Shown here: in pieces, positions 1 through 47,463 of the stretch
Position numbering within the stretch: the first letter of the stretch is position 1
Layout of the letters: every line of letters starts with the position of its first letter
DNA from: Chthoniobacterales bacterium
GTDB taxonomy: Bacteria > Verrucomicrobiota > Verrucomicrobiia > Chthoniobacterales > CAKUMP01
Length of the DNA: 47,463 nt
NCBI GenBank assembly: GCA_041748815.1
Contig: JBGTCP010000593.1
Span: 1 to 47,463, forward strand
Direction of reading: 5' to 3'
Notes under the pieces: generated by a model
The model's database searches: none
What the model was told of the DNA's origin: nothing
What the model saw: the letters and a program-made list of their open reading frames with translations, nothing else
Position numbers and translations under genes: made by a program

Positions 1-59
1 TTTAAGGATCACTCAGCCATGAGTGACATTTCGAAGAGAAAAGGACCCGGCGCTGCAGG

Positions 60-722
60 ATGTATTCCGTACAATCATTAATGAAATCACACTTTCAAAC
101 TCTGATAGCGTTCTGCTGCTTCCTTACCATCAGTGCCTTGAATCTCGGGGCAAAGTCCGACGATCCTGGCGAGTATTCTTTCCGGGCAACTCCCCCTTTA
201 AACGCGGCCCAGCGCGAGCGTCTACGTGAGATTGTGGCAGAGGATCCGGAAGCCGCCGCTCTGTTGGAAGCACTCCGCACGGAAGCCGAAGCTCTCATTG
301 ATTTGGAGTCTCATCCTCTGCGCGTCATTCATTATGAAGGGCTGGTGAACACCGATCCCCGCCGGATTGCCACTGTGGCAAAGCTGCGTGAGATGGCGGA
401 TGTGGCAACGCTGTTGCTTTACTGGCAGGCCACCGGGGATGAGAGGGTTGCTCAAACATTGCGGCGTTTCATTCTGGCGTGGTCCGAAGTTTATGCGCCC
501 ACCGGAAACGATGTGAACGAGAACAAATTTTATCCGCTGTTTGTCGCTTACGAGGCACTGCGGGATACCTTTAAAACCGGGGAACGCGAACGTGTCGATG
601 CGTGGTTGCAAGCTATGGGGGAGCTTCACGCCGAAGAAGTGCGCACTGCCACCAGCTTCACCAACCGCTTCACCAAACACATCCGCACCACGATGGATTT
701 TGCCTGTTTGACTCCGAACTGA
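60..722 (+). pseudogene. Truncated secreted polysaccharide-lyase-like protein (alginate-lyase/heparinase N-terminal type), 5' part only
   Basis: ATG at 60 with a signal-like N-terminus (FQTLIAFCCFLTISALNLGA). The helical segment LLLYWQATGDERVAQTLRRFILAWSEVYAPTGNDVNENKFYPLFVAYEALR resembles alginate-lyase-family proteins. The frame stops at 722, just after the DNA switches (about nt 683) into a GH29 segment in another frame. About 208 aa is well short of a full-length lyase. Confidence 0.4.
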
Positions 723-905
723 CCAAATACACATCCAAGCACACACCCGCCGGGCGGGATCTAGTGCGGGAGTGGATCGATGCCATGCGCGAAGCCGGAC
801 TCAAGGTCGGACTCTACTATTCACTCGTCGACTGGCATCATGCGGATTATCCGGCGCTCGGCGACCGGCAGCATCCGCTACGGGATTATCCGGATTCTGC
901 GGCGA
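686..905 (+). pseudogene. Internal fragment of a GH29 alpha-L-fucosidase gene
   Basis: The frame of ORF 602..1102 reads HHDGFCLFDSELTKYTSKHTPAGRDLVREWIDAMREAGLKVGLYYSLVDWHHADYP. This is the classic GH29 (K)HHDGF...RDL...GL..GLYYS core. There is no N-terminal or C-terminal GH29 sequence on either side. Confidence 0.55.
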
Positions 906-1371
906 AGCGAAGCACCACACCCGGTTCATCGCCCCCGGTGGAATCGAGGCTTGCCATGGCGATCTCAAGGGCTTCGCCGCCATCCTCTAGGCTTATTCCT
1001 TCAAGGACGTCGTCCCCGCGGTCGGTGTTATTGGCAGGCGCGTTGATCCAGGTGATCTCGCTTTCATTCCAGTCCTCACCGAGTTTATCTGCGCCAGGCT
1101 GAGTGCCTCGGTTGAGCCCATACAGCACAAAATCAAGGATCCCATCGTCTTTGTCCCACCGGGTCCGCACCGTGGTGAGATCGAGAGTGGCCGCCGAGAC
1201 TTTCCTTCCCTCCAGTGGAGCAAGATCGTATCGGATATAGGATTTCCTCGACCCGGAGGTAGTGTTCCCTCTTCCAATGGATTTCACATCTAATGTAGGT
1301 TCACCACCCATCGCGGGGAGTGATTTTTCCAGATGATCGGCAGAGGTTGCCGCGTCCGCTTCGGGGTTCAA
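886..1371 (-). pseudogene. Fragment of a DNRLRE/CBM-like carbohydrate-binding domain protein
   Basis: SYIRYDLAPLEGRKVSAATLDLT...EDWNESEITWINAP matches the pattern of DNRLRE-type domains (FDLS...A.L.L...W.E..ITW.N.P). There is no signal peptide and no additional domains. It abuts the GH29 fragment on the opposite strand. Confidence 0.4.
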
Positions 1372-1627
1372 TTAATTTTGTCTCAGATGAACTCCCCCCG
1401 CAATCAAGTACATCATTGTCTTACCCCATCTTCTTCAATTGTCGGCAGAATTTCGCAGACTCCGGCAGCTTCTCTGAGCGGAGCAAAAGCTACGATTTCA
1501 TTTTATCAAAGCAACACCGATGTGCGGATGGCATTGTCGGTTGCCGACGACATGTGGCCAGCACAATTCGCGGGACAGGACTGCGAACCGGCGTGGTTTG
1601 CTTAGTTTGAGATCAGCAGGCATAGAC

Positions 1628-2336
1628 ATGGATTATCCGGTTCAAGAAAGCTCAAGGGTTGCGACTCGAACGACTGTTCAGCAGACAGGGTTTGATATGA
1701 GGAATTGGCTTCGCCCGAAACGATTAACCATGGTGATGTGGGATTTCGCCTTCCTCACAAGACATGTGCGAGGCGATTCTTTTGAGGACTATGACCGTGT
1801 GCTCGATGAGGTGGTTGAGCGGGGATATAATACTCTGCGCATCGATCCCATGCCGCATGCGATTGATCTATCCAAGCCTGAGACAGTGCTAAGCAGACCC
1901 GCTCTGCAGAATCAACCGCTTAACCCCTGGGATCGGCCGGAAGCTTTCGAAGGACCTGCGGGAGAATGGCTCATTGAGTTTGTGGAAAAGATGCTCGCCC
2001 GTAAATTACTCTGTGCGCTGAGCGCGTGGAATGCTGGCGAACCCTTGCGCCACATCGCAAAATCTACGTGAACTTACTGAGTGCTGGAAGACGTTCTTGA
2101 GAGAATGGAAACAGCGTTTTGGTTTCGAGAATTGCGTTTATGTCGATCTGGCCAACGAATACCCCTGTTTCATAAATGGTCATCTCGACAGGACGATCGC
2201 CGATTGCAAGGGACGCTGGTCGCCTGAGTGGAATATATACATACGGGACGAAGTAAACGGATGCCTCAGAGAACTCATCTTCCGGGTCTCCCCATTAGGA
2301 TCGAAGAGACTAACAGTCAGCGGTTATGCGGAATAG
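1628..2336 (+). pseudogene. Frameshifted and 3'-truncated cellulase-like (TIM-barrel, PF12876-like) glycoside hydrolase gene
   Basis: Two overlapping frames (1520..2071 and 2031..2336) carry a continuous homology. The first reads MVMWDFAFLTRHVRGDSFEDYDRVLDEVVERGYNTLRIDPMP. After a frame change near 2031-2071 the second reads LRELTECWKTFLREWKQRFGFENCVYVDLANEYP. The total is only about 235 aa. Confidence 0.5.
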
Positions 2337-2443
2337 TAATCCACTGGCCATTACCTCACCCTCCTTACGGAGGACGCGTCATAAAGTTAACCGCACCAGC
2401 GAGGCAGTTCTCTGTGGCCACCCGCTGGCGTCTTCCTGCCCAT

Positions 2444-3475
2444 TCATGGGCTAAGGCATCGGTTCAACTGCGCAACAGATTTCGGATTAAGAAATCCTTC
2501 CTGCGAAACGGCGATATTGAAAGTGACAGCGCCATTCTTGTTGTGAATGGACGTCAGAGTGGTTTGCAGTTCGTCGTCCCGGTAGGCCGGAGTTTCAAAC
2601 TCCCCGGCGCTGCTTTGTTCCAGCGCACGGAACCGGTGTCCGGCCACCCAGGAAGGATCCTCAAAACCATGCCACCAGAGACAATCTGTTGGCACCAACG
2701 CATGAAGCAGGCAGTTCGTGCCTGGGGCGTATTGCCATTGCGGATTGTAAAGCGGTGCGTCGATTTCTCTGCCAACCCGCACCGCTCCTTCCCGCAAAAC
2801 CTCCACCTCACCGGATAAAAAATCCTGGCCGTTATGCACGGGCGCATCATTGCCGACGCAGAAACAACCGTCGTTAAAGCTGATGGCCGAGTCGGGATTC
2901 CCGGCCCTTGCAGCGGAATACCACCGGTCCCATTGCATGAGATGGTTTGGGAAGGCATCCCAGGGGTAACAGCCATCAAACCACCAGCCATCACAGAGTT
3001 TGCCGAACTTCAGAGAATACTCTTCAACAAAAGGTAGATAGGCATCCTGAAACGCATATTGAGGAGACTGATCTTTCACCTCCCAATCAAATCCGCGATG
3101 AATCTCCTCAGATTGACCCCGTACTTCACAGGGTAGATAGGCAATGAATGACTTGCCTGCTTTTTTCACAGCCCCGGCAATTTCCAGAACAAGATCGCGC
3201 CGGGGAGTACGGCCCGGTAACTTCCGGTCAAGAATGCTGTTTGGACTCGCATAGCAGCCGGTATTCTGCCCGACGGTGAAAATGAGCCAGCTTGCACCTG
3301 TGTCCAGAAATCCCTCCATGAATCGCTCTATGTCGAACCGGTCAACGGCGGCGTTCAGATCGGTGAGCCGGGGTCCGTGAAGTGCCTTCGGTCCTGGTGC
3401 GATCCAGTGAACCATGAGACCCGCACGGCCTGCCATCCAACCGGCACGTGGAGGGGAAGTGAGAGGCGTGCTCAT
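2444..3475 (-). CDS. GH29-like / fucosidase-related TIM-barrel glycoside hydrolase, no signal peptide
   Basis: 343-aa ORF. Motifs [33 protein letters not shown] and [12 protein letters not shown] resemble the GH29 fold. The ATG overlaps the stop of the upstream GH95 gene (ATGA at 3472-3475). Confidence 0.55.
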
Positions 3476-5868
3476 GACCTTCCTGCTGGAATGAGTTCAT
3501 GTGAAACCCTCGCGGCTATCAACCGGATTGTCTCTCCAACTTCTGTTCCGAAACTCAGGCAGAAATCCTCTCGGGGTTCATCACGACAGGTTTTTCCTGA
3601 ATCGATTTCTAATGTATTGGGCGCAGAGACCCGGCATACACCCCCCGAAGCTGAATGAATCCTGCATTCCACCACCACGCCCTGCTCCCACGTGCAATCC
3701 ACAATAAAGCCTCCGCGCGCACGCAGTCCTTTGAAGCTGCCATCCGCCCACTCAGAGGGAAGTGCCGGAAGCAGCTGAATGAAGGCCTGATGGCTTTGCA
3801 GCAGCATCTCGGCAATGGCAGCACAGGCACCCATGTTTCCATCGATCTGAAATGGAGGATGGGCGCAGAGCAGGTTTACATAACTCCCGCCGTGGTGGTA
3901 ATCGACATCGCCATCTTCATCGATAAGAATGAGTTGCTCGTTGAGCAATTTCAACGCACGATCACCATCGCCGAGGCGTGCCCATAGATTCACCTTGGCA
4001 GCTTTACTCCAACCGGTTCCATCATCCCCACGCCGGTTTAAGGAAGCCGTTGCGGCTGCGGCCAGCGGCGTTTCAGGCGAAATCTGATGCCCGGGATGCA
4101 ATGCAAAAAGATGGGAAAGATGCCGGTGGTGGATATCCACTTCAGGATACTCTCTTTCCCATTCCAGGATGCGCCCATCGGTGCCGACCCGGTCGGGGGG
4201 CAGTCTGTTCAAGACCTTCCTGCAACGTTCAGAAAATGCGTATTGATCCTCAAGCATTTCGCAAGCTTTCAGTGTGGCGCGGAAAAACTCTCTCAGTATT
4301 TGTACATCCATCGTGGCGGAGCGACTGATGAAAACGGGCTGATCCGGGCCATGTGGCAGGTAGGCATTTTCGGGTGAGACGGAGGGCGAGCTTTCGAGAA
4401 AGCCCGTGACCGGATTGGGTCGCAGGAAATCAAAATAGAACTCCGCGGTTTCTTTCAGGATCGGGAAGATCCGCTGTTCAAGCAGAGTTTGCGAGCGTTT
4501 GAACGTAAAAATATCCCATGCCTGTACAGCCAGCCATGCCGTTGCAGTATGAAATAATCCCCAGGAGGCACTCCATCCCGGTGTTGTTCGGCCCCAGGCA
4601 TTGCTCGCCCAGTGGGTTACCCAGCCAGCACAGCCATAATGAAGCCTGGCTGTGCGCCGTCCCGTCCGGCGGAGCAGGTCGATGTAGTTGAGAAATGGTT
4701 CAGCGCACTCATCAAGCGCGCAAGGCCCCACAGGCCAATACGTCATTTGCAAATTAATATTGAGGTGGTAGTCACAGTGCCAGATTGGCGAAAGGCTGTT
4801 ATTCCAGAGCCCTTGCAAATTGGCGGGCAGCATGCCGTCGCGGGAACAGCTGATCAAAAGATAACGTCCGTAGTGGAACAAAAGTTCCAAAAGGTGTGAG
4901 TCCTTTTTGGTGGTTTGAAAATGCTCCATTCGAGCAGAGAGACTACTGAAATTTTTGCCGACGTCGTCCGGCGAATCCAGGCTGAGTGCCACTCTGTTGA
5001 AAAGGGCATTGAAATCCTGAATGTGCCGCTTGCGCAGACTCAAAGCATCCATGGCCATGGCATATTGAAGCTGGCTCCTGACGTTCGCCCGTGGTGGCTG
5101 CCCCCGGAACAGCGGCGGCCTTGGTTCATAAGAAGTTCCCGCTGCCAGGATCAGGACGGCCGTGGTTGCGCCGCTCACCACGATGCCCTTTGCGTTGACG
5201 GCGCACTCGCCTCCGCTTTGTTGAACACTGGCCATTGCGAGGAAGTCCACCGGTCCGGTCGAGCCTTCCCATTCCAGCAGACCGGTTGCACTTATCTGCG
5301 CGGTTGACCAGGGATGCGGACATGCGCCTTTGACTTCGAAACTCAACTCTCCCGGGATGGATGCCTCAAGCCTCGCGACCAGGACTTGATCAGGATGACT
5401 TACGAAGATTTCTCTCAAAAATCGACACCCACCACATCGATAACTCACACGCACAATCCCATCCTGCAGATTTAACTCGCGGGTGTAATCTTCCATGGGC
5501 GCGTCGCGGTGTATAAAATCGAAGATCACATCTCCGAACGCCTGATAGGATCCAAAACCCTCGCCGGAAACAGTCACGGATTGCTCGGCAAGTGCTTCAG
5601 CCTCAGGTAGCCTCCCTTGGTCGAGAAGCGCACGGATCTGAGGAAGATAATTTAAAGCATCCTTGCGCTCCACTGGTTGAGGATCTCCGTTCCAGAGGGT
5701 GATCTCATTAAACTGGAGTACATCGAGGTCCACTCCGCCCAGTACCATTGCACCCAATCGGCCATTCCCTATTGGAAGTCCTTCTGACATCCAGTTTCCG
5801 GCAGGTTGATTAAATTGGAGTTTGTGCGGGGACATGAAATTCTCCGGTATGAAATTGCGATGGTGCAT
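3472..5868 (-). CDS. GH95 alpha-L-fucosidase-type glycoside hydrolase
   Basis: 798 aa. The N-terminal [15 protein letters not shown] and the [31 protein letters not shown] block are GH95 signatures. An alternative start lies at 5835 (MSPHKLQF). No signal peptide. Confidence 0.9.
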
Positions 5869-5875
5869 TCAACGA

Positions 5876-5909
5876 AAAAGCCGACAAGATGAGTGCCTTG
5901 TCGGCTTTT
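5876..5909 (-). terminator. Intrinsic-terminator-like hairpin after the PEP-CTERM gene
   Basis: A perfect 13-bp stem (5876-5888 aaaagccgacaag / 5897-5909 cttgtcggctttt) with an 8-nt loop. On the minus strand the GC-rich 9-bp core is followed by TTTTTCGTT. It lies 23 nt downstream of the stop at 5932. Confidence 0.55.
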
Positions 5910-5931
5910 CGATGATTTTTGATAACGAAGC

Positions 5932-6777
5932 TTAAGCGATTCTCGAGCGGCGGCGGCGGAAGACGGTAAGTATTCCCAACCCAAGTGCTGCAAGCAAACC
6001 TGTAGCTGGTTCCGGGACGATATAGGTGTTGGTCAGCGTCGTGTTGAGTGCGGCAGCCTGAGTGGTGTTTAAAGCTGAGTCATAAATTTGCATTGTCGCG
6101 ACTTGACCGAGAAATGGCAGATCATTGCCAACGCCTGTGCCAATCAATTGCCAAGGCTGATCGAAGGTTTGTGTATTTGTGCCCGAGCCCACATTGGCAC
6201 CGTCGACATAGAAATTAAATTCTCCTGTGGTGCTGCTGTAAGTGTAACCGATCACAAAAAATGCACTCGTTCCAAAGCCCGATGTGCTGGTGCCGACGTC
6301 GGCAATATTTCGTTTGGTAAGCGTTAGGAAATTGTCCCCGCCATCCAGTCGAAAGGTTGCTCCACCCGTGCCGCTGCCAGCCCCGAACAGAACTTGTGCG
6401 GAACCCGAACCGGGGCTTTGCACCACTGCAAACAGACTGAATTCAGCGGGCACAGCAAAAGTGTTATTCAAAGCAGCAAAGCGCCCACCAAAAGCGCCAA
6501 CGCCAAACCCCACTGTCGAATTTCCGTTGGGAGTTGCATTGGCATTTACGGTGGGGAACGCATCGACCTGAGAATTGTCCAGCGTGTTGGTGGAGTTGTA
6601 GGTGCTTCCCGCCGAGCCGGTATTAATCCAGCTGGCTGTGGAAGTGCCGTTGCCGTTGTCCACAATGCTGTAGTTCGCTGCGTCATAGACGAGGACCTGT
6701 GCATGCGATGAAATGACGCCGGCCAAGAGAAGCCCGGCGGACGTTACAAGAAGACGTTTGAAACTTAGTTTTTTCAT
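5932..6777 (-). CDS. Secreted LamG/concanavalin-like protein with C-terminal PEP-CTERM sorting signal
   Basis: The C-terminus VPEPATGLLAALGLGILTVFRRRRSRIA is PEP, then a TM helix, then a basic tail. The start is chosen at MKKLSFKRLLVTSAGLLLAGVISSHAQ (signal peptide), not the longer ORF start at 6840. The body is Gly/Ser/Thr/Asn-rich and beta-sandwich-like. Confidence 0.8.
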   Translation of the reverse strand: MKKLSFKRLLVTSAGLLLAGVISSHAQVLVYDAANYSIVDNGNGTSTASWINTGSAGSTYNSTNTLDNSQVDAFPTVNANATPNGNSTVGFGVGAFGGRFAALNNTFAVPAEFSLFAVVQSPGSGSAQVLFGAGSGTGGATFRLDGGDNFLTLTKRNIADVGTSTSGFGTSAFFVIGYTYSSTTGEFNFYVDGANVGSGTNTQTFDQPWQLIGTGVGNDLPFLGQVATMQIYDSALNTTQAAALNTTLTNTYIVPEPATGLLAALGLGILTVFRRRRSRIA

Positions 6778-6814
6778 GGGGATGAGGGGTCTGGGTTTGT
6801 TGAACAACCGCAAC

Positions 6815-6836
6815 CTAATAAAAACGTTTTTATTAG
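6815..6836. promoter_or_regulatory. Perfect 22-bp palindrome, candidate LacI-family operator
   Basis: CTAATAAAAACGTTTTTATTAG has a central CG, like the AAACGTTT cores of LacI/GalR-family operators. It lies in the divergent region between the PEP-CTERM gene (start 6777) and the LacI gene (start 6893). Confidence 0.5.
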
Positions 6837-6892
6837 TCAACAGAATTTATTCGGATTGAATTATTTTTTTTGCGGCGCAAGCTACGCTCCAG

Positions 6893-7906
6893 ATGAAGCG
6901 AATCACGATCACCGATGTTGCCCGTGAGGCAGGAGTTGCGGTGTCGACGGTGTCGTTTGTGCTCAACCGCCTGCCTGCGGACACCAAGCTCAAGGAATCC
7001 ACCCGGCAAAAAGTGCTGGAAGTAGCATCACGTCTTGGCTACAGGCCTAATCAGCTGGCGCGCGCGATGGTGCGCGGGCACACTCAGACCATTGGATTTT
7101 TTGCTCCCTACATTGCAGCGGAATGGATTGCGGAGGTCCTGCACGGATTCAGCGAGACTGCCTCGGAATCGCACTACTTTGTGAAAGCATTGTCGGTGGA
7201 TAGCGAAAATTGGCGAAACGTTTTAGGGAAAGTCCTGGACAGCAAGCCTGCCGCAATCGCCTGCCATGAATTGCTGCATTCTGTAGAGGTTCCTCTTTTC
7301 CGCGAAGCTAAAGCGCAGGGGCTGTATTGTGGCGTCGTTGGCGAAAGCACGGTGGATGGATGGGACTGCGAGGTCCGTGTTAACACCGACGCAGCAGCTG
7401 AGCAGGTCGTGAGTCATTTGGTTCAACTCGGCCACCGGCAAATTCTCCATCTTTCCGGCAAGCAGGAACTGGGATCCGGCCTGCATCGCGAGCAAAGCTA
7501 CCGGCGTGCGATGAAAAAGTTCGGCATTTCTCCGAAGGTGTTTCGCGGTGACTATGAGATTGCAAGCACCGCTCTCGCTGCCCGCAAAATACTGGATTCA
7601 CCATCGCCTCCAACTGCCATCTATTGCGCAAATGATCCCATGGCTCTCGTCGTGATGCGAACCGCAAGGTCTCTCGGATTAAAAATCCCTGAAGATCTTT
7701 CCGTGGTTGGTTACTCCGACCTGCTCATGGCGCAGTTGTCGGACCCGCCACTTACCACTGTGAATGAGCGCTTATCCGCTTGTGGCCGATTCCTTGCACA
7801 CAAGTTGATTTCTCATCTCCAGAAAACGAACAGTAATGGCGGATTGTCGGAGCCGCCGAAACCGGAACTCGTGGTGCGGCACTCCACTGGTCCGGCCAGA
7901 GGTTGA
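6893..7906 (+). CDS. LacI-family transcriptional regulator
   Basis: The N-terminal HTH reads ITITDVAREAGVAVSTVSFVLN..., followed by a periplasmic-binding-protein-like sugar-binding domain. 337 aa. Confidence 0.9.
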   Translation: MKRITITDVAREAGVAVSTVSFVLNRLPADTKLKESTRQKVLEVASRLGYRPNQLARAMVRGHTQTIGFFAPYIAAEWIAEVLHGFSETASESHYFVKALSVDSENWRNVLGKVLDSKPAAIACHELLHSVEVPLFREAKAQGLYCGVVGESTVDGWDCEVRVNTDAAAEQVVSHLVQLGHRQILHLSGKQELGSGLHREQSYRRAMKKFGISPKVFRGDYEIASTALAARKILDSPSPPTAIYCANDPMALVVMRTARSLGLKIPEDLSVVGYSDLLMAQLSDPPLTTVNERLSACGRFLAHKLISHLQKTNSNGGLSEPPKPELVVRHSTGPARG

Positions 7907-7909
7907 TCC

Positions 7910-8704
7910 TCACGAGATTGTGGCCAGGTATGCCCCTGCCCAGCGTTGCCCGATCTCGATGGTTTGATTGGCCTCGTAGTGAATGCCATCTGCAAAGCCC
8001 TCCCGCATGTCCATCGTTCTTACGATATGCACCCGTGGATCTTTTGTTGTCAGTGTTTCTAACGCAGCATTTAATGTGGCAGTGCCCTCTGCCTGACCCG
8101 GGTTGTCCCGCAGGACCGGCATGTGGCCGTTGATCTCCGTTACAAAAACTTTCATATCTGGAACTCGCAGATCGGCTCTTAAGTCGGCTATGAGTTGCTC
8201 CATGTTTTGCCCGTAGAGGCCAGCCGCGACGTCGGTGTCGCTCTCACCCTGCAGCCAGAACATGGCTCGAATGTCCGGAATGAAACCCCGTTGCTCGATT
8301 TCCGTAAGCGTGGAAAGAAAATGCGCAAGCATCTTGGCGTAGAGGTGATGACCGGGATTGGGATCAGTGGGATTAACTTTTTTGAAATTTGTGTTCAGTC
8401 CTGCACCTCCCATGGCGAACTTGGAAAGTGCCACTATGCCGTCTTGATGAGTCGCAAGTATTTTCCCGGCGGACAACTCAGGCCCGAATCCATTAAACTT
8501 CCCCGCAAAACCACCGGACTGAGGAGCCAGCATAGCCAGCAAACCCACCGTGTCCGTGGGAGTCGCCAGATTCCGCTGGCGATAGGCCAGAAGGGCTCCG
8601 GGGTGGGGGGAATCGCGGTAATGCCGGTTCGCCGGAATCAGGTCGGCAGGATTCGATTGCCAGCCGTGCGCGTTGGACTGACCGGCGAGCAGAAACACAT
8701 TCAT
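7910..8704 (-). CDS. SASA/DUF303-type carbohydrate O-acetylesterase
   Basis: MNVFLLAGQSNAHGW and FWLQGESD are typical of sialate-O-acetylesterase-like SGNH esterases. The start at 8704 avoids overlap with the upstream gene end at 8725. Confidence 0.8.
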   Translation of the reverse strand: MNVFLLAGQSNAHGWQSNPADLIPANRHYRDSPHPGALLAYRQRNLATPTDTVGLLAMLAPQSGGFAGKFNGFGPELSAGKILATHQDGIVALSKFAMGGAGLNTNFKKVNPTDPNPGHHLYAKMLAHFLSTLTEIEQRGFIPDIRAMFWLQGESDTDVAAGLYGQNMEQLIADLRADLRVPDMKVFVTEINGHMPVLRDNPGQAEGTATLNAALETLTTKDPRVHIVRTMDMREGFADGIHYEANQTIEIGQRWAGAYLATIS

Positions 8705-8724
8705 GTTTGCCCTCTTCGATTCAC

Positions 8725-11034
8725 TCACGTTGGAAGCAGGATGTTGGCAGAGACAAATTCCCAAATCTCATTTGGCCGCGTTTGAAAGATTGCCACAACT
8801 CCTCCTGCCGGCGGGCCATCCGACCATGCGGGCTCTTGTTTTTTGGACGAGGCAATTTCCAAAGCGTGGAAATCCTCACTTCGCGCTGAGCACCAAATGG
8901 CGAGTTTGCCACCCCGCTCACTGGTGATCATGAGCTGATCGATCTTTCCTGCCGTGAATGCGCACTGGACAAGAAATGCACCTTCCGTGCGCAGGTTTAC
9001 AAACTTCGCATCGCGATTCAGATCCCACACCGGAAACAGTCTTAGAAATCCTTCGTGGCTCTGGAGTAAGGATTCATTAATGATCGCCGTGCCGCCCGCG
9101 GTCTCCAGTCCTCCGAGCGTGTGCCACACCGTGAGGTTCGGCCGGATTCCTCGACACCATCCGGCGCCGAAGTAGCGGTCGGGATTGCGCGGATCGCCCT
9201 CTTTCATCCAATATCTCATTCGTGTGTCGGCGAGATGCTCCTCCAGCCTGTTCATGATGTGCGGGTAGCCGGTGCGAACTGCCGCCATGTAGGCCCAGAC
9301 GAAAGAATTTCCCTGATCCCAAAGCTCAAGGAGTCTAAGGGTGTGAAACCCGAGCGTGCGGTTTTCCGATTGTCCTCCGATCACGAAATCGCCGCTTCCC
9401 GGCCAGAATGCCGTATACAGAGAGTGGGTGCGGCTGAAGCGTCCGCAGTCCTCCGATTCCACCAGCACCGGATAGCCATCAAACTCCGATGCTGGATACT
9501 CTGCCAGATTGTCCGCAATATCTTTCCAGACACTCGCTGTTTGTGCATCGGGACTCAGCAGCGGTATGAGTTTGATGAGCGATTTGAAAAAATGCTTCAC
9601 CAAAGCGAGGTCCCAGGTTGAGTTCCGGAAATGGTCTCCGTGTTCATGGGCAGCGCTGCCTTCGATGTGCCAGCGCCCGTGCTCATGCTTTAAAAATCCT
9701 GTCCAGAAGTCCGCAACCGCATACAAGAGCGGTGCAGCTGTGCGGGAAAGAAAATCAGGGTCCAAGGTGTGTAGAGCATGTGACAGAAAGTTGACCGCAG
9801 CAAATACCGAGCATGATTTTTGACTCATGTAATCATCCGCAACCACGATGCCTGCAGGCCCGATCCCTACAGGGTAATAGGCCCCTTTCTGAGCAGGGTC
9901 GAGATCCTCACTGGCACGCCGTAACGACTCCGGGAGAAAATCCAGGATCGCTTGATAATACGGGTGAGCAAAATCCTGACGATTGCTGCTGTAAAGCCCC
10001 TGGTAAGGTTGCTCGAAGTTGTAGTTCAGATGATAATCCCCGTTCCAGCGCGGATGGTCACTGGTGGCCGGACCGAACAGGCCGGGTGCGGTTTTCCCGG
10101 CCCGGTTCGTGCATGCCAGCAGGTATTGAGATCCGTACCAGAAGCGCTCCAAGGTGCCGCCACCGAGATCCAGCCATGCCAGCATCCAGAAATTTTCCCA
10201 CCACTTGCTATGTTGCTGCAAGGCCAGACCCGCAGGTTGGGCATGCAATTTTTCTAGCGTCTGCCGCGCCTGAGCTACCGGCTCCTTTGCATCCATGCCT
10301 CCATCGCAATAGGCCATGAGGTCACGGCTCCCGCCGGGTGCAAGGCTGATTTCCACTTTCACTGCTGCATCTGTTACCTGTGGAGCTTCGGCGGCTGTGA
10401 GCCCATCCAGCAAAATTGCCGCCCGGCTGACCCACCGCCCCCGGTCCCATGTGCTGCGCGTGACAAATGCGGTCTCGCCGTCGCACGATGCTTCGGTCGG
10501 CAAGATCGCGTCCGGGTCGTCGGATTTTTTAGCCCAAAGGCAGAGTGTGATTTTGAGCGGCTCATTGCCCGTATTCTTCAAGGCAAGTGACAAGAGATTT
10601 AGATTCGCATCCACGCGGGAAACCATCTTCAGGCCGGCGTTTTCTTTGCGGAATGTCGAAGTCAGAATCGCGCTGGAAAGCGCCAAGTCCTGATGATACG
10701 AAGCTCCTATCAGCTCGGTACTGGCAACTGTAACACCTCCGATCACAATCGGGCTCACCACGTAACCGGAATAAGGTTCATTGGTTTGCCACCCGGTTCC
10801 ATCCGTCCAGAAATCATTCTTTGAAAGATAAAATGTCTGATTCTCCGGCGGGCCGCCGACCACACATCCGAGATCCCCGTTGCCTAAAATGGGACCGTCC
10901 GGGTAATCCGGTGTAGGCACCATGTGAGGCGGATCCAGCAGAATTGCATCATGCCGGGCCAGGATGGATTGCACGGATTGCCAGTCGGAAGGGATATGAC
11001 TCATGGAGGAGATTGTGTGCGTGGAGAGTGGCAC
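8725..11034 (-). CDS. Six-hairpin glycoside hydrolase distantly GH95-like
   Basis: 769 aa. GPILGNGDLGCVVGG parallels the GH95 N-terminal motif, and HPRWNGDYHLNYNFEQPYQGLYSSN parallels the GH95 catalytic block. No signal peptide. Confidence 0.6.
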   Translation of the reverse strand: MPLSTHTISSMSHIPSDWQSVQSILARHDAILLDPPHMVPTPDYPDGPILGNGDLGCVVGGPPENQTFYLSKNDFWTDGTGWQTNEPYSGYVVSPIVIGGVTVASTELIGASYHQDLALSSAILTSTFRKENAGLKMVSRVDANLNLLSLALKNTGNEPLKITLCLWAKKSDDPDAILPTEASCDGETAFVTRSTWDRGRWVSRAAILLDGLTAAEAPQVTDAAVKVEISLAPGGSRDLMAYCDGGMDAKEPVAQARQTLEKLHAQPAGLALQQHSKWWENFWMLAWLDLGGGTLERFWYGSQYLLACTNRAGKTAPGLFGPATSDHPRWNGDYHLNYNFEQPYQGLYSSNRQDFAHPYYQAILDFLPESLRRASEDLDPAQKGAYYPVGIGPAGIVVADDYMSQKSCSVFAAVNFLSHALHTLDPDFLSRTAAPLLYAVADFWTGFLKHEHGRWHIEGSAAHEHGDHFRNSTWDLALVKHFFKSLIKLIPLLSPDAQTASVWKDIADNLAEYPASEFDGYPVLVESEDCGRFSRTHSLYTAFWPGSGDFVIGGQSENRTLGFHTLRLLELWDQGNSFVWAYMAAVRTGYPHIMNRLEEHLADTRMRYWMKEGDPRNPDRYFGAGWCRGIRPNLTVWHTLGGLETAGGTAIINESLLQSHEGFLRLFPVWDLNRDAKFVNLRTEGAFLVQCAFTAGKIDQLMITSERGGKLAIWCSARSEDFHALEIASSKKQEPAWSDGPPAGGVVAIFQTRPNEIWEFVSANILLPT

Positions 11035-11081
11035 TTTCCTTCAACTGTTACAACTGTTATTGACAATGAAACGGAATTTCT

Positions 11082-12827
11082 GTGAATCTCAATGTTGAGA
11101 TGCCCGCCTCACTTTCCATTTCTCCCATGCAACACCCATCCATTCTCTGGGTGGAAGAAACGTTCCGCGCGATGAACCTGAGAGATAAAATCGCGCAGCT
11201 TTTTCACACCACGCTGACCCATTGGGACGGGAGAATTCCCCAAGAGCATCTATTTGACCGGGCTGTAAAGAATAAAGTCGGTGGTGGATTCATGGCAGGC
11301 AAACCTTGGCGGGAGCTGCATTCGCTGGCCGGGCGGGTCCTTGCCGAATGTGAAGTGCCAATGATCTTCAGCGGTGATAGTGAGTGCGGACCGAATACGC
11401 CGCATGAAGGAGTTGCTCTCGGGTCGGCAATGGCCATCGGCGCGATAGCAGATATTGATGAGGCAGCAGAACTTGCCTACGAAGCTGGTAAGATCGCAGC
11501 GTTGCAATGCCGTGCCTGTGGTGTCCGTTGGAGCTTTGCACCGGTCGCCGACCTGAATCTGAATCCTGATAACCCGATTACCAATATCCGCTCATTCGGC
11601 AGCGATCCCCGGCGTGTTGCCCGGTTGGTGAGCGCCTATTTAAGAGGCATGCAGGAACATGGATTGGCTGCAACGCTCAAACATTTCCCCGGAGATGGCA
11701 TGGACTCGCGCGACCAACACGTGATGACCGCCCTCAACGGACTGTCTGAAGAGGAGTGGTTCGCAACGTATGGTCATGTGTTCTCCACCGGCATCAACGC
11801 TGGCGTCTGGAGTATGATGGCAGGCCATTTAGCATGGACCGCCAGATCATCACGCCACCCGGAGACAGGCAGGTTTTTACCTGCCACTGCGGACAAAGCC
11901 ATTCAGATCGATCTGCTTCGACATGAATTGGGATTTGACGGGTTGATAGTGTCCGATGCTATTGGCATGGGTGGATTGGCCGGGCACTTCCGCTCCGAAG
12001 CGGAAGTCGTATTTGCCAACATCCAGTCGGGATCGGACGTCGTGTTGTTTGTCGAGGAAGTTGAATCTGCCATCGAGTATTTTTTCCGGGCGCTGGATGA
12101 TGGCCGCATCACAGAGCAGCGCATCGAGGAGTCGGTCCGCCGCATCCTCACGCTGAAAACAAAAGTCGGGATTGATAAAGACCATGGCTCACTTCCGGCA
12201 CTGGAGCAGGCCGAAGCCGCATTCGCGGAACGTTACGTGGATGTCACGCAAACGATCGCCAGGAAATCCGTGACTCTCGCGAGCGATCAGGGCGGGCTTT
12301 TCCCGCTCAAGCTGGACGAGGGGTCACGCGTGTTGATTTTTGATTTGCCGAGGGAAACCTCTGAATTGGCGAAGCTGGCAGTGGTGGACTCCACGGTGCC
12401 AGTTGAAGAGTCCTCTTCGGAGCCGGCGCCATGCGCATTTGAACGCCGCTTTCTCGGTGCCGGTTACAATGTGACGAGAGTGAGTTGTCTCAAAGATTAT
12501 CTTAACGCGGTAGAATACACCGACCTAGTGATTTACTTGTTTCGCAACGGTCCGCAGGCCGGCCGCAATAGCGTGCGGCTGAGCTATGATGCAGTGCAGT
12601 CTTTGGACATGCCTCGGATTTTTTCGGGCTTTCCCGTAGCCTGTGTGGCATTGGGCAGCCCGTGCGTCCTTTGGGAAATTCCGGTGCTGCCAAACCTTGT
12701 GTGCACTTATGCCGCCCATCCTGCTGCACTGGAAGCCTGTGCTGATGCGATGCTCGGATCGATCCCATTCGCCGGCAGGCTGCCGCTCTCCATAGCAGAA
12801 GACGCCTGTCTGTTTCGTGCTTTATGA
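11082..12827 (+). CDS. GH3 glycoside hydrolase (beta-glucosidase / beta-N-acetylhexosaminidase type)
   Basis: KIAQLF, KHFPGDG and DGLIVSDAIGMGG (nucleophile Asp) are GH3 motifs. The ORF-track start at 11082 is a GTG. ATG alternatives lie at 11100 and 11127. Confidence 0.85.
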   Translation: MNLNVEMPASLSISPMQHPSILWVEETFRAMNLRDKIAQLFHTTLTHWDGRIPQEHLFDRAVKNKVGGGFMAGKPWRELHSLAGRVLAECEVPMIFSGDSECGPNTPHEGVALGSAMAIGAIADIDEAAELAYEAGKIAALQCRACGVRWSFAPVADLNLNPDNPITNIRSFGSDPRRVARLVSAYLRGMQEHGLAATLKHFPGDGMDSRDQHVMTALNGLSEEEWFATYGHVFSTGINAGVWSMMAGHLAWTARSSRHPETGRFLPATADKAIQIDLLRHELGFDGLIVSDAIGMGGLAGHFRSEAEVVFANIQSGSDVVLFVEEVESAIEYFFRALDDGRITEQRIEESVRRILTLKTKVGIDKDHGSLPALEQAEAAFAERYVDVTQTIARKSVTLASDQGGLFPLKLDEGSRVLIFDLPRETSELAKLAVVDSTVPVEESSSEPAPCAFERRFLGAGYNVTRVSCLKDYLNAVEYTDLVIYLFRNGPQAGRNSVRLSYDAVQSLDMPRIFSGFPVACVALGSPCVLWEIPVLPNLVCTYAAHPAALEACADAMLGSIPFAGRLPLSIAEDACLFRAL

Positions 12828-14803
12828 ACCACCAACCATTTGAATGGAATGCCGGAGCGCTTCTGCTCCGTTATGATGGGATGCTCCTCCAAGCAGAAGC
12901 ATGGGGTAAGGACAGCTTTCGTATCCGCGTCGGTCCGGCGGGTGTGATCACGGACAAGAATTGGGCACTGCTGCCGCCTCGCAGAACATATCGCGTGCGT
13001 CATGAGTTGCAGGAAAAATCTGCCACGCTGCACAATGGCAAAGCGCATCTCACGGTCCTGAGTGATGGTACATGGATCCTGAAAAATTCTGATGACCAGG
13101 TGCTTTTGCATCAGGAAAAAGTCGCTGCGTTCCTTTCTGCAGGAGGCGGACTTTATAAAATCGAAGCAAAATTTGCGGCGGTGCCGGATGAAAGAATTTA
13201 CGGTTTGGGCCAGCACCCACATGGATTTCTTGACCAAAAAGGATGCGTTATTCCTTTGGAGCAGAAAAACACGCAAGTCAGTATTCCGTTTTATATTTCC
13301 AGCCTGGGGTATGGATTTTTATGGAACAATCCGGCCATCGGTCAGGTCGAGCTTGCGAAAAACGGAACCCGCTGGGTTGCGGAAGCTTCGCCGGGATTGG
13401 ATTGCTGGATCACGGCAGCAGGAAGTTACAAGGACACGCTTGCCGCTTATGCGGAAGCCACTGGGCATGCGCCGCAGTTCCCGAGATGGGCGGAAGGCTT
13501 TTGGCAATGCAAGTTGCGCTATCGCTCACAGGATGAGTTGATGGCGGTCGCCCGGGAGTATCACCGGCGTGGGTTGCCGCTCTCGGTGATTGTGATAGAT
13601 TATTTTCATTGGACAGCAATGGGGGACTGGCAATTTGATCCGGTCGCGTGGCCTGATCCACCGGCAATGGTGCGGGAGCTGGCTGCCATGGGAGTGACTC
13701 TTATGGTTTCTGTCTGGCCAACCGTGAACGCGGTGAGCACCAATTTCCAGAAGATGCATGACAGCGGATTTCTGGTGAAGACGGCACGTGGAGTCCCTGC
13801 GGTTTCGCGATTCATTGATACTCATCCGGAAGGTCCCGTGTATTTGCACTTGTGCGACTCCACGCATCCCGGGGCACGGGAGTTTATGTGGAATGAAATC
13901 CGCAGCAATTACGTGAGTCATGGAATCAAAGCTTTCTGGCTAGATGCTTGCGAGCCGGAGATCAACCCGATGCATCACGATAATTTAGTCTACTATCTGG
14001 GTGAGGGAAATGCGGTCGGGTGCATCTATCCACTCGAACATGCGAAAGCGTTTCATGAAGGACTCACTCAAGCAGGTGAAAAAGAGATTCTGACGCTTTG
14101 CAGATCCGCCTGGGCAGGGAGCCAACGGTATGGTGCTGCAGTGTGGTCTGGCGACATCGCCTCAAGCTTTGAATCGCTGACCAAACAAGTGCGTGCAGGA
14201 CTCAGCATGGCCATGAGCGGGATCCCGTGGTGGACAGCGGACATCGGTGGATTTCACGGAGGAGACCCGGAGTCTCCGGAGTTTCGGGAACTGATTATAC
14301 GGTGGTTTCAGTATGGCCTTTTTTGTCCCATATTCCGGCTGCACGGCGTGCGCATCCCCGCTTCGCACACGGAAGGCGGACCAAATGAAATCTGGTCCTT
14401 CGGAGACGAGGCGCTGAGGGTTCTTTCAGGTCTGCTGCAGCTGCGTGAGGCATTGCGTCCTTATATCCGGCAGCAAATGCGCATCGCATCGCGCACCGGT
14501 CTGCCTCCCATGCGGCCTGTGTTTGTCGACTTCCCGCAGGATGCCAACGCGGCGCTGGTTGAAGATGCGTTTTTGTTTGGCGGCGATTTGCTCGTGGCAC
14601 CGGTGTTGGAAAAAGGGCAGCGGGAAAGTTCAGTCATCCTGCCGACCGATAGTGGAACCTCCACCCGCTGGATGGATGTGCGCACAGGTGAAACGCACAA
14701 GGGCGGGCAGAACATTCATGTTCATGCTCCGTTGTCCTCAATTCCGGTTTTCGTGAAAGCCGGCAGCGCATTGGAACGATTGAGCTGGAGTGCGATCCAA
14801 TAA
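12824..14803 (+). CDS. GH31 alpha-glycosidase (alpha-xylosidase / alpha-glucosidase type)
   Basis: IKAFWLDACEPE (nucleophile region) and AVWSGDI (acid/base region). 659 aa. ATGA overlap with the GH3 stop at 12824-12827. Confidence 0.9.
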   Translation: MNHQPFEWNAGALLLRYDGMLLQAEAWGKDSFRIRVGPAGVITDKNWALLPPRRTYRVRHELQEKSATLHNGKAHLTVLSDGTWILKNSDDQVLLHQEKVAAFLSAGGGLYKIEAKFAAVPDERIYGLGQHPHGFLDQKGCVIPLEQKNTQVSIPFYISSLGYGFLWNNPAIGQVELAKNGTRWVAEASPGLDCWITAAGSYKDTLAAYAEATGHAPQFPRWAEGFWQCKLRYRSQDELMAVAREYHRRGLPLSVIVIDYFHWTAMGDWQFDPVAWPDPPAMVRELAAMGVTLMVSVWPTVNAVSTNFQKMHDSGFLVKTARGVPAVSRFIDTHPEGPVYLHLCDSTHPGAREFMWNEIRSNYVSHGIKAFWLDACEPEINPMHHDNLVYYLGEGNAVGCIYPLEHAKAFHEGLTQAGEKEILTLCRSAWAGSQRYGAAVWSGDIASSFESLTKQVRAGLSMAMSGIPWWTADIGGFHGGDPESPEFRELIIRWFQYGLFCPIFRLHGVRIPASHTEGGPNEIWSFGDEALRVLSGLLQLREALRPYIRQQMRIASRTGLPPMRPVFVDFPQDANAALVEDAFLFGGDLLVAPVLEKGQRESSVILPTDSGTSTRWMDVRTGETHKGGQNIHVHAPLSSIPVFVKAGSALERLSWSAIQ

Positions 14804-14937
14804 GTCCGGGCTGCATTCCCGGAAGAAAAGCTGCAAAAAATTTGCTGATTTCCCGTTACCTGAACGGCAAATGTGAATTGCGAAAATATGCAGCGTGGAG
14901 ATAAATTCATCCTCGATCAACCCACCCCTGAAATCTA

Positions 14938-15849
14938 ATGAAAAACTCCCTCGTCCCTCTTTGTTCCATAGCAGCAATTGTCTCCATGGCGACTGTTTCG
15001 TTCACTGCAAACGCTGCTACGATTGTTGCCGATTTCAATAACTTGGATACCGGAATTCTGCGTGGGCAGGCGGGCGGGACCGGTTTCAGCGGAAATTGGC
15101 TTGGCAGCGCTGCGGGATCAAATCCGACCACACGCAACGTTGTGGTTGCCGGGAACCTGACATCCGCCAATTACACGCTCACCCAATCTGGAACAGCGCA
15201 AAGTGTTCAGTCCACGGATAAGCGTGAGGCGACGGATTCGCAGAATTACGTTGCGCTGGCAACACCACAGACAGGAATTGTGTGGTTCTCGTTTCTAGCG
15301 CAACTGACCGATGCTGAGGACCGGGTCGGCTTTAGTTTAAATGTCACCGGAAACACACCAGGGACAGGATCGAGGGATGCAGATTTTATTTTGGTGGGTG
15401 CGGCAGGCGGTGCCAGTAACTTCAGAACCCGGATTGGTGCAAATTCGGTGACCAATGCCACCAGCCTGAGCATTGGCACGACCTACCTAGTGCTCGCCCG
15501 CATCAACATCAATGCGACGGGAAATGATGCTCTGGACGTCTGGTTCAATCCGAACCTCACCTCCTACACCAGTGAGTCACAGTTCCTTGGAGCCGTGACG
15601 CCATCCTACTCAATTGGCACAGCGGACTGGGTGACGGGCAGCTCGATCTCAAACATTGGTGTGTTCAGTTACAACAATGGCGCAACCAATCCTGACGGCG
15701 GAATCATTGACGCCATCCGGATGAGCAATGATTCGGATGCCTTCTTCCAAGTCACTGGTGTGATTCCGGAGCCAGGCACTTCAATGCTCCTGCTCGGCGG
15801 TTTGGGAATGTTGGCTCTCCGTAGAAGGGCCACCTCACGCCGTAAATGA
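14938..15849 (+). CDS. Secreted LamG-like protein with PEP-CTERM sorting signal
   Basis: Signal peptide MKNSLVPLCSIAAIVSMATVSFTANA. C-terminus IPEPGTSMLLLGGLGMLALRRRATSRRK. Confidence 0.8.
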   Translation: MKNSLVPLCSIAAIVSMATVSFTANAATIVADFNNLDTGILRGQAGGTGFSGNWLGSAAGSNPTTRNVVVAGNLTSANYTLTQSGTAQSVQSTDKREATDSQNYVALATPQTGIVWFSFLAQLTDAEDRVGFSLNVTGNTPGTGSRDADFILVGAAGGASNFRTRIGANSVTNATSLSIGTTYLVLARININATGNDALDVWFNPNLTSYTSESQFLGAVTPSYSIGTADWVTGSSISNIGVFSYNNGATNPDGGIIDAIRMSNDSDAFFQVTGVIPEPGTSMLLLGGLGMLALRRRATSRRK

Positions 15850-15856
15850 GTTTGGC

Positions 15857-17347
15857 CTAGACTGATGCTTGAATAACCTCATCGCTCCGCCGGGTCCCCG
15901 ATTGATCGTTAACTAGATGCTTAAGCATCATTGAAGATCTGGGCCACTCGAGATCGGCATGTTGATGTGTCAGAGCAGCTCGTAATTCGGCCGGTTCCAC
16001 CTGCTCCAATGCGCAGTTGTCGTCCCTGGCCAGCGCGGCCGCTACACCGGCAGCATGGCCCATAGCCATCATGGTGCGCGACAGTCGGCAACTGGAAGCG
16101 GCCTGTGCACTGAAACCCGCCCCACGGCAGGCTACAAGCAAGTTATTACAGTCCCTTGGCAGGAGAGCCCGATAGGGGACGCCATACGGGGCGGTAAGTT
16201 CCTGCCCTGTGGATTTTCCTCCATGGAAGTCCATGGGATGGTCGCACAGAGCAATTACGTCCGGATGTGACTGGCGATTCATCCCCAAACGAATGTCATG
16301 ACTGGTCAGCATCGTTTTGGAAATCAGCCTGTGGCCTTCGCGAACTCCCATAGCCGGGGCAATCCAACGCAGCCGGTAATTTTTAAACTCTGGAAAATCC
16401 GCGAACGTTTGAAGATGGTGCCAGTGAGCAAGGACGCGTTTTCGGCATTCCTCGTAAGCGGCCGCTCGCGGCATGCGGCGGTAGTCCGCCCCGGACATGG
16501 TGGGGAGCATATTGATATTCAAGTCTCCATTGGGATACGGCCAGTGAACCGATCCAGGAAAGTTTTCGGACCACCAGCAACCGGAAGGCACCGTCGGGGA
16601 CAGCGGCTCAACTTTCCCGAAAGCAACGGGGGTCACACGATAAATGAGAGTTACCCCATTGAGGAAAAAGTTGTTTTGCTCTGGGGCTCCCGGCTCGTTG
16701 AACTTTTCATGTGCATCCTCACCCACCAGCGTCGCGCATCCTGCGGCGCGGGCCAGATGGATCTCCGCAGTAGCATCGACGTAGAAAGACGCCCGCACCA
16801 CTTCCCCGCTGGTTAACTTCAACGCAGAGATGTCCCTGCCCTCCATCTCTACTTTTTCAAAGGCCGTGTTTTTGCGTACGGTGCAGTTGCCCGACTCACT
16901 CAGCAAATCCTCCACTACTTCACAATAGGCATCCGGCTCAAAGCCGACGGCGCGCCAGCGTGCACCCGGGCCAAAACGCGGTTGCGGCAATCCGGCGGGG
17001 TCGTGAAACCGTTGCAGTGTGTTCAGATAACTGGCACGCGCATCGATGATGCTTTCGCCGCCTGGATAGCCCATGCCAAGATGAGACGGAAGCATGCAAT
17101 GCCTCCATGAACGCGTGATACAAACTGCATCCCGCTTTTGCTTGAGACGTGTGTAAATCTCGAATGGGAAAGACGTTCCGCCGACTCCCGGTTCCCAATT
17201 ATGTACGCCTCCCCTGACGGCATTGCCGCCGATGCAATCGGATTTTTCAATTAGCAGAACAGATAGTCCCATTCGTGCAGCAGCGAGGGCAGCGCCGATC
17301 CCTCCACTTCCTGCTCCTGCCACAATGAGATCATACTGATTCTGCAT
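15857..17347 (-). CDS. FAD-dependent oxidoreductase (PF12831-like)
   Basis: N-terminal dinucleotide-binding motif YDLIVAGAGSGGIGAALAAARMGLSVLLIEK. 496 aa. Confidence 0.8.
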   Translation of the reverse strand: MQNQYDLIVAGAGSGGIGAALAAARMGLSVLLIEKSDCIGGNAVRGGVHNWEPGVGGTSFPFEIYTRLKQKRDAVCITRSWRHCMLPSHLGMGYPGGESIIDARASYLNTLQRFHDPAGLPQPRFGPGARWRAVGFEPDAYCEVVEDLLSESGNCTVRKNTAFEKVEMEGRDISALKLTSGEVVRASFYVDATAEIHLARAAGCATLVGEDAHEKFNEPGAPEQNNFFLNGVTLIYRVTPVAFGKVEPLSPTVPSGCWWSENFPGSVHWPYPNGDLNINMLPTMSGADYRRMPRAAAYEECRKRVLAHWHHLQTFADFPEFKNYRLRWIAPAMGVREGHRLISKTMLTSHDIRLGMNRQSHPDVIALCDHPMDFHGGKSTGQELTAPYGVPYRALLPRDCNNLLVACRGAGFSAQAASSCRLSRTMMAMGHAAGVAAALARDDNCALEQVEPAELRAALTHQHADLEWPRSSMMLKHLVNDQSGTRRSDEVIQASV

Positions 17348-17361
17348 CGGCGGTCAGTGGT

Positions 17362-18096
17362 TCAAAGCGGAACGATTTCCTGAACCATGGGAACTACCGT
17401 GGTTTCCAGAATCTCCAGATGCGCAGGAAGTTGGACAATGTCCCAGACTACGCGGCCCAGCTCCTCGGGATGAATGCATTGAGCCCGGGTCGTTGTCTCT
17501 GTCGAGGGATGACCGGTTACATCGAGTGAATCAAAAAATCCGGTCGCACCCCACGATGGCGTGACTGTGGTAACTCGTACGCCGGAGTCTCTCAGTTCCG
17601 TATACAATCCTTTTCCAAATCGTTCGACGCCCGCTTTGGCCGCCGAATACACGGACCAGCCGGGCCATGAATATTTGGCACACACACTGGAAATATTGAT
17701 GATGGTGCCAGACCGCTGAGCACGCATGACAGGGGCCACACGGCGGCATCCCAGCATCACGCTGCCAAGGTTTAAAAGCAGACTCTCCAGAATTGCGTCG
17801 TCGGATTGATCAATCACTGGTGCAATGGTGCCACCCCCGCCGGCATTGTTTACCAGCACGTCGATCGTCGGAGAAACCGCCAGCACGCTGCTGAGAACCC
17901 GGTCCCAGTCCTCCTCTTTTGTAACGTCCGCCACGACCGGGATCGCCCCAACAGATGCAGCTGCGGAATCCAGCTTTTCCTGGTTCCTGCCTGTAATAAA
18001 TGTCCGGTAACCATTGTGTGCGAGGACTTTTGCGATGCCTTGCCCGAATCCGGATGAGGCACCAGTGACTATAGCTGTGCGGGTGGGTGTTTGCAT
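17362..18096 (-). CDS. Short-chain dehydrogenase/reductase (SDR)
   Basis: TGASSGFG cofactor motif, NNAG, and the YSAAK catalytic YxxxK. The start is chosen at MQTPTRTAIVTGASSGFG (18096). Confidence 0.9.
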   Translation of the reverse strand: MQTPTRTAIVTGASSGFGQGIAKVLAHNGYRTFITGRNQEKLDSAAASVGAIPVVADVTKEEDWDRVLSSVLAVSPTIDVLVNNAGGGGTIAPVIDQSDDAILESLLLNLGSVMLGCRRVAPVMRAQRSGTIINISSVCAKYSWPGWSVYSAAKAGVERFGKGLYTELRDSGVRVTTVTPSWGATGFFDSLDVTGHPSTETTTRAQCIHPEELGRVVWDIVQLPAHLEILETTVVPMVQEIVPL

Positions 18097-18171
18097 GAGA
18101 AAATGGTTTCGACTTCCACCATGCGGTAGAAAGTCTTGCAAACAACCCGAATGTCCCGTTAAGGTAACAGC

Positions 18172-19203
18172 ATGAAGCGGGCATCTTTACGGAGTATTGC
18201 AGACAAGGCAGGAGTCTCCGAGATGACCGTGTCCCGCGCACTCCGGAACCATCCGGAAGTGTCCAGCAAAACACGGGATCGTATTCTTCAGATTGCGAAT
18301 CAACTGGGCTACCGTCCGGATCCTCAGATCATTAAAATGATGCAGTATATGAGGACGTCGGAGAAACGTGAACTCAGCGAGAACCTTGGATTTCTCTGGC
18401 TGGATTCGACACGTGAGGACATCCAGGCAAGTCTGTATCTCGACCAGCTTATGAACGGGGCGGTTGACCGGGCACGTCAGTTGGGATTCGGGATCGAGCA
18501 ATTCTGGCTTACGGATCCCGGCATGAGCATGCGTCGGATCGACCGTATCCTGCAGGCGCGTGGCATCACCGGGCTGATTATTTCTCCAATTCAGCGCCAT
18601 TTGAACATCGAGCTGGAGTTGGAATGGGATCGTTATGCCTGTGTGCTTATCGGCGATGGTCATCTTGCTCCTCCGCTGCATCGTGTGCAGCACCACCATT
18701 ATCAGGGCATGAGTTTGGCGATGACTAAGCTTGCAGCAGCGGGATTCCGGCGCCCGGGGATGTTCCTGCTTAGCGGCAGTCCAGAGCGGCAGGATCACAA
18801 ATGGGAAGCAAGCTTTTTAATCCACCATCCCCTGGGTGTTCGCGAGGCATCTGACTTGTTGCTGGTGGGTGCGGGGATTACCATGAAGACTGTCCGGGAA
18901 TGGATCCAATCCTGTAAACCCGATGTTCTGCTGGTTCAAAGTGAACTGGATCCTGGACTGATCTCACCTGCTAAAAAGCGGAAACAAAAGCTGCCCTCCT
19001 TCGTTGTCATGGACTGGAACTCCAACCACCTTGATCGGAAGATTGCAGGGATCGATCAGCAATACGCTCTCTCTGGAGCTACCGCTGTGGACCTCGTGAC
19101 TGCCCATATCTACCGGAATGAGAAAGGCGTGCCGCCCCATGCCAAACTGGTATTGAGTGAGGGCCGGTGGGTTGCCGGCGACTCTCTGAAGCAGCCCGCT
19201 TAG
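18172..19203 (+). CDS. LacI-family transcriptional regulator
   Basis: HTH ASLRSIADKAGVSEMTVSRALRN plus a sugar-binding-type C-terminal domain. Divergent from the SDR/FAD pair. Confidence 0.85.
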   Translation: MKRASLRSIADKAGVSEMTVSRALRNHPEVSSKTRDRILQIANQLGYRPDPQIIKMMQYMRTSEKRELSENLGFLWLDSTREDIQASLYLDQLMNGAVDRARQLGFGIEQFWLTDPGMSMRRIDRILQARGITGLIISPIQRHLNIELELEWDRYACVLIGDGHLAPPLHRVQHHHYQGMSLAMTKLAAAGFRRPGMFLLSGSPERQDHKWEASFLIHHPLGVREASDLLLVGAGITMKTVREWIQSCKPDVLLVQSELDPGLISPAKKRKQKLPSFVVMDWNSNHLDRKIAGIDQQYALSGATAVDLVTAHIYRNEKGVPPHAKLVLSEGRWVAGDSLKQPA

Positions 19204-19772
19204 AGCGGGGTGATCTTCACTGACCGCAAGTAGAAATCGCCACCCCACGCATTGATGCGAATGTCGTAGCTCTCAAGTTGCTGACCGATTTCATCCTCCA
19301 GGGAAGTTACGCCGAAGTTCGGGTTCATGATCTCGAAGGTCAGCGTTTGCCAACTGCGTTGATTGCCCCATCCTTCAGCCACGGTTGCGCCTCCTTCACG
19401 GGTGGACGCCAGCACTTCCACTTTCGTGTTGGCTTCATGGCAGTAAACAATTTCCACACGCACCATGGGAGACTGCTCACCCTGCAGATCAGCTTCAGTG
19501 ACACGCAGGAAGAAAGATCGCTTCCATTCGTCCTCGGGCACCGAACGGTGACCTGAAATCCATGCTTCTTCCTCGTCTCCAGTGATGTTTACTTTGCGGT
19601 GCCCGACATTGTCGCGCAGAAATGTGAGGCCCTGTTCGATGGGTTCTTCCGCGAATTCGATAAACACATCATTTTCCTCCTGAGCATGAGCTGCAGGAAT
19701 GGCGGCGAAAAGGGAAAGTGTTGTTAGTGTTACTTTTAATGCGGCGGTAATGTTTGGGAGCAGTTTTTTCAT
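19200..19772 (-). CDS. Secreted single-domain protein of an unassigned family, paralogous to the two N-terminal repeats of the 1400-aa protein at 27520
   Basis: Signal peptide MKKLLPNITAALKVTLTTLSLFAAIPAAHA. WISGHRSVPEDEWKRSFFLRV matches WVSGPGSVPADEWARSFLLRV at 15 of 21 positions. YDIRINAWGGDFYLRSVKI matches YDLRINAAAGDFHLRSVVI at 14 of 19 positions. Confidence 0.7.
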   Translation of the reverse strand: MKKLLPNITAALKVTLTTLSLFAAIPAAHAQEENDVFIEFAEEPIEQGLTFLRDNVGHRKVNITGDEEEAWISGHRSVPEDEWKRSFFLRVTEADLQGEQSPMVRVEIVYCHEANTKVEVLASTREGGATVAEGWGNQRSWQTLTFEIMNPNFGVTSLEDEIGQQLESYDIRINAWGGDFYLRSVKITPL

Positions 19773-19870
19773 AAAGATGGTGCGAGGGAGATGCGCTCCG
19801 AGTTGGAGGACTGATTAACATAGAGCACTTATTGCAAGCGCAGGCAAGAGTTTTCCTTCCATGCTTGGTG

Positions 19871-19893
19871 AAAAAATGCAGTCTGCATTTTTT
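19871..19893. promoter_or_regulatory. 23-bp odd palindrome A6-TGCAGTCTGCA-T6 in a divergent promoter region
   Basis: AAAAAATGCAGTCTGCATTTTTT is perfectly symmetric around 19882. It lies between the minus-strand gene start at 19772 and the pseudopilin cassette start. Confidence 0.3.
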
Positions 19894-19952
19894 TTACATT
19901 CCGCTTTGACATTTCTCTGAAAAAATGGAAAGTGTTACTACTGTTACTCCCC

Positions 19953-20618
19953 ATGCATTCTTCATTCACTATTTTCCCGTTTCTTCGACGCTGCCGTTTT
20001 GAGCTGGTTCCGCTCAGGGCAACGCGCAAAGGCTTCACCTTGATTGAGTTGCTTGCCACCATAGGCATCATCAGTGTGTTGGTAGGTCTGACCATTCCCG
20101 CCCTGCAGTCGATCACGCGTGCGGGTGGGGTGACAAATGCGGCCGCTATGCTTTCCGATGTGCTTCAAGCGGGCCGCGCCTCCGCCATGGCAGGCTCCAC
20201 CTTCGTTTATGTGGGCATCCGGTCTGAGGACGGTGCCATGAGTGCCATTCTGATGGCTTCACCAACCGCCCAACGCGGTAACACTTCCAACCTAAACGTG
20301 ATTGGCCGCCCTCTGCGCTTGGAAGGCATTACTTTGAACGATGCACTTCAACTGCCTGGTGTTCCGGAGGGCGATGGCATCTATACTCTCGAGGATTCCG
20401 ATTTCACGGCGCTGAATTATCAATCGGGTGCCGGGCCTGTGACATTTTCCAAAGTCATCCGCTTCGCCCCGGATGGATCAGCGACATTGATCCAGAATTC
20501 TCCGGCAAGAGGCATCGCCATCGGACTAGATGCTTACCCACCCACGGAGCAACCTGCCGATAGTGCGGTAGTCTATTTAAATGGCGTGAATGGCAGTGTC
20601 GAAGTTTTCCGCTTATAA
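19953..20618 (+). CDS. Prepilin-type N-terminal cleavage/methylation domain protein (pseudopilin 1 of cassette)
   Basis: RKGFTLIELLATIGIISVLVGL is the canonical G|FTLIE prepilin peptidase site plus a hydrophobic helix. ATG at 19953. The ORF-track start at 19932 is a GTG. Confidence 0.8.
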   Translation: MHSSFTIFPFLRRCRFELVPLRATRKGFTLIELLATIGIISVLVGLTIPALQSITRAGGVTNAAAMLSDVLQAGRASAMAGSTFVYVGIRSEDGAMSAILMASPTAQRGNTSNLNVIGRPLRLEGITLNDALQLPGVPEGDGIYTLEDSDFTALNYQSGAGPVTFSKVIRFAPDGSATLIQNSPARGIAIGLDAYPPTEQPADSAVVYLNGVNGSVEVFRL

Positions 20619-20645
20619 TGTGTTGAACCGCTTCCCCCCTCGACC

Positions 20646-21134
20646 ATGATTTCCCCCATGTTACGAAAGGCCATTTCTATTCGGCGTGCGTTCACGCTGA
20701 TTGAAGTGACGCTTTCTCTGGGTATCATTGCTTTTGCTCTGGTACTTCTGGTGGCCGTCCTGCCGGTGGGCTTGCAAAGCAACCGCGAAGCGCGGGAGGA
20801 AACCATCGCAGTGAGCCTCATCCACGCTCTCATTCAGGACCGGCGTTTTTCGCCGCCGGATCAGGAGTCGCGAACGTACGGACTTCCGCCACTCGAAGGA
20901 CTTGCTTCTGGCGCACCGAAGATCAGCGATTTCGGTCCATGGATTTTCTCCGAAGATCTGCAAAAGGTAGAGCCGGGGGATGCGGTACCAGGTATCGCTG
21001 AGTTGCGCATCCGGCGAATCCTTCCGACGGGCGATTCTATTGAACCAGTCAGAATGCAAATCCAGGTGCGCTGGCCAGCTGGTGCTCCGGATGAAGCTTC
21101 TGTTCGAACCCTGAATACGGTGGCCCTTTTCTGA
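20646..21134 (+). CDS. Prepilin-type N-terminal domain protein (pseudopilin 2)
   Basis: RRAFTLIEVTLSLGIIAFALVLLVAVL. 162 aa. Confidence 0.75.
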   Translation: MISPMLRKAISIRRAFTLIEVTLSLGIIAFALVLLVAVLPVGLQSNREAREETIAVSLIHALIQDRRFSPPDQESRTYGLPPLEGLASGAPKISDFGPWIFSEDLQKVEPGDAVPGIAELRIRRILPTGDSIEPVRMQIQVRWPAGAPDEASVRTLNTVALF

Positions 21135-21149
21135 CTGGAAATTTTTTTG

Positions 21150-22049
21150 ATGCCCTCCATTTTTTCCAGATTCAACGAATGTGCGGCGATCAGACAGGCC
21201 AACGCTTTCATCAGCCACTGCCCGATTGTGAGGCAACGGGCATTTTCGCTGATCGAAATGCTCGTTGCGATGGCAGTGCTTGCTGTCCTGGGGGTGATCA
21301 TTGCTCAAGCGATCAATCTTTCATCCACCGCTCTCTCGCGAAGCGATAAAGACATGAGTGCAATCGCTCAGATGCGATTGGCGCTGGACCGGCTTGGCGC
21401 GGATCTCGCAGGCGGGGTGGTGCGTAGAGATGTGCCCATTCACGTTGAAAAACTCCCGGGAAATGATCGCCTGCTTTTTTACAGCCCCGTTCCATCCGCG
21501 CTTCCGACTTCAGCGCCGCGCTCTATCTCAAGGATCGCCTATCGCGTTGAACCTGCTGGATCGACCAATGCCCACCAGCTAGCCCGCGCCGCGGTCGGAC
21601 TCAGCTGGACGGCTGCAGAGAATCATCTGGTAACCATTGCCTCGGACTCGCCAATTGGAGCACCCGGTTTTCCACCGGATGACCGCTTTGATATTCTGGC
21701 TAATTCGATCTTTCGATTTGAAGTAAGCTTTGTATCGCACTCCTCCGCTGCGGCACCGGGAATGGTGTTCACCAACTTCCCTGCCACGCCTGCGGAATGG
21801 ATTGAAAAAGTGGGTGCCATTCGTATCACTGTGGCCGCTTTGGATACGGAAAGCCGCAAGATGCTCCCGGACGGACAGATTCCGGTGGCGCTGGCAAATC
21901 AATTTCCGGATGCCGTCGACGGGCAGTCCACCATTGCCTCGTGGAATGAGATTGCTGTAGATGCCACCGCGCTTTCCGCAGCTGCTGGCATCCCGGCCGG
22001 AGTGGCTTCCTCAGTCAGGGTTTTTGAACGCACTATTCCGATTCGTTAA
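21150..22049 (+). CDS. Prepilin-type N-terminal domain protein (pseudopilin 3, GspJ/PulJ-like)
   Basis: QRAFSLIEMLVAMAVLAVLGVI. ATG at 21150. The ORF-track start at 21147 is a TTG. Confidence 0.75.
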   Translation: MPSIFSRFNECAAIRQANAFISHCPIVRQRAFSLIEMLVAMAVLAVLGVIIAQAINLSSTALSRSDKDMSAIAQMRLALDRLGADLAGGVVRRDVPIHVEKLPGNDRLLFYSPVPSALPTSAPRSISRIAYRVEPAGSTNAHQLARAAVGLSWTAAENHLVTIASDSPIGAPGFPPDDRFDILANSIFRFEVSFVSHSSAAAPGMVFTNFPATPAEWIEKVGAIRITVAALDTESRKMLPDGQIPVALANQFPDAVDGQSTIASWNEIAVDATALSAAAGIPAGVASSVRVFERTIPIR

Positions 22050-22050
22050 T

Positions 22051-25000
22051 ATGAGCCCTTCATCTTTTAGATTTGCATCGCAACGAAGAGAAGGTGCTGC
22101 GCTCGTTTTGACTTTGGCGGCCATTGTATTGCTTTCAATCATCGTGGTCTCCTTTTTGAACCGGGCAACCGAAAAGCGTAAAATCGCCTTCTCTAGTGCC
22201 GGAATGGCGAGGGCAGAATGGGCGGCAGATGCTGGAATGAAGACAATTCTCGGAGATCTGCGAGAGGAGATGCGGGCGGGTTCGCGACTGAATAATGATC
22301 CATCCGGCACGGAGTACACACAGGAGGGAGTGCGGATTCTTGTTCCCAGCAGTAACCGCAATGCAGTGCCGTTCCGTCCGGGTCCGGTTATTCATCCGAA
22401 TGTGGTAAAAGTGAGTCGCGGCGGGCAATTGCTGTGGTCCACAAATATTTTTCATGAATCTGTTCCCGCCCCGATCCGGTCATTTGTGGGGAATTCCACC
22501 AGCACAGAGTCAGTGAACCGCCGGAGCATCCCTCCTGAGGCATGGTTGCTCCCTGAACTCATGGGCAACACGTTGCCTGCCTCGTGGGTTGATCCTGATT
22601 GGGTCGTTTTGACCAGATCCGGCGCCGTCAATCTCAACGCCAGCCATCCCGAACACACTCCGGCGGAGATATCGGAACTCTCAGATCAGGAAGCAGGGAA
22701 TCCGATGACTGCTATTGGCCGCTTTGCGTTTGTTATTTACGATGTGGGAGGTCTGTTGGACATCAACGTTGCTGGCAACGCTTTGGACACGCAGAGCAAC
22801 TGGCGGAAGAGCCGGCTTCACCAGGCTGCACTCGGCTATCTTCCGCTGGCAAACGACAGCATTGGCTCGGCCGCAAATGTGAATGCTGCAAACGATCTTA
22901 TCGCCTGGCGGAGTCCCTCCGCTTCCACTGATAGCACCTATTTATTTGATCCAGCGACCTCATTCCGTGAGGTGAAGCCCGGGGATCGCATGTTTGTCAG
23001 CCGGATGGATCTTGTGAATGCAGCTCGCGACCTTCCGTTTGTGCGCTCTCAGGCGTTGCAGTATCTCACTGTTTTCTCCCGCGAACTCAATGCTCCGAGT
23101 TATACTCCTAATCCTGGGCGCCCCAAGGTGGTCTCGGCGAATTCGGCTTATCCGGGAAATCCCTCGCGCGGAAATGTGGGCGCAGGCAACCCGAATACAT
23201 TCAATGCAGATGACACCATCAACCCCAGCCTGGTAAACACCCGCGACTCGACCGGTCAACCGGCAATGAAGCAGCGCTTTCCCTTGTCCAGACTCGCATG
23301 GATTACTCCCGACGGCCCCGCAGCTGGCCGCGCGGACGATATCAAAACGTATTTTGGATTAGTCTGGGATTCCTCAGAGGAGGGATGGATTTACACTTCT
23401 CCGGATCAAACCACCGAAGCAGCGCAGATCAACCGTCTGGGGGAAATACCAGCCGTCAGACTGGCTGACTCGGGACCGGATTTTTTCGAGCTATTGCAGG
23501 CCTGCATCAAAGCGGGATCTTTGGGACGGGATGCAGGGCCTTATGGCATCGAATTCAATCCAAGCTACGAACCAGGTCCGGCATCGGATATTCAGATCTA
23601 CGATCAGAACACCGAATTTCAAATTCTGCAGGTCGGAGCAAATCTGATCGATCAATATGATACGGACAGCTTTCCAACACAAATAGCCTTTAATGGTCAC
23701 TATTTCTGGGGAATCGAGAACCTGCCTTATTTGAACCGGTTGTTTCTGTGGAAAACGTTTTATGCGGATTCAACAACGGTTTTTCCAAAGACCTATCATG
23801 CGGGCTTCTGGTTTGTTCCGGAAATTTGGAATCCGCATTTAAATATGCCGGTGACCGGACTTCCGATGGCGGACGCACCGGCCAATTTCCGTTTTCGTGC
23901 ATCGAGTCGATGGTTGCCACCAGGAGCTAGAAATGAAGCCATTCCCGTTCAGATCAACGGTGTGCCGGCGTCTCCGAATCCCAATCCGGATCTTCGCAAC
24001 TCCGAGTACATTCAGTTTCCAAGGGCAACGGCGGTTACAGCCACCGAGCGTCCGCGTCGGTTAAGGCAATCCAACAGCACCTCGCCATTTCCACAAAATA
24101 CCCCGGCGATTAATGAACTCTTTGGAGATTTTGGAACGGGTCCACTTAACGCGGATCTGATTGGTCTCTGGGTGGGCCGGGGAGTTTGGGCCGATATACC
24201 TCCGGCTAATGATCAAGGCGGGAGGTTTGTCTCGGTGACTCCGGTTTTTCCAGGCTTCACTTCGTTTGTTCTTGAATATGAAAAACGTCCGGGCGTGTTT
24301 CTTCCTTATTCCCAAACGAAGTATATCCGCTCAAAAACGGATGGAGGCGTGGCCTCAGGACCCTATTACTATCAAAAGGCCGATCCCCGAACGGACAGAT
24401 TCGGGTTGAGTTTGCAGATCTGGAATCATTGGGGTGATTCATGGTATGGTCCCGACCAGCCTCTGCGTAGAGATCCGAACTATTCGACAGGCCGCAATTC
24501 ACGTAACCATTTCCCGTGGCCTACTCCGAATTCAGCATTCTCGTATTTTTATGGGAATACACCGCAGCAGGTTTTTGATCGCTATTATCCCGCAGGCTTT
24601 GTGGAGAACATTCGCGGTGGTGTCTCGTGGTATAGAGATCCCGATGGTGTGGTGCGCGGGGGTGAGGGATTCCATGCCGCTGGCAATGCCATCTCGCAGG
24701 CCAGGATGGTTCTGCCCGGACAGGAGTACACACAGCCCATGATATTGAACCGCCCGTTCAGGAACGTGGGGGATATGGGGTATGCTTTCCGAGATTTGCC
24801 ATGGCGTAATCTGGATTTCTTCGGAGGCATGGATATTGGTGATCCTCAATTTCCATCTCAGGCAGTGCCAATGTCCGGGGATGCAGCTTTGTTGGATGCT
24901 TTTTGCATCGATGAGGAGCCCGTGATCGCCGGAACCGTGAACCTCAACTCCCGGCAACCTCTGGTGCTGGCTTCCCTGCTCGCAGCGACCTCGAAATGGG

Positions 25001-25491
25001 ACAGGCTGGCCGAAGAGCAGCCTGCAAGTATGACCAGCGCTCCGAGGCATGTGCTGTCTGCGGCACCAACCGATTCCGATGCCATGAACATAGCACAAAG
25101 ACTGGTGGCATTGACCTCGGATGATTCCAACGCGGCGGCTGGTGCTCCGCCACGCGGACCTCTACTGAATAAGGCGGAGCTCGCAACGCGGTTGCAGCGT
25201 GAGTTGCAGAACGCCGACTTCACCAATGGAGGCGACAGTTTCTGGGCGACTGTGGACAGGGTCACGAAGTTCCGCCGGGAGACTGCCGTGCGGGCGCTTT
25301 CAGCAACTGGATCAACCCGCACATGGAATCTGATGGTGGACATTATTGCTCAATCCGGAAGATTTCCTCCGAATGCTTCTACGGCCGATGACTTTGTGGT
25401 CGAAGGCGTCAAAAGGTATTGGTGGCATCTCGCAGTGGATCGATATACAGGTGAAATCGTGGATGAACTTCTGGAGCCGGTGTATGATTAA
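22051..25491 (+). CDS. Very large (1146 aa) GspK-like terminal member of the pseudopilin cassette
   Basis: The start at MSPSSFRFASQRREGAALVLTLAAIVLLSIIVVSF lies 1 nt after the previous stop. The RxGxALV.TL..I.LL helix is GspK-like. The remaining ~1100 aa has no motif I can assign. Confidence 0.7.
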   Translation: MSPSSFRFASQRREGAALVLTLAAIVLLSIIVVSFLNRATEKRKIAFSSAGMARAEWAADAGMKTILGDLREEMRAGSRLNNDPSGTEYTQEGVRILVPSSNRNAVPFRPGPVIHPNVVKVSRGGQLLWSTNIFHESVPAPIRSFVGNSTSTESVNRRSIPPEAWLLPELMGNTLPASWVDPDWVVLTRSGAVNLNASHPEHTPAEISELSDQEAGNPMTAIGRFAFVIYDVGGLLDINVAGNALDTQSNWRKSRLHQAALGYLPLANDSIGSAANVNAANDLIAWRSPSASTDSTYLFDPATSFREVKPGDRMFVSRMDLVNAARDLPFVRSQALQYLTVFSRELNAPSYTPNPGRPKVVSANSAYPGNPSRGNVGAGNPNTFNADDTINPSLVNTRDSTGQPAMKQRFPLSRLAWITPDGPAAGRADDIKTYFGLVWDSSEEGWIYTSPDQTTEAAQINRLGEIPAVRLADSGPDFFELLQACIKAGSLGRDAGPYGIEFNPSYEPGPASDIQIYDQNTEFQILQVGANLIDQYDTDSFPTQIAFNGHYFWGIENLPYLNRLFLWKTFYADSTTVFPKTYHAGFWFVPEIWNPHLNMPVTGLPMADAPANFRFRASSRWLPPGARNEAIPVQINGVPASPNPNPDLRNSEYIQFPRATAVTATERPRRLRQSNSTSPFPQNTPAINELFGDFGTGPLNADLIGLWVGRGVWADIPPANDQGGRFVSVTPVFPGFTSFVLEYEKRPGVFLPYSQTKYIRSKTDGGVASGPYYYQKADPRTDRFGLSLQIWNHWGDSWYGPDQPLRRDPNYSTGRNSRNHFPWPTPNSAFSYFYGNTPQQVFDRYYPAGFVENIRGGVSWYRDPDGVVRGGEGFHAAGNAISQARMVLPGQEYTQPMILNRPFRNVGDMGYAFRDLPWRNLDFFGGMDIGDPQFPSQAVPMSGDAALLDAFCIDEEPVIAGTVNLNSRQPLVLASLLAATSKWDRLAEEQPASMTSAPRHVLSAAPTDSDAMNIAQRLVALTSDDSNAAAGAPPRGPLLNKAELATRLQRELQNADFTNGGDSFWATVDRVTKFRRETAVRALSATGSTRTWNLMVDIIAQSGRFPPNASTADDFVVEGVKRYWWHLAVDRYTGEIVDELLEPVYD

Positions 25492-26224
25492 GCCAAGATC
25501 AATAGTGTGTTGGGTGCTGATGCTCCCGGGGTTTTCTTTCGCAGAACTTTCCTCGATCACTCCCCCCCAGGAGCCGATCCTTGCCAGAGCGCCTGCAAGT
25601 TCTCAATGGACCGTGCGGGTAACACCCCGGCGGCAGTCTTCAACAGCATCGGACCCGGCACAGGAGGACGGGCCTGTTTTGCTACGCCAGATCGTTGTCA
25701 CCAAATCCGGCGATGTCCGCCGCCAGATCAAATCTTACTCCAACGGATCCAGCACCGTGGAGTGGTTCAAGGGCTCTGTCTTCTTCAGCCCGGGCACCAA
25801 CTCCTCACTTTATCTCATGATGGATGCGCGATTCGAACCTACCCAATTTGACCCCTCGGAAATTGATTTTGAAATGATGGAGTGGCTTAAATCGGAGCAT
25901 TTTGTGAAAGCCGTGAAGGTAAATGATCGTGTTGCCTACGAGTTTGAGTACAAGCCGGTCGAGATCGATGAGAACGACAGTTATGCAGAGCACCGGCGTA
26001 CGCTCATGGAACAACGCGGCATCCGCGTGGGAGCCACCAAGGCCTGGGTAGATGTGGAAACACGTCTTCCCATCTCAATGACAGACGAACAATATTCCTA
26101 CGCATTTGAATTTGAGCTCACCGGCGGAGAGCGCTTGGTGATTCCAGAGGATATTGTTGCACAATACGAACTCTACGAGAAGTCGTTGCTTGGTCCTCAA
26201 GTGAACTACATGAAAAAACGATGA
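25484..26224 (+). CDS. Secreted hypothetical protein
   Basis: Signal peptide MIKPRSIVCWVLMLPGFSFA. The start overlaps the upstream stop by 8 nt, and the stop overlaps the next ATG (ATGA at 26221-26224). Confidence 0.6.
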   Translation: MIKPRSIVCWVLMLPGFSFAELSSITPPQEPILARAPASSQWTVRVTPRRQSSTASDPAQEDGPVLLRQIVVTKSGDVRRQIKSYSNGSSTVEWFKGSVFFSPGTNSSLYLMMDARFEPTQFDPSEIDFEMMEWLKSEHFVKAVKVNDRVAYEFEYKPVEIDENDSYAEHRRTLMEQRGIRVGATKAWVDVETRLPISMTDEQYSYAFEFELTGGERLVIPEDIVAQYELYEKSLLGPQVNYMKKR

Positions 26225-27504
26225 AAGGCTCAGGTCCATCCATGTCCAACTCAACTCAGGATCTGCTGGCGGGCGATGTGCCGCGCCCATTTGCAGCATC
26301 TATCAAAGAAGAAATTTATTTGTATGTCCTGAATCTGTTGCGGGGAGGAAATTTGGAGATAGGCGATTTGCTGCCGTCCACCCGCGATCTTGCCCGCAAG
26401 TTCGGCAAAAGCATTACGCCTGTGCATCAGGCGATCTCTCGTCTTGAGCAGGAAGGATATGTGAAGCGGATTCATGGCTCCGGGGTGCGGGTGAACGCAC
26501 GGTCGTTTGAAGAAGCGCTGGTGAAAATACGTCCGGCTGTGGATCTGGTCACGACGCTCCGCAGCCTGCCGGCTCCGGAGGAGATGTTTCAAGCGTCCCG
26601 CCATATTTTGCCGGCTGTCCAGCAATGGTTATTCTGGCGTCTCAGCTCGTGCCGGTCGATCCGCCTCACGGTATCCACAGTTGTCCCCGAGGACGATGAA
26701 GAGTTGTTCATCGCTCAACTGAGAGACGCGCTCATCCTTCGTCCCAAAGTGGTGGTCTTTGCCGACCCGGAAAAAATCTCAGATCAGGTCGCTGAATATT
26801 TGCTGCGTTTGCACCATGTGGGGGTGCGCGTCGTCTATCTCGCAACGCGGCGGGACATTACGCAGTTGGACCGCGTGCACTTGGATTTTGCCGATGGCCA
26901 GTATCAGCTGACCCAGCATCTCTTGCGCAACGGACACCGGTGTATTCTTCGTCTTCGCTCCGCCGGGGCAGACTTTTACGAGCAGGCAAAGCAGGATGGC
27001 TTTATCAGAGCATTGAAAGAATACGGATTGGCGGAATCTGTCGCGGATGAGTGGACGGTCGGCCTCGAAAATATAGACGCAGCATCGACAGAACAAATGG
27101 CAGCCTTATTAAAAAGGGTTTCCGCGACTCTGCCATTCACTGCCATTATGGCAAATAATGATCCTACGGTTGCACCTCTGCGCATCGCGACCAGGAAACT
27201 CGGTTTCAAAAAAATTGTGATCACTGGATACGACAATGACTGGGATGATTTGAAACAAAGCATCATCGAGCGGTATGGATCGTTGCTCAAGGACACCACA
27301 GCCCCGGCGTCGGTGGACACCTGCCTTCCGAAGGTCGGTGAGGCCCTGGCGGACTTGGTTCTGGATCGTATTTCCAATGCACTACCCCCCGGTGCGCAGA
27401 CGCGCATCATTCCGCAGATGATGGTCCAACCAGGGGACGATTCTGCCTCCCGCCAAATCGCTCGCCCGATTCCCGTCACAAAGCTCAACCGCAAATCAGC
27501 TTAA
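26221..27504 (+). CDS. AraR-like chimeric regulator: GntR-type winged HTH plus LacI/PBP1-type sugar-binding domain
   Basis: LPSTRDLARKFGKSITPVHQAISRLEQEGYVKRIHGSGVRV is a GntR-type HTH. The C-terminal ~300 aa has the LacI-like ligand-domain pattern (e.g. TAIMANNDPTVAPL). Confidence 0.8.
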   Translation: MKGSGPSMSNSTQDLLAGDVPRPFAASIKEEIYLYVLNLLRGGNLEIGDLLPSTRDLARKFGKSITPVHQAISRLEQEGYVKRIHGSGVRVNARSFEEALVKIRPAVDLVTTLRSLPAPEEMFQASRHILPAVQQWLFWRLSSCRSIRLTVSTVVPEDDEELFIAQLRDALILRPKVVVFADPEKISDQVAEYLLRLHHVGVRVVYLATRRDITQLDRVHLDFADGQYQLTQHLLRNGHRCILRLRSAGADFYEQAKQDGFIRALKEYGLAESVADEWTVGLENIDAASTEQMAALLKRVSATLPFTAIMANNDPTVAPLRIATRKLGFKKIVITGYDNDWDDLKQSIIERYGSLLKDTTAPASVDTCLPKVGEALADLVLDRISNALPPGAQTRIIPQMMVQPGDDSASRQIARPIPVTKLNRKSA

Positions 27505-27519
27505 TCCTATCTCAATCCT

Positions 27520-30500
27520 ATGAAGTTCACCACACTCTTGAAAGTAACACTAGTAACACTTGCGGCCATGCCTTCCGTGTTTGCCAGCCGCAACATCACG
27601 CTCACATTTGATCATACTCCCGCGGAGCAGGGCATTATTTTTGACCGGGCGGGAGTTTCGCCCTCGGCGGTGGAAGTGGACGGACAAAAAATTGAAACCT
27701 GGGTATCCGGTCCTGGCTCAGTGCCTGCGGATGAATGGGCCAGATCCTTTCTGCTGCGTGTGGATGATCCGGCATTCAGGTCCGGGAAAATGCCGATGGT
27801 GGATGTGGAGATTCAGTTCTATCACGATGCGGATACTAAAGTGTCTGTGCTGGCAGATACCAAACGGGGGCCTGTGGAAGTGGCTTCCGGTTGGGGAAAC
27901 CGGCGCGAACTGCAAACTCTGAGCTTCCGTCTCGATGATGCTCTTTTTGGCGATGAAGTTCACGAAGGAGACCCGAAGTCGCTGCCGTTGGGTGACTATG
28001 ACTTGAGGATCAATGCTGCAGCCGGAGATTTTCACCTGCGCTCGGTCGTCATCAGCGGGCAGGACCTTACAGAAGCTCCGGATTTTTATCAGCTCCTGAA
28101 AGTGCGCGAAGCTCAGGCGGCGGGTGGAGCATTTATCGCGAACGAAAATCAACCGGTGGAAGTGCAGTGGACCATTGAGAACCTGGCTCACAAGGAATGC
28201 CCGGCTCACTATCGGGTGCGACTCATTGGCAGCGATGGTCAAACACGCAAAGAGTTTAATGGCAGGGTGGATCTGGCGGCGGCGTCCGTCACTCCTCTGG
28301 ATCTGAAAGTGGTGACGGATGGGTTAGCTGCCGGGCTTTATGATTTGATCCTCACCTTGCACCCGGCTGATGATCGCGCTGCGGCACCGTATGTTTCTGA
28401 TGGACGTCAGTTGATCATCAAAAGTGATTTTGAGATTTTTATCTTGTTTGACGAGGACCCCGTGGAGCACGGCCTTGAGTTCCGACGGTTTCAGAACTCA
28501 CCGGGCACAGCGCCATTCCGAGTCGGGCCGATTGAAATCTGGGAAGCAAGAACTGGTTCCTCGGAAGAGTTTGAGTGGGGCCGTTCATTTTATCTTACGG
28601 TGGCTGAAGACGCATTCCGTGACAGCCGCCAGTCTGCGGTGGACATTGAGATTTTATTTCGTCAGGAATCGAATGCTCCCGTCCGCGTGTTTGCGGATAC
28701 CACCGACGGCCCGAAAGAAATCGGAGGAAGCTGGGGCAACAACCAGGCCATTCAGGGCATGTCATTGAAGTTGAACAATGCTCGATTTGGAGGAGGGTTG
28801 CCGGGGGGATATGACCTGCGCATTGACGGGTTCAATTCCGACCTGGGATTGCGGAGTGTGCGCATCTCAGGATTTGATCTGGAGGACGATATTGATTACC
28901 AGCGGTTGTTAATTCTGGAGGATATCACTGCTTCCAAGCCGATTTTTGCGTTTGAGGCCGGATCGCAGGATGTGTTCGACCTTCAGTTGAAGAATGCAGC
29001 AGCGAAGCCGATGCAATTGAGGGCGTCATTCACGCTCACCGATCCCTTCGGAGAAGAAAAGGAGGCAGGGCAGCAAACCTTCGAAGTGCCGGCGGGTGAG
29101 ACCTCGGTGCAGAATTTTCAATTGGATACCACAGGAATGCTGCTCGGGGTGCACACGCTGGGTATTCAAATCCAGGCGGTCACGCCGGAGGGCGATGTGG
29201 ATGCGATCCAACGTTCTGTGAATTTTGCGGTGCACGAAACCGGGAATCCACCTAAAGCAGCCGATGGCGAATTTTACTTCGGCCTCGATGCCATGCTGGG
29301 GGCGCACTTCGAGAGCCGCGAACTCATGATGTGGTCAGAGTTTATGGGCGCGGATCTTTTCCGCCACGCCGGAGTCACGGTGGATAACATCCATGGAATG
29401 AAAAAGGCTTTGGATATCTATGAGCAATACAAGATGCGCACATCAATGATCATTGACATTCCCTACGCGCCCGATGCGGCTGAACGGAGCGCCGCAGAAG
29501 ACCGGGTCGCGGCTCAAACGAGGGAGTTTGTCACCGCATTCCGGGATGATGTGCAATACTTCGAACTCGGCAACGAGCCGGACCTGACTTATTTTTATCC
29601 CGGCCCCATCGCCAATTATCTTGAGGGTTATCTGAAAGTGCAGGAGGTGATCAAGGAGTTGCATCCCGATTCAATCGTGATGAATGGTGGGCTCTCTTTC
29701 TTTGGTGAGGACGGGTTCAACCGGTCCAGGGAATTTGTGGAGAACGTGCCTTCAGACCGCATTGATGCATTTGCTTACCATGCACACGGGCCAGGCGTGG
29801 AGGCGGAGCGTGAAGCCTATGAAAGGATTCGCAAAATCGCAGCCGGCGTGAACAAAGCCGACAAGCCTTTCATTGACACAGAGTCCGGTGTCTCCGCCCG
29901 CACTCCGAGGCAGGAACGTATCCAGGCGCGAACTGTGATTCAAAAAATGGCATTCGCATGGTCGGTAGGCAGTCCCACTTTCCATTGGTTTCGCTTATAC
30001 ATGACCGGTGGTGAGGCGGGCTACAGTTCGCTACTTACAGGCCGTGAACCGAGGCCCGTGATGTCGGCATACCGGACTGCTGCCTGGAATTTGAAGGGCA
30101 AACGCTTTATCAGAACACTTCAGTTCCCGCGTCCGGGATTTGAGGCATATCTTTTTGCCTCTGAAGACGAAACCGAACGCACCTTGCTGCTGTGGGCCAC
30201 TGAGGAAAGCTCGACCCGGCAGGATATTCAGCTCGGGGCAAATCAGAATGCCGTCCCGCTGACGGTAGTGGATCTTTTCGGCAACCGCTCTGAATTACAC
30301 GCAACTGCCGGAGTCGCAAGTGTTGATGTGAGCGCGGATCCCGTCTTTCTTCATTGGAGCGCTGATGGTCCATTGAGTGAAGTGGCCATTGCCGCAGGGC
30401 TGATCGAGACGCCGCACAGCATCAACATTGTGGCCGGCACTCCGATGGTCTTCCGTGCACAAGTCAACAATCGCAGCAGCCAGCTGCTCAACGGCGAACT

Positions 30501-31722
30501 GACATTGCGGCTGCCATCGCAGGAAAGTCCTCTGAGTCGCCAGGTCTCAGTGCCTGCGAACTCCAGCAGTGAAGTCGCATTTGAGGCCATCCTCGCGGAG
30601 AGCGGGACCGCTGTCGCATGGCCACAGACATGGAACATTTTCACAGGCTTCGAGCAAGAGCAACTGGACCCAGCCAACTTCAATAATCTTCCTGAAAAAG
30701 TATCGGCAGGCGGGAGAGAAATCCGCGCCAGGAGGGCTACGCTTTTCAATCACACCTTGGATCTCAGCACACCCGGCCAGGCAATCAAGGAGGGCAGTCC
30801 CGCTTTGGTGTTTGCTGAAGTGACTAGCCCGGTCGATCAAACGGTATCGCTGGGCGCATCCGCCGACTGGTGGATGGCGTGCTATGTGAATGCCGAGTTG
30901 GTATTCGATACACTCTCTAGCGGGAATGAAGGAGGATATGCCATTGATGACCATGTCTTTGAGGTGAAGCTCAAAAAGGGAAGCAACCTTGTCACATTCC
31001 TCGTTCTCAGTGGAAGCCAGGGCTGGAAGCTCCTCACCGCAGGCCCGGCTGAGTTGGATCGATCCTCCGATGATCAATCGACAGTACTTTGGGAACTCAA
31101 ATCGCGCGGGCAGGTGCTCGCCTCCCAGTCCACCGCTTTGCGGGTCGTGCCTGCTCTTCCGATACTTGAAGGCGACCTTTTCAGTGATTCATTGGCGTGC
31201 TGGACGGATTCACCATTGCCCTATCCGCTGGATGGCGGAGGAATTCATAACCGGTTCGAAGCATTCCCTGACAGCTCAAAATGGTATCGCGGGAGTGAGG
31301 ATCTCTCAGGCTCCGCGTGGGTGGGGCTGCAAGATGGAAACCTGATCATTGTTGCTGCAGTCACAGATGATGTGGATGTCCCTGAAATGGATATGCTGGA
31401 AATAGCACTGGCCACCCCTGGTAGCGGAGCTCCGCTTGTTTTCCAAATCAAGCGTGATGCCAGCGGCGCGACTCAAGTCGTCTCGTCTGAGAGTAGCCCG
31501 GAAAGAGTCCAGGCAGTGGTCAGCCGCGAAAACGACAACATCACCCTCTACCGCGTGGCAGTCTCACTCAGGGATATCAAAGATCAGAACCTGCTTCTGA
31601 ATCTCCGGGTGCATGATAGCGATGCCGATGAAATCAAGCAGACCATGCAGTTGATGCGCGGATGGGAGGGCGACCCGCCGGCTATGGACAACGCTCTTCC
31701 CCTTGTGATTCCTGCAAAGTGA
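27520..31722 (+). CDS. 1400-aa secreted multidomain protein: two copies of the unassigned domain, Ig-like spacers, clan GH-A-like TIM barrel, jelly-roll and CBM9-like C-terminal domains
   Basis: Signal peptide MKFTTLLKVTLVTLAAMPSVFA. Repeats at about 27589-28065 and 28426-28878. YFELGNEPD (acid/base NEP) and FIDTESGV (nucleophile-like) suggest a clan GH-A fold. GASADWWMACYVNAELVF is jelly-roll-like. Confidence 0.8.
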   Translation: MKFTTLLKVTLVTLAAMPSVFASRNITLTFDHTPAEQGIIFDRAGVSPSAVEVDGQKIETWVSGPGSVPADEWARSFLLRVDDPAFRSGKMPMVDVEIQFYHDADTKVSVLADTKRGPVEVASGWGNRRELQTLSFRLDDALFGDEVHEGDPKSLPLGDYDLRINAAAGDFHLRSVVISGQDLTEAPDFYQLLKVREAQAAGGAFIANENQPVEVQWTIENLAHKECPAHYRVRLIGSDGQTRKEFNGRVDLAAASVTPLDLKVVTDGLAAGLYDLILTLHPADDRAAAPYVSDGRQLIIKSDFEIFILFDEDPVEHGLEFRRFQNSPGTAPFRVGPIEIWEARTGSSEEFEWGRSFYLTVAEDAFRDSRQSAVDIEILFRQESNAPVRVFADTTDGPKEIGGSWGNNQAIQGMSLKLNNARFGGGLPGGYDLRIDGFNSDLGLRSVRISGFDLEDDIDYQRLLILEDITASKPIFAFEAGSQDVFDLQLKNAAAKPMQLRASFTLTDPFGEEKEAGQQTFEVPAGETSVQNFQLDTTGMLLGVHTLGIQIQAVTPEGDVDAIQRSVNFAVHETGNPPKAADGEFYFGLDAMLGAHFESRELMMWSEFMGADLFRHAGVTVDNIHGMKKALDIYEQYKMRTSMIIDIPYAPDAAERSAAEDRVAAQTREFVTAFRDDVQYFELGNEPDLTYFYPGPIANYLEGYLKVQEVIKELHPDSIVMNGGLSFFGEDGFNRSREFVENVPSDRIDAFAYHAHGPGVEAEREAYERIRKIAAGVNKADKPFIDTESGVSARTPRQERIQARTVIQKMAFAWSVGSPTFHWFRLYMTGGEAGYSSLLTGREPRPVMSAYRTAAWNLKGKRFIRTLQFPRPGFEAYLFASEDETERTLLLWATEESSTRQDIQLGANQNAVPLTVVDLFGNRSELHATAGVASVDVSADPVFLHWSADGPLSEVAIAAGLIETPHSINIVAGTPMVFRAQVNNRSSQLLNGELTLRLPSQESPLSRQVSVPANSSSEVAFEAILAESGTAVAWPQTWNIFTGFEQEQLDPANFNNLPEKVSAGGREIRARRATLFNHTLDLSTPGQAIKEGSPALVFAEVTSPVDQTVSLGASADWWMACYVNAELVFDTLSSGNEGGYAIDDHVFEVKLKKGSNLVTFLVLSGSQGWKLLTAGPAELDRSSDDQSTVLWELKSRGQVLASQSTALRVVPALPILEGDLFSDSLACWTDSPLPYPLDGGGIHNRFEAFPDSSKWYRGSEDLSGSAWVGLQDGNLIIVAAVTDDVDVPEMDMLEIALATPGSGAPLVFQIKRDASGATQVVSSESSPERVQAVVSRENDNITLYRVAVSLRDIKDQNLLLNLRVHDSDADEIKQTMQLMRGWEGDPPAMDNALPLVIPAK

Positions 31723-31728
31723 TTGGCG

Positions 31729-33732
31729 ATGAAAAGGGAAAATCAGAAACTTCATCCCGTTGATGTCCATTCGCTCGGGTCAAACACTGACAGCATGACC
31801 GATATTATCCAAGGCAACGACGATCTCGCCGCTATGGTCATGCCTCATCGGCACATCATTGCCGAGCTCGTGGTTTGGGAGGTTTGCATCTCCATCAGTG
31901 GAGTGTGGTATGACGCAAGCGAGTCGAAAGTTCACTCAGGTCGCTGGATGATCCAGAACCATCCTGAGTGTTGGCTCGAGATTGCTTCGAGCAAATCGGC
32001 AGATGACGGGCTTTTGGTTCGGGAGTTCAGCATTGTATCAGGCACAGAACGGGAACATCAGGTGCTTCGGTTGGAGACGCTCAGGGTTCGGGCATACTTT
32101 GAAAAATCGAAAGATCCGGACAGCAACCTTGTTGTGAGTGTCCCCATGGCAAGGTTCATCCCCCGGAGGAGATGGGATGAGGTTGTGGCTCGACCAGCAG
32201 AGATCCCTGTGGACAAATCCGACATCGAATTTCAAGACCTTGGCGTTGCCCCGGATTGCGGTTTGGGGCATGTGGTGATCGCAAATCCTGCGCTGCCAAA
32301 GACATTGCAGATCATTCCGTTACCAGAGAAATCGAGTGTGAGTACGGCTGTGTTTGGTGTCAATGGAATGCTGTGCGTTGAACATACCTTTGACACGCCT
32401 TTGCTGATCGAAGCAGGGAGTCATCATACACTGGGAAGATGGCTTCTGAAAAATGACGAACTGGGCTTGGATGAATCTTTAAAGTCAGCGGGAGCATTGA
32501 TTTCGGAGATGGGCGTCTATGCCCCCCCAGCGACTCGCCCTGCCTGGGCTGGCGTCGCGGCGATTCTGGAAGTGGATATTGTCCACTTCGGCGGGCTGGG
32601 TGGAGTCATTCAACAGCTGCCTGAGATCAAGAGCCAGGGTTTCGATGCCGTGTACCTGATGCCATGGCATGTAGGGAAGTGGAGCGGTTATGGCACTGTT
32701 GATTATCATCAAATGGAGCCGGAAAAGGGGCAGATGCAGGATCTGCGACGCCTGACAGATGCGGCGCACGGACAGGGCACAAAGGTTCTTTTCGATTTGC
32801 TGGTCAATTTCACGATTGAGGAGAGCCCTTACGTTAAGGACCATCCTGACTGGTTTTATCCCGGGGAGGATGGACTTCCCGCACGTCACCAGACCTGGCC
32901 GGGGTATTGTCTGGACCCGGCTTCTCCTGGCTTCCGGCGTTTTCTCCTCGATTATTGCGACTGGTGTGTGCGGGAATGTGGGTGCGATGGGTTTCGCGTG
33001 GATGCTGTTGCATATCGCGGAGGCAACTGGAGCCCGCTTCCAGGTTTGCAACCACGGGATCATGCGCATGCCATTTTCACATTGCTTGCGGAAATCCGAG
33101 AATCGATCCGGCGCACTAATCCGGAGGCGATCCTGATGGCTGAATGTTTTGGTCCCGCGCAGTTGCCGGTAAGTGATCTAGTTTGTTTTCAATGGATAGG
33201 ATGGCTCGACTGGTGCCTGAGCCGCGTGGCGGAAGGAAAGCTCACCGGGAGAAACATCCAGCATCTGATCGCAGACCATTTTTCTTCGATGCCGACTGGC
33301 ACATGGCTTACGACTTACACTCACACCCACGATACCGTTGCCTTCGAAGGGCGTGAAATCGATGGCCCTGCGGTGACGGCACTTTTTCACACGCTGGGCC
33401 TGCTCTCTGCGGGTGTGATGGTTTTTGGCGGGGGCTGGGAAATGCGAGTGCGCCCATCGGAGGAGGAAAAGCCGGAATACAGTAAACTTTTCTGCCTCCG
33501 CCATTGGCTCGGCCCCCTCTCCTGCCATGACCTGGTTTTTGATGAGCAAGACCGGCTGGATTGTCTGTTCCATGCACACCGTCAATCGCTGATGGGGCCC
33601 GTCGAAGTGGTTACAAATTTCAGTGCTCAGACAATACCGATGCCATCATCCACAGGAGCCATTATTGGTTCACGTTGTGGCTCCGTGAAAAGTATCCTTC
33701 CTTGGGACACAGTGGTGATCTCCTCTGGCTGA
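31729..33732 (+). CDS. GH13 (alpha-amylase family)-like protein with ~300-aa unassigned N-terminal region
   Basis: GFDAVYLMPWH, CDGFRVDAVAY (region II, nucleophile Asp), LMAECFG (region III Glu) and YTHTHDT (region IV). No signal peptide. ATG at 31729. The ORF-track start at 31723 is a TTG. Confidence 0.75.
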   Translation: MKRENQKLHPVDVHSLGSNTDSMTDIIQGNDDLAAMVMPHRHIIAELVVWEVCISISGVWYDASESKVHSGRWMIQNHPECWLEIASSKSADDGLLVREFSIVSGTEREHQVLRLETLRVRAYFEKSKDPDSNLVVSVPMARFIPRRRWDEVVARPAEIPVDKSDIEFQDLGVAPDCGLGHVVIANPALPKTLQIIPLPEKSSVSTAVFGVNGMLCVEHTFDTPLLIEAGSHHTLGRWLLKNDELGLDESLKSAGALISEMGVYAPPATRPAWAGVAAILEVDIVHFGGLGGVIQQLPEIKSQGFDAVYLMPWHVGKWSGYGTVDYHQMEPEKGQMQDLRRLTDAAHGQGTKVLFDLLVNFTIEESPYVKDHPDWFYPGEDGLPARHQTWPGYCLDPASPGFRRFLLDYCDWCVRECGCDGFRVDAVAYRGGNWSPLPGLQPRDHAHAIFTLLAEIRESIRRTNPEAILMAECFGPAQLPVSDLVCFQWIGWLDWCLSRVAEGKLTGRNIQHLIADHFSSMPTGTWLTTYTHTHDTVAFEGREIDGPAVTALFHTLGLLSAGVMVFGGGWEMRVRPSEEEKPEYSKLFCLRHWLGPLSCHDLVFDEQDRLDCLFHAHRQSLMGPVEVVTNFSAQTIPMPSSTGAIIGSRCGSVKSILPWDTVVISSG

Positions 33733-33895
33733 GTTTTCTCCGACTATATGCCGACAATCAGCACAATAGAGAAGGCCGCGTGCAGGGGCTGTATTTTCAA
33801 TTTTTCCAGGCGCATCATATCATTGATGGTATCGCAATGGCGGCCCCGCACGATGTTTGCTCGATGATGGGTCCGGTGGGGTGAAGACGATGTCT

Positions 33896-34495
33896 TTAAG
33901 ATCCGCGTTGAGGTGCAACGAGCGTTTCGAGAGCGTTTGCGTAATGATCCAGTGCGTCCGCCTGTGGGATTTGTATTAATTCAGAGAGCTTTTGGTGCAT
34001 TTCGAACGCCCTTGCGCAAAACGGCCTGATTGAGTCCTGATTGACAAGAATTCTGACTTTCCTACTTCTCTTCTTTCGCAGCACGCGAAGCGGTTCGCAG
34101 CTGCATGCTGCGATCATTTGCAGGTTCGCCTGGTCCCGGAGATCGCAAAAATAGAACCAGTACGGACATAACGCGACCACCCCCGAGAAGAATGCCCTTA
34201 TTTCCGGCACCTCATAGACTTCCCGCTGGTCACCATCAAATCCCTGGATCGCAAACCGTATATTACACCGAAGTTCACGAATATGGGAATGGTCCTGCTT
34301 GTATTCTAGAAAATTTTTAATGAGTTCAATCCGGTTTTCTGTAATCATTTGGTGGCCTATCACGAAATATACCGGTGGTGGATCGGTCCATGATCCGCGC
34401 TCGACCTGTTTCTGCATCCACTTCTGCTTGCCATATCCGGCTGGCAGATCCCAGATCAAATCACCATCACTGCTATGTGCAATTGTGAACATCAT
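33896..34495 (-). CDS. Hypothetical protein translationally coupled to the sigma-like gene
   Basis: The start at MMFTIAHSS (34495) forms an ATGA overlap with the stop of the upstream gene (34492-34495). No recognisable motifs. Confidence 0.55.
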   Translation of the reverse strand: MMFTIAHSSDGDLIWDLPAGYGKQKWMQKQVERGSWTDPPPVYFVIGHQMITENRIELIKNFLEYKQDHSHIRELRCNIRFAIQGFDGDQREVYEVPEIRAFFSGVVALCPYWFYFCDLRDQANLQMIAACSCEPLRVLRKKRSRKVRILVNQDSIRPFCARAFEMHQKLSELIQIPQADALDHYANALETLVAPQRGS

Positions 34496-35178
34496 TCCCT
34501 CCCCTCCATGGCTTGCACAATCCGGCGAACTACAGGAAGTGCACGGGCCTCGCGCTGGCACGCCGCCTGACGGCTCATGGTCAATTGCTCGCCTGCTTCG
34601 GATTGCGTCAGCCCATCTTCAATTTGCAGACGCAGTATCTCGGCATCGATGCGATCTATCCTATTCTGAGCCAAAGCCTGGAGCAGCGCGGTAAGTGCAA
34701 CTTCCTTCAACCCTTCCGCCTCAGTCAACGACGCATCACTTTTCAGACGTTGTGTGAGTTCATCTTGCAGTTTTCTCTCAGCCATGTTTCGGCGTGCATG
34801 CTCCGAAAGACGCCGTGCCACCGAGAATCGGAGTGCCGAATTGATGGTCAGCAGCAGAGCCCGTTCGACATGCTCTGTAGCTTTACTACGCGTTGCCAGG
34901 GTTAATATTTTGCTTCCAGCAAGGTGGCTTTGATGCAACAGAATCAGTGCATCCTGACACACTTCTTCGAGGAGAGTAGGCGCAATATTCATTGAGCGAA
35001 TGCGTGGTTTCCATTGTGCGATGAATGCGGCTAGCATCTGAAAAAAATCATCTTCGCTTATGGCATCTCCGCTCCCGCTCTGAATTGCGATCCAATGTTG
35101 AGCGAGTTCCTGGAGCGATGGGTTGGCCAGCCAATCTTGGCTGGATGGACTGTTAGTATGTGTTGGTTTCATATTCAC
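34492..35178 (-). CDS. Sigma-70 family (ECF-like) RNA polymerase sigma factor
   Basis: Region-2-like LLEEVCQDALILLHQ and region-4 HTH LRLQIEDGLTQSEAGEQLTMSRQAACQREARAL. 228 aa. Confidence 0.6.
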   Translation of the reverse strand: MNMKPTHTNSPSSQDWLANPSLQELAQHWIAIQSGSGDAISEDDFFQMLAAFIAQWKPRIRSMNIAPTLLEEVCQDALILLHQSHLAGSKILTLATRSKATEHVERALLLTINSALRFSVARRLSEHARRNMAERKLQDELTQRLKSDASLTEAEGLKEVALTALLQALAQNRIDRIDAEILRLQIEDGLTQSEAGEQLTMSRQAACQREARALPVVRRIVQAMEGRE

Positions 35179-35283
35179 AAAACCAGCTCTTCACGTTGAT
35201 CAACAAGCCCGAAAGGGCTTGGGGCCAGACCTTCGAATTAAAAACGACTTAACGCTCCCTGCTCAAATCGCGTCTTTTGTAGT

Positions 35284-35514
35284 ATGAGCAAAAATCTCGA
35301 CCTTTCCCTTGCGCTCGTCCGCGATGCTGCTGCATCTCGGGGCGATTCACATAATTCGATCGACGAAGCAGTAGGGGCGATCTGCCGCGCACTTCATGAG
35401 ATCACGAGCGATGAGACTGATAGCGACACGCTTCTTGAGAAGTTTACCATTGTCGCTGCATCGGCCTTGGTTGCCATTGAGCATCTCATCGAGACAGAAC
35501 AGGAGGAAGACTAA
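35284..35514 (+). CDS. Small acidic hypothetical protein (76 aa)
   Basis: First ORF of the plus-strand chain. Its stop overlaps the next start (TAATG at 35512-35516). An AGGAGGA Shine-Dalgarno for the next gene lies inside its 3' end. Confidence 0.45.
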   Translation: MSKNLDLSLALVRDAAASRGDSHNSIDEAVGAICRALHEITSDETDSDTLLEKFTIVAASALVAIEHLIETEQEED

Positions 35515-36893
35515 TGAAGGGGGCCTGGACCAAAGAGGAGTTCGAGGAGACATTGCGTTTGCTTGGGATGGGATTGACGCCTGCCCAGATCGGGCGCAGT
35601 CTCGGACGTTCGGAAACCGCTGTGCGGCTAAAAGTCATCAAGGCTGGATATTCCTCCCGCGTGGTAGATCCGGGGGCAGCAAAGCCGTCATCATCATCTC
35701 TGGAAGGGGATGGATCAACTCCTGCTAACCCTGCTCCACGGTCTGAGCCCAGTGCGGGGGGTGAAACATTTCATTCCGGAGTATCTCTCGAGGCTGCCCA
35801 TGAATTGCTGGATATGCGGGACGAACGAACACGCAACCGTCGCGAACGTGCAGAGGCTATTGAAATCGCTCAGCGTGATCGGTTGCTCGATATTTTCAGG
35901 GAAGCCGTTTCAGGTTGCCTCATTGATTACAGGATTCACCCGCCGCAGCGCTCGGCACCGCAGCCGACCTCAGCGCACGCGGCAGTGCTGCTGCTCGGCG
36001 ATCTTCATGTTGGCAAGGTTTGCTCGGAGGCAGAAACCGAAGGACGTGCAATTTATAATCCCGCACATTTCGTCGCCCGACTCGCTCTGCTTGAGAGGGA
36101 AGTCCTGCAATTGATTGAGGACGGTCCAGCAGTCGATGAACTTGTCATCCTCTTTCTGGGAGATGTGGTGGAAGGCCATTTGGATCATGGCGCAGAGAAG
36201 GAAGATAATCTTTTAATTTCCCACCAATTTGTGTTGGCGACGCACCTGCTCTCACAATTCCTGTTGAGAGTCGCTAGTTCTGTCGAGACGGTGCGGGTAT
36301 ATGGGGTCGGTGGCAACCATGCCCGCTGGCCGGGACAGAGACGTCCACCCACGGTCGGGCGCGAGAGCAACCTCGACCACCTTGTTTATCGTGGGATTGA
36401 AATGATCGTGGAAATGGCGGATGCCAAACATATCCGGTTTTGTCTCAGTGAGGCTCCACGGCAGACTTTACAGGTCAAGACATCCACCATCGCTCTGCTA
36501 CACGGGGATCAAATCAGGGGAGGGGATTTCTACGTGAACGGCATCAAGCGAGAGGTATTCTCTTCGGTTCTCCGCCATGCGCCAAGCGGGAACATGCCAG
36601 ATATCTGGATCGCCGGCGACAAACACGTTCCGCAGTCTATGAGTGTTGGTTTAGGCCGCTGGTTGATCAATGGATCATTTGTGGGAGAAGACACTTTTGG
36701 TCAAAACTTTTCTCCCGCCAGCGCATCCCAAACTCTGCTTTGGATTTGTCCAAGTAAGGGCAAGTTCCTTCAAGCCGAGATCCGCCTGGATGGAGCCGTT
36801 CCAAGTGATCCCCAGCCGTATCATTTGAGCGCGAAACTCACTGAACTCATATCACCATTCGTCCGTCAAAACACCATCTATGAAAACAACTGA
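35514..36893 (+). CDS. Myb/SANT-like HTH fused to a calcineurin-type metallophosphoesterase
   Basis: N-terminus AWTKEEFEETLRLLGMGLTPAQIGRSLGRSETAVRLKV. Phosphoesterase motifs are LLLGDLHVG, LFLGDVVEGH, GVGGNHARW, ALLHGDQ and IAGDKH. Confidence 0.75.
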   Translation: MKGAWTKEEFEETLRLLGMGLTPAQIGRSLGRSETAVRLKVIKAGYSSRVVDPGAAKPSSSSLEGDGSTPANPAPRSEPSAGGETFHSGVSLEAAHELLDMRDERTRNRRERAEAIEIAQRDRLLDIFREAVSGCLIDYRIHPPQRSAPQPTSAHAAVLLLGDLHVGKVCSEAETEGRAIYNPAHFVARLALLEREVLQLIEDGPAVDELVILFLGDVVEGHLDHGAEKEDNLLISHQFVLATHLLSQFLLRVASSVETVRVYGVGGNHARWPGQRRPPTVGRESNLDHLVYRGIEMIVEMADAKHIRFCLSEAPRQTLQVKTSTIALLHGDQIRGGDFYVNGIKREVFSSVLRHAPSGNMPDIWIAGDKHVPQSMSVGLGRWLINGSFVGEDTFGQNFSPASASQTLLWICPSKGKFLQAEIRLDGAVPSDPQPYHLSAKLTELISPFVRQNTIYENN

Positions 36894-37311
36894 AACCCAC
36901 CACCAAACACTCCTCGCCTTGGCCCGGATGCCGCAGGCCGAATTCCTTGATGTCCTATCGCGGGCAAAGCAACTCTACTCACTGCTTTATGCTGAAGCGG
37001 AGTCCGGCGCTCGGCATTCCGAAGATCACGCAGACCCGCGAGGTCCGGGCATTCCGGAATCTCCGGAGGGGATTCGTCGGCGTCCTCAAATGAGGGATCC
37101 TGCACCAGGTTCGCTGCGAGAAACCGTTTATGAGATTTTGCAGCGGCAGGGAGGCCCCATCCAGCGGAAGGAAATCATTGAGCAAGTTGCGGCCATGCGC
37201 GGCGTTCCGGTTTCAGAGAGCTTGAAAGCGGCCACTGGGGAAGTTTTGCGCAATCAGCACGATCCCCACATCAGGCGTGTGGCCACTGGTATTTACGCAT
37301 TAGCCGCATGA
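36880..37311 (+). CDS. HARE-HTH domain protein
   Basis: C-terminal LRETVYEILQRQGGPIQRKEIIEQVAAMRGV...HIRRVATGIYALA fits the HARE-HTH pattern (RpoE-delta/restriction-associated wHTH). 14-nt overlap with the upstream gene. Confidence 0.6.
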   Translation: MKTTETHHQTLLALARMPQAEFLDVLSRAKQLYSLLYAEAESGARHSEDHADPRGPGIPESPEGIRRRPQMRDPAPGSLRETVYEILQRQGGPIQRKEIIEQVAAMRGVPVSESLKAATGEVLRNQHDPHIRRVATGIYALAA

Positions 37312-37655
37312 GGCGAAAGAAACGGGTTCGTTGTTTCCAGGTATGTCGCGAAGTGCGGGGAACGTGGTTTATCGTGGGGTACTGCTCGGGATGGGAGGTT
37401 GATTTTCCGAATTTTATCTTGCTGTCATATCCCTTCAAACGGGAGGAATTTCATTCGCCGCTTGGCAGCATTTCCTGCAGGAGTAAATGGACAGGGTCTT
37501 CAAGGCTTCCTGCACAAACCCATATTATCGATCCGATCCGGCCACAACCTTGGATGGAGATAGAGTATCACGACTTGATGGTAGTGACCGAACTGGTGGA
37601 GTCCCTCGGCCTCGACCTCCCTGAAGATGGCTTTCGCAGACACAGTTCGTCATGA
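37308..37655 (+). CDS. Hypothetical 115-aa ORF bridging the HARE-HTH and ATPase genes
   Basis: ATGA overlaps at both ends (37308-37311 and 37652-37655). The composition is Cys/Arg/Trp-rich and not obviously protein-like, so this could instead be a spacer. Confidence 0.35.
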   Translation: MRRKKRVRCFQVCREVRGTWFIVGYCSGWEVDFPNFILLSYPFKREEFHSPLGSISCRSKWTGSSRLPAQTHIIDPIRPQPWMEIEYHDLMVVTELVESLGLDLPEDGFRRHSSS

Positions 37656-38533
37656 ATTCGCCACGCATTTACAGCTATCAGCACCCCGTTTTTCATGCTT
37701 TGCATGCCACGGCTCGTGTGTTCTTCGGAGGCGCATGGCGATCCCTTCCGGTGCTTCCACGATTTGCCCGGTTTGTGTCTGGACCGACGGGGGCCGGGAA
37801 GTCGCACGTAGTGCGGGAACTTGCCCGGGTTTTGCGCATACCTATCCTTCAGCTCTCGGCTAGTGCGTGGATCCCCCTTGGAGCGAACCGCCGCGGCGCA
37901 GAGGTGACTTGGGTGGACGTGGCTGCTTTTTGCGGGCGAAATCCCCGTGGGATAATTCTGATCGACGAATTGGATAAAGTGCGTGGCGAGTCTCCGTGGC
38001 TGGACGCAATTCGTCCGGAAATTTTCAGCTTGATTGACGGCATTTTTCCTGAACCCGCATTGATCGGAGACGAGGAAAATACTTTTTCGGACAACCCCAT
38101 CGAGAGGGAGAAAATAGTGTGTAGACTCGCTGGAAGCATGCTTGTGATCGGGGCCGGTGCATTTCAATCAGCTTGGGAGCCACAGGCTGGCGTGCTGGGA
38201 TTTCACCCCACAGGGCTTTCGTCCGAGGCTGCGGTTGATCACAAAGTGATGGCTGAGGAAATACCCCGTGAAATTGCGAACCGATTCGTGGCTCCGATTC
38301 TCTGCCTGCCTCAGTTGTGTGAAGAAGATTACCGCTCAATGCTGGATGAAGTGGTCGGGCATCTGCCGCCTGAGTTGGCCACGTCCGTGCAGCGGGTGGC
38401 GCTGAACTCCCTGCATGAGGCAGTCGATCATGCGATGGGGGCAAGGTGGATTCAGCAATCTTTACTCCATGCATTGATCGAGATAGAGGCAGTGGTTGAT
38501 CGTGAATTCACAACGCCTGCCCCGGATTTGTAG
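37652..38533 (+). CDS. ClpX/HslU-like AAA+ ATPase module without N-terminal zinc-binding domain
   Basis: Walker A FVSGPTGAGKSHVVRELARVL, Walker B GIILIDELDKV. MLVIGAGAFQS...GFHP parallels ClpX ILFICGGAF...IGF. EIPREIANRFVAPILCLPQLCEEDYRSML parallels ClpX LIPEFIGRLPV...L. Confidence 0.8.
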   Translation: MNSPRIYSYQHPVFHALHATARVFFGGAWRSLPVLPRFARFVSGPTGAGKSHVVRELARVLRIPILQLSASAWIPLGANRRGAEVTWVDVAAFCGRNPRGIILIDELDKVRGESPWLDAIRPEIFSLIDGIFPEPALIGDEENTFSDNPIEREKIVCRLAGSMLVIGAGAFQSAWEPQAGVLGFHPTGLSSEAAVDHKVMAEEIPREIANRFVAPILCLPQLCEEDYRSMLDEVVGHLPPELATSVQRVALNSLHEAVDHAMGARWIQQSLLHALIEIEAVVDREFTTPAPDL

Positions 38534-38595
38534 GATGCCGCACCGTAAACAAAGAGCTCGCTCGGCACTTCTTTAGGATCTCGAAGGAGATTCAC

Positions 38596-38784
38596 TCATT
38601 CCCCTCGCGGGAATGCCGTTATCCATAGCACCACAAGGCATTCCAGCAGCATGGCTACAACGTAGCAAAGCACGCTCAGAATTCCGGCCACTACGCCGAT
38701 GCTTATCTGGCAAATGCTCAGCCCAACCTGGGTGAATGCCCGCAGCACCAGCACGGCAACCACGATTTGAATAATAATGATCAT
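38596..38784 (-). CDS. Small (62 aa) two-TM hydrophobic protein on the opposite strand
   Basis: MIIIIQIVVAVLVLRAFTQVGLSICQISIGVVAGILSVLCYVVAMLLECLVVLWITAF. GGAG lies 8 nt upstream of the ATG on the minus strand (GGAGAAACACCAATG). Confidence 0.4.
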   Translation of the reverse strand: MIIIIQIVVAVLVLRAFTQVGLSICQISIGVVAGILSVLCYVVAMLLECLVVLWITAFPRGE

Positions 38785-38949
38785 TGGTGTTTCTCCATTT
38801 CAATCGAGATTCCTCTCTCTTCGAATGGGCGCGAAAGCGCTCGGGCTAGACATCCTGATTTTGACTCCGAGCCGCTGAAAAACCGAGTCTCGAAAAAAAG
38901 TTCACTCTTCCACTTGCCCTGCCGCGGCAAAACCCGGAAATCCCCAAGT

Positions 38950-40053
38950 ATGGCACAAAAAACTAAAATTCAATGGTGTGACTCGACGATTAATCCGGTG
39001 ATGGGTTGCGGCGGGTGCGAACTCTATATCTCTCCTGGGGAAATCCTTGCTCATCTCGATCTGGAGATGGCGGGGCATGGCGCATGGCCACAGGGCACGA
39101 GTAGAGATATCTACAGGCAACTGATCACGGAAACATACGAGCGGATCGCCAATCTGATGCCCGGACATTCCAAGTCACTAACCACGACGAATATTTATCA
39201 TTTGCGTAAAGAGTTCCTTGCTGAGGTGGCATCAGGGCTTGGCAAAAAAGCATCCATAGCTGCTGAGCGGGTGATTGGCGAGTCGATCGCATGTTATGCG
39301 GCTAAAAATCACCTCAGCAAAGCACGCTCCATCGTGAACCCCGGGCGTGGTTTTAATACCGGATATGCACCAGCGTTTGAGATGGTGACGCGATTTGAAG
39401 ACCGGGTTTGCAAAGCTGCACTTTACCGCGATCTCCGTGGTCAATCTCGTGCCGACAAGCCGTGGCTCGACGACCTTCCCCGACACATTTTTGTCAGCGA
39501 TATGGGTGACGCCTTTTCGCGGGAGTCCGATTTTGAATTCCTCGAAAAGGAGGTCATCGAACCAATCCGCTCTGTTAGTGGCCAGCGTCACCGTTGGCTT
39601 TGGCTGACCAAGCGTCCGGATCGGATGGAGCGCTTCGGTGAACGGATCAACGGTTTCCCTCCCAACGTGATTGCTATGACCACCCTCACTGGGCCAGGCA
39701 CGCTTAACCGGGTCGATCAACTTCGTCGTGTTTCGGCGGCAAAACGAGGGCTCTCCATTGAGCCGCTCAGGCAAAGAATTTGCGCTTCAGAACTCGACCT
39801 GTCGGGCATCGATTGGGTGATTGTTGGGGGAGAAAGTGGTCGACGCGAACACGTCTGTCCATTCGATCTGGACTGGGCTCGCGAACTCCGCGACCACTGC
39901 CAAGTGAGCGGCGCGGCGTTTTTCTTGAAGCAACTTGGCCGTCGTCCGGTGGAGACTGGCAAGGAGTTCCGATTTCACGATAGTCACGGCGGTGAGTGGG
40001 ACGAGTGGCCGGAAGATCTCAGGTTCCGGGAAATGCCTCTCATTTCCACATAA
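38950..40053 (+). CDS. Phage Gp37/Gp68 family (DUF5131) protein
   Basis: The start MAQKTKIQWCDSTINPVMGCGGCELY matches the family N-terminus (IEWTD.TWNP..GC....GC..CY). The C-terminal DWVIVGGESG block is also typical. The upstream 61 codons of the ORF-track ORF are rejected. Confidence 0.75.
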   Translation: MAQKTKIQWCDSTINPVMGCGGCELYISPGEILAHLDLEMAGHGAWPQGTSRDIYRQLITETYERIANLMPGHSKSLTTTNIYHLRKEFLAEVASGLGKKASIAAERVIGESIACYAAKNHLSKARSIVNPGRGFNTGYAPAFEMVTRFEDRVCKAALYRDLRGQSRADKPWLDDLPRHIFVSDMGDAFSRESDFEFLEKEVIEPIRSVSGQRHRWLWLTKRPDRMERFGERINGFPPNVIAMTTLTGPGTLNRVDQLRRVSAAKRGLSIEPLRQRICASELDLSGIDWVIVGGESGRREHVCPFDLDWARELRDHCQVSGAAFFLKQLGRRPVETGKEFRFHDSHGGEWDEWPEDLRFREMPLIST

Positions 40054-40158
40054 TCGAATAAATGAAGCAACGTTTCGGCAAAGGAGGTTTTTGGGAGTTT
40101 CATGTTTTGGGCTAGAAATTTCTGACATTTGTCAGTTTTTCATTGTCAATAGAGATTT

Positions 40159-40842
40159 ATGTGTCAGGTTTGTGGTATGGCAACCGACGGTCAAAATTTT
40201 AATGCTCGAGTTCCGAACGTGGGAAAGTTTTTTTCTGCACTCAGAGATGGGGCTTCTGAAGAGGTCGTTGGCTGTCTCGCGAGCGCGGGACTGGCCCGTG
40301 AGATCACCAATCGCTTGCCCATGCCCGAGATGGGGCGTGCTGTCGAAGCATTGATTGCCAACCCTGGAACCCTTTTTGCTTCGGACGCTCGAACCGCGGT
40401 CGCTCATATTACTGACGTGCTGCGTCCCTTTTTTAGTGACGCTGAGGAAACCGAAGCTTCAAGGCATCTCAAAAACGCACTACACCGAGCCGCACTCAAT
40501 TTGTCTCAGACTGAGGCGCGAGGTAATTCTGAAGATTACCGACGGGCCCTTCATGTTGAACTTGGATTAAATTTGAACCGGGCAATTCTTTTGGAACCCG
40601 CCAGTGGCTACGTAATGGCAAAACAAAACTTGGATGCCGATGAAGTGAAAGCGTTGTGGAGCCGAGTTGAATCGACCGAGGCAAACAAACTCGGCGACGT
40701 CATCGCGAGTATTTGTTCAAGCCCCAAAGGAAAGCCTTCACACAAATTTACCAAGAGCGTTTCTTTTGGTCCGAAGATTGACTCCAGTTCCCGTGAGTCA
40801 CTTGTTGAAACGGTCTTTGTTCCATTGGAGGAATCAAAATGA
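40159..40842 (+). CDS. Hypothetical helical protein coupled to the QueC-like gene (QatB-position partner)
   Basis: 227 aa with no motifs recognised. Its stop overlaps the ATG of the next gene (ATGA at 40839-40842), and a GGAGGA Shine-Dalgarno for the next gene lies in its 3' end. An alternative start lies at 40177. Confidence 0.6.
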   Translation: MCQVCGMATDGQNFNARVPNVGKFFSALRDGASEEVVGCLASAGLAREITNRLPMPEMGRAVEALIANPGTLFASDARTAVAHITDVLRPFFSDAEETEASRHLKNALHRAALNLSQTEARGNSEDYRRALHVELGLNLNRAILLEPASGYVMAKQNLDADEVKALWSRVESTEANKLGDVIASICSSPKGKPSHKFTKSVSFGPKIDSSSRESLVETVFVPLEESK

Positions 40843-42314
40843 GTGTCACCTTGCAGCTGCCCCTCAGTTTCGACAGACCATCATGGAAGGCGAAGCGCTC
40901 GAAAAGATCGCTCAATGTCTCACGCCCTCTGTATCAATTTGACTTTTCCGGTGAGCAGGGATTTGGCCGCAAAACGATAGGGGCCCCAAGTATTCGGGAT
41001 TTTTATCTCCAGGACTGGATCATTAACCGGGGAATTTTCTCCGCCATCCGTCGAGAGCCATTGTTGCCGTGCCAGGCCGATTGGCTCTCGTTTGCGATGG
41101 CTGTATATTCTGCAGATCGCTTTTCGCCCCGCTTCCCTTTTGGCATCAGAGGGGCACGCTTCTGGCGAAGGTCGATTTCTTTAACGTTGTCTGTTGCCGA
41201 GCCGGATCGTTGGAATGCCGCAAAACTTGATCTGATCCACGCTCTTGAATTCCTTACCGGCGACGACTGGGATTTTGTGTTTCAGACCAGGAAACATGCT
41301 TTCGGCTGTGAAACGCAGGCGCATTTGCCTATGGAAATTCGGCGTAATTTGAGTTCGGTCGCTCTTTTCAGTGGAGGTTTGGACTCGCTGGCGGGAGTGT
41401 TGAACCATTCAGCAATACAACACACCCCTGGACTATTAGTTTCGGGCTTTACGCATGGAAGACTGCGCGATGCACAGGATCGACTTGTTTCGGAACTTCG
41501 ATCTTCATCCGCATTCAACGGAGATCACCTGCCCGTCAAATATTCGCTGACTGCCGTGCTGGATGATTCGGGCATCGAGTCAAGTCAGCGCTGCCGTGGT
41601 TGGATCCATGTCGCTATGGGCTTGCTTGCAGCGCAACTCGCTGAGACCAATGTCCTGCATGTCTTTGAAAACGGAATCGGAGCGTTTAACTTGCCCTGTT
41701 TCCGGTCGCAGTCGGGCAGTCAGTCCAGCATGGCAATGCAGCCTATCTTTCTTCGACGCATTTCCGTGGCGGCATCAAAACTTTTGGAGCAAAGCCTGTC
41801 GGTCGTCCATCCATACGCACTGAGTACCAAAGCGCAGATGCTCGACTCTGTGCCCGTTCGCATGTTCTCGGAAACTATTCAGAATAGCATTTCGTGTGAG
41901 CAATATCCAAACTACCACTCCAAGAAGGAGCAATGTGGGGTGTGTCCGTCGTGCTTGGTCAGGCGATCCGCGTTGTTTTCTGCAAAGCTCTCAGATCCGG
42001 GTGGCCTCTATACTCGTGACGTGATGGTGTCTGGAAGGCCCCGCTCATTGAAAGCTGGACGAGGACTCTTCATGATTGAAAATTTCGTGAGGCGACTTGA
42101 AGTGCTCAAAGGCACTGATAATCAGCTTAATTCCTTCCTGCTGGAATTTCCAGATTTTGCAGAACAGATCCGCGAATCTGCCGAATCACTCAATTTGGGA
42201 GAAGACTTGTTTTTGGCACGTTTCCTTGAAATGCAGAAACGATTTGTCAATGAGTGGGACGAATTTGCTGAAAAAATTCAGGACCTTCGTCACGCCTTGA
42301 AAAGGGCAGCGTAA
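40839..42314 (+). CDS. QueC-like PP-loop ATP pyrophosphatase with ~170-aa N-terminal extension (QatC/Cap9-like)
   Basis: PP-loop VALFSGGLDSLAG (SGGLDS at 41370-41387). The Cys cluster C-x12-CGVCPSCLVRR parallels the QueC zinc site C-x8-C-x2-C-x2-C. HPYALSTKAQM parallels QueC ETPLMWIDKAE. Confidence 0.8.
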   Translation: MSVTLQLPLSFDRPSWKAKRSKRSLNVSRPLYQFDFSGEQGFGRKTIGAPSIRDFYLQDWIINRGIFSAIRREPLLPCQADWLSFAMAVYSADRFSPRFPFGIRGARFWRRSISLTLSVAEPDRWNAAKLDLIHALEFLTGDDWDFVFQTRKHAFGCETQAHLPMEIRRNLSSVALFSGGLDSLAGVLNHSAIQHTPGLLVSGFTHGRLRDAQDRLVSELRSSSAFNGDHLPVKYSLTAVLDDSGIESSQRCRGWIHVAMGLLAAQLAETNVLHVFENGIGAFNLPCFRSQSGSQSSMAMQPIFLRRISVAASKLLEQSLSVVHPYALSTKAQMLDSVPVRMFSETIQNSISCEQYPNYHSKKEQCGVCPSCLVRRSALFSAKLSDPGGLYTRDVMVSGRPRSLKAGRGLFMIENFVRRLEVLKGTDNQLNSFLLEFPDFAEQIRESAESLNLGEDLFLARFLEMQKRFVNEWDEFAEKIQDLRHALKRAA

Positions 42315-42340
42315 ATGCGGACCACACAAGAATCAAATCC

Positions 42341-43564
42341 ATGAGTCATCTTTTAGACCAACTTAATCCCAGAATCATTGGGGAAAAACTTCGCATTGCG
42401 CGAACGACGTGCGGGATCCGCCAGGAAGACGCGGCTGAACATATCGGCGTTGCTCGAACCACTATAGTTGCGATGGAGAAAGGCGAACGCCGGGTCAAGG
42501 CACGCGAACTGCAACTTTTGGCGGATTTATATGGCAATTCGATTCATGATTTAATGGATGAGGAGAAAAAGATTGTCGCATTGAGTCCCCAGTTCCGAAG
42601 CCCCCCCAAAGGACTGAACCTTGCCGCAGATGAAATTTTCCATGTCGCGCAGGAGTTGGAGGAGTTTGCCAAGGATTACCATGAACTGGAAAGTCTTACG
42701 GGCTCCCAGATGGTGCAGCGCTATCCTTCAGTTTATCGATACGATATTCCGGGTGTATCTGTGGAACTGCGTGGAGAAGAAATTGCCGGTGAGGAACGAA
42801 CCCGCCTGGGTCTTGGGGATGCACCGATTCTGGACTTGCGCGGTCTCTTGGAAGACTCGGTTGGCTTGCGGATTTTTTATCCCGAGCTTCCCTCACAAGT
42901 GGGCGGAATTTATGCATTCAACGAGGAGCTTGGCGGCTGTATTGCGATCAATCGAAAGCATCCTCCAGCACGAGCGGTGTGGTCTTTGGCTCATGAGTAT
43001 GGTCATTTTCTCACGACTCGAACTTCCGCAGATGTCAGCTTTTGGGACGAGCAAGGCTGGGGACGAAATATGGCGGAACGTTTTGCCGACGCATTTGCCC
43101 GGAATTTTTTGATGCCGCGATCAGGAGTGAACCGTCAGCTCAGTGAATTGGTTGCCTTGCACGGGAAGGGGATCACCGCAGCGGATATATTGATTCTCTC
43201 GCAGAATTTTCGGGTTTCTACGGAGGCCATGTTCCGACGCCTTGAAGAGTTGCGACGACTACCTTCGGGAACGTGGGACAACCTAATCGCCCAAAAATTT
43301 AAGCCCGAACAGGCAAAAAAGACCTTGGGGCTTCAGCCCGCCCTCCAGAAGGAGCCGTTGCTGCCGCTTCGATACCGAATGCTGGCCAAGGCCGCCTTCG
43401 ATCTGGAAGATGGTATTACGGAATCACAATTTTCCAAATATCTTCATCTAGACCTTGTTGCTGCACGGCAAGAACTGGATGAATTGCGGGCTGCTTCCGA
43501 TAAAAGAAGTGAGGATGGCTTTATTCCGTTTGATATTGGCACCCGTATTCTCGTTCCTGCCTGA
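42341..43564 (+). CDS. XRE-family HTH fused to an ImmA/IrrE-type zinc metallopeptidase (COG2856-like)
   Basis: HTH IGEKLRIARTTCGIRQEDAAEHIGVARTTIVAMEKGER. HEXXH motif LAHEYGHFL. Confidence 0.85.
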   Translation: MSHLLDQLNPRIIGEKLRIARTTCGIRQEDAAEHIGVARTTIVAMEKGERRVKARELQLLADLYGNSIHDLMDEEKKIVALSPQFRSPPKGLNLAADEIFHVAQELEEFAKDYHELESLTGSQMVQRYPSVYRYDIPGVSVELRGEEIAGEERTRLGLGDAPILDLRGLLEDSVGLRIFYPELPSQVGGIYAFNEELGGCIAINRKHPPARAVWSLAHEYGHFLTTRTSADVSFWDEQGWGRNMAERFADAFARNFLMPRSGVNRQLSELVALHGKGITAADILILSQNFRVSTEAMFRRLEELRRLPSGTWDNLIAQKFKPEQAKKTLGLQPALQKEPLLPLRYRMLAKAAFDLEDGITESQFSKYLHLDLVAARQELDELRAASDKRSEDGFIPFDIGTRILVPA

Positions 43565-43574
43565 GATTTGGGAA

Positions 43575-44120
43575 ATGGCGACTTTGCTCATCACAGATTC
43601 TTCCGTGTTGCTGAACGTGATCGCCAGTGGCCACGCACCTTCGATTTTTCGGATGTCGTCCTGGCAGTTCGTCGTTTGTCCAAAAGTGGCGGAGGAAGTG
43701 AAGTTTCTCCGTCACCGCATTTCCCGGGAGGTTCGTCCGGTAGAGCTCGCCCCGTATTTTGCGGCTTCAGATCTCCAGTGCATGGCACCAGAAACCGACG
43801 AGGATTTTGAGTGGTTGGTGGATTTTACCGCTGCTCTTGGTCGCGGCGGAGAAGGTGAAGCCATGTGTTTTGCTCTCGCGGCGAGTAGGAAGCTGGCGGT
43901 TGCCATTGATGATCGAAAAGCCATTCGCAAAGCGCGGCGATTCTCGTTGGGTCTGCCAATCATTTCGACGCCAGAGTTGATAAAGGAATGGAGCACCACA
44001 GCAGGCATCGAGAAAGCACCACTTTGCGAAGCGCTTCGGTCCATCTCTGATTGGGCGTGTTACAAACCGTCTGATGAGGACCCACTCGCAGCATGGTGGA
44101 CTGAAGTGCTCCAAGGATGA
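43575..44120 (+). CDS. PIN-like (DUF4411-type) nuclease domain protein
   Basis: LLITDSSVLLN, GEGEAMCFALA and AIDDRKA supply PIN-like acidic residues. It lies 10 nt after the ImmA gene, the usual partner position. The start is chosen at MATLLITD. Confidence 0.6.
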   Translation: MATLLITDSSVLLNVIASGHAPSIFRMSSWQFVVCPKVAEEVKFLRHRISREVRPVELAPYFAASDLQCMAPETDEDFEWLVDFTAALGRGGEGEAMCFALAASRKLAVAIDDRKAIRKARRFSLGLPIISTPELIKEWSTTAGIEKAPLCEALRSISDWACYKPSDEDPLAAWWTEVLQG

Positions 44121-44311
44121 CTTCTTCCGCTCGCCAAGCACAGGACATTGACATGGTAAGCTGATAGATTATCCGTCTTACACCACGGAATCTGGCCCCA
44201 TCAGAGCAAGTTGACTTGATTTGAACGCCCAAACACAATTTGCTCCTTAAACGCAGGTTGGACCCTCTGATGTAACTCGGACGACTGGATACGCGTTGAC
44301 CTTTCCCCAAA

Positions 44312-45154
44312 ATGACACCACTCCAAAACATTCTCGACTCATACAGAAGCACCTCACAAACCGAGCGGGAAAAAGGCACTTATTTCGAGGAACTCATCCG
44401 CACTTATTTTCGGTATGAAGCCAGTTACGCCGACCTGTACAGCGAAATATGGCTCTTTGCTGATTGGGCCAGGGAAATCGGAACCCCTCAGTTCGGCATA
44501 TCCGCTAAGGATTCCGGTATCGACCTCGTTGCCAGGACCCATGGCACCGAGGAATACCACGCCATCCAGTGCAAATGCTACGCGCCAGATTATCGCGTGC
44601 GAAAGGCCGACATCGACAGCTTCTTCACCGCCTCCGGACGCAAGCCCTTTACTCAGCGCATCATTGTCACCACCACCAATGATTGGAGCGAACACGCCGA
44701 GAATGCACTCAAAGAACAGCAACCGCCTGTTTACAAGATCGATCTCCATGATTTAGAAGTCAGCCAGATTGATTGGGCGAAGTATCAGCCCAGTGCCCCG
44801 CCAGCGCTGAAGCCCAAGTATCCACTTTTGCCCCACCAAACCAGCGCCCGCACTCATGTGATGTTGGGATTCAAATCTGCAGATCGAGGCAAGCTCATCA
44901 TGGCCTGCGGCACCGGTAAGACTTTTACCAGCCTCAAGATCGCTGAGGAAGCTGCAGGTAAGGGCAAACTCGTCCTTTTTCTCGTTCCCAGCCTGAACCT
45001 TCTTTCCCAGACTCTTACCGAGTGGACCCAGCAAAGCTCCCTTCCGCTGCACAGCTTTGCCGTTTGCTCCGATGCTGAGGTGGGCAAGAAACGTGACGCT
45101 AATGAGGACATCGTGGAAACTTTCTCTCACGAACTGCGTTATCTTTTTACGTGA
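44312..45154 (+). pseudogene. 5' fragment of an Mrr-nuclease + SF2 helicase restriction gene (type ISP-like or related large helicase-methylase)
   Basis: Mrr/PD-(D/E)xK-like GIDLVARTH...YHAIQCK, then LLPHQ and helicase motif I ACGTGKTFTS. The frame ends after 280 aa, right after motif Ia, whereas such proteins exceed 1000 aa. Confidence 0.75.
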
Positions 45155-45429
45155 ACTAAGATTCCAAGCCCATCATCTTCGGATATTTTGGGATTCGCTA
45201 TACCTTGTATATCAAGCACGATTATATCATATTCGCCAGTTTCCAGATTTCGAAGATTTTCAATACGCTTCCAATAAGTCACGTTATAGCCTTCTTTCTG
45301 CAGCAACTTGTAGGGAAAAGCCGTCTCATCATCATCAACAACAAGTATTCTCGCACGTTTCCGCAGTTCTGACAGAGGTAGTGCTGGAGCGATCTCAGTG
45401 ATAGTTTTTGACTTAAAAAAAGAAAACAT
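45139..45429 (-). pseudogene. Receiver (CheY-like)-domain fragment, 3'-truncated
   Basis: RARILVVDDDE...YDIIVLDI...DGLGILVHVKR covers beta1 to alpha3 of a REC fold. It then stops at 45139, overlapping the truncated helicase end on the other strand. Confidence 0.45.
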
Positions 45430-45433
45430 CTTC

Positions 45434-45661
45434 CTACACGACAGCAAAAGTCCTTGTTGTGATCGCAGGCAAGGCTCCAGCATGGTCGGCATCGTTGTGG
45501 GTTAGGATAATTGCTTCGATTTGTGGCGGCGTGCGGCGTTCGTTTAGCCAATCGACCAGGGGGCTTCCCAAGGGGCCGACATCAATCAAAATCAAGTTCC
45601 CATTAGGCAGGCAAATTGTTGAGCAATCCCCCTGCCCTACATCCCAGAAATCGATCTGCAC
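45434..45661 (-). pseudogene. N-terminal fragment of a metallo-beta-lactamase-fold (ComEC-type) hydrolase
   Basis: MQIDFWDVGQGDCSTICLPNGNLILIDVG and ILTHNDADHAGAL (HxHxDH-type motif). Only 75 aa, where MBL domains need more than 200 aa. Confidence 0.5.
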
Positions 45662-45675
45662 CTAATCCTCCTCCC

Positions 45676-46287
45676 TTAGATAAAGATGAGCCGATCAATC
45701 GCCAGCACCTCGTTGTCAATCCCGAGCTTCACATAGGCGCCAAATTCATCGCCGGGCTTCAACAGGGACAAGGACCGCGCCACAGGTGGAGAGATCTTCT
45801 GTGTTGTGCCATCATGCCACTCGATGCGAAAATGGGGGACCCCGCTGACCAACGTGCCTTCCATGTAATGTGGAGTGGCCCGGTCGACGCAGAATGCTTG
45901 AAAATCGACCTCGTCCAAAATGGAGAGCCACCCGGCTTGCTCCTGTTCAGTGAGTTCACCTGAGTCCGCTTTGCTGAATAGCTGCAGGAATCTACGTGCC
46001 ATCTCTCGCGGCAAGTCTTCGGCTTTTGTCGCGGGAAGTCGGACATCCCAATTCAGAACCTCACATTCCCCGTTGGATGGATTCAACGCCACGCGAGGCG
46101 TGCGGGTCAAACGCAGGAGGAGTCTCCCTCCCTCCACCGGCAGGACCGTTCTCGGAAAGGCGTAGACGGTACGTTTGGGAGCAACTGGCTCGCGCTTACT
46201 CACCATGGCCGATGGTGTGGAGTGAGGATGACACTCTGCAGAGTTCCGGTCATAGTCTGCAACGGGTGCGGTTGGTGCAAAAATCAT
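45676..46287 (-). CDS. Hypothetical protein coupled to the TIGR04255-like gene
   Basis: 203 aa. ATGA overlap with the upstream gene stop (46284-46287). No motifs recognised. Confidence 0.55.
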   Translation of the reverse strand: MIFAPTAPVADYDRNSAECHPHSTPSAMVSKREPVAPKRTVYAFPRTVLPVEGGRLLLRLTRTPRVALNPSNGECEVLNWDVRLPATKAEDLPREMARRFLQLFSKADSGELTEQEQAGWLSILDEVDFQAFCVDRATPHYMEGTLVSGVPHFRIEWHDGTTQKISPPVARSLSLLKPGDEFGAYVKLGIDNEVLAIDRLIFI

Positions 46288-47237
46288 GAGGTGGCGGGCT
46301 TAAATGAGGCTTTGGCTTCGGGTGTGAAAACCAACTCAAACCGCTTTACAATATGGGCATGGGCCTCATCTAGCAAGTTGATTATCCGATCTGGATCCGC
46401 CGGAAATTCCCCGACTATCCGCACCACAAAGTCAACCAACACTGCCGCTCCGGTTGTGTGAGTGAGACAGTCTTTGACGGTAAGTTGCAGAGTGGCACCT
46501 GGAGGGCCCACTAAACGGACCGTGGCTGTGCAATCGAGTGGGGGCATGAGACATTCGTGTTCGCCTGGAATGTGGGCAAAGACCGTGATCACTTGTCCAA
46601 GTTTCAGATTGCCCTCGGAGTCGTGAAAATCGGGCACCGTGATGCGGGATAATGCATTTACGTAGTGCAGGGTGATATAGCGAATTTTCCCGACCTCGAA
46701 ATGCCGTAGCCAACGCGGAAGCCATTTTGAATATTCGTCTCGAAGGTTAGAATACCGCCGGGATCCCCCCTGAGCTGGGTTCGAGTGCATGTTCATCGTG
46801 AACTGACCAACCGGGCATCGTAAGCTCCAATCAAACCCCTGTTGGCTCGACTTGCGGGAGAACCGGGGCGTGACCTTCAAGATTGGTTCGGTCGAATCAA
46901 AGACGGGAATTCTTTCCTCGGTCACCTCCTTGACGTTGATTTGCCAGTCCTTCAAAGGCTCATACACCGGAAAGTCTGCTTGCACCATCGACCGCCAGTC
47001 CTCGAAGAGCGACTCAAACGTCTCTTCCGTCATGTCGCCATAGACACTTGCCACCCGCTCGATAATTGGAGGATTCTGGTAATAAGCTGGGTGCTCGACT
47101 GGATTCATAAAACTTACAGCAATAAGAGCATTGTGCTTGGCAAAGTGCTGAATAGCAAGCGTCCGGGCCAGAGCTTTGGCGGCGTGTTTTCGCGAGCAAG
47201 CGATCTGAGCAAGGCGTGGGGTCTTGGGGTTAGTCAT
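46284..47237 (-). CDS. TIGR04255-like conserved hypothetical protein
   Basis: YYQNPPIIERVASVYGD resembles the Y.N.P..E motif near the N-terminus of TIGR04255-family proteins. The likely true start is at 47108 (MNPVEHPAYYQNPP). Confidence 0.5.
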   Translation of the reverse strand: MTNPKTPRLAQIACSRKHAAKALARTLAIQHFAKHNALIAVSFMNPVEHPAYYQNPPIIERVASVYGDMTEETFESLFEDWRSMVQADFPVYEPLKDWQINVKEVTEERIPVFDSTEPILKVTPRFSRKSSQQGFDWSLRCPVGQFTMNMHSNPAQGGSRRYSNLRDEYSKWLPRWLRHFEVGKIRYITLHYVNALSRITVPDFHDSEGNLKLGQVITVFAHIPGEHECLMPPLDCTATVRLVGPPGATLQLTVKDCLTHTTGAAVLVDFVVRIVGEFPADPDRIINLLDEAHAHIVKRFELVFTPEAKASFKPATS

Positions 47238-47298
47238 GCTTTTTTACGATTCATCGCGTGGCCTTGCAATCCTTGTGTCGGGCGAGTAGTTTTGTAGC

Positions 47299-47463
47299 AT
47301 GACACTTACTCTTGAACTGCCTGACCGGGTTGCGGCTTTGTTGCAAGGCTCCTGGGACGATTTGCAGCGTGCCACGCTGGAAAGTCTTGCGGTGGAAGGA
47401 TACCGCAGCGGCAAACTCTCCTGCTCACAGGTGGGCGAAATACTTGGATTCAGTTCCCGCTGG
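47299..47463 (+). CDS. UPF0175-family antitoxin-like protein, 5' part (runs off the window)
   Basis: MTLTLELPDRVAALLQGSWDDLQRATLESLAVEGYRSGKLSCSQVGEILGFSSRW. The EGYR.GK.S...(A/V)GE.LG.S pattern is typical of UPF0175. The frame is open to the window end. Confidence 0.5.
   Translation, partial: MTLTLELPDRVAALLQGSWDDLQRATLESLAVEGYRSGKLSCSQVGEILGFSSRW

Follow-up and report, generated by a model that had tools for sequence, protein, structure and literature searches.

Composition and Boundaries of the Cassette

The window analyzed here is a 47,463-nt stretch of DNA from a Chthoniobacterales bacterium. At 40177–44120 it encodes four same-strand genes whose spacing is tight or overlapping throughout, with a single conserved operator-like site 5′ of the first gene. 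The features of the region are as follows:

40123–40134 (no strand): TGACA-TT-TGTCA, a predicted operator-like palindrome within the operon's promoter region and the 2-nt-spacer form of the family consensus TGACAWTGTCA
40144–40148 (no strand): extra TGTCA half-site, read from the sequence, of putative function
40162–40166 (no strand): TGTCA half-site that follows the right half of the palindrome by 32 nt and precedes the start codon by 15 nt
40177–40842 (+): partner protein, 221 aa, all-alpha and globular, with a conserved N-terminus (MATDGQNF); positional analogue of QatB
40839–42314 (+): QatC-family, QueC-like PP-loop ATPase, 491 aa (PADLOC QatC, 7.5e-55)
42341–43564 (+): fusion of an XRE-type HTH, an M78/ImmA-IrrE metallopeptidase, and a conserved C-terminal domain, 407 aa; predicted repressor/sensor
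43575–44120 (+): PIN-domain (VapC-like) nuclease, 181 aa; predicted effector or toxin (AF2 pLDDT 97.5)

Across 82 related loci from about ten phyla, this four-gene operon is the recurrent unit. An XRE-M78 gene follows the QatC-like gene in 75 loci, a PIN gene is present in 72, and all four genes are co-linear and closely spaced in ∼73 species-level genomes of about ten phyla. Culturable bacteria that carry the cassette include Methylocystis rosea, on a plasmid, Amycolatopsis, and Nitrolancea hollandica. Boundaries are sharp. Blastn identity to the closest relative (L001) spans 39454–44118, its right edge coinciding with the stop codon of the PIN gene. A second locus (L002) is similar at the protein level over 40153–44105, and no ORF family within 5 kb on either side is common to more than 4 of 73 cassette loci. 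All four genes are under purifying selection (dN/dS of 0.07–0.20), and the QatC-like, M78, and PIN proteins retain intact catalytic motifs. With its candidate operator, the real unit is 40123–44120, as opposed to the interval 35284–42314 proposed earlier, and the operon is probably self-contained and horizontally mobile, a judgment made jointly with its reading as an undescribed Qat variant.

The surroundings bear on whether the cassette is immune in function at all. It could instead be a DNA-damage- or stress-inducible module for protein modification and RNA cleavage that serves housekeeping or the regulation of a mobile element, comparable to the control of ICEs and prophages by ImmR/ImmA. 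Pairs of XRE and M78 proteins classically control prophage and ICE induction as well as the radiation response of Deinococcus (PMC10904395). However, no integrase, phage, or conjugation gene family is recurrent in the flanks of the 73 loci, the cassette lies among defense genes in the window (a type IIG restriction-modification remnant, a PDC-M43A-like fragment, and DUF5131) and adjoins AbiE on a plasmid of Methylocystis rosea, and its closest characterized relative, QatC, is a defense protein. We consider a nonimmune role improbable.

Genes Upstream of the Cassette

The interval proposed in an earlier note holds eight same-strand ORFs, which do lie where that note had placed them, and it was read as one new system composed of an HTH-phosphoesterase, a HARE-HTH protein, an AAA protein, DUF5131, the partner, the QatC-like enzyme, and two small ORFs. 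The gene junctions were also described correctly (TAATG at 35512–35516, a 14-nt overlap at 36880–36893, and ATGA at 37308–37311, 37652–37655, and 40839–40842), as were the motifs, namely SGGLDS (491-aa protein), GAGKS (293-aa protein), and GDLH (459-aa protein). A common strand and the overlapping junctions of the first block of ORFs favor a single system, and in L001, too, a DUF5131 gene is adjacent and an AAA homologue is nearby. But the first four ORFs are in 0 of 82 related loci, and the AAA gene recurs only in L001, where the homologue has 32% identity and lies 3.3 kb off, transcribed from the opposite strand. The DUF5131 gene likewise recurs only in L001; an HD-domain gene replaces it in L002, and it is absent from the 80 genome loci. 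Searches of viral and metagenome contigs turned up nothing closely related to the phosphoesterase or AAA gene. Gaps of 417 nt, between the first block and DUF5131, and 123 nt, between DUF5131 and the partner gene, interrupt the series, the latter carrying the cassette's own candidate operator. Because six of the eight genes occur independently in other genomes, the composition and boundaries of the eight-gene model are wrong; that the ORFs form one system is very improbable. The ORFs in 35284–40053 are probably island cargo unrelated to the cassette, a view held jointly with our preferred reading of the cassette.

Domain assignments within this interval fared unevenly. The QueC-like call stands, specifically as a QatC homologue, as does DUF5131 (9e-41). 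The label "ClpX-like" was an over-reading, as the protein has only a generic AAA match at residues 42–113 (6.8e-06) and scores 20 bits against ClpX, for which the cutoff is 359 bits. Support for HARE-HTH is sub-threshold (WH_Rok at 2.8e-4 and RNAP delta at 0.024). The phosphoesterase is below the Pfam threshold (Metallophos, E of 0.0027), yet matches phrog_284 "exonuclease" at 6.6e-38. ORFs 1 and 4 had no match in domain searches. Outside the interval, the gene described as a decapitated restriction helicase encodes the N-terminal 277 aa of a ∼1646-aa type IIG enzyme; it is the body that is missing and the head that is kept.

The QatC-like Enzyme and Its Partner

The enzyme is related to QatC rather than to canonical QueC. 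It is matched by the PDB QatC chain 9zee_B, at residues 100–381 (4.9e-24), and by the NCBIfam QatC model (NF041925; E of 1.3e-54), the latter with a score of 185.6 bits that is below the 280-bit cutoff. Against the canonical QueC model TIGR00364 it scores 14.3 bits, for a cutoff of 150.3 bits, and Pfam QueC matches residues 313–380 only; a plasmid homologue is labeled "7-cyano-7-deazaguanine synthase" in RefSeq. SGGLD (S183 in 29), C353, C366, C369, C372, D93/R94/R98, W109/R111, and T330/K331 are invariant among 30 subfamily members, and D142/W144 are conserved. The active-site pair of threonines considered invariant in QatC, T278/T280 in P. aeruginosa (PMC13279940), is replaced by Ser297 in 30 of 30 members and by Ala or Gly at position 299 in 29 of 30. 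The copy in the window is unique in carrying R298M and H301Q, at positions that hardly vary otherwise (R in 26 and H in 29 of 30 members), and, judging from these, could be impaired.

As claimed earlier, the enzyme is translationally coupled to a small partner, the two genes being joined by an ATGA overlap. The partner had been described as a 227-aa ORF. Its start is most likely at 40177, which yields a 221-aa protein beginning with MATDG, and its sole sequence-level homologues begin there. At ∼70 of 82 loci, the ORF preceding the QatC-like gene is hit by a family HMM over the full length, starting at position 1. The AF2 model (pLDDT 81.6, pTM 0.78) has nine helices, with residues 1–13 and 199–221 disordered.

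Relationship of this partner to QatB is not evident. None of 62 family members matched QatB or DUF5610 in PADLOC or Pfam, and a profile search of PDB sequences with the partner found no QatB match; as a positive control, the partner of locus L078 does match the PDB QatB. Aligned with canonical QatB by hhalign, the partner reaches a probability of 0.4–3%, and a link via partners of the "MGH" type is unstable (71% or 2.9%, depending on the alignment). Foldseek also found no match, in a PDB library whose end date, 2026-04-08, is probably earlier than the release of the QatBC structures. The partner is not recognizably QatB, and homology to QatB is not demonstrable by these sequence comparisons.

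The N-terminus of the partner is conserved as M-[PAV]-[ED]-x-D. Of 144 distinct family members, 93 have Pro at residue 2, 23 have Ala, 20 have Val, and 0 have Gly. An N-terminal Pro is a secondary amine and an unusual acceptor, which counts against N-terminal conjugation. Loci differ in the QatC active site according to the partner they encode. All nine loci whose partner has Gly2 show T-R-[T/H/S] as the QatC motif (T-R-T in seven), and T-R-T is found in 0 of 67 loci with a Pro, Ala, or Val at this position. A non-Gly partner N-terminus tracks the loss of the second invariant threonine of the QatC active site.

The XRE-M78 Fusion, Its Candidate Operator, and the PIN Nuclease

The XRE-ImmA/PIN pair had been assigned to the surroundings of the proposed system. 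The pair is real, but it is part of the unit, its genes being those most consistently found with the QatC-like gene. In the fusion protein, the HTH occupies residues ∼10–80 and the M78 domain residues ∼172–305, with the motif HEYGH. Matches include Peptidase_M78 (6.2e-13), HTH_31 (2.1e-10), and HTH_3 in Pfam, and RmrA (2.7e-21), capP (1e-15), and capH (5e-06) in PADLOC. In 76 sequences, H218, E219, H222, E246, and HTH residues are at least 90% conserved, and HEYxH likewise. The fusion gene, with a dN/dS of 0.07 relative to L001, shows the strongest conservation within the cassette.

The site at 40123–40134 is conserved in L001 and L002, and the 47-kb window has no other TGACA-N0-3-TGTCA. In 1.23 Mb covering 66 related loci, the exact 11-mer TGACAWTGTCA has 51 copies, relative to 0.27 expected from composition, and 50 of the 51 are within 150 nt upstream of the start of a partner gene (50 of 66 loci). 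The left half of the palindrome is often a TTGACA −35 hexamer, and the palindrome overlaps promoter elements. Loci of Verrucomicrobiota (L001–L004 and L007–L010) keep the TGTCA half-site at −15/−16; in other phyla, a TGACA half-site with the same 32–33-nt spacing precedes the palindrome instead (37 of 50 loci). These patterns suggest that TGACAWTGTCA may be the operator for the HTH of the fusion protein.

The modeled PIN protein matches PIN/VapC structures in Foldseek (1v96 and 5h4g; probability 1.0, TM up to 0.67). Pfam PIN matches 20 of 64 family members, and D8, E41, E95, and D112-D113 are conserved. The family is large, with 830 representative clusters at E ≤ 1e-3.

A related XRE+PIN pair on a Methylomonas plasmid has no QatC gene with it and is oriented divergently from a ThiF/multiubiquitin operon. 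The final two cassette genes may accordingly be a separable module. This raises the possibility that two modules co-travel, with a minimal QatBC-like pair as the defense unit and a type II toxin-antitoxin-like pair, of an XRE-COG2856 antitoxin or regulator and a PIN toxin, that does no more than stabilize or co-regulate the locus, having no mechanistic link to QatC chemistry. The fusion indeed matches RmrA as well as "spr1629 family repressor/antitoxin" models, the PIN protein is similar to VapC toxins, QatBC is able to defend by itself (PMC13279940), and DISARM is accompanied by a vapC-like gene paired with a CapH-CapP fusion (bioRxiv 10.1101/2022.04.27.489752). The linkage is nevertheless near-obligate in both directions. 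From the side of QatC, it is seen in the 75 of 82 loci. From the side of PIN, the sampled family representatives (three look-ups) are all directly after an XRE-M78 gene, and both contigs that are long enough have the full cassette, with the QatC-like gene and its partner. One conserved candidate operator before the first gene, the tight spacing, and the strong conservation of the XRE-M78 gene are likewise at odds with independent modules. We regard co-travel as unlikely.

Comparison with Known Systems

As noted previously, the locus does not map onto a named system, and it lacks QatA, QatD, TGT, and preQ0 genes. Its closest resemblance is to QatABCD and QatBC. The enzyme has the QatC-family motifs (SGGxDS, a Cys4 Zn site, D..R..WxR, DxW..F, and TK) and the longer length typical of QatC, unlike QueC or Cap9. 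As in these systems, a partner of ∼200–290 aa is encoded directly upstream and translationally coupled, is all-alpha, and has a flexible, highly conserved extreme N-terminus with a Trp ∼15 residues in. In contrast to QatABCD, the cassette is without the KAP NTPase QatA, for which PADLOC found no match in ten ORFs scanned, and without the TatD protein QatD, for which neither Pfam nor PADLOC found a match; a PIN gene is in the downstream nuclease position. The partner begins with M-[P/A/V]-[E/D]-x-D rather than the MGTS of QatB and has a tail of ∼15 aa rather than 30–90 aa. The enzyme is under the NCBIfam QatC cutoff and has Ala or Gly in place of the second "invariant" Thr, and the cassette adds two conserved genes (XRE-M78 fusion and PIN) and a conserved operator.

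With CapH/CapP, ImmR/ImmA, and DdrO/IrrE, the cassette shares an XRE-type HTH and an M78 HExxH peptidase. As in the CapH/CapP type, a palindrome, here with predicted binding, overlaps the promoter of an immune-type operon, and both CapH-CapP fusions and a fusion with a vapC-like gene are already reported (bioRxiv 10.1101/2022.04.27.489752). The cassette differs in that its domains are always fused and joined to an extra conserved C-terminal domain, and in that its operator sequence is conserved across phyla. Its regulator is third in the operon and on the same strand, whereas CapH/CapP regulators are upstream and divergent rather than within the operon, an observation that goes against the mechanism proposed below.

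Type IV CBASS also has a QueC-fold, ATP-dependent enzyme, Cap9, which deazaguanylates the N-terminus of CdnD, and the cassette enzyme is similarly predicted to act on the N-terminus of its partner. Unlike type IV CBASS, the cassette has no CD-NTase, Cap9, or Cap10/TGT match in PADLOC and Pfam scans and no cyclic-nucleotide effector, and its 491-aa, QatC-like enzyme has a remodeled substrate pocket, as opposed to the canonical Y/D pocket of the minimal Cap9 (∼185 aa). The RmrA matches of the fusion recall Rosmer (RmrT/RmrA), but no ORF matches RmrT. The PIN protein has the fold and acidic residues of VapC, but a small VapB antitoxin is lacking. Unlike in Rosmer and VapBC, the XRE-M78 and PIN genes lie downstream of a QatC-like gene and the gene for its partner.

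A Model for Cassette Function

We suggest that 40123–44120 is probably an undescribed variant of the Qat (QueC-family) antiphage system that is self-repressed, signal-inducible, and armed with a PIN effector, with defense and chemistry as what we infer. Defense activity, DNA binding, cleavage, and N-terminal modification of the partner are all predictions of this reading. In the first step, the HTH of the fusion protein would bind the palindrome as a dimer and repress the operon. In the second step, an infection or DNA-damage cue would activate M78, and cleavage of the repressor, the fusion itself, would derepress the operon, by analogy to CapP/CapH, IrrE/DdrO, and ImmA/ImmR; ssDNA is sensed by IrrE/PprI and CapP (PMC10904395, PMC13228613).

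In the third step, the QatC-like enzyme, with ATP, would activate a carboxylate ligand for conjugation to the partner, at the N-terminal Pro, Ala, or Val that is exposed once Met is removed, paralleling Cap9 on CdnD and QatC on QatB. The N-terminus of QatB enters the active site of QatC, and QatBC alone is sufficient for defense (PMC13279940). [quoted passage not shown] In the fourth step, the PIN nuclease would stand in for QatD as an effector that degrades nucleic acids, or would be a toxin restrained by the fusion protein. The predicted outcome for the host cell would be growth arrest or abortive infection.

Extent and Conservation of the Cassette

The conserved unit of the window is a cassette of four genes:

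40177 (start): partner protein
40839-42314: QatC-like enzyme
42341-43564: fusion of an XRE-type HTH with an M78 (HEYGH) metallopeptidase
43575-44120: PIN nuclease

The two most closely related contigs, L001 and L002, share these four genes (partner, QatC-like, XRE-M78, and an ∼185-aa protein), and their partner proteins are 84% and 53% identical to that of the window, respectively. Nucleotide identity between the window and L001 is 82% over 39454-44118, ending at the stop codon of the PIN gene. Upstream of the cassette, L001 has a DUF5131 gene and L002 an HD-domain gene instead; block 1 of the window (35284-38533) is absent from both contigs. A profile of the QatC-like subfamily identified a further 80 genome loci, mostly MAGs, and every window protein was searched against all 82 loci by tblastn. 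Homologues of the XRE-M78 fusion are in 75 of the 82, in every case as the gene right after the QatC-like one, and those of the PIN gene are next in line in 72. When all ORFs within 5 kb of the 73 complete cassettes were clustered, no flanking family was present in more than four loci, and the unit therefore consists of four genes with fully variable flanks. In loci L023 (8350-9588) and L048 (8314-9630), transposase-like ORFs of 413 and 439 aa replace the partner gene immediately upstream of the QatC-like gene and resemble IS elements whose insertion disrupts the cassette.

The earlier note had joined eight genes at 35284-42314 into one system. All eight were found in place, as were the overlaps at their junctions and the motifs quoted for the QatC-like (SGGLDS), AAA (GAGKS), and phosphoesterase (GDLH) proteins, and the note's assignment of DUF5131 is solid (profile search, 9e-41). 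Synteny rules out a single system, as ORFs 1-4 of block 1 have homologues in 0 of 82 loci and DUF5131 in L001 only, where the gene adjoins the cassette as it does in the window (60% identity); DUF5131 is thus also rejected as a component. The AAA gene of block 1 has a homologue in L001 (32% identity, opposite strand) and one weak match elsewhere among the 82 loci.

The cassette is found in at least 73 species-level genomes of approximately ten phyla and on one plasmid. Carriers include Verrucomicrobiota, the likely origin of the window, as well as Chloroflexota (including Nitrolancea hollandica), Acidobacteriota, Gemmatimonadota, Actinomycetota (Amycolatopsis, Nonomuraea, and Umezawaea), Nitrospirota, KSB1, Deferribacteres, Deinococcales, and one "Deltaproteobacteria" MAG. 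On a plasmid of Methylocystis rosea (NZ_CP044329.1, pBRCS1-type) the cassette is beside AbiE; in RefSeq, the enzyme of this copy is annotated as "7-cyano-7-deazaguanine synthase" and the others as "XRE family regulator" or "hypothetical". Amycolatopsis, Nonomuraea, N. hollandica, and the M. rosea plasmid are culturable sources.

The QatC-Like Enzyme and Its Partner

The 491-aa protein, described previously as QueC-like, is by profile a homologue of QatC (PADLOC QatC, 7.5e-55; QatC of crystal structure 9zee_B, 4.9e-24) that falls short of the NCBIfam QatC cutoff (1.3e-54; 185.6 bits against 280). The 30 members compared show almost no variation in the PP-loop, the Cys4 site, or the motifs specific to QatC. 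The residues aligned to T278 and T280 of Pseudomonas aeruginosa QatC, a Thr pair whose mutation abolishes defence (PMC13279940), are Ser in all 30 and Ala or Gly in 29, respectively. The window copy has two substitutions of its own, R298M and H301Q (codons 298 and 301 at 41730-41741), at positions that are Arg in 26 and His (of an "HP" motif) in 29 of 30 relatives, the His being present in both L001 and L002. The copy may be attenuated or these codons may reflect an assembly error.

The ORF upstream of the enzyme gene had been called at 227 aa. It is present, and its sequence-level homologues among 5.8 billion proteins number only two, both 221 aa long and starting M-[A/P]-TDGQ, hence the true start is most likely at 40177, giving 221 aa. 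We built an HMM from 42 such upstream ORFs; in ∼70 of the 82 loci, it aligns over the full length, starting at position 1, with the ORF that precedes the enzyme gene. At residue 2, 93 of 144 distinct members have Pro, 23 Ala, 20 Val, and none Gly; MPEGD, MVERD, and MPDGD are the commonest N-termini, and 128 have a Trp within residues 9-22. The AF2 model is a nine-helix globular fold (pLDDT 81.6, pTM 0.78) with residues 1-13 and 199-221 disordered.

Identity of the partner with QatB is unsupported by PADLOC, Pfam, PDB profile search, hhalign, or Foldseek. None of 62 family members matches the QatB or DUF5610 models of PADLOC and Pfam, the family profile does not match QatB among PDB sequences, and hhalign against six canonical QatBs is insignificant; as a positive control, the MGTS-type partner of locus L078 does match PDB QatB. 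Foldseek also returned no match, which is uninformative because the QatBC structures 9zee and 9vlk were probably released after the end date of its library (2026-04-08).

A third class of QatC partner is encoded in four loci (L071, L074, L075, and L079; ∼9050-9850), whose hosts are Rhizobiaceae, Alphaproteobacteria, and one Verrucomicrobia MAG. These proteins start MGH(V/T/I)(R/H)L and have Lys-Trp at residues 16-17 (e.g., ..LPATRKW..); no XRE-M78 or PIN gene accompanies them, and the motif of their QatC stays T-R-T/S. One alignment linked the cassette partner to this class by hhalign (71%, E 3.7e-5), a result set aside since a second alignment gave 2.9%.

The N-terminus of the partner and the motif of the enzyme vary together. 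In the nine loci with a Gly2 partner, the motif is T-R-[T/H/S], with T-R-T in seven, and T-R-T is in 0 of 67 loci with Pro, Ala, or Val at residue 2. This link fits a co-adaptation of pocket and substrate, or it may simply separate two clades.

A Shared Operator-Like Palindrome

Alignment of the regions upstream of the cassette in the window, L001, and L002 revealed a palindrome. The exact 11-mer TGACAWTGTCA has 51 copies in 1.23 Mb (66 loci), against 0.27 predicted by composition, and 50 of them, across 50 loci, are within 150 nt upstream of the partner start. An extra TGACA half-site is 32-33 nt upstream of the palindrome in 37 of the 50 loci. The left half of the palindrome is frequently TTGACA, followed at 17 nt by a plausible −10 element; the loci of Dehalococcoidia instead have a TATAAT ahead of the palindrome. 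A generic scan for promoters and terminators gave counts no higher than shuffled controls. The sites in the window are:

40123-40134: operator-like palindrome TGACATTTGTCA, the sole such site in 47 kb
40144 and 40162: TGTCA half-sites, the one at 40162 being 32 nt away from the palindrome's right arm

We predict that the TGACAWTGTCA palindrome is bound by the fusion protein through its highly conserved HTH. At 40083-40125, a perfect AGGAGG precedes by 13 nt a seven-codon mini-ORF (MFWARNF) whose TGA stop is formed by the first three bases of the palindrome; the mini-ORF may encode a leader peptide or be due to chance.

The XRE-M78 Fusion and PIN Nuclease

Among the four genes, the fusion is under the strongest constraint (dN/dS of 0.07 relative to L001). 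Its HTH, HEYxH, E246, and many C-terminal positions are conserved in ≥90% of 76 sequences. A solved 393-aa "HTH cro/C1-type domain-containing protein" (PDB 9vzy_A) aligns weakly to the M78 region (E 1.9e-4) and may be the nearest structural template. The PIN gene has its true start at 43575, giving 181 aa. Its AF2 model (pLDDT 97.5) matches PIN/VapC structures with a Foldseek probability of 1.0, and the acidic residues are conserved.

The main alternative is that the last two genes of the cassette are a separable regulator or toxin-antitoxin module. In its favor, a plasmid of Methylomonas sp. DH-1 (NZ_CP014361.1; locus L089, 3655-5495) encodes a related pair, an XRE regulator of 415 aa and a PIN-like protein sharing 34% identity with that of the window, with no QatC gene and divergent from a ThiF/multiubiquitin/DUF1508 operon. 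The pair may be a portable control module that serves several defence systems. The PIN family comprises 830 representative clusters at E ≤ 1e-3; in all three representatives looked up, the PIN gene comes after an XRE-M78 gene, and contigs that reach far enough contain the complete cassette.

Surrounding Genes

Block 1 and the DUF5131 gene have no relation to the cassette; they are cargo of a defence island in decay. Features of the island are:

33896-35178, − strand: sigma-70 region 4 protein (228 aa, 1.7e-06) and a 221-aa ORF with a 70-nt overlap, divergent from block 1
35284-38533: block 1
38950-40053: DUF5131 (Gp37/Gp68) gene
44312-45154: type IIG remnant, the first 277 residues (Mrr_cat_2 and helicase start) of an ∼1646-aa restriction-methyltransferase (PADLOC 3.4e-110, profile positions 3-274)
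45139-45661, − strand: two short fragment-like ORFs, one PDC-M43A-like or receiver-like (1.8e-10), the other the first 75 residues of a metallo-beta-lactamase fold

Where the window has the type IIG remnant, L001 has an intact methyltransferase and an 893-aa ResIII gene. DUF5131 also matches PDC-M41B and PDC-M30B, candidate components in PADLOC (∼1e-35), with no "A" partner nearby. Sigma factors adjoin some CapH/CapP loci (Lau et al.). A scan of the window for tRNA genes as integration sites found none.

Block 1 is five overlapping same-strand ORFs, of which the 459-aa protein has an N-terminal HTH-like region and a phosphoesterase. The phosphoesterase call is backed by phrog_284 "exonuclease" (6.6e-38) and is below the Pfam Metallophos threshold. 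The matches behind the names "ClpX-like" and "HARE-HTH" are sub-threshold; ORFs 1 and 4 have no match in profile searches. Block 1 was rejected as a recognizable phage, satellite, or ICE module, given that the phosphoesterase has weak tblastn matches to phage (22-31%; "DNA repair nuclease", "calcineurin-like phosphoesterase", and "PolII small subunit" genes) and no close relatives in viral contigs or two metagenome scans; it also has no PDB sequence match. Block 1 may be a separate, very rare module.

Proposed Mechanism and Relation to Qat

A four-step mechanism is suggested by analogy. The fusion protein would auto-repress the operon, and a signal would lead to proteolytic derepression, as modeled on the repressor-peptidase pairs CapH/CapP, ImmR/ImmA, and DdrO/IrrE; CapH-CapP fusions are known, one of which, paired with a vapC-like gene, accompanies DISARM (bioRxiv 10.1101/2022.04.27.489752; PMC10904395; PMC13228613). 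The QatC-like enzyme would then modify the N-terminus of its partner in an ATP-dependent manner, by analogy to QatBC, in which the N-terminus of QatB occupies the active site of QatC and an NDG-modified N-terminal QatB peptide was detected (PMC13279940, PMC13639016). Lastly, the PIN nuclease would take over the role of QatD, as either an effector or a toxin.

The cassette plausibly works like QatBC, though it falls outside Qat by most criteria of membership. It has a fused repressor-peptidase and a PIN nuclease where QatABCD would have QatA and QatD, and its acceptor N-terminus and an "invariant" residue of the active site have shifted in concert relative to QatABCD. In a survey of qat, 98% of loci are canonical qatABCD (PMC13434339), and neither the Qat papers nor the PF06508 survey mention an M78, XRE, or PIN context. 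PADLOC-DB lacks a partner model and matches the PIN protein only marginally. One possibility, which we consider somewhat less likely than not, is that the cassette constitutes a distinct immune system based on protein conjugation by the QueC family, in which a QatC-like enzyme with a remodeled pocket (S-R-A/G, not T-R-T) modifies a non-Gly (Pro, Ala, or Val) N-terminus, possibly with a ligand other than 7-carboxy-7-deazaguanine, under an autoproteolytic HTH-M78 repressor acting on one operator across phyla and with PIN executing the response.

The cassette represents a large and phylogenetically broad sister architecture that is missed by current HMM cutoffs and RefSeq annotation, and its putative operator, regulator, and effector are each readily testable. 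The QatC reaction and the anti-phage mode of QatBC are open questions (PMC13279940, PMC13639016), and the cassette provides comparative data toward the substrate of the enzyme. If it is a distinct conjugation system, the co-variation of N-terminus and active site would offer a direct way to approach the unsolved reaction of QatC.

Follow-up and report, generated by a model that had tools for sequence, protein, structure and literature searches.

Among described systems, those closest to the locus reported here are the AAA+ proteins ClpX and HslU, the metallophosphoesterases (MPEs) of phages, and McrBC and IetA of ietAS, which in defence islands combine an AAA+ ATPase with DNA-binding parts and an effector of nuclease type. 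HslU, which is not known to have an xGF-type loop, docks by its C-terminus. Phage relatives of the MPE discussed below carry the names exonuclease, DNA repair nuclease or PolII small subunit (tblastn, 161 phage records), the names being annotations and not assays; a mycobacteriophage MPE, gp48, reportedly damages host DNA and blunts defence (PMC12287305). No published description of the ATPase-phosphoesterase chain reported here was found.

I describe this chain in a Chthoniobacterales bacterium (Verrucomicrobiota; GCA_041748815.1). The window, that is, the whole stretch of DNA analysed, covers 47,463 nucleotides of contig JBGTCP010000593.1. The chain is tentatively read, at a probability of about 0.45, as an accessory module that serves integrative mobilisable elements in conflict or maintenance and would join a DNA-directed phosphoesterase to a ClpP-linked derivative of ClpX.

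The gene chain and its surrounding block

An original prediction, made from the nucleotide sequence, had set out four overlapping genes, for a phosphoesterase, an HTH protein, a 115-aa product and a ClpX-like ATPase. All four ORFs are found on the plus strand where it had put them; with a 76-aa ORF added upstream (35284-35514) the chain comprises five overlapping genes, and these are part of a larger conserved block, absent from that prediction, which also holds a sigma-like regulator, a 221-aa protein and a DUF5131 protein:

33896..34561, minus strand: 221-aa protein of cluster c5 (ORF call; homologues in 7 of the 57 loci of the ATPase family by profile HMM)
34492..35178, minus strand: 228-aa sigma-70 region-4-type HTH regulator of cluster c4 (Sigma70_r4, E 1.7e-6, 27.9 bits, cut-off 24.1)
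35284..35514, plus strand: 76-aa helical ORF, its stop overlapping the phosphoesterase start by 1 nt
35514..36893, plus strand: 459-aa HTH-metallophosphoesterase (HTH at about 4-51, charged helical linker, metallophosphoesterase at about 124-443)
36880..37311, plus strand: 143-aa protein (N-terminal helix, disordered linker, C-terminal HARE-HTH-like winged helix)
37308..37655, plus strand: 115-aa small beta-barrel protein of a new family (motifs G[YF]C, CRG, PWM and GFRR)
37652..38533, plus strand: 293-aa ClpX-derived AAA+ ATPase (from alignments, AF2, Foldseek, motif counts and a tree)
38950..40053, plus strand: DUF5131 protein, Gp37/Gp68-type (PF07505, E 9e-41), after a gap of 416 nt

Read from the sequence, the 76-aa and 459-aa ORFs meet at TAATG, with 1 nt in common. 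The predicted overlap at every later junction is likewise confirmed and measures 14, 4 and 4 nt, with ATGAAAACAACTGA joining the 459-aa and 143-aa ORFs and ATGA at each of the two 4-nt junctions (143-aa/115-aa and 115-aa/293-aa). A clear Shine-Dalgarno-like run (AGGAGGAAG) stands solely ahead of the 459-aa gene, which fits the downstream genes being translated by coupling but does not establish the stoichiometric expression first proposed. The 76-aa ORF has no family match in Pfam, NCBIfam, PADLOC and PHROG-type profile searches. At its position, L006, L165, L167, L169, L170, L171 and L255 carry ORFs of 84-122 aa forming family c28, which the window ORF resembles by eye only, the c28 HMM not picking it up.

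By profile HMMs, 9 of the 57 loci have phosphoesterase, winged helix, 115-aa homologue and ATPase in this sequence (the window, L006, L165, L169, L170, L171, L172, L174 and L255), L171 and L172 both being counted, yet near-identical, and partial versions occur on the short contigs L005, L166 and L173. In eight relatives the end of the 115-aa homologue ranges from 4 nt within the ATPase match to about 35 nt ahead of it. Such repetition makes the chain more than chance: its genes are real and have been kept together, with a patchy distribution.

The flanking genes recur as well. The c5 gene usually adjoins the sigma-like gene in its loci, and the sole Pfam match of its product is a weak one to Crr6, below cut-off; the c4 regulator has homologues in 11/57 loci, and its relatives also match Sigma70_r4_2 and KORA. 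Both genes run divergent from the plus-strand operon. The DUF5131 protein matches PADLOC PDC-M41B/M30B, and its gene adjoins the ATPase or its partner gene, on either side, in 11/57 loci. The chain is best explained as the core of a conserved accessory block, from c5 through DUF5131, on a family of integrative, relaxase-bearing mobile elements in Verrucomicrobiota.

Partner proteins of the ATPase

The 459-aa protein appears to be, as predicted, a phosphoesterase, with a likely N-terminal HTH of its own, and its metallophosphoesterase domain looks intact. Residues 100-411 match phrog_284 'exonuclease' (E 6.6e-38); against Pfam Metallophos (PF00149) the protein scores 18.6 bits, below the cut-off of 21.5, and its L165 homologue 27.4 bits. 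All five metal-binding motif sites of metallophosphoesterases are kept, the last as G[DH]KH, and D163-x-H165, G216-D217, G267-N268-H269, H330-G331-D332 and K370-H371 are invariant in 8/8 homologues. The HTH had been called Myb-like; an HTH is likely, but the Myb type is not borne out by the matches, which are weak: residues 4-51 to phrog_323 (E 0.0027) and the N-terminus to GcrA chain 7ye1_G (E 0.6), with matches to HTH_38 and Terminase_5 in two homologues. A phosphoesterase of one of three subfamilies is present in 20 of the 57 ATPase loci, many of which are short contigs.

For the 143-aa protein the predicted HARE-HTH domain is plausible, the nearest named ESM-Atlas clusters being HARE-HTH (0.90 and 0.89), but the Pfam model (PF05066) gives only 13 bits (E 0.14, cut-off 25.9), over profile positions 1-32, and WH_Rok matches better (E 2.8e-4, also below cut-off). 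The C-terminal 65 residues are those that align to the start of the HARE-HTH model, and seven aligned homologues have an invariant PGS-R...HD...G-Y core; the protein is small and free-standing, with no enzyme fusion.

The 115-aa ORF is a real gene, with homologues at 26-35% identity in the equivalent position of related loci. Its family counts 55 representatives at E<=1e-3, 42 of them at <=1e-10, among 1.84 billion library sequences, nearly all of 100-120 aa. Eight strands and a C-terminal helix make up the AF2 model, which is confident (pLDDT 93.0) and has no clear fold match in the PDB (best Foldseek E 0.25; VIA Z 4.9, Sm-like). From their position, I infer that the winged-helix and 115-aa proteins may be specificity factors.

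Mobile elements and defence neighbours

The chain looks to be carried by an integrative mobile element in this Verrucomicrobiota genome. A TrwC relaxase adjoins the block in L007 and L171/L172, L193 has a coupling protein, and integrases abut ATPase and phosphoesterase pairs in L209, L256 and L259. For the window itself, the link to a relaxase is an overlap with a contig of the same genome, C585, on which both TrwC and an integrase are encoded. The final 231 bases of the window are 94.8% identical to bases 168-398 of C585, and what they bridge could be two related elements or strains. No att sites were found. The ATPase family is rare: of 400 other genomes sampled from the phylum, 3 have it at E<=1e-25, and it has been seen only in Verrucomicrobiota and metagenomes. 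The best explanation of the setting is that the block sits beside the slot where such elements hold defence cargo.

A possible, though not favoured, alternative is that the chain is itself a stand-alone anti-phage or anti-plasmid defence system, merely carried by the element. The winged helix and HTH would sense foreign DNA, the AAA+ ring would be the ATP-driven switch or motor and the metallophosphoesterase the effector, in the manner of AAA+-plus-nuclease restriction systems. Defence genes neighbour the block in most long loci: CBASS with HORMA, a Trip13-like AAA and a Cap17-like N domain in L165; HipA, HNH with AAA_21, and a C5 methylase in L170; a TOTE AEP-helicase in L174; Type I R-M and TIR in L182; short pAgo with TIR-APAZ in L183; BREX in L259; QatC-like and Mrr genes in the window. 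Along with this go the patchy distribution of the family, the minimal islands of integrase, ATPase and phosphoesterase (L256, L209), and c11-type phosphoesterases beside long family ATPases that match the PADLOC candidate PDC-S10 (E ~1e-9). L183-L187 have defence systems as neighbours and neither a relaxase nor an integrase up to 8 kb away; for these loci a stand-alone defence system fits equally well.

Three observations speak against it: (i) the window's five proteins have no PADLOC 2.0 model match at E<=0.01; (ii) in L007 and L176 the regulator-phosphoesterase and partner-ATPase parts lie several kb apart on one element, with other genes between, which is easier to square with backbone genes than with a single defence operon; and (iii) the block partners (sigma-like gene, c5, DUF5131 and relaxase) stay constant, whereas each locus has different defence genes nearby.

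A derivative of ClpX and its possible link to ClpP

Comparison of sequence and structure shows that the ATPase descends from the ClpX lineage as a branch of its own and that its ATPase motifs are intact. The motifs that had been picked out by eye (GPTGAGKS, ILIDELDK, GAGAF and GF) are all in the 293-aa translation, with Walker A at residues 44-51, Walker B at 101-109, sensor-1 GAGAF at 167-171 and the sensor-2 Arg at 265; GPTGAGKS, IILIDELDK, GAGAF and GARW line up with the ClpX motifs, and 11/11 close homologues have them unchanged. Residues 41-279 align to ClpX chains in a PDB profile search, and the Foldseek matches listed for the AF2 model (pLDDT 77.3, loops 77-83 and 175-196 disordered) are all ClpX, at E 1.8e-9 to 3.9e-8. 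In a quick tree, a single branch (SH-aLRT 100) splits the 42 rows of the family from 30 ClpX rows. ClpX ORFs score at most 36 bits against the window ATPase (phmmer), which itself reaches 20.3 bits against NCBIfam ClpX NF003745 (cut-off 359) and 16.7 against TIGR00382 (cut-off 370.75).

Several parts of ClpX are missing. The N-terminal zinc domain is absent, as had been noted: only 43 residues precede Walker A, and the protein has no Cys cluster. Aligned with the genome's own ClpX, the pore-1 tip is G-A-N-R-R-G opposite GYVG, an eight-residue gap in place of the pore-2 loop lies opposite the SITRDVSG region, and there is no RKH opposite GGRKHPQQ. Across the family, x-R-G replaces Y-V-G at the pore-1 tip in 29 of 42 members and one of the 42 has an aromatic residue there.

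What has been kept is the xGF loop. LGF at residues 182-184 falls at the position of the ClpP-docking loop of ClpX, where it aligns to LGF of M. tuberculosis ClpX and to VGF of the genome's own ClpX; the placing rests on two independent alignments, at the level of sequence. The tripeptide, set as in ClpX within a low-confidence loop, here of 22 residues in the AF2 model, is kept in 41/42 distinct members (I 19, L 10, V 4, M 4, A 3, T 1), and no other loop feature of the family is as well conserved. The two signs that the original prediction would have had point to a canonical ClpX thus part ways: a loop of ClpP-docking type is present, but the ATPase does not group with canonical ClpX.

These features bear on the reading first proposed, a remodeller of DNA or nucleoprotein independent of ClpP. 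In the form weighed here, the pore-loop arginine would grip nucleic acid or a DNA-bound protein and xGF would contact a co-encoded protein instead of ClpP. This reading agrees with the altered and deleted pore loops and the lost RKH, and with three of the partner proteins bearing DNA-binding or DNA-cutting hallmarks; having neither the pore-1 aromatic nor the pore-2 loop makes classical threading of polypeptide into ClpP doubtful. Likewise, no ClpP was found by Pfam in the window, among 15 larger ORFs (25346-47237) and the 76- and 115-aa ORFs, nor in 56 of the 57 family loci. Against it stand the xGF, exactly at the ClpP-docking position, and the constancy of that loop while the upstream partner gene varies by subfamily (the 115-aa family or a 265-aa family with no relation to it; hhalign probability 0.1), a pattern that speaks for an unchanging partner such as ClpP. 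The host encodes ClpP on contig C379, and the remaining locus, L193, brings its own: at 2.3 kb from the ATPase it has a CLP_protease gene (158 bits), whose neighbours are a type IV coupling protein and a phosphoesterase. The label 'orphan', in the sense of ClpP-independent, is not supported; going by its loop, the ATPase may not be independent of ClpP, even if xGF could serve another partner, and the remodeller reading is rather unlikely.

A last reading takes the ATPase for a plain second ClpX that serves the cell in housekeeping or stress proteolysis. This would agree with its nearest fold and sequence relatives and its docking-type loop, but it is most improbable, being contradicted by the scores, the motif losses (zinc domain, GYVG, pore-2, RKH), the location of a rare family on mobile or defence islands, its place outside the ClpX group and the genome's own canonical ClpX (contig C572, 610 bits, with zinc domain CSFCGK...CDSC and GYVG). 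On this point the original prediction is supported, in that the ATPase is no housekeeping ClpX, though the independence from ClpP that it implied is not.

In the module reading favoured here, the ATPase would form a ClpX-like hexamer and dock on ClpP, be it the host's or, in some elements, the element's own. The co-translated winged-helix and beta-barrel proteins would guide it to remove or remodel a particular DNA-bound protein, and the HTH-phosphoesterase would cut or trim nucleic acid in the same transaction. The purpose, conflict or maintenance for the element, might be to counter defences on entry, to exclude rivals or to control the element's own DNA processing, and would not be cellular protein quality control. 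In a more pointed and rather doubtful form, the element would hijack ClpP with a reprogrammed ClpX for proteolytic counter-defence or exclusion, an arginine pore and the element's DNA-binding helpers replacing the zinc domain, RKH and pore tyrosine. If so, a host or element-borne protease would destroy or strip a specific DNA-bound protein of the host or a rival, such as an enzyme of restriction or defence caught on DNA, and the tethered phosphoesterase would meanwhile process the DNA.

To sum up the comparison with known systems, the ATPase has in common with ClpX the large and small AAA+ subdomains, Walker A and B, sensor-1 (GAGAF, for GGAF in ClpX), the sensor-2 Arg and a flexible loop with [ILVM]GF at the ClpP-docking position. 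It differs in the eight-residue pore-2 deletion, the x-R-G pore-1 and the lack of zinc domain and RKH, and its family is a separate clade with other neighbours and a patchy distribution on mobile elements. With HslU it shares the HCLR-type AAA+ core and a GAGAFQ sensor-1 string that presumably resembles that of HslU; the match to hslU TIGR00390 is weak (15.9 bits, far under 362.45), the xGF insertion is ClpX-like, and no HslU structure is among the Foldseek matches listed. The phosphoesterase shares the phrog_284 domain and the five metal-binding motifs with phage MPEs and with MPE nucleases of Mre11/SbcD/PolD-DP1 type; phage MPEs (PHROG 284) are 21-31% identical to it, none spanning 80% of the query, and the N-terminal HTH and charged linker are particular to the window-type group. 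The likeness to McrBC and IetA is one of functional analogy only. Other members of the ATPase family have weak IetA matches (E 1e-5 to 4e-8) in the Walker region only, and the window ATPase has no PADLOC match, IetA included; I take its AAA+ clade to be ClpX-like and not McrB-like, and the effector in the window chain is a metallophosphoesterase instead.

Gene chain and expression signals

The 293-aa ATPase encoded in the window is a ClpX derivative that belongs to what looks like a new, uncharacterised mobile-element module, which also brings in a new small protein family; the papers listed by full-text literature searches included no description of such a module. The genes lie on the forward strand as follows:

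35284-35514, +, 76-aa ORF, with one base common to it and to the start of the 459-aa gene
35514-36893, +, phosphoesterase gene, 459 aa
36880-37311, +, winged-helix gene, 143 aa
37308-37655, +, 115-aa gene
37652-38533, +, ATPase gene, 293 aa

The original prediction described the last four genes as a translationally coupled chain overlapping at every junction, and both the coordinates and the overlaps are confirmed, 14, 4 and 4 nt being shared as read from the sequence. Among the chain genes, a strong Shine-Dalgarno-like run precedes the 459-aa gene only, and it is therefore plausible that the later genes are translated by coupling, which by itself does not establish the stoichiometric co-expression that the prediction had drawn from the overlaps. 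Scans for promoters and terminators around the operon returned counts equal to or under those of shuffled sequence, a repeat scan of the same surroundings found none, and the window as a whole yielded neither an Rfam RNA family nor a tRNA. Among the sequencing runs listed as containing this DNA there is no RNA run, and the two DNA runs belong to a single study.

Antisense ORFs run across the ATPase gene in the window (37568-38167, -, 199 aa) and in L255, the locus of a relative (4670-5833, -, 387 aa); they are probably a by-product of the codon composition of the ATPase gene, for the conserved frame is the sense frame. Within the 416 nt that separate the ATPase gene from that of DUF5131, the minus strand carries a very hydrophobic 62-aa ORF with no family match (38596-38784, -), which could be either a small membrane peptide or a chance occurrence.

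The ATPase and its partner proteins

Pfam recognises only a generic AAA domain in the ATPase, and with the NCBIfam ClpX model, whose cut-off is 359, it scores 20 bits. A profile built from 11 homologues aligns residues 41-279 with PDB ClpX chains and, among the matches listed by Foldseek for the AF2 model (pLDDT 77.3), only ClpX appears (E 1.8e-9 to 3.9e-8). The tripeptide LGF (residues 182-184) coincides with VGF of the host ClpX and with LGF of M. tuberculosis ClpX, at the position of the ClpP-docking loop, and sits within a 22-residue loop which is disordered in the AF2 model. Counted over 42 distinct family members of at least 250 aa, this xGF tripeptide is kept in 41 (I in 19, L in 10, V in 4, M in 4, A in 3 and T in 1), the pore tip carrying an aromatic residue in one member and R-G in 29. 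The ATPase had been regarded as an orphan ClpX-like module; a loop of the ClpP-docking type turns out to be present in its sequence, whereas a grouping with canonical ClpX does not hold: in a maximum-likelihood tree that comes from a quick search, the careful one being incomplete, a single branch (SH-aLRT 100) divides the 42 family rows from 30 ClpX rows of cellular and viral-contig origin. Here, I show at the level of sequence that the ATPase is a distinct offshoot of ClpX, with ATPase motifs intact and a docking-type loop guarded.

A second family ATPase of this genome (479 aa; contig C415, locus L259, 4603-6042, -) is extended by 230 aa at its N-terminus and shares the W..G and LGF features; its gene has a tyrosine integrase as neighbour, with a ThiF-JAB protein on one side and a BREX cluster (BrxA, BrxB, BrxC) on the other.

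The 459-aa protein matches PHROG 284 ('exonuclease') over residues 100-411 (E 6.6e-38); its score for Pfam Metallophos is slightly under the cut-off, which one homologue exceeds, and its five metal-binding motifs are all invariant in eight of eight homologues. By tblastn, relatives at 21-31% identity occur in 161 phage records, under the names of exonuclease, DNA repair nuclease, calcineurin-like phosphoesterase and PolII small subunit; a sequence search of the PDB gave nothing below E 0.17. Residues 1-50 are conserved and probably form an HTH; of the predicted 'Myb-HTH', the Myb type is not established because the matches are weak (phrog_323, E 0.0027; GcrA, E 0.6). The phosphoesterase would appear to have an intact catalytic site and to be tethered to DNA. 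A functional parallel, by analogy, is provided by a mycobacteriophage phosphoesterase reported to damage host DNA (PMC12287305).

The 143-aa protein, put forward as a HARE-HTH protein, ends in a winged helix, and HARE-HTH itself is likely though not proven: WH_Rok (E 2.8e-4) and Pfam HARE-HTH (E 0.14) are each under the cut-off, no HARE-HTH match above the cut-off was found across 41 genomes of relatives, and of the ESM-Atlas clusters that bear a name, those of HARE-HTH come closest (0.90 and 0.89).

The 115-aa ORF, the translation of which had been doubted, proves to be a real gene, as attested by positional homologues (26-35% identity), library representatives and the AF2 model; its relatives have good start sites. 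Within 1.84 billion clustered proteins the family has 55 representatives, almost all of which are 100-120 aa long; 42 reach E<=1e-10. The AF2 model (mean pLDDT 93.0) predicts a small barrel of eight strands plus a C-terminal helix, for which Foldseek returned nothing at E<=0.001 (best E 0.25) and a wide VIA-align search gave no clear fold match: the top Z, 4.9, belongs to the Sm-like protein 3by7, WYL and SH3-like barrels score less, and values under 8 are common among unrelated folds. The protein is a member of no family in Pfam, NCBIfam, PHROG or PADLOC, and its best ESM-Atlas hits (0.87) are unrelated phage clusters. It is a new small protein family, of a predicted beta-barrel type. Complex prediction of the ATPase with the 115-aa protein scored 0.00 in two runs, which is informative neither way. 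At locus L007 a weak homologue (14662-14973, -; E 2.5e-6) stands apart from the ATPase, flanked by a c15-type small gene and a short phosphoesterase gene, a hint that the phosphoesterase may be a partner of the 115-aa protein, instead of or besides the ATPase.

Gene linkage, mobility and defence cargo

The ATPase is rare: only 12 other relatives at E<=1e-3 were found in an index of 5.8 billion proteins (44-49% identity, one from a Verrucomicrobiota MAG), and when 400 other genomes were sampled from the phylum, only 3 had the family at E<=1e-25. Scans with the ATPase alignment recovered four close loci in genomes, all Verrucomicrobiota MAGs, and 48 loci in metagenomes (L165-L212); viral contigs held no family member, the best relative being 20-22% identical and scoring as ClpX. 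The set of 57 loci comprises the window, L005-L008, L165-L212, L255-L257 (from the sampled genomes of the phylum) and the C415 contig (L259); gene clusters from these loci were turned into profile HMMs and run across all 57.

The complete order of phosphoesterase, winged helix, 115-aa homologue and ATPase recurs in 9 of the 57 loci (L171 and L172 being near-identical), short contigs carrying truncated versions of it. A phosphoesterase from one of three subfamilies is found in 20 loci, the divergent sigma-region-4 regulator in 11 and the 221-aa-type protein in 7; in 11 loci DUF5131 is a direct neighbour of the ATPase or of its partner gene. Subgroups of the family differ in their partners: in the window type, the ATPase gene is preceded by those of the winged-helix and 115-aa proteins; in a second subgroup (18 of 57 loci) an unrelated 265-aa protein is adjacent, upstream except in L194/L195 where it is just downstream; and a third has longer N-termini and a short phosphoesterase as neighbour. 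The 265-aa protein, which accompanies a distant ATPase subfamily, is no fused form of the 143-aa and the 115-aa protein (hhalign probability 0.1 against each). Both L008 and L212 show three family paralogues (454, 334 and 508 aa) within 6 kb, with a methyltransferase.

TrwC relaxases adjoin the block in L007 and L171/L172, and integrases abut ATPase and phosphoesterase pairs in L209, L256 and the second copy on C415. In L193 (1102-4829), just downstream of the ATPase and within 4 kb, are encoded a type IV coupling protein, a CLP_protease, an HAD_SAK_2 protein and a phosphoesterase, the protease being of the true ClpP family (PF00574, 158 bits). The survey shows a conserved gene block which, by this setting, appears to be horizontally mobile. 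The window is an entire contig, and its end (47233-47463, 231 bp) matches positions 168-398 of C585, a 6.9-kb contig of the same genome encoding a DUF3368 protein, a TrwC relaxase and a tyrosine integrase, at 94.8% identity; this suggests that the island runs on into the TrwC and integrase of C585, while the imperfect identity points to variation between strains, or to a pair of related elements, within the sample.

The defence cargo near the block changes between loci, and the five chain proteins of the window matched no PADLOC model.

Defence cargo near the conserved block, by locus
L165: CBASS with HORMA
L170: HipA, HNH + AAA_21, methylase
L174: TOTE
L182: type I R-M and TIR
L183: short pAgo with TIR-APAZ
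C415: BREX
Window: DUF5131, QatC-like protein, HTH-M78 protein, Mrr-type nuclease fragment

In the window (38950-42314), DUF5131 precedes a 227-aa ORF, and the stop of this ORF shares bases with the start of the next gene, which encodes a QueC-like protein of 491 aa. That protein scores 185.6 bits with the QatC model NF041925, under the cut-off of 280, and E 7.5e-55 with PADLOC QatC; as no QatA- or QatD-like gene was seen, the locus may be a variant related to Qat in which the partners are others. A 407-aa protein (42341-43564) fuses an XRE-type HTH with Peptidase_M78 (ImmA/IrrE-like), a combination found in regulators of phage and element induction. A 280-aa ORF (44312-45154) combines an Mrr_cat_2 nuclease domain (E 4e-45) with no more than the first half of a ResIII helicase domain, and so resembles a restriction gene that has been truncated or frameshifted.

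Possible function and relation to ClpX

In the reading to which I give a probability of roughly 0.45, the ATPase would dock on ClpP, be it the host's or element-borne, and together with the co-translated small proteins would act on one specific protein bound to DNA; the phosphoesterase would meanwhile process nucleic acid, all of this serving conflicts or maintenance of the mobile element. Against it, ClpP lies near the ATPase in only 1 of the 57 loci, and the threading of proteins may be beyond a ClpX that has neither the pore tyrosine nor the pore-2 loop. That the block is a stand-alone defence system is unlikely, for its partners are constant while the defence neighbours vary, and in L007 and L176 its halves lie kilobases apart on one element. 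Slightly less probable still is the original prediction of a ClpP-independent remodeller, since the xGF loop is unchanged while the upstream partner differs. Housekeeping proteolysis, which that prediction had rightly set aside, is excluded for practical purposes. The genome has a complete ClpX elsewhere, with a zinc domain and a score of 610 bits, and besides it another ClpX-like gene and ClpP.

If the ring docks on ClpP, it would be an example of mobile elements redirecting a host protease, and a natural minimal ClpX for mechanistic study; if it does not, the IGF-type loop would have another, so far unrecognised use. Either way, a small beta-barrel family, an HTH-tethered phosphoesterase and a recurrent ATPase and phosphoesterase pairing are added to the parts of Verrucomicrobiota elements, which, along with their defence-cargo hotspots, are poorly charted.

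Walker A, Walker B, sensor-1 (GAGAF) and the sensor-2 arginine are common to the window ATPase and to the genome's own ClpX. In contrast, the zinc domain and the RKH motif of ClpX are absent, the Y-V-G of pore-1 is replaced by x-R-G, and eight residues of the pore-2 region are missing. The specificity of ClpX is normally governed by the zinc domain, the RKH loops and adaptors. To sum up, the family may be regarded as a natural ClpX lineage which has dropped zinc domain, RKH and pore tyrosine alike, yet has guarded the ClpP-docking tripeptide.

Follow-up and report, generated by a model that had tools for sequence, protein, structure and literature searches.

The QueC-like gene pair of the window (the whole 47,463-nt stretch of DNA analyzed here) probably forms part of a single four-gene operon, B'-C'-H-P, which comparative analysis suggests to be a distinct and widespread sister type to the anti-phage system QatABCD, acting by a mechanism that we infer below. 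The operon encodes an all-helical partner protein (B'), a QatC-family PP-loop ATPase (C'), a fusion of an HTH domain with an M78 zinc peptidase (H), and a putative PIN-domain nuclease (P). B' and C' are placed in the front half of one operon because a conserved operator precedes four tightly packed genes. The same gene order and coupling were found in every related locus examined, and these are referred to below as cassette loci. No description of the B'-C'-H-P architecture was found in the searchable literature. For one relative, RefSeq labels the enzyme as 7-cyano-7-deazaguanine synthase and H as an XRE regulator, and the two other proteins as hypothetical.

Gene Models and Operon Organization

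The features of the operon are collected in Table 1. Both open reading frames of the pair exist as listed (40159..40842, 227 aa, and 40839..42314, 491 aa), and their translational coupling, described in the first-pass annotation, was confirmed in the sequence as an ATGA overlap with GGAGGA located 6 nt 5' of the C' ATG. The ATG at 40159 was, however, rejected as the start of B'. It falls within a conserved operator half-site (TGTGTCAG), and the start was set at 40177 because the homologues and gene callers all begin at this second ATG. Accordingly, the earlier description of the partner held for its reading frame, its helical nature, and its lack of a known family, but not for its start and its length of 227 aa; the protein has 221 aa and the N-terminus MATDGQNF. 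For P, a long reading frame from 43455 was likewise rejected in favor of 43575, where alignment of the homologues places the start (MATLLITDSS). The ATGA overlap between B' and C' is followed by gaps of only 26 nt and 10 nt. Purifying selection acts on all four genes, with dN/dS values of 0.20 for B', 0.16 for C', 0.07 for H, and 0.17 for P.

Table 1. Features of the B'-C'-H-P operon, in positions of the window.
Feature	Position	Strand	Basis or remark
Operator palindrome CTGACATTTGTCAG (TGACA-W1-2-TGTCA)	40122..40135	.	Conserved across cassette loci
-35-like hexamer TTGTCA	40143..40148	+	Between both operator elements; TTG invariant
Second operator half-site TGTCAG	40162..40167	+	9-10 nt before true B' start codon
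Partner protein B'	40177..40842	+	Start set by homologues; 221 aa, all-helical
QatC-family PP-loop ATPase C'	40839..42314	+	491 aa; QatC homology by profile and model
HTH (XRE) and M78 (ImmA/IrrE-type) zinc peptidase fusion H	42341..43564	+	Pfam, PADLOC; about 407-408 aa
PIN-domain nuclease P (putative)	43575..44120	+	181 aa; family alignment and family Pfam matches

C' Is a QatC Homologue

The PP-loop and the four-cysteine cluster first noticed in the 491-aa enzyme were verified at residues 177–183 (FSGGLDS) and at C353-x12-C366-x2-C369-x2-C372 (a Cys4 zinc site), respectively. The suggestion that this enzyme is QatC-like rather than a housekeeping QueC was borne out by both profile and structure matches. 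C' matched the PADLOC QatC model at 7.5e-55 and the NCBIfam QatC model with 185.6 bits, which is under the 280-bit equivalog cut-off, and it matched the QatC chain 9zee_B among PDB sequences (4.9e-24). An AlphaFold2 (AF2) model of C' (pLDDT 87.9) was aligned by Foldseek to 9y01_B with E = 4.1e-20 over 424 columns (TM 0.66/0.75), and the matches to QueC (6e-4) and Cap9 (1.2e-3) were far weaker. Together, these results identify C' as a true QatC homologue, not a housekeeping QueC. The N-terminal region of about 170 aa, which had been regarded as extra, proved to be the standard QatC extension, as it is covered by the alignment with 9y01_B; the PP-loop begins ~175 residues into the protein. This extension is followed by the QueC-like core (SGGLDS, Cys4 zinc site) and by a C-terminal helical extension specific to the clade. 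C' keeps most of the motifs that Libby et al. 2026 (PMC13329287) give as QatC signatures, namely D-x4-R…WxR, DxWxxxF, RxR, ENG, P-x4-TK, and CGxCxxC-x2-RR.

It is scarcely credible, in light of these matches, that C' serves metabolism as a QueC paralogue making preQ0 or another 7-deazaguanine, with the small reading frame as an unrelated neighbor. The RefSeq label quoted above and a weak Pfam QueC match (23.5 bits) speak for it, but this match is partial, being confined to profile positions 144–207 (the C-terminal 64 positions), and QatC models outscore QueC by ~160 bits on C', whose 491 aa compare with ~220 aa in canonical QueC. The substrate residues of QueC are absent from C', no queD, queE, or folE lies nearby, and the partner is not only translationally coupled to the enzyme but also co-varies with it. 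Furthermore, canonical QatC fails to rescue a queC mutant (PMC13329287).

In a neighbor-joining tree, one split sets all 42 cassette enzymes and two cases cut by a contig end apart from the others; the cassette QatC clade is monophyletic. The C-terminal extension of canonical QatC binds QatB (PMC13279940), and that of the C' clade is unrelated to it in sequence, which fits a different partner. The substrate loop, STRTTHP in 32/32 canonical QatC sequences, reads S-R-A/G-x-H-P in the cassette clade and SSMAMQP in the C' of the window, and the invariant substrate-site threonines of canonical QatC (T278/T280, P. aeruginosa numbering) are not kept in the cassette clade. In the loop of the window enzyme, two residues that almost all QatC proteins conserve are replaced as well (R298M and H301Q); judging from these replacements, this copy may have an altered or weakened activity despite being under purifying selection.

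B' Occupies the Position of QatB

The B' gene lies just 5' of the enzyme gene, as does that of QatB. The earlier view of B' as a dedicated, coupled partner was upheld by the pairing itself, which recurs in every related locus, far beyond chance. The B' family comprises 509 clusters at E ≤ 1e-3 and is unannotated; B' gave no match by sequence in Pfam, PADLOC, NCBIfam, or the PDB. Its AF2 model (pLDDT 81.7) consists of nine helices, with residues 1–9 disordered. A comparison with QatB in sequence and structure had been proposed in the first-pass annotation, and its outcome was negative on both counts. By hhalign, a 27-sequence B' family was compared with a 29-sequence canonical QatB family, giving a probability of 0.6%. 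The B' family profile, searched against the PDB, did not match the QatB chains 9zee_A and 9vll_A, and B' was matched neither by phmmer in the PDB nor by the PADLOC QatB model. A Foldseek search with the AF2 model retrieved no QatB, including that of 9y01, which is meaningful because the library searched does contain QatB-QatC entries, 9y01 and 9y02, which the C' model retrieved. Homology of B' to QatB was hence rejected, and B' is regarded as a positional analogue of QatB and the presumed substrate of C'.

Among 148 full-length members of the B' family, position 2 is P/A/S/V/T in 93%, position 3 is D/E in 88%, and position 5 is D in 87%, which gives a consensus start of M-P/A-(T)-D/E-x-D-x-F. 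QatB starts with MGTS, which was found in 0/148 of these members. As position 2 is small, removal of the initiator methionine is permitted in 93% of the family. The disordered tail before helix 1 is ~5–9 residues long in B' and 30–90 in QatB, so that insertion of the short B' tail into the C' active site is less obviously possible. Co-variation was observed between the start of the partner and the loop of the enzyme, in that MGTS occurs with STRTTHP, MPTDGxDF with GSQ(N/S)SR(A/G)xHP, and MP(D/E)xDxF with G(T/V)DNYRGVHPR. The N-terminal residue of B' is usually proline, a secondary amine, rather than glycine.

A Conserved Palindrome Precedes B'

The palindrome TGACA-W(1-2)-TGTCA has a single match in the 47-kb window, compared with 0.02 expected. 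A positional count by script located it ~40–60 bp 5' of the B' gene in 36/46 cassette loci, a number that rises to about 41/46 after correction for enzyme starts that had been mis-called. Of the 42 other loci, a single one, L009, was scored by the script, and L009 is itself of the cassette type, truncated by the end of its contig. In an upstream alignment of 11 loci, the bases of the palindrome are invariant. The -35-like hexamer, TTGAC(A/T) in most relatives, keeps its TTG and its spacing throughout this alignment, and the half-site TGTCA, which overlaps the spurious ATG at 40159, is invariant at a fixed distance from the B' ATG; the rest of the upstream region is unconserved. From this pattern, we infer that the hexamer may act as a promoter element. 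The palindrome was flagged as a weak terminator-like hairpin by a terminator scan. It was instead read as an operator because its sequence is conserved across phyla and its distances to the -35-like box and to the start codon are constant, and it is likely the binding site of the HTH domain of H. A conserved operator was found only 5' of B', and none before H. The conservation of the operator across phyla is matched by a near-invariant HTH recognition region in H.

H and P as Putative Regulator and Nuclease

H was assigned from its Pfam matches to Peptidase_M78 (6.2e-13), HTH_31 (2.1e-10), and also HTH_3, with the HEYGH motif intact. It scored in PADLOC as RmrA (2.7e-21), CapP (1e-15), and CapH (5e-6), and its HTH domain resembles DdrO and other XRE repressors. 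It is the best-conserved member of the cassette, with the motifs RTT.vAiEKGeRr and HEYgHFL at least 90% conserved among 41 sequences, and its conserved C-terminal region of ~100 aa could bind P or B'. These features are suggestive of an RmrA-like repressor/antitoxin. The first-pass annotation had overlooked both this gene, which lies between those of the enzyme and the PIN protein, and the conserved operator.

A role of H as a transcriptional switch only, of the CapH/CapP, ImmR/ImmA, or DdrO/IrrE kind, which would leave B', C', and the PIN protein as the system proper, is quite unlikely. The conserved palindrome at the promoter, the CapP and CapH matches, and the DdrO-like HTH domain all agree with such a role, but regulators of this kind usually lie upstream or divergent, whereas the H gene is flanked by those of the enzyme and the nuclease, and the C-terminal region could give it a binding function. 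This reading overlaps with the operon proposed here rather than excluding it.

In the P family alignment, D8, E41, E95, D112, and D113 are invariant, in agreement with the set of acidic residues (D, E, D/E, D) that PIN nucleases conserve. Pfam PIN was matched by 10/29 family members (best 4.7e-7); the member from locus L038, for example, matched PF01850 over positions 2–117 of 120 with 28.3 bits (cut-off 23.6), and the P protein of the window itself falls under the Pfam threshold. P was assigned to the PIN domain because family members match Pfam and the acidic residues are conserved, and it is the presumed effector or toxin nuclease of the system. The P family profile matched no PDB sequence, and hhalign against the single VapC-type PIN protein of locus L002 was uninformative.

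Distribution and Genomic Context

H and P were found directly 3' of the C' clade enzyme in ~44 loci from at least 7 phyla, that is, in all loci with enough flank, and no C' clade enzyme lacked them where the flank sufficed. The hosts belong to Verrucomicrobiota, Chloroflexota/Dehalococcoidia, Gemmatimonadota, Acidobacteriota, Actinomycetota, and Planctomycetota, mostly to the Verrucomicrobiota, Chloroflexota, and Acidobacteriota, together with one alphaproteobacterial plasmid. Canonical QatC loci all have an MGTS-starting QatB upstream and are all devoid of H and P.

The alternative that two uncoupled systems are co-inherited, one a minimal QatBC-like pair and the other a RosmerTA-type pair with H as antitoxin and P as toxin, is unlikely. 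Its plausibility stems from the observations that QatB and QatC alone suffice for defense against some phages (PMC13279940) and that RmrA-type HTH-protease antitoxins, which H resembles in PADLOC, form two-gene modules with toxins of many kinds, PIN-like toxins among them (PMC10440598). However, unrelated modules would be expected to separate where the enzyme identity falls to ~27–30%, as it does across the cassettes, and the order and spacing are nevertheless the same in the ~44 loci; the sole conserved operator/promoter and the short gaps point in the same direction. A single four-gene operon is hence the preferred reading.

The neighbors of the cassettes are those of defense islands, such as a type IIG R-M remnant, Fic, HipA, AbiE/AbiJ, integrases, and a TrwC relaxase. 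The C' clade was carried by none of the phages in the phage collection and by one Methylocystis plasmid in the plasmid collection. A tRNA scan of the window found none, and hence no integration site was identified.

The first-pass annotation had described companions such as queuosine-pathway genes, TatD, a large ATPase, a CD-NTase, and TGT as absent around the pair. A scan of 47 ORFs of the window agreed with this, as it detected no KAP NTPase/QatA, TatD/QatD, CD-NTase, TGT, or queuosine-pathway gene; the gene tables read for related loci likewise contain no QatA. Among the alternative outputs then proposed, the PIN nuclease was retained as a strictly conserved member of the operon, and the DUF5131 protein and the ClpX-like AAA ATPase were rejected as partners. 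It is very improbable that the pair feeds either of the latter. Both genes lie just upstream in the window and recur in the closest relative, L002, and the DUF5131 protein has PADLOC matches to the candidate families PDC-M41B and PDC-M30B, but L002 is the only locus with this synteny. Both are absent from L001, L003, L004, L006, and the GTDB loci examined, their place being taken by an HD protein in L001 and by other genes in L003, L004, and L006, and both lie outside the operator-delimited operon.

Proposed Mechanism

In the proposed mechanism, H dimers would bind the TGACA-W-TGTCA operator and hold the operon repressed until the M78 domain, activated by a signal derived from phage or damage, lifts the repression, comparable to ImmA/ImmR, IrrE/DdrO, and CapP/CapH. 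C' would bind B', spend ATP to adenylate a carboxylate, and join the activated carboxylate to the N-terminal tail of B' once the initiator methionine is gone, comparable to the action of Cap9 on CdnD and of QatC on QatB. The acceptor would be Pro or Ala followed by acidic residues rather than Gly, and since both this acceptor and the substrate loop of the enzyme differ, the adduct may not be the same as that of QatC. P would replace QatD (TatD) as the nuclease arm, and H may also restrain P in the manner of the RosmerTA antitoxin. The translational coupling of B' and C' and the co-variation of the B' start with the enzyme loop lend indirect support to a complex of the QatB-QatC kind, in which the N-terminus of the partner would lie in the active site and be modified. 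Since QatB and QatC alone are sufficient against some phages, it is plausible that a QatBC-like core could work with a different set of accessory genes.

As a tentative extension, which we consider doubtful though possible, the C' clade might install a modification that differs from the deazaguanylation of N-terminal glycine in CBASS and QatABCD, placed on the N-terminal Pro or on the Asp/Glu of M-P-D/E-x-D, and the modified B' might trip the repressor-protease and free the PIN nuclease. If this is true, the operon would be a self-contained circuit of sensing, modification, cleavage, and killing under a conserved operator of its own.

Relation to Known Systems

The closest known system is QatABCD (Gao et al. 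2020; QatBC structures 9y01/9y02, 9zee, and 9vlk). The cassette shares with it a true QatC homologue, which has the N-terminal extension, the SGGxDS core, the Cys4 site, and most motifs, preceded immediately by a translationally coupled, all-helical partner of ~200 aa with a conserved extreme N-terminus. Both are four-gene operons that include a nuclease and reside in defense islands. They differ in the partner, since QatB combines the MGTS start and a long disordered tail with a domain of ten helices, and B' has nine helices, the M-P/A-(T)-D/E-x-D start, and no similarity to QatB in sequence or fold. They also differ in the substrate loop and the C-terminal, partner-binding extension of the enzyme, whose NCBIfam score stays under the cut-off, in the replacement of QatA (KAP NTPase) and QatD (TatD) by the HTH-M78 protein and the PIN nuclease, and in the operator that the cassette has of its own.

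RosmerTA (RmrT/RmrA) resembles the second half of the cassette, where an XRE HTH and ImmA-like M78 fusion is followed by a small putative toxin. It is, however, a two-gene system, whereas the cassette pair is always preceded by the QatC-like enzyme and its partner under one operator. In type IV CBASS, the QueC-family enzyme Cap9 acts on the N-terminus of CdnD, as C' is predicted to act on that of B'. Unlike type IV CBASS, the cassette contains no CD-NTase (with its M(G/S)G(G/S)GG start), Cap10 (TGT), or cyclic-nucleotide effector. Cap9, a minimal QueC, has retained the Tyr/Asp recognizing 7-carboxy-7-deazaguanine (CDG), which are missing from the QatC-like C'. Expression of other CBASS operons is controlled by an HTH repressor (CapH) together with an M78 protease (CapP), and in H the HTH domain and the protease are fused in a single protein. 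Similarly, ImmR/ImmA and DdrO/IrrE repress through an XRE-family HTH protein bound to a palindromic operator, with an M78 zinc peptidase (HExxH) lifting this repression after stress; H would join both activities in one polypeptide and is predicted to control a defense-type operon.

Significance

About half of the closest QatC relatives in the species-level genome collection have the cassette architecture, which is missed by current annotation, so that surveys calling 98% of qat loci canonical appear to overlook this type. Its main hosts, the Verrucomicrobiota, Chloroflexota, and Acidobacteriota, are phyla in which defense systems are poorly charted. The reaction catalyzed by QatC and the way in which modified QatB stops phages are stated open questions, and three structural papers of 2026 failed to reconstitute robust QatC activity. 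The putative sister system would offer the same enzyme scaffold in a setting where the substrate protein is non-homologous, the acceptor motif and the nuclease are different, and a repressor-protease is built in. On comparison, the features common to both systems are likely to be essential, and those that differ would mark the determinants of substrate specificity.

Anatomy and Conservation of the Cassette

The real unit at this locus is a cassette of four genes that has an operator of its own and encodes a small partner protein (B'), a QatC-type enzyme (C'), an XRE helix-turn-helix (HTH) protein with an M78 peptidase domain (H, gene 3) and a PIN-domain protein (P, gene 4). The first-pass annotation had described the first two ORFs, and both were confirmed in the sequence: they overlap in ATGA, with GGAGGA located 6 bases 5' of the second ATG, and the enzyme carries FSGGLDS at residues 177–183 and the cysteine cluster C353-x12-C366-x2-C369-x2-C372. 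The partner had been started at 40159 (227 aa). This was corrected to the second ATG at 40177, used in all homologues and by the gene callers, which gives 221 aa and the N-terminus MATDGQNF; an upstream in-frame stop codon lies at 40150, and the rejected ATG falls within the conserved DNA motif TGTGTCAG. A longer ORF for gene 4, from 43455, was also rejected, since homologues align to the start listed in the table.

Coordinates of the features in the window
Feature	Position	Strand	Evidence or content
Carbohydrate metabolism region	1–33732		GH95, GH3, GH31, GH13-like enzymes; fucosidase-like protein; SASA esterase
Sigma-70 region-4 protein	34492–35178	− (opposite to next row)	
Two weakly matched ORFs	35514–37311	+	459 aa, weak calcineurin-like phosphoesterase; 143 aa, weak winged-helix (Rok)
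AAA ATPase	37652–38533	+	No defence-model match
DUF5131 protein	38767–40053	+	PADLOC candidate families PDC-M41B, PDC-M30B; weak radical-SAM mobile-pair protein A family
Palindrome	40122–40135		CTGACATTTGTCAG
Partner ORF as first read	40159–40842	+	ORF reading
Enzyme ORF, 491 aa	40839–42314	+	ORF reading
Enzyme residues 297–302	41728–41745		Met298, Gln301 in SSMAMQP
Gene 3 (H)	42341–43564		Pfam Peptidase_M78 6e-13; HTH_31/HTH_3
Gene 4 (P)	start 43575		MATLLITDSS; homologue alignment
280-aa ORF	44312–45154	+	First ~275 of ~1650 positions of a type IIG restriction-methyltransferase model, 3.4e-110
Two short overlapping ORFs	45139–45661	−	117 aa, PADLOC candidate family PDC-M43A; 75 aa, metallo-beta-lactamase fold N-terminus
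317-aa protein	46284–47237	−	Weak TIGR04255 (24.4 bits, below 30-bit cut-off; sporadically distributed family)

The same four genes were found in the same order at the two loci with close partner homologues and at those retrieved through the enzyme, encoding the partner (198–221 aa), the enzyme (482–494 aa), the HTH–M78 protein (~408 aa) and the fourth protein (~180 aa). A clade-alignment scan of GTDB, at one genome per species, yielded 80 loci, which were sorted with HMMs built from the four cassette proteins. Where the flank was long enough, enzymes with scores above ~205 bits all had genes 3 and 4 directly downstream, while the lower-scoring canonical enzymes all lacked them and all had an MGTS-type QatB upstream. 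Only L009 and L058 seem to break this pattern, and both loci are cut off by the end of their contig; a single split in a neighbour-joining tree of 76 enzymes grouped them with all 42 cassette enzymes. The cassette occurs in Verrucomicrobiota, Chloroflexota (Dehalococcoidia and others), Gemmatimonadota, Acidobacteriota, Actinomycetota and Planctomycetota. Between the window and its closest relative (L002), dN/dS was 0.20 for the partner, 0.16 for the enzyme, 0.07 for gene 3 and 0.17 for gene 4; the cassette is therefore maintained.

A plasmid copy is present in Methylocystis rosea (NZ_CP044329.1, 88729–92461; L088), adjoining AbiEi/AbiEii and AbiJ genes. PGAP annotates its enzyme as '7-cyano-7-deazaguanine synthase', gene 3 as an 'XRE family transcriptional regulator' and the other two as hypothetical. 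RefSeq annotates the C-terminal 237 aa of this enzyme only, which implies either a disrupted gene or a wrongly called start. In a Dehalococcoidia genome (L027:7366–10318), the HTH–M78 gene lies in two pieces ~1.7 kb apart with the enzyme and PIN genes intact, which points to an insertion within the gene for the regulator.

The Enzyme Is of QatC Type

Profile and model matches identify the enzyme as a QatC rather than an unusually extended QueC, and uphold the QatC-like character proposed for it at first. PADLOC gave 7.5e-55 for its QatC model versus 2.7e-4 for QueC; NCBIfam QatC scored 185.6 bits, below the 280-bit equivalog cut-off, and the Pfam QueC match was limited to the last 64 profile positions. 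PDB sequence matches were to the QatC chains 9zee_B (5e-24) and 9vlk_A (1e-23), over residues ~86 to ~386. An AlphaFold2 model derived from 26 members of the clade (pLDDT 87.9, pTM 0.89) matched 9y01_B, the QatC of the QatB–QatC crystal structure, at E = 4.1e-20 (TM 0.66/0.75) over 424 columns, versus ~1e-3 for QueC (2pg3, 3bl5) and Cap9 (9nto_B), for which the core alone was covered. Because of these sequence and model matches, the ~170 N-terminal residues, initially regarded as an extra region, are the N-terminal extension normally found in QatC.

Most of the QatC signature motifs of Libby et al. (PMC13329287) were found in the enzyme. The substrate loop reads STRTTHP in 32 of 32 canonical sequences, its two threonines being essential in P. 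aeruginosa (PMC13279940); it is S-R-A/G-x-H-P in the Verrucomicrobia-type clade and SSMAMQP in the window copy. The adenine-stacking residue (F237) is replaced by His in the window's subclade. In canonical QatC, the C-terminal extension carries the QatB-binding basic patch (PMC13279940); that of the enzyme clade gave no alignment to it and has its own EW..F motif. Nearly all QatC, canonical and cassette-type, have Arg and His at the third and sixth loop positions, L002 having Leu and His. Judging from the sequence, Met298 and Gln301 of the window copy may mean that activity is changed or reduced in this lineage, despite the low dN/dS of the enzyme.

The Partner and Its N-Terminal Tail

No match to the 221-aa partner came from Pfam, PADLOC, NCBIfam or the PDB sequences. 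Only two close relatives emerged when 5.8 billion proteins were searched with a word index. Profile searching across 1.84 billion representatives revealed a real family, with 509 clusters at E ≤ 1e-3, of which 266 reach E ≤ 1e-10; almost all members are ~200 aa long and align from residue 1. A dedicated partner coupled to the enzyme, as originally proposed, was borne out; the suggested comparison with QatB was negative. When the 27-sequence partner family was aligned by hhalign to a 29-sequence canonical QatB family from the fetched loci, the probability was 0.6%, and the partner profile did not find 9zee_A or 9vll_A among PDB sequences. The partner model (pLDDT 81.7) is all-helical, with nine helices and N-terminal disorder limited to residues 1–9, and its best PDB match had E = 1.1, although the searched library includes the QatB–QatC complex. 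Homology to QatB was rejected because all of these tests were negative, and by sequence and model comparison the partner is analogous to QatB in position, with no detectable homology to it.

Among 148 full-length family members, position 2 was Pro in 68%, Ala in 16% and Ser, Val or Thr in 10%, position 3 was Asp or Glu in 88% and position 5 was Asp in 87%; an MGTS start occurred in 0 of 148. The window's subclade has an inserted Thr, giving M-P/A-T-D-G-x-D/N-F. Position 2 is nearly always a residue permitting removal of the initiator methionine, by the general specificity of methionine aminopeptidase (as cited in PMC13279940).

The N-terminal motif of the partner tracks the substrate loop of the enzyme. 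MGTS accompanies STRTTHP (RxRxxx motif not tabulated), MPTDGxDF accompanies GSQ(N/S)SR(A/G)xHP with RxRxxxH, and MP(D/E)xDxF accompanies G(T/V)DNYRGVHPR with RxRxxxF. This co-variation is indirect evidence, of the kind expected if the pocket reads the tail as in the QatB–QatC and CdnD–Cap9 structures.

Operator and Downstream Genes

The palindrome upstream of the partner gene is the sole occurrence in 47 kb, versus 0.02 expected. Its general form, TGACA-W(1-2)-TGTCA, appears once per ~13-kb locus, ~40–60 bp 5' of the partner start codon, in 36 of 46 cassette loci within the positional window of the script (~41 of 46 once errors in the estimated enzyme starts are taken into account). Of the 42 other loci counted, it was seen in one, the cassette-type L009, and at this position in no canonical locus. 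When 11 upstream regions were aligned, from loci whose enzymes are 35–86% identical to that of the window, invariant bases outside the start codon were confined to three elements at fixed spacing: the palindrome, the TTG of a −35-like TTGAC(A/T), and a further TGTCA half-site 9–10 nt 5' of the ATG. The palindrome would most naturally be read by an XRE-type dimer. Gene 3 has the only HTH domain of the cassette, and we infer that H binds this predicted operator.

The HTH of gene 3 is similar to DdrO, a repressor cut by the M78 protease IrrE. PADLOC matched gene 3 best to RmrA (2.7e-21), followed by CapP (1e-15) and CapH (5e-6); the HEYGH zinc motif is retained, and RTT.vAiEKGeRr of the HTH segment and HEYgHFL are at least 90% conserved among 41 distinct sequences. 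RmrA is the HTH and ImmA-protease antitoxin of RosmerTA, whose diverse toxins include PIN-like domains (PMC10440598). In the gene 4 family, D8, E41, E95, D112 and D113 are invariant, and 10 of 29 members match Pfam PIN; one member does so over positions 2–117 of 120 and above the curated cut-off. The window protein itself is below Pfam thresholds and is assigned as a PIN protein through its family. The PIN gene, one of the outputs suggested earlier, is a conserved cassette member.

Neighbouring Genes

The first-pass annotation had also proposed the DUF5131 protein (true start probably near 38950, MAQKTKIQWCD) and the AAA ATPase as possible outputs of the pair. Both were rejected as cassette partners, being syntenic with it in L002 alone. 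That interpretation holds in part, for the QatC-like enzyme, the dedicated partner and the PIN output. Just downstream of the cassette, the 280-aa ORF contains Mrr_cat_2 and the start of ResIII and looks like the truncated N-terminal remnant of a large restriction–modification gene; the two short ORFs also look like gene fragments. Together they suggest a decayed defence island. The phosphoesterase-like, Rok-like and sigma-70 proteins may indicate the boundary of a mobile element carrying this island. Regulators of the LacI and GntR types, a PEP-CTERM protein and two proteins carrying N-terminal methylation motifs are also encoded in the chromosomal carbohydrate-metabolism region, which further contains two very large ORFs, of 1176 and 1400 aa, matched by neither Pfam nor PADLOC. 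This gene content is consistent with a Verrucomicrobiota-like host, as are the closest relatives of the cassette.

Relation to QatABCD and Proposed Mechanism

No paper found by full-text search describes a QatC with an HTH–M78 protein and a PIN nuclease; most papers in subscription journals lie outside that search, so that a prior description is possible. Libby et al. (PMC13329287) found qatA and qatD beside only ~34% of their QatC cluster and list no further neighbours that pass their threshold. Against some phages QatB and QatC suffice for defence, and the range is broadened by QatA and QatD (Gao, Wassarman, Kranzusch, PMC13279940). The cassette differs from QatABCD in lacking QatB, QatA, QatD and the Thr loop and in falling below the NCBIfam QatC cut-off, but clearly has the scaffold of QatC in common with it, along with the logic of an enzyme plus a partner.

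The operon anatomy, the operator, the co-variation, the families to which C', H and P belong and the lack of relation between B' and QatB are established; the most likely mechanism is proposed by analogy with named systems. H would repress the operon at the predicted operator, and, when signalled, its M78 domain would lift repression in the manner of ImmR/ImmA, DdrO/IrrE and CapH/CapP. C' would bind B' and modify its N-terminal tail with ATP, like Cap9–CdnD and QatC–QatB, for which modification was reported at a low level (PMC13639016). The adduct need not be 7-amido-7-deazaguanine, because the acceptor (Pro or Ala plus acidic residues on a short tail) and the pocket differ. The PIN protein would be the nuclease arm replacing QatD, and may be held back by H, as in RosmerTA.
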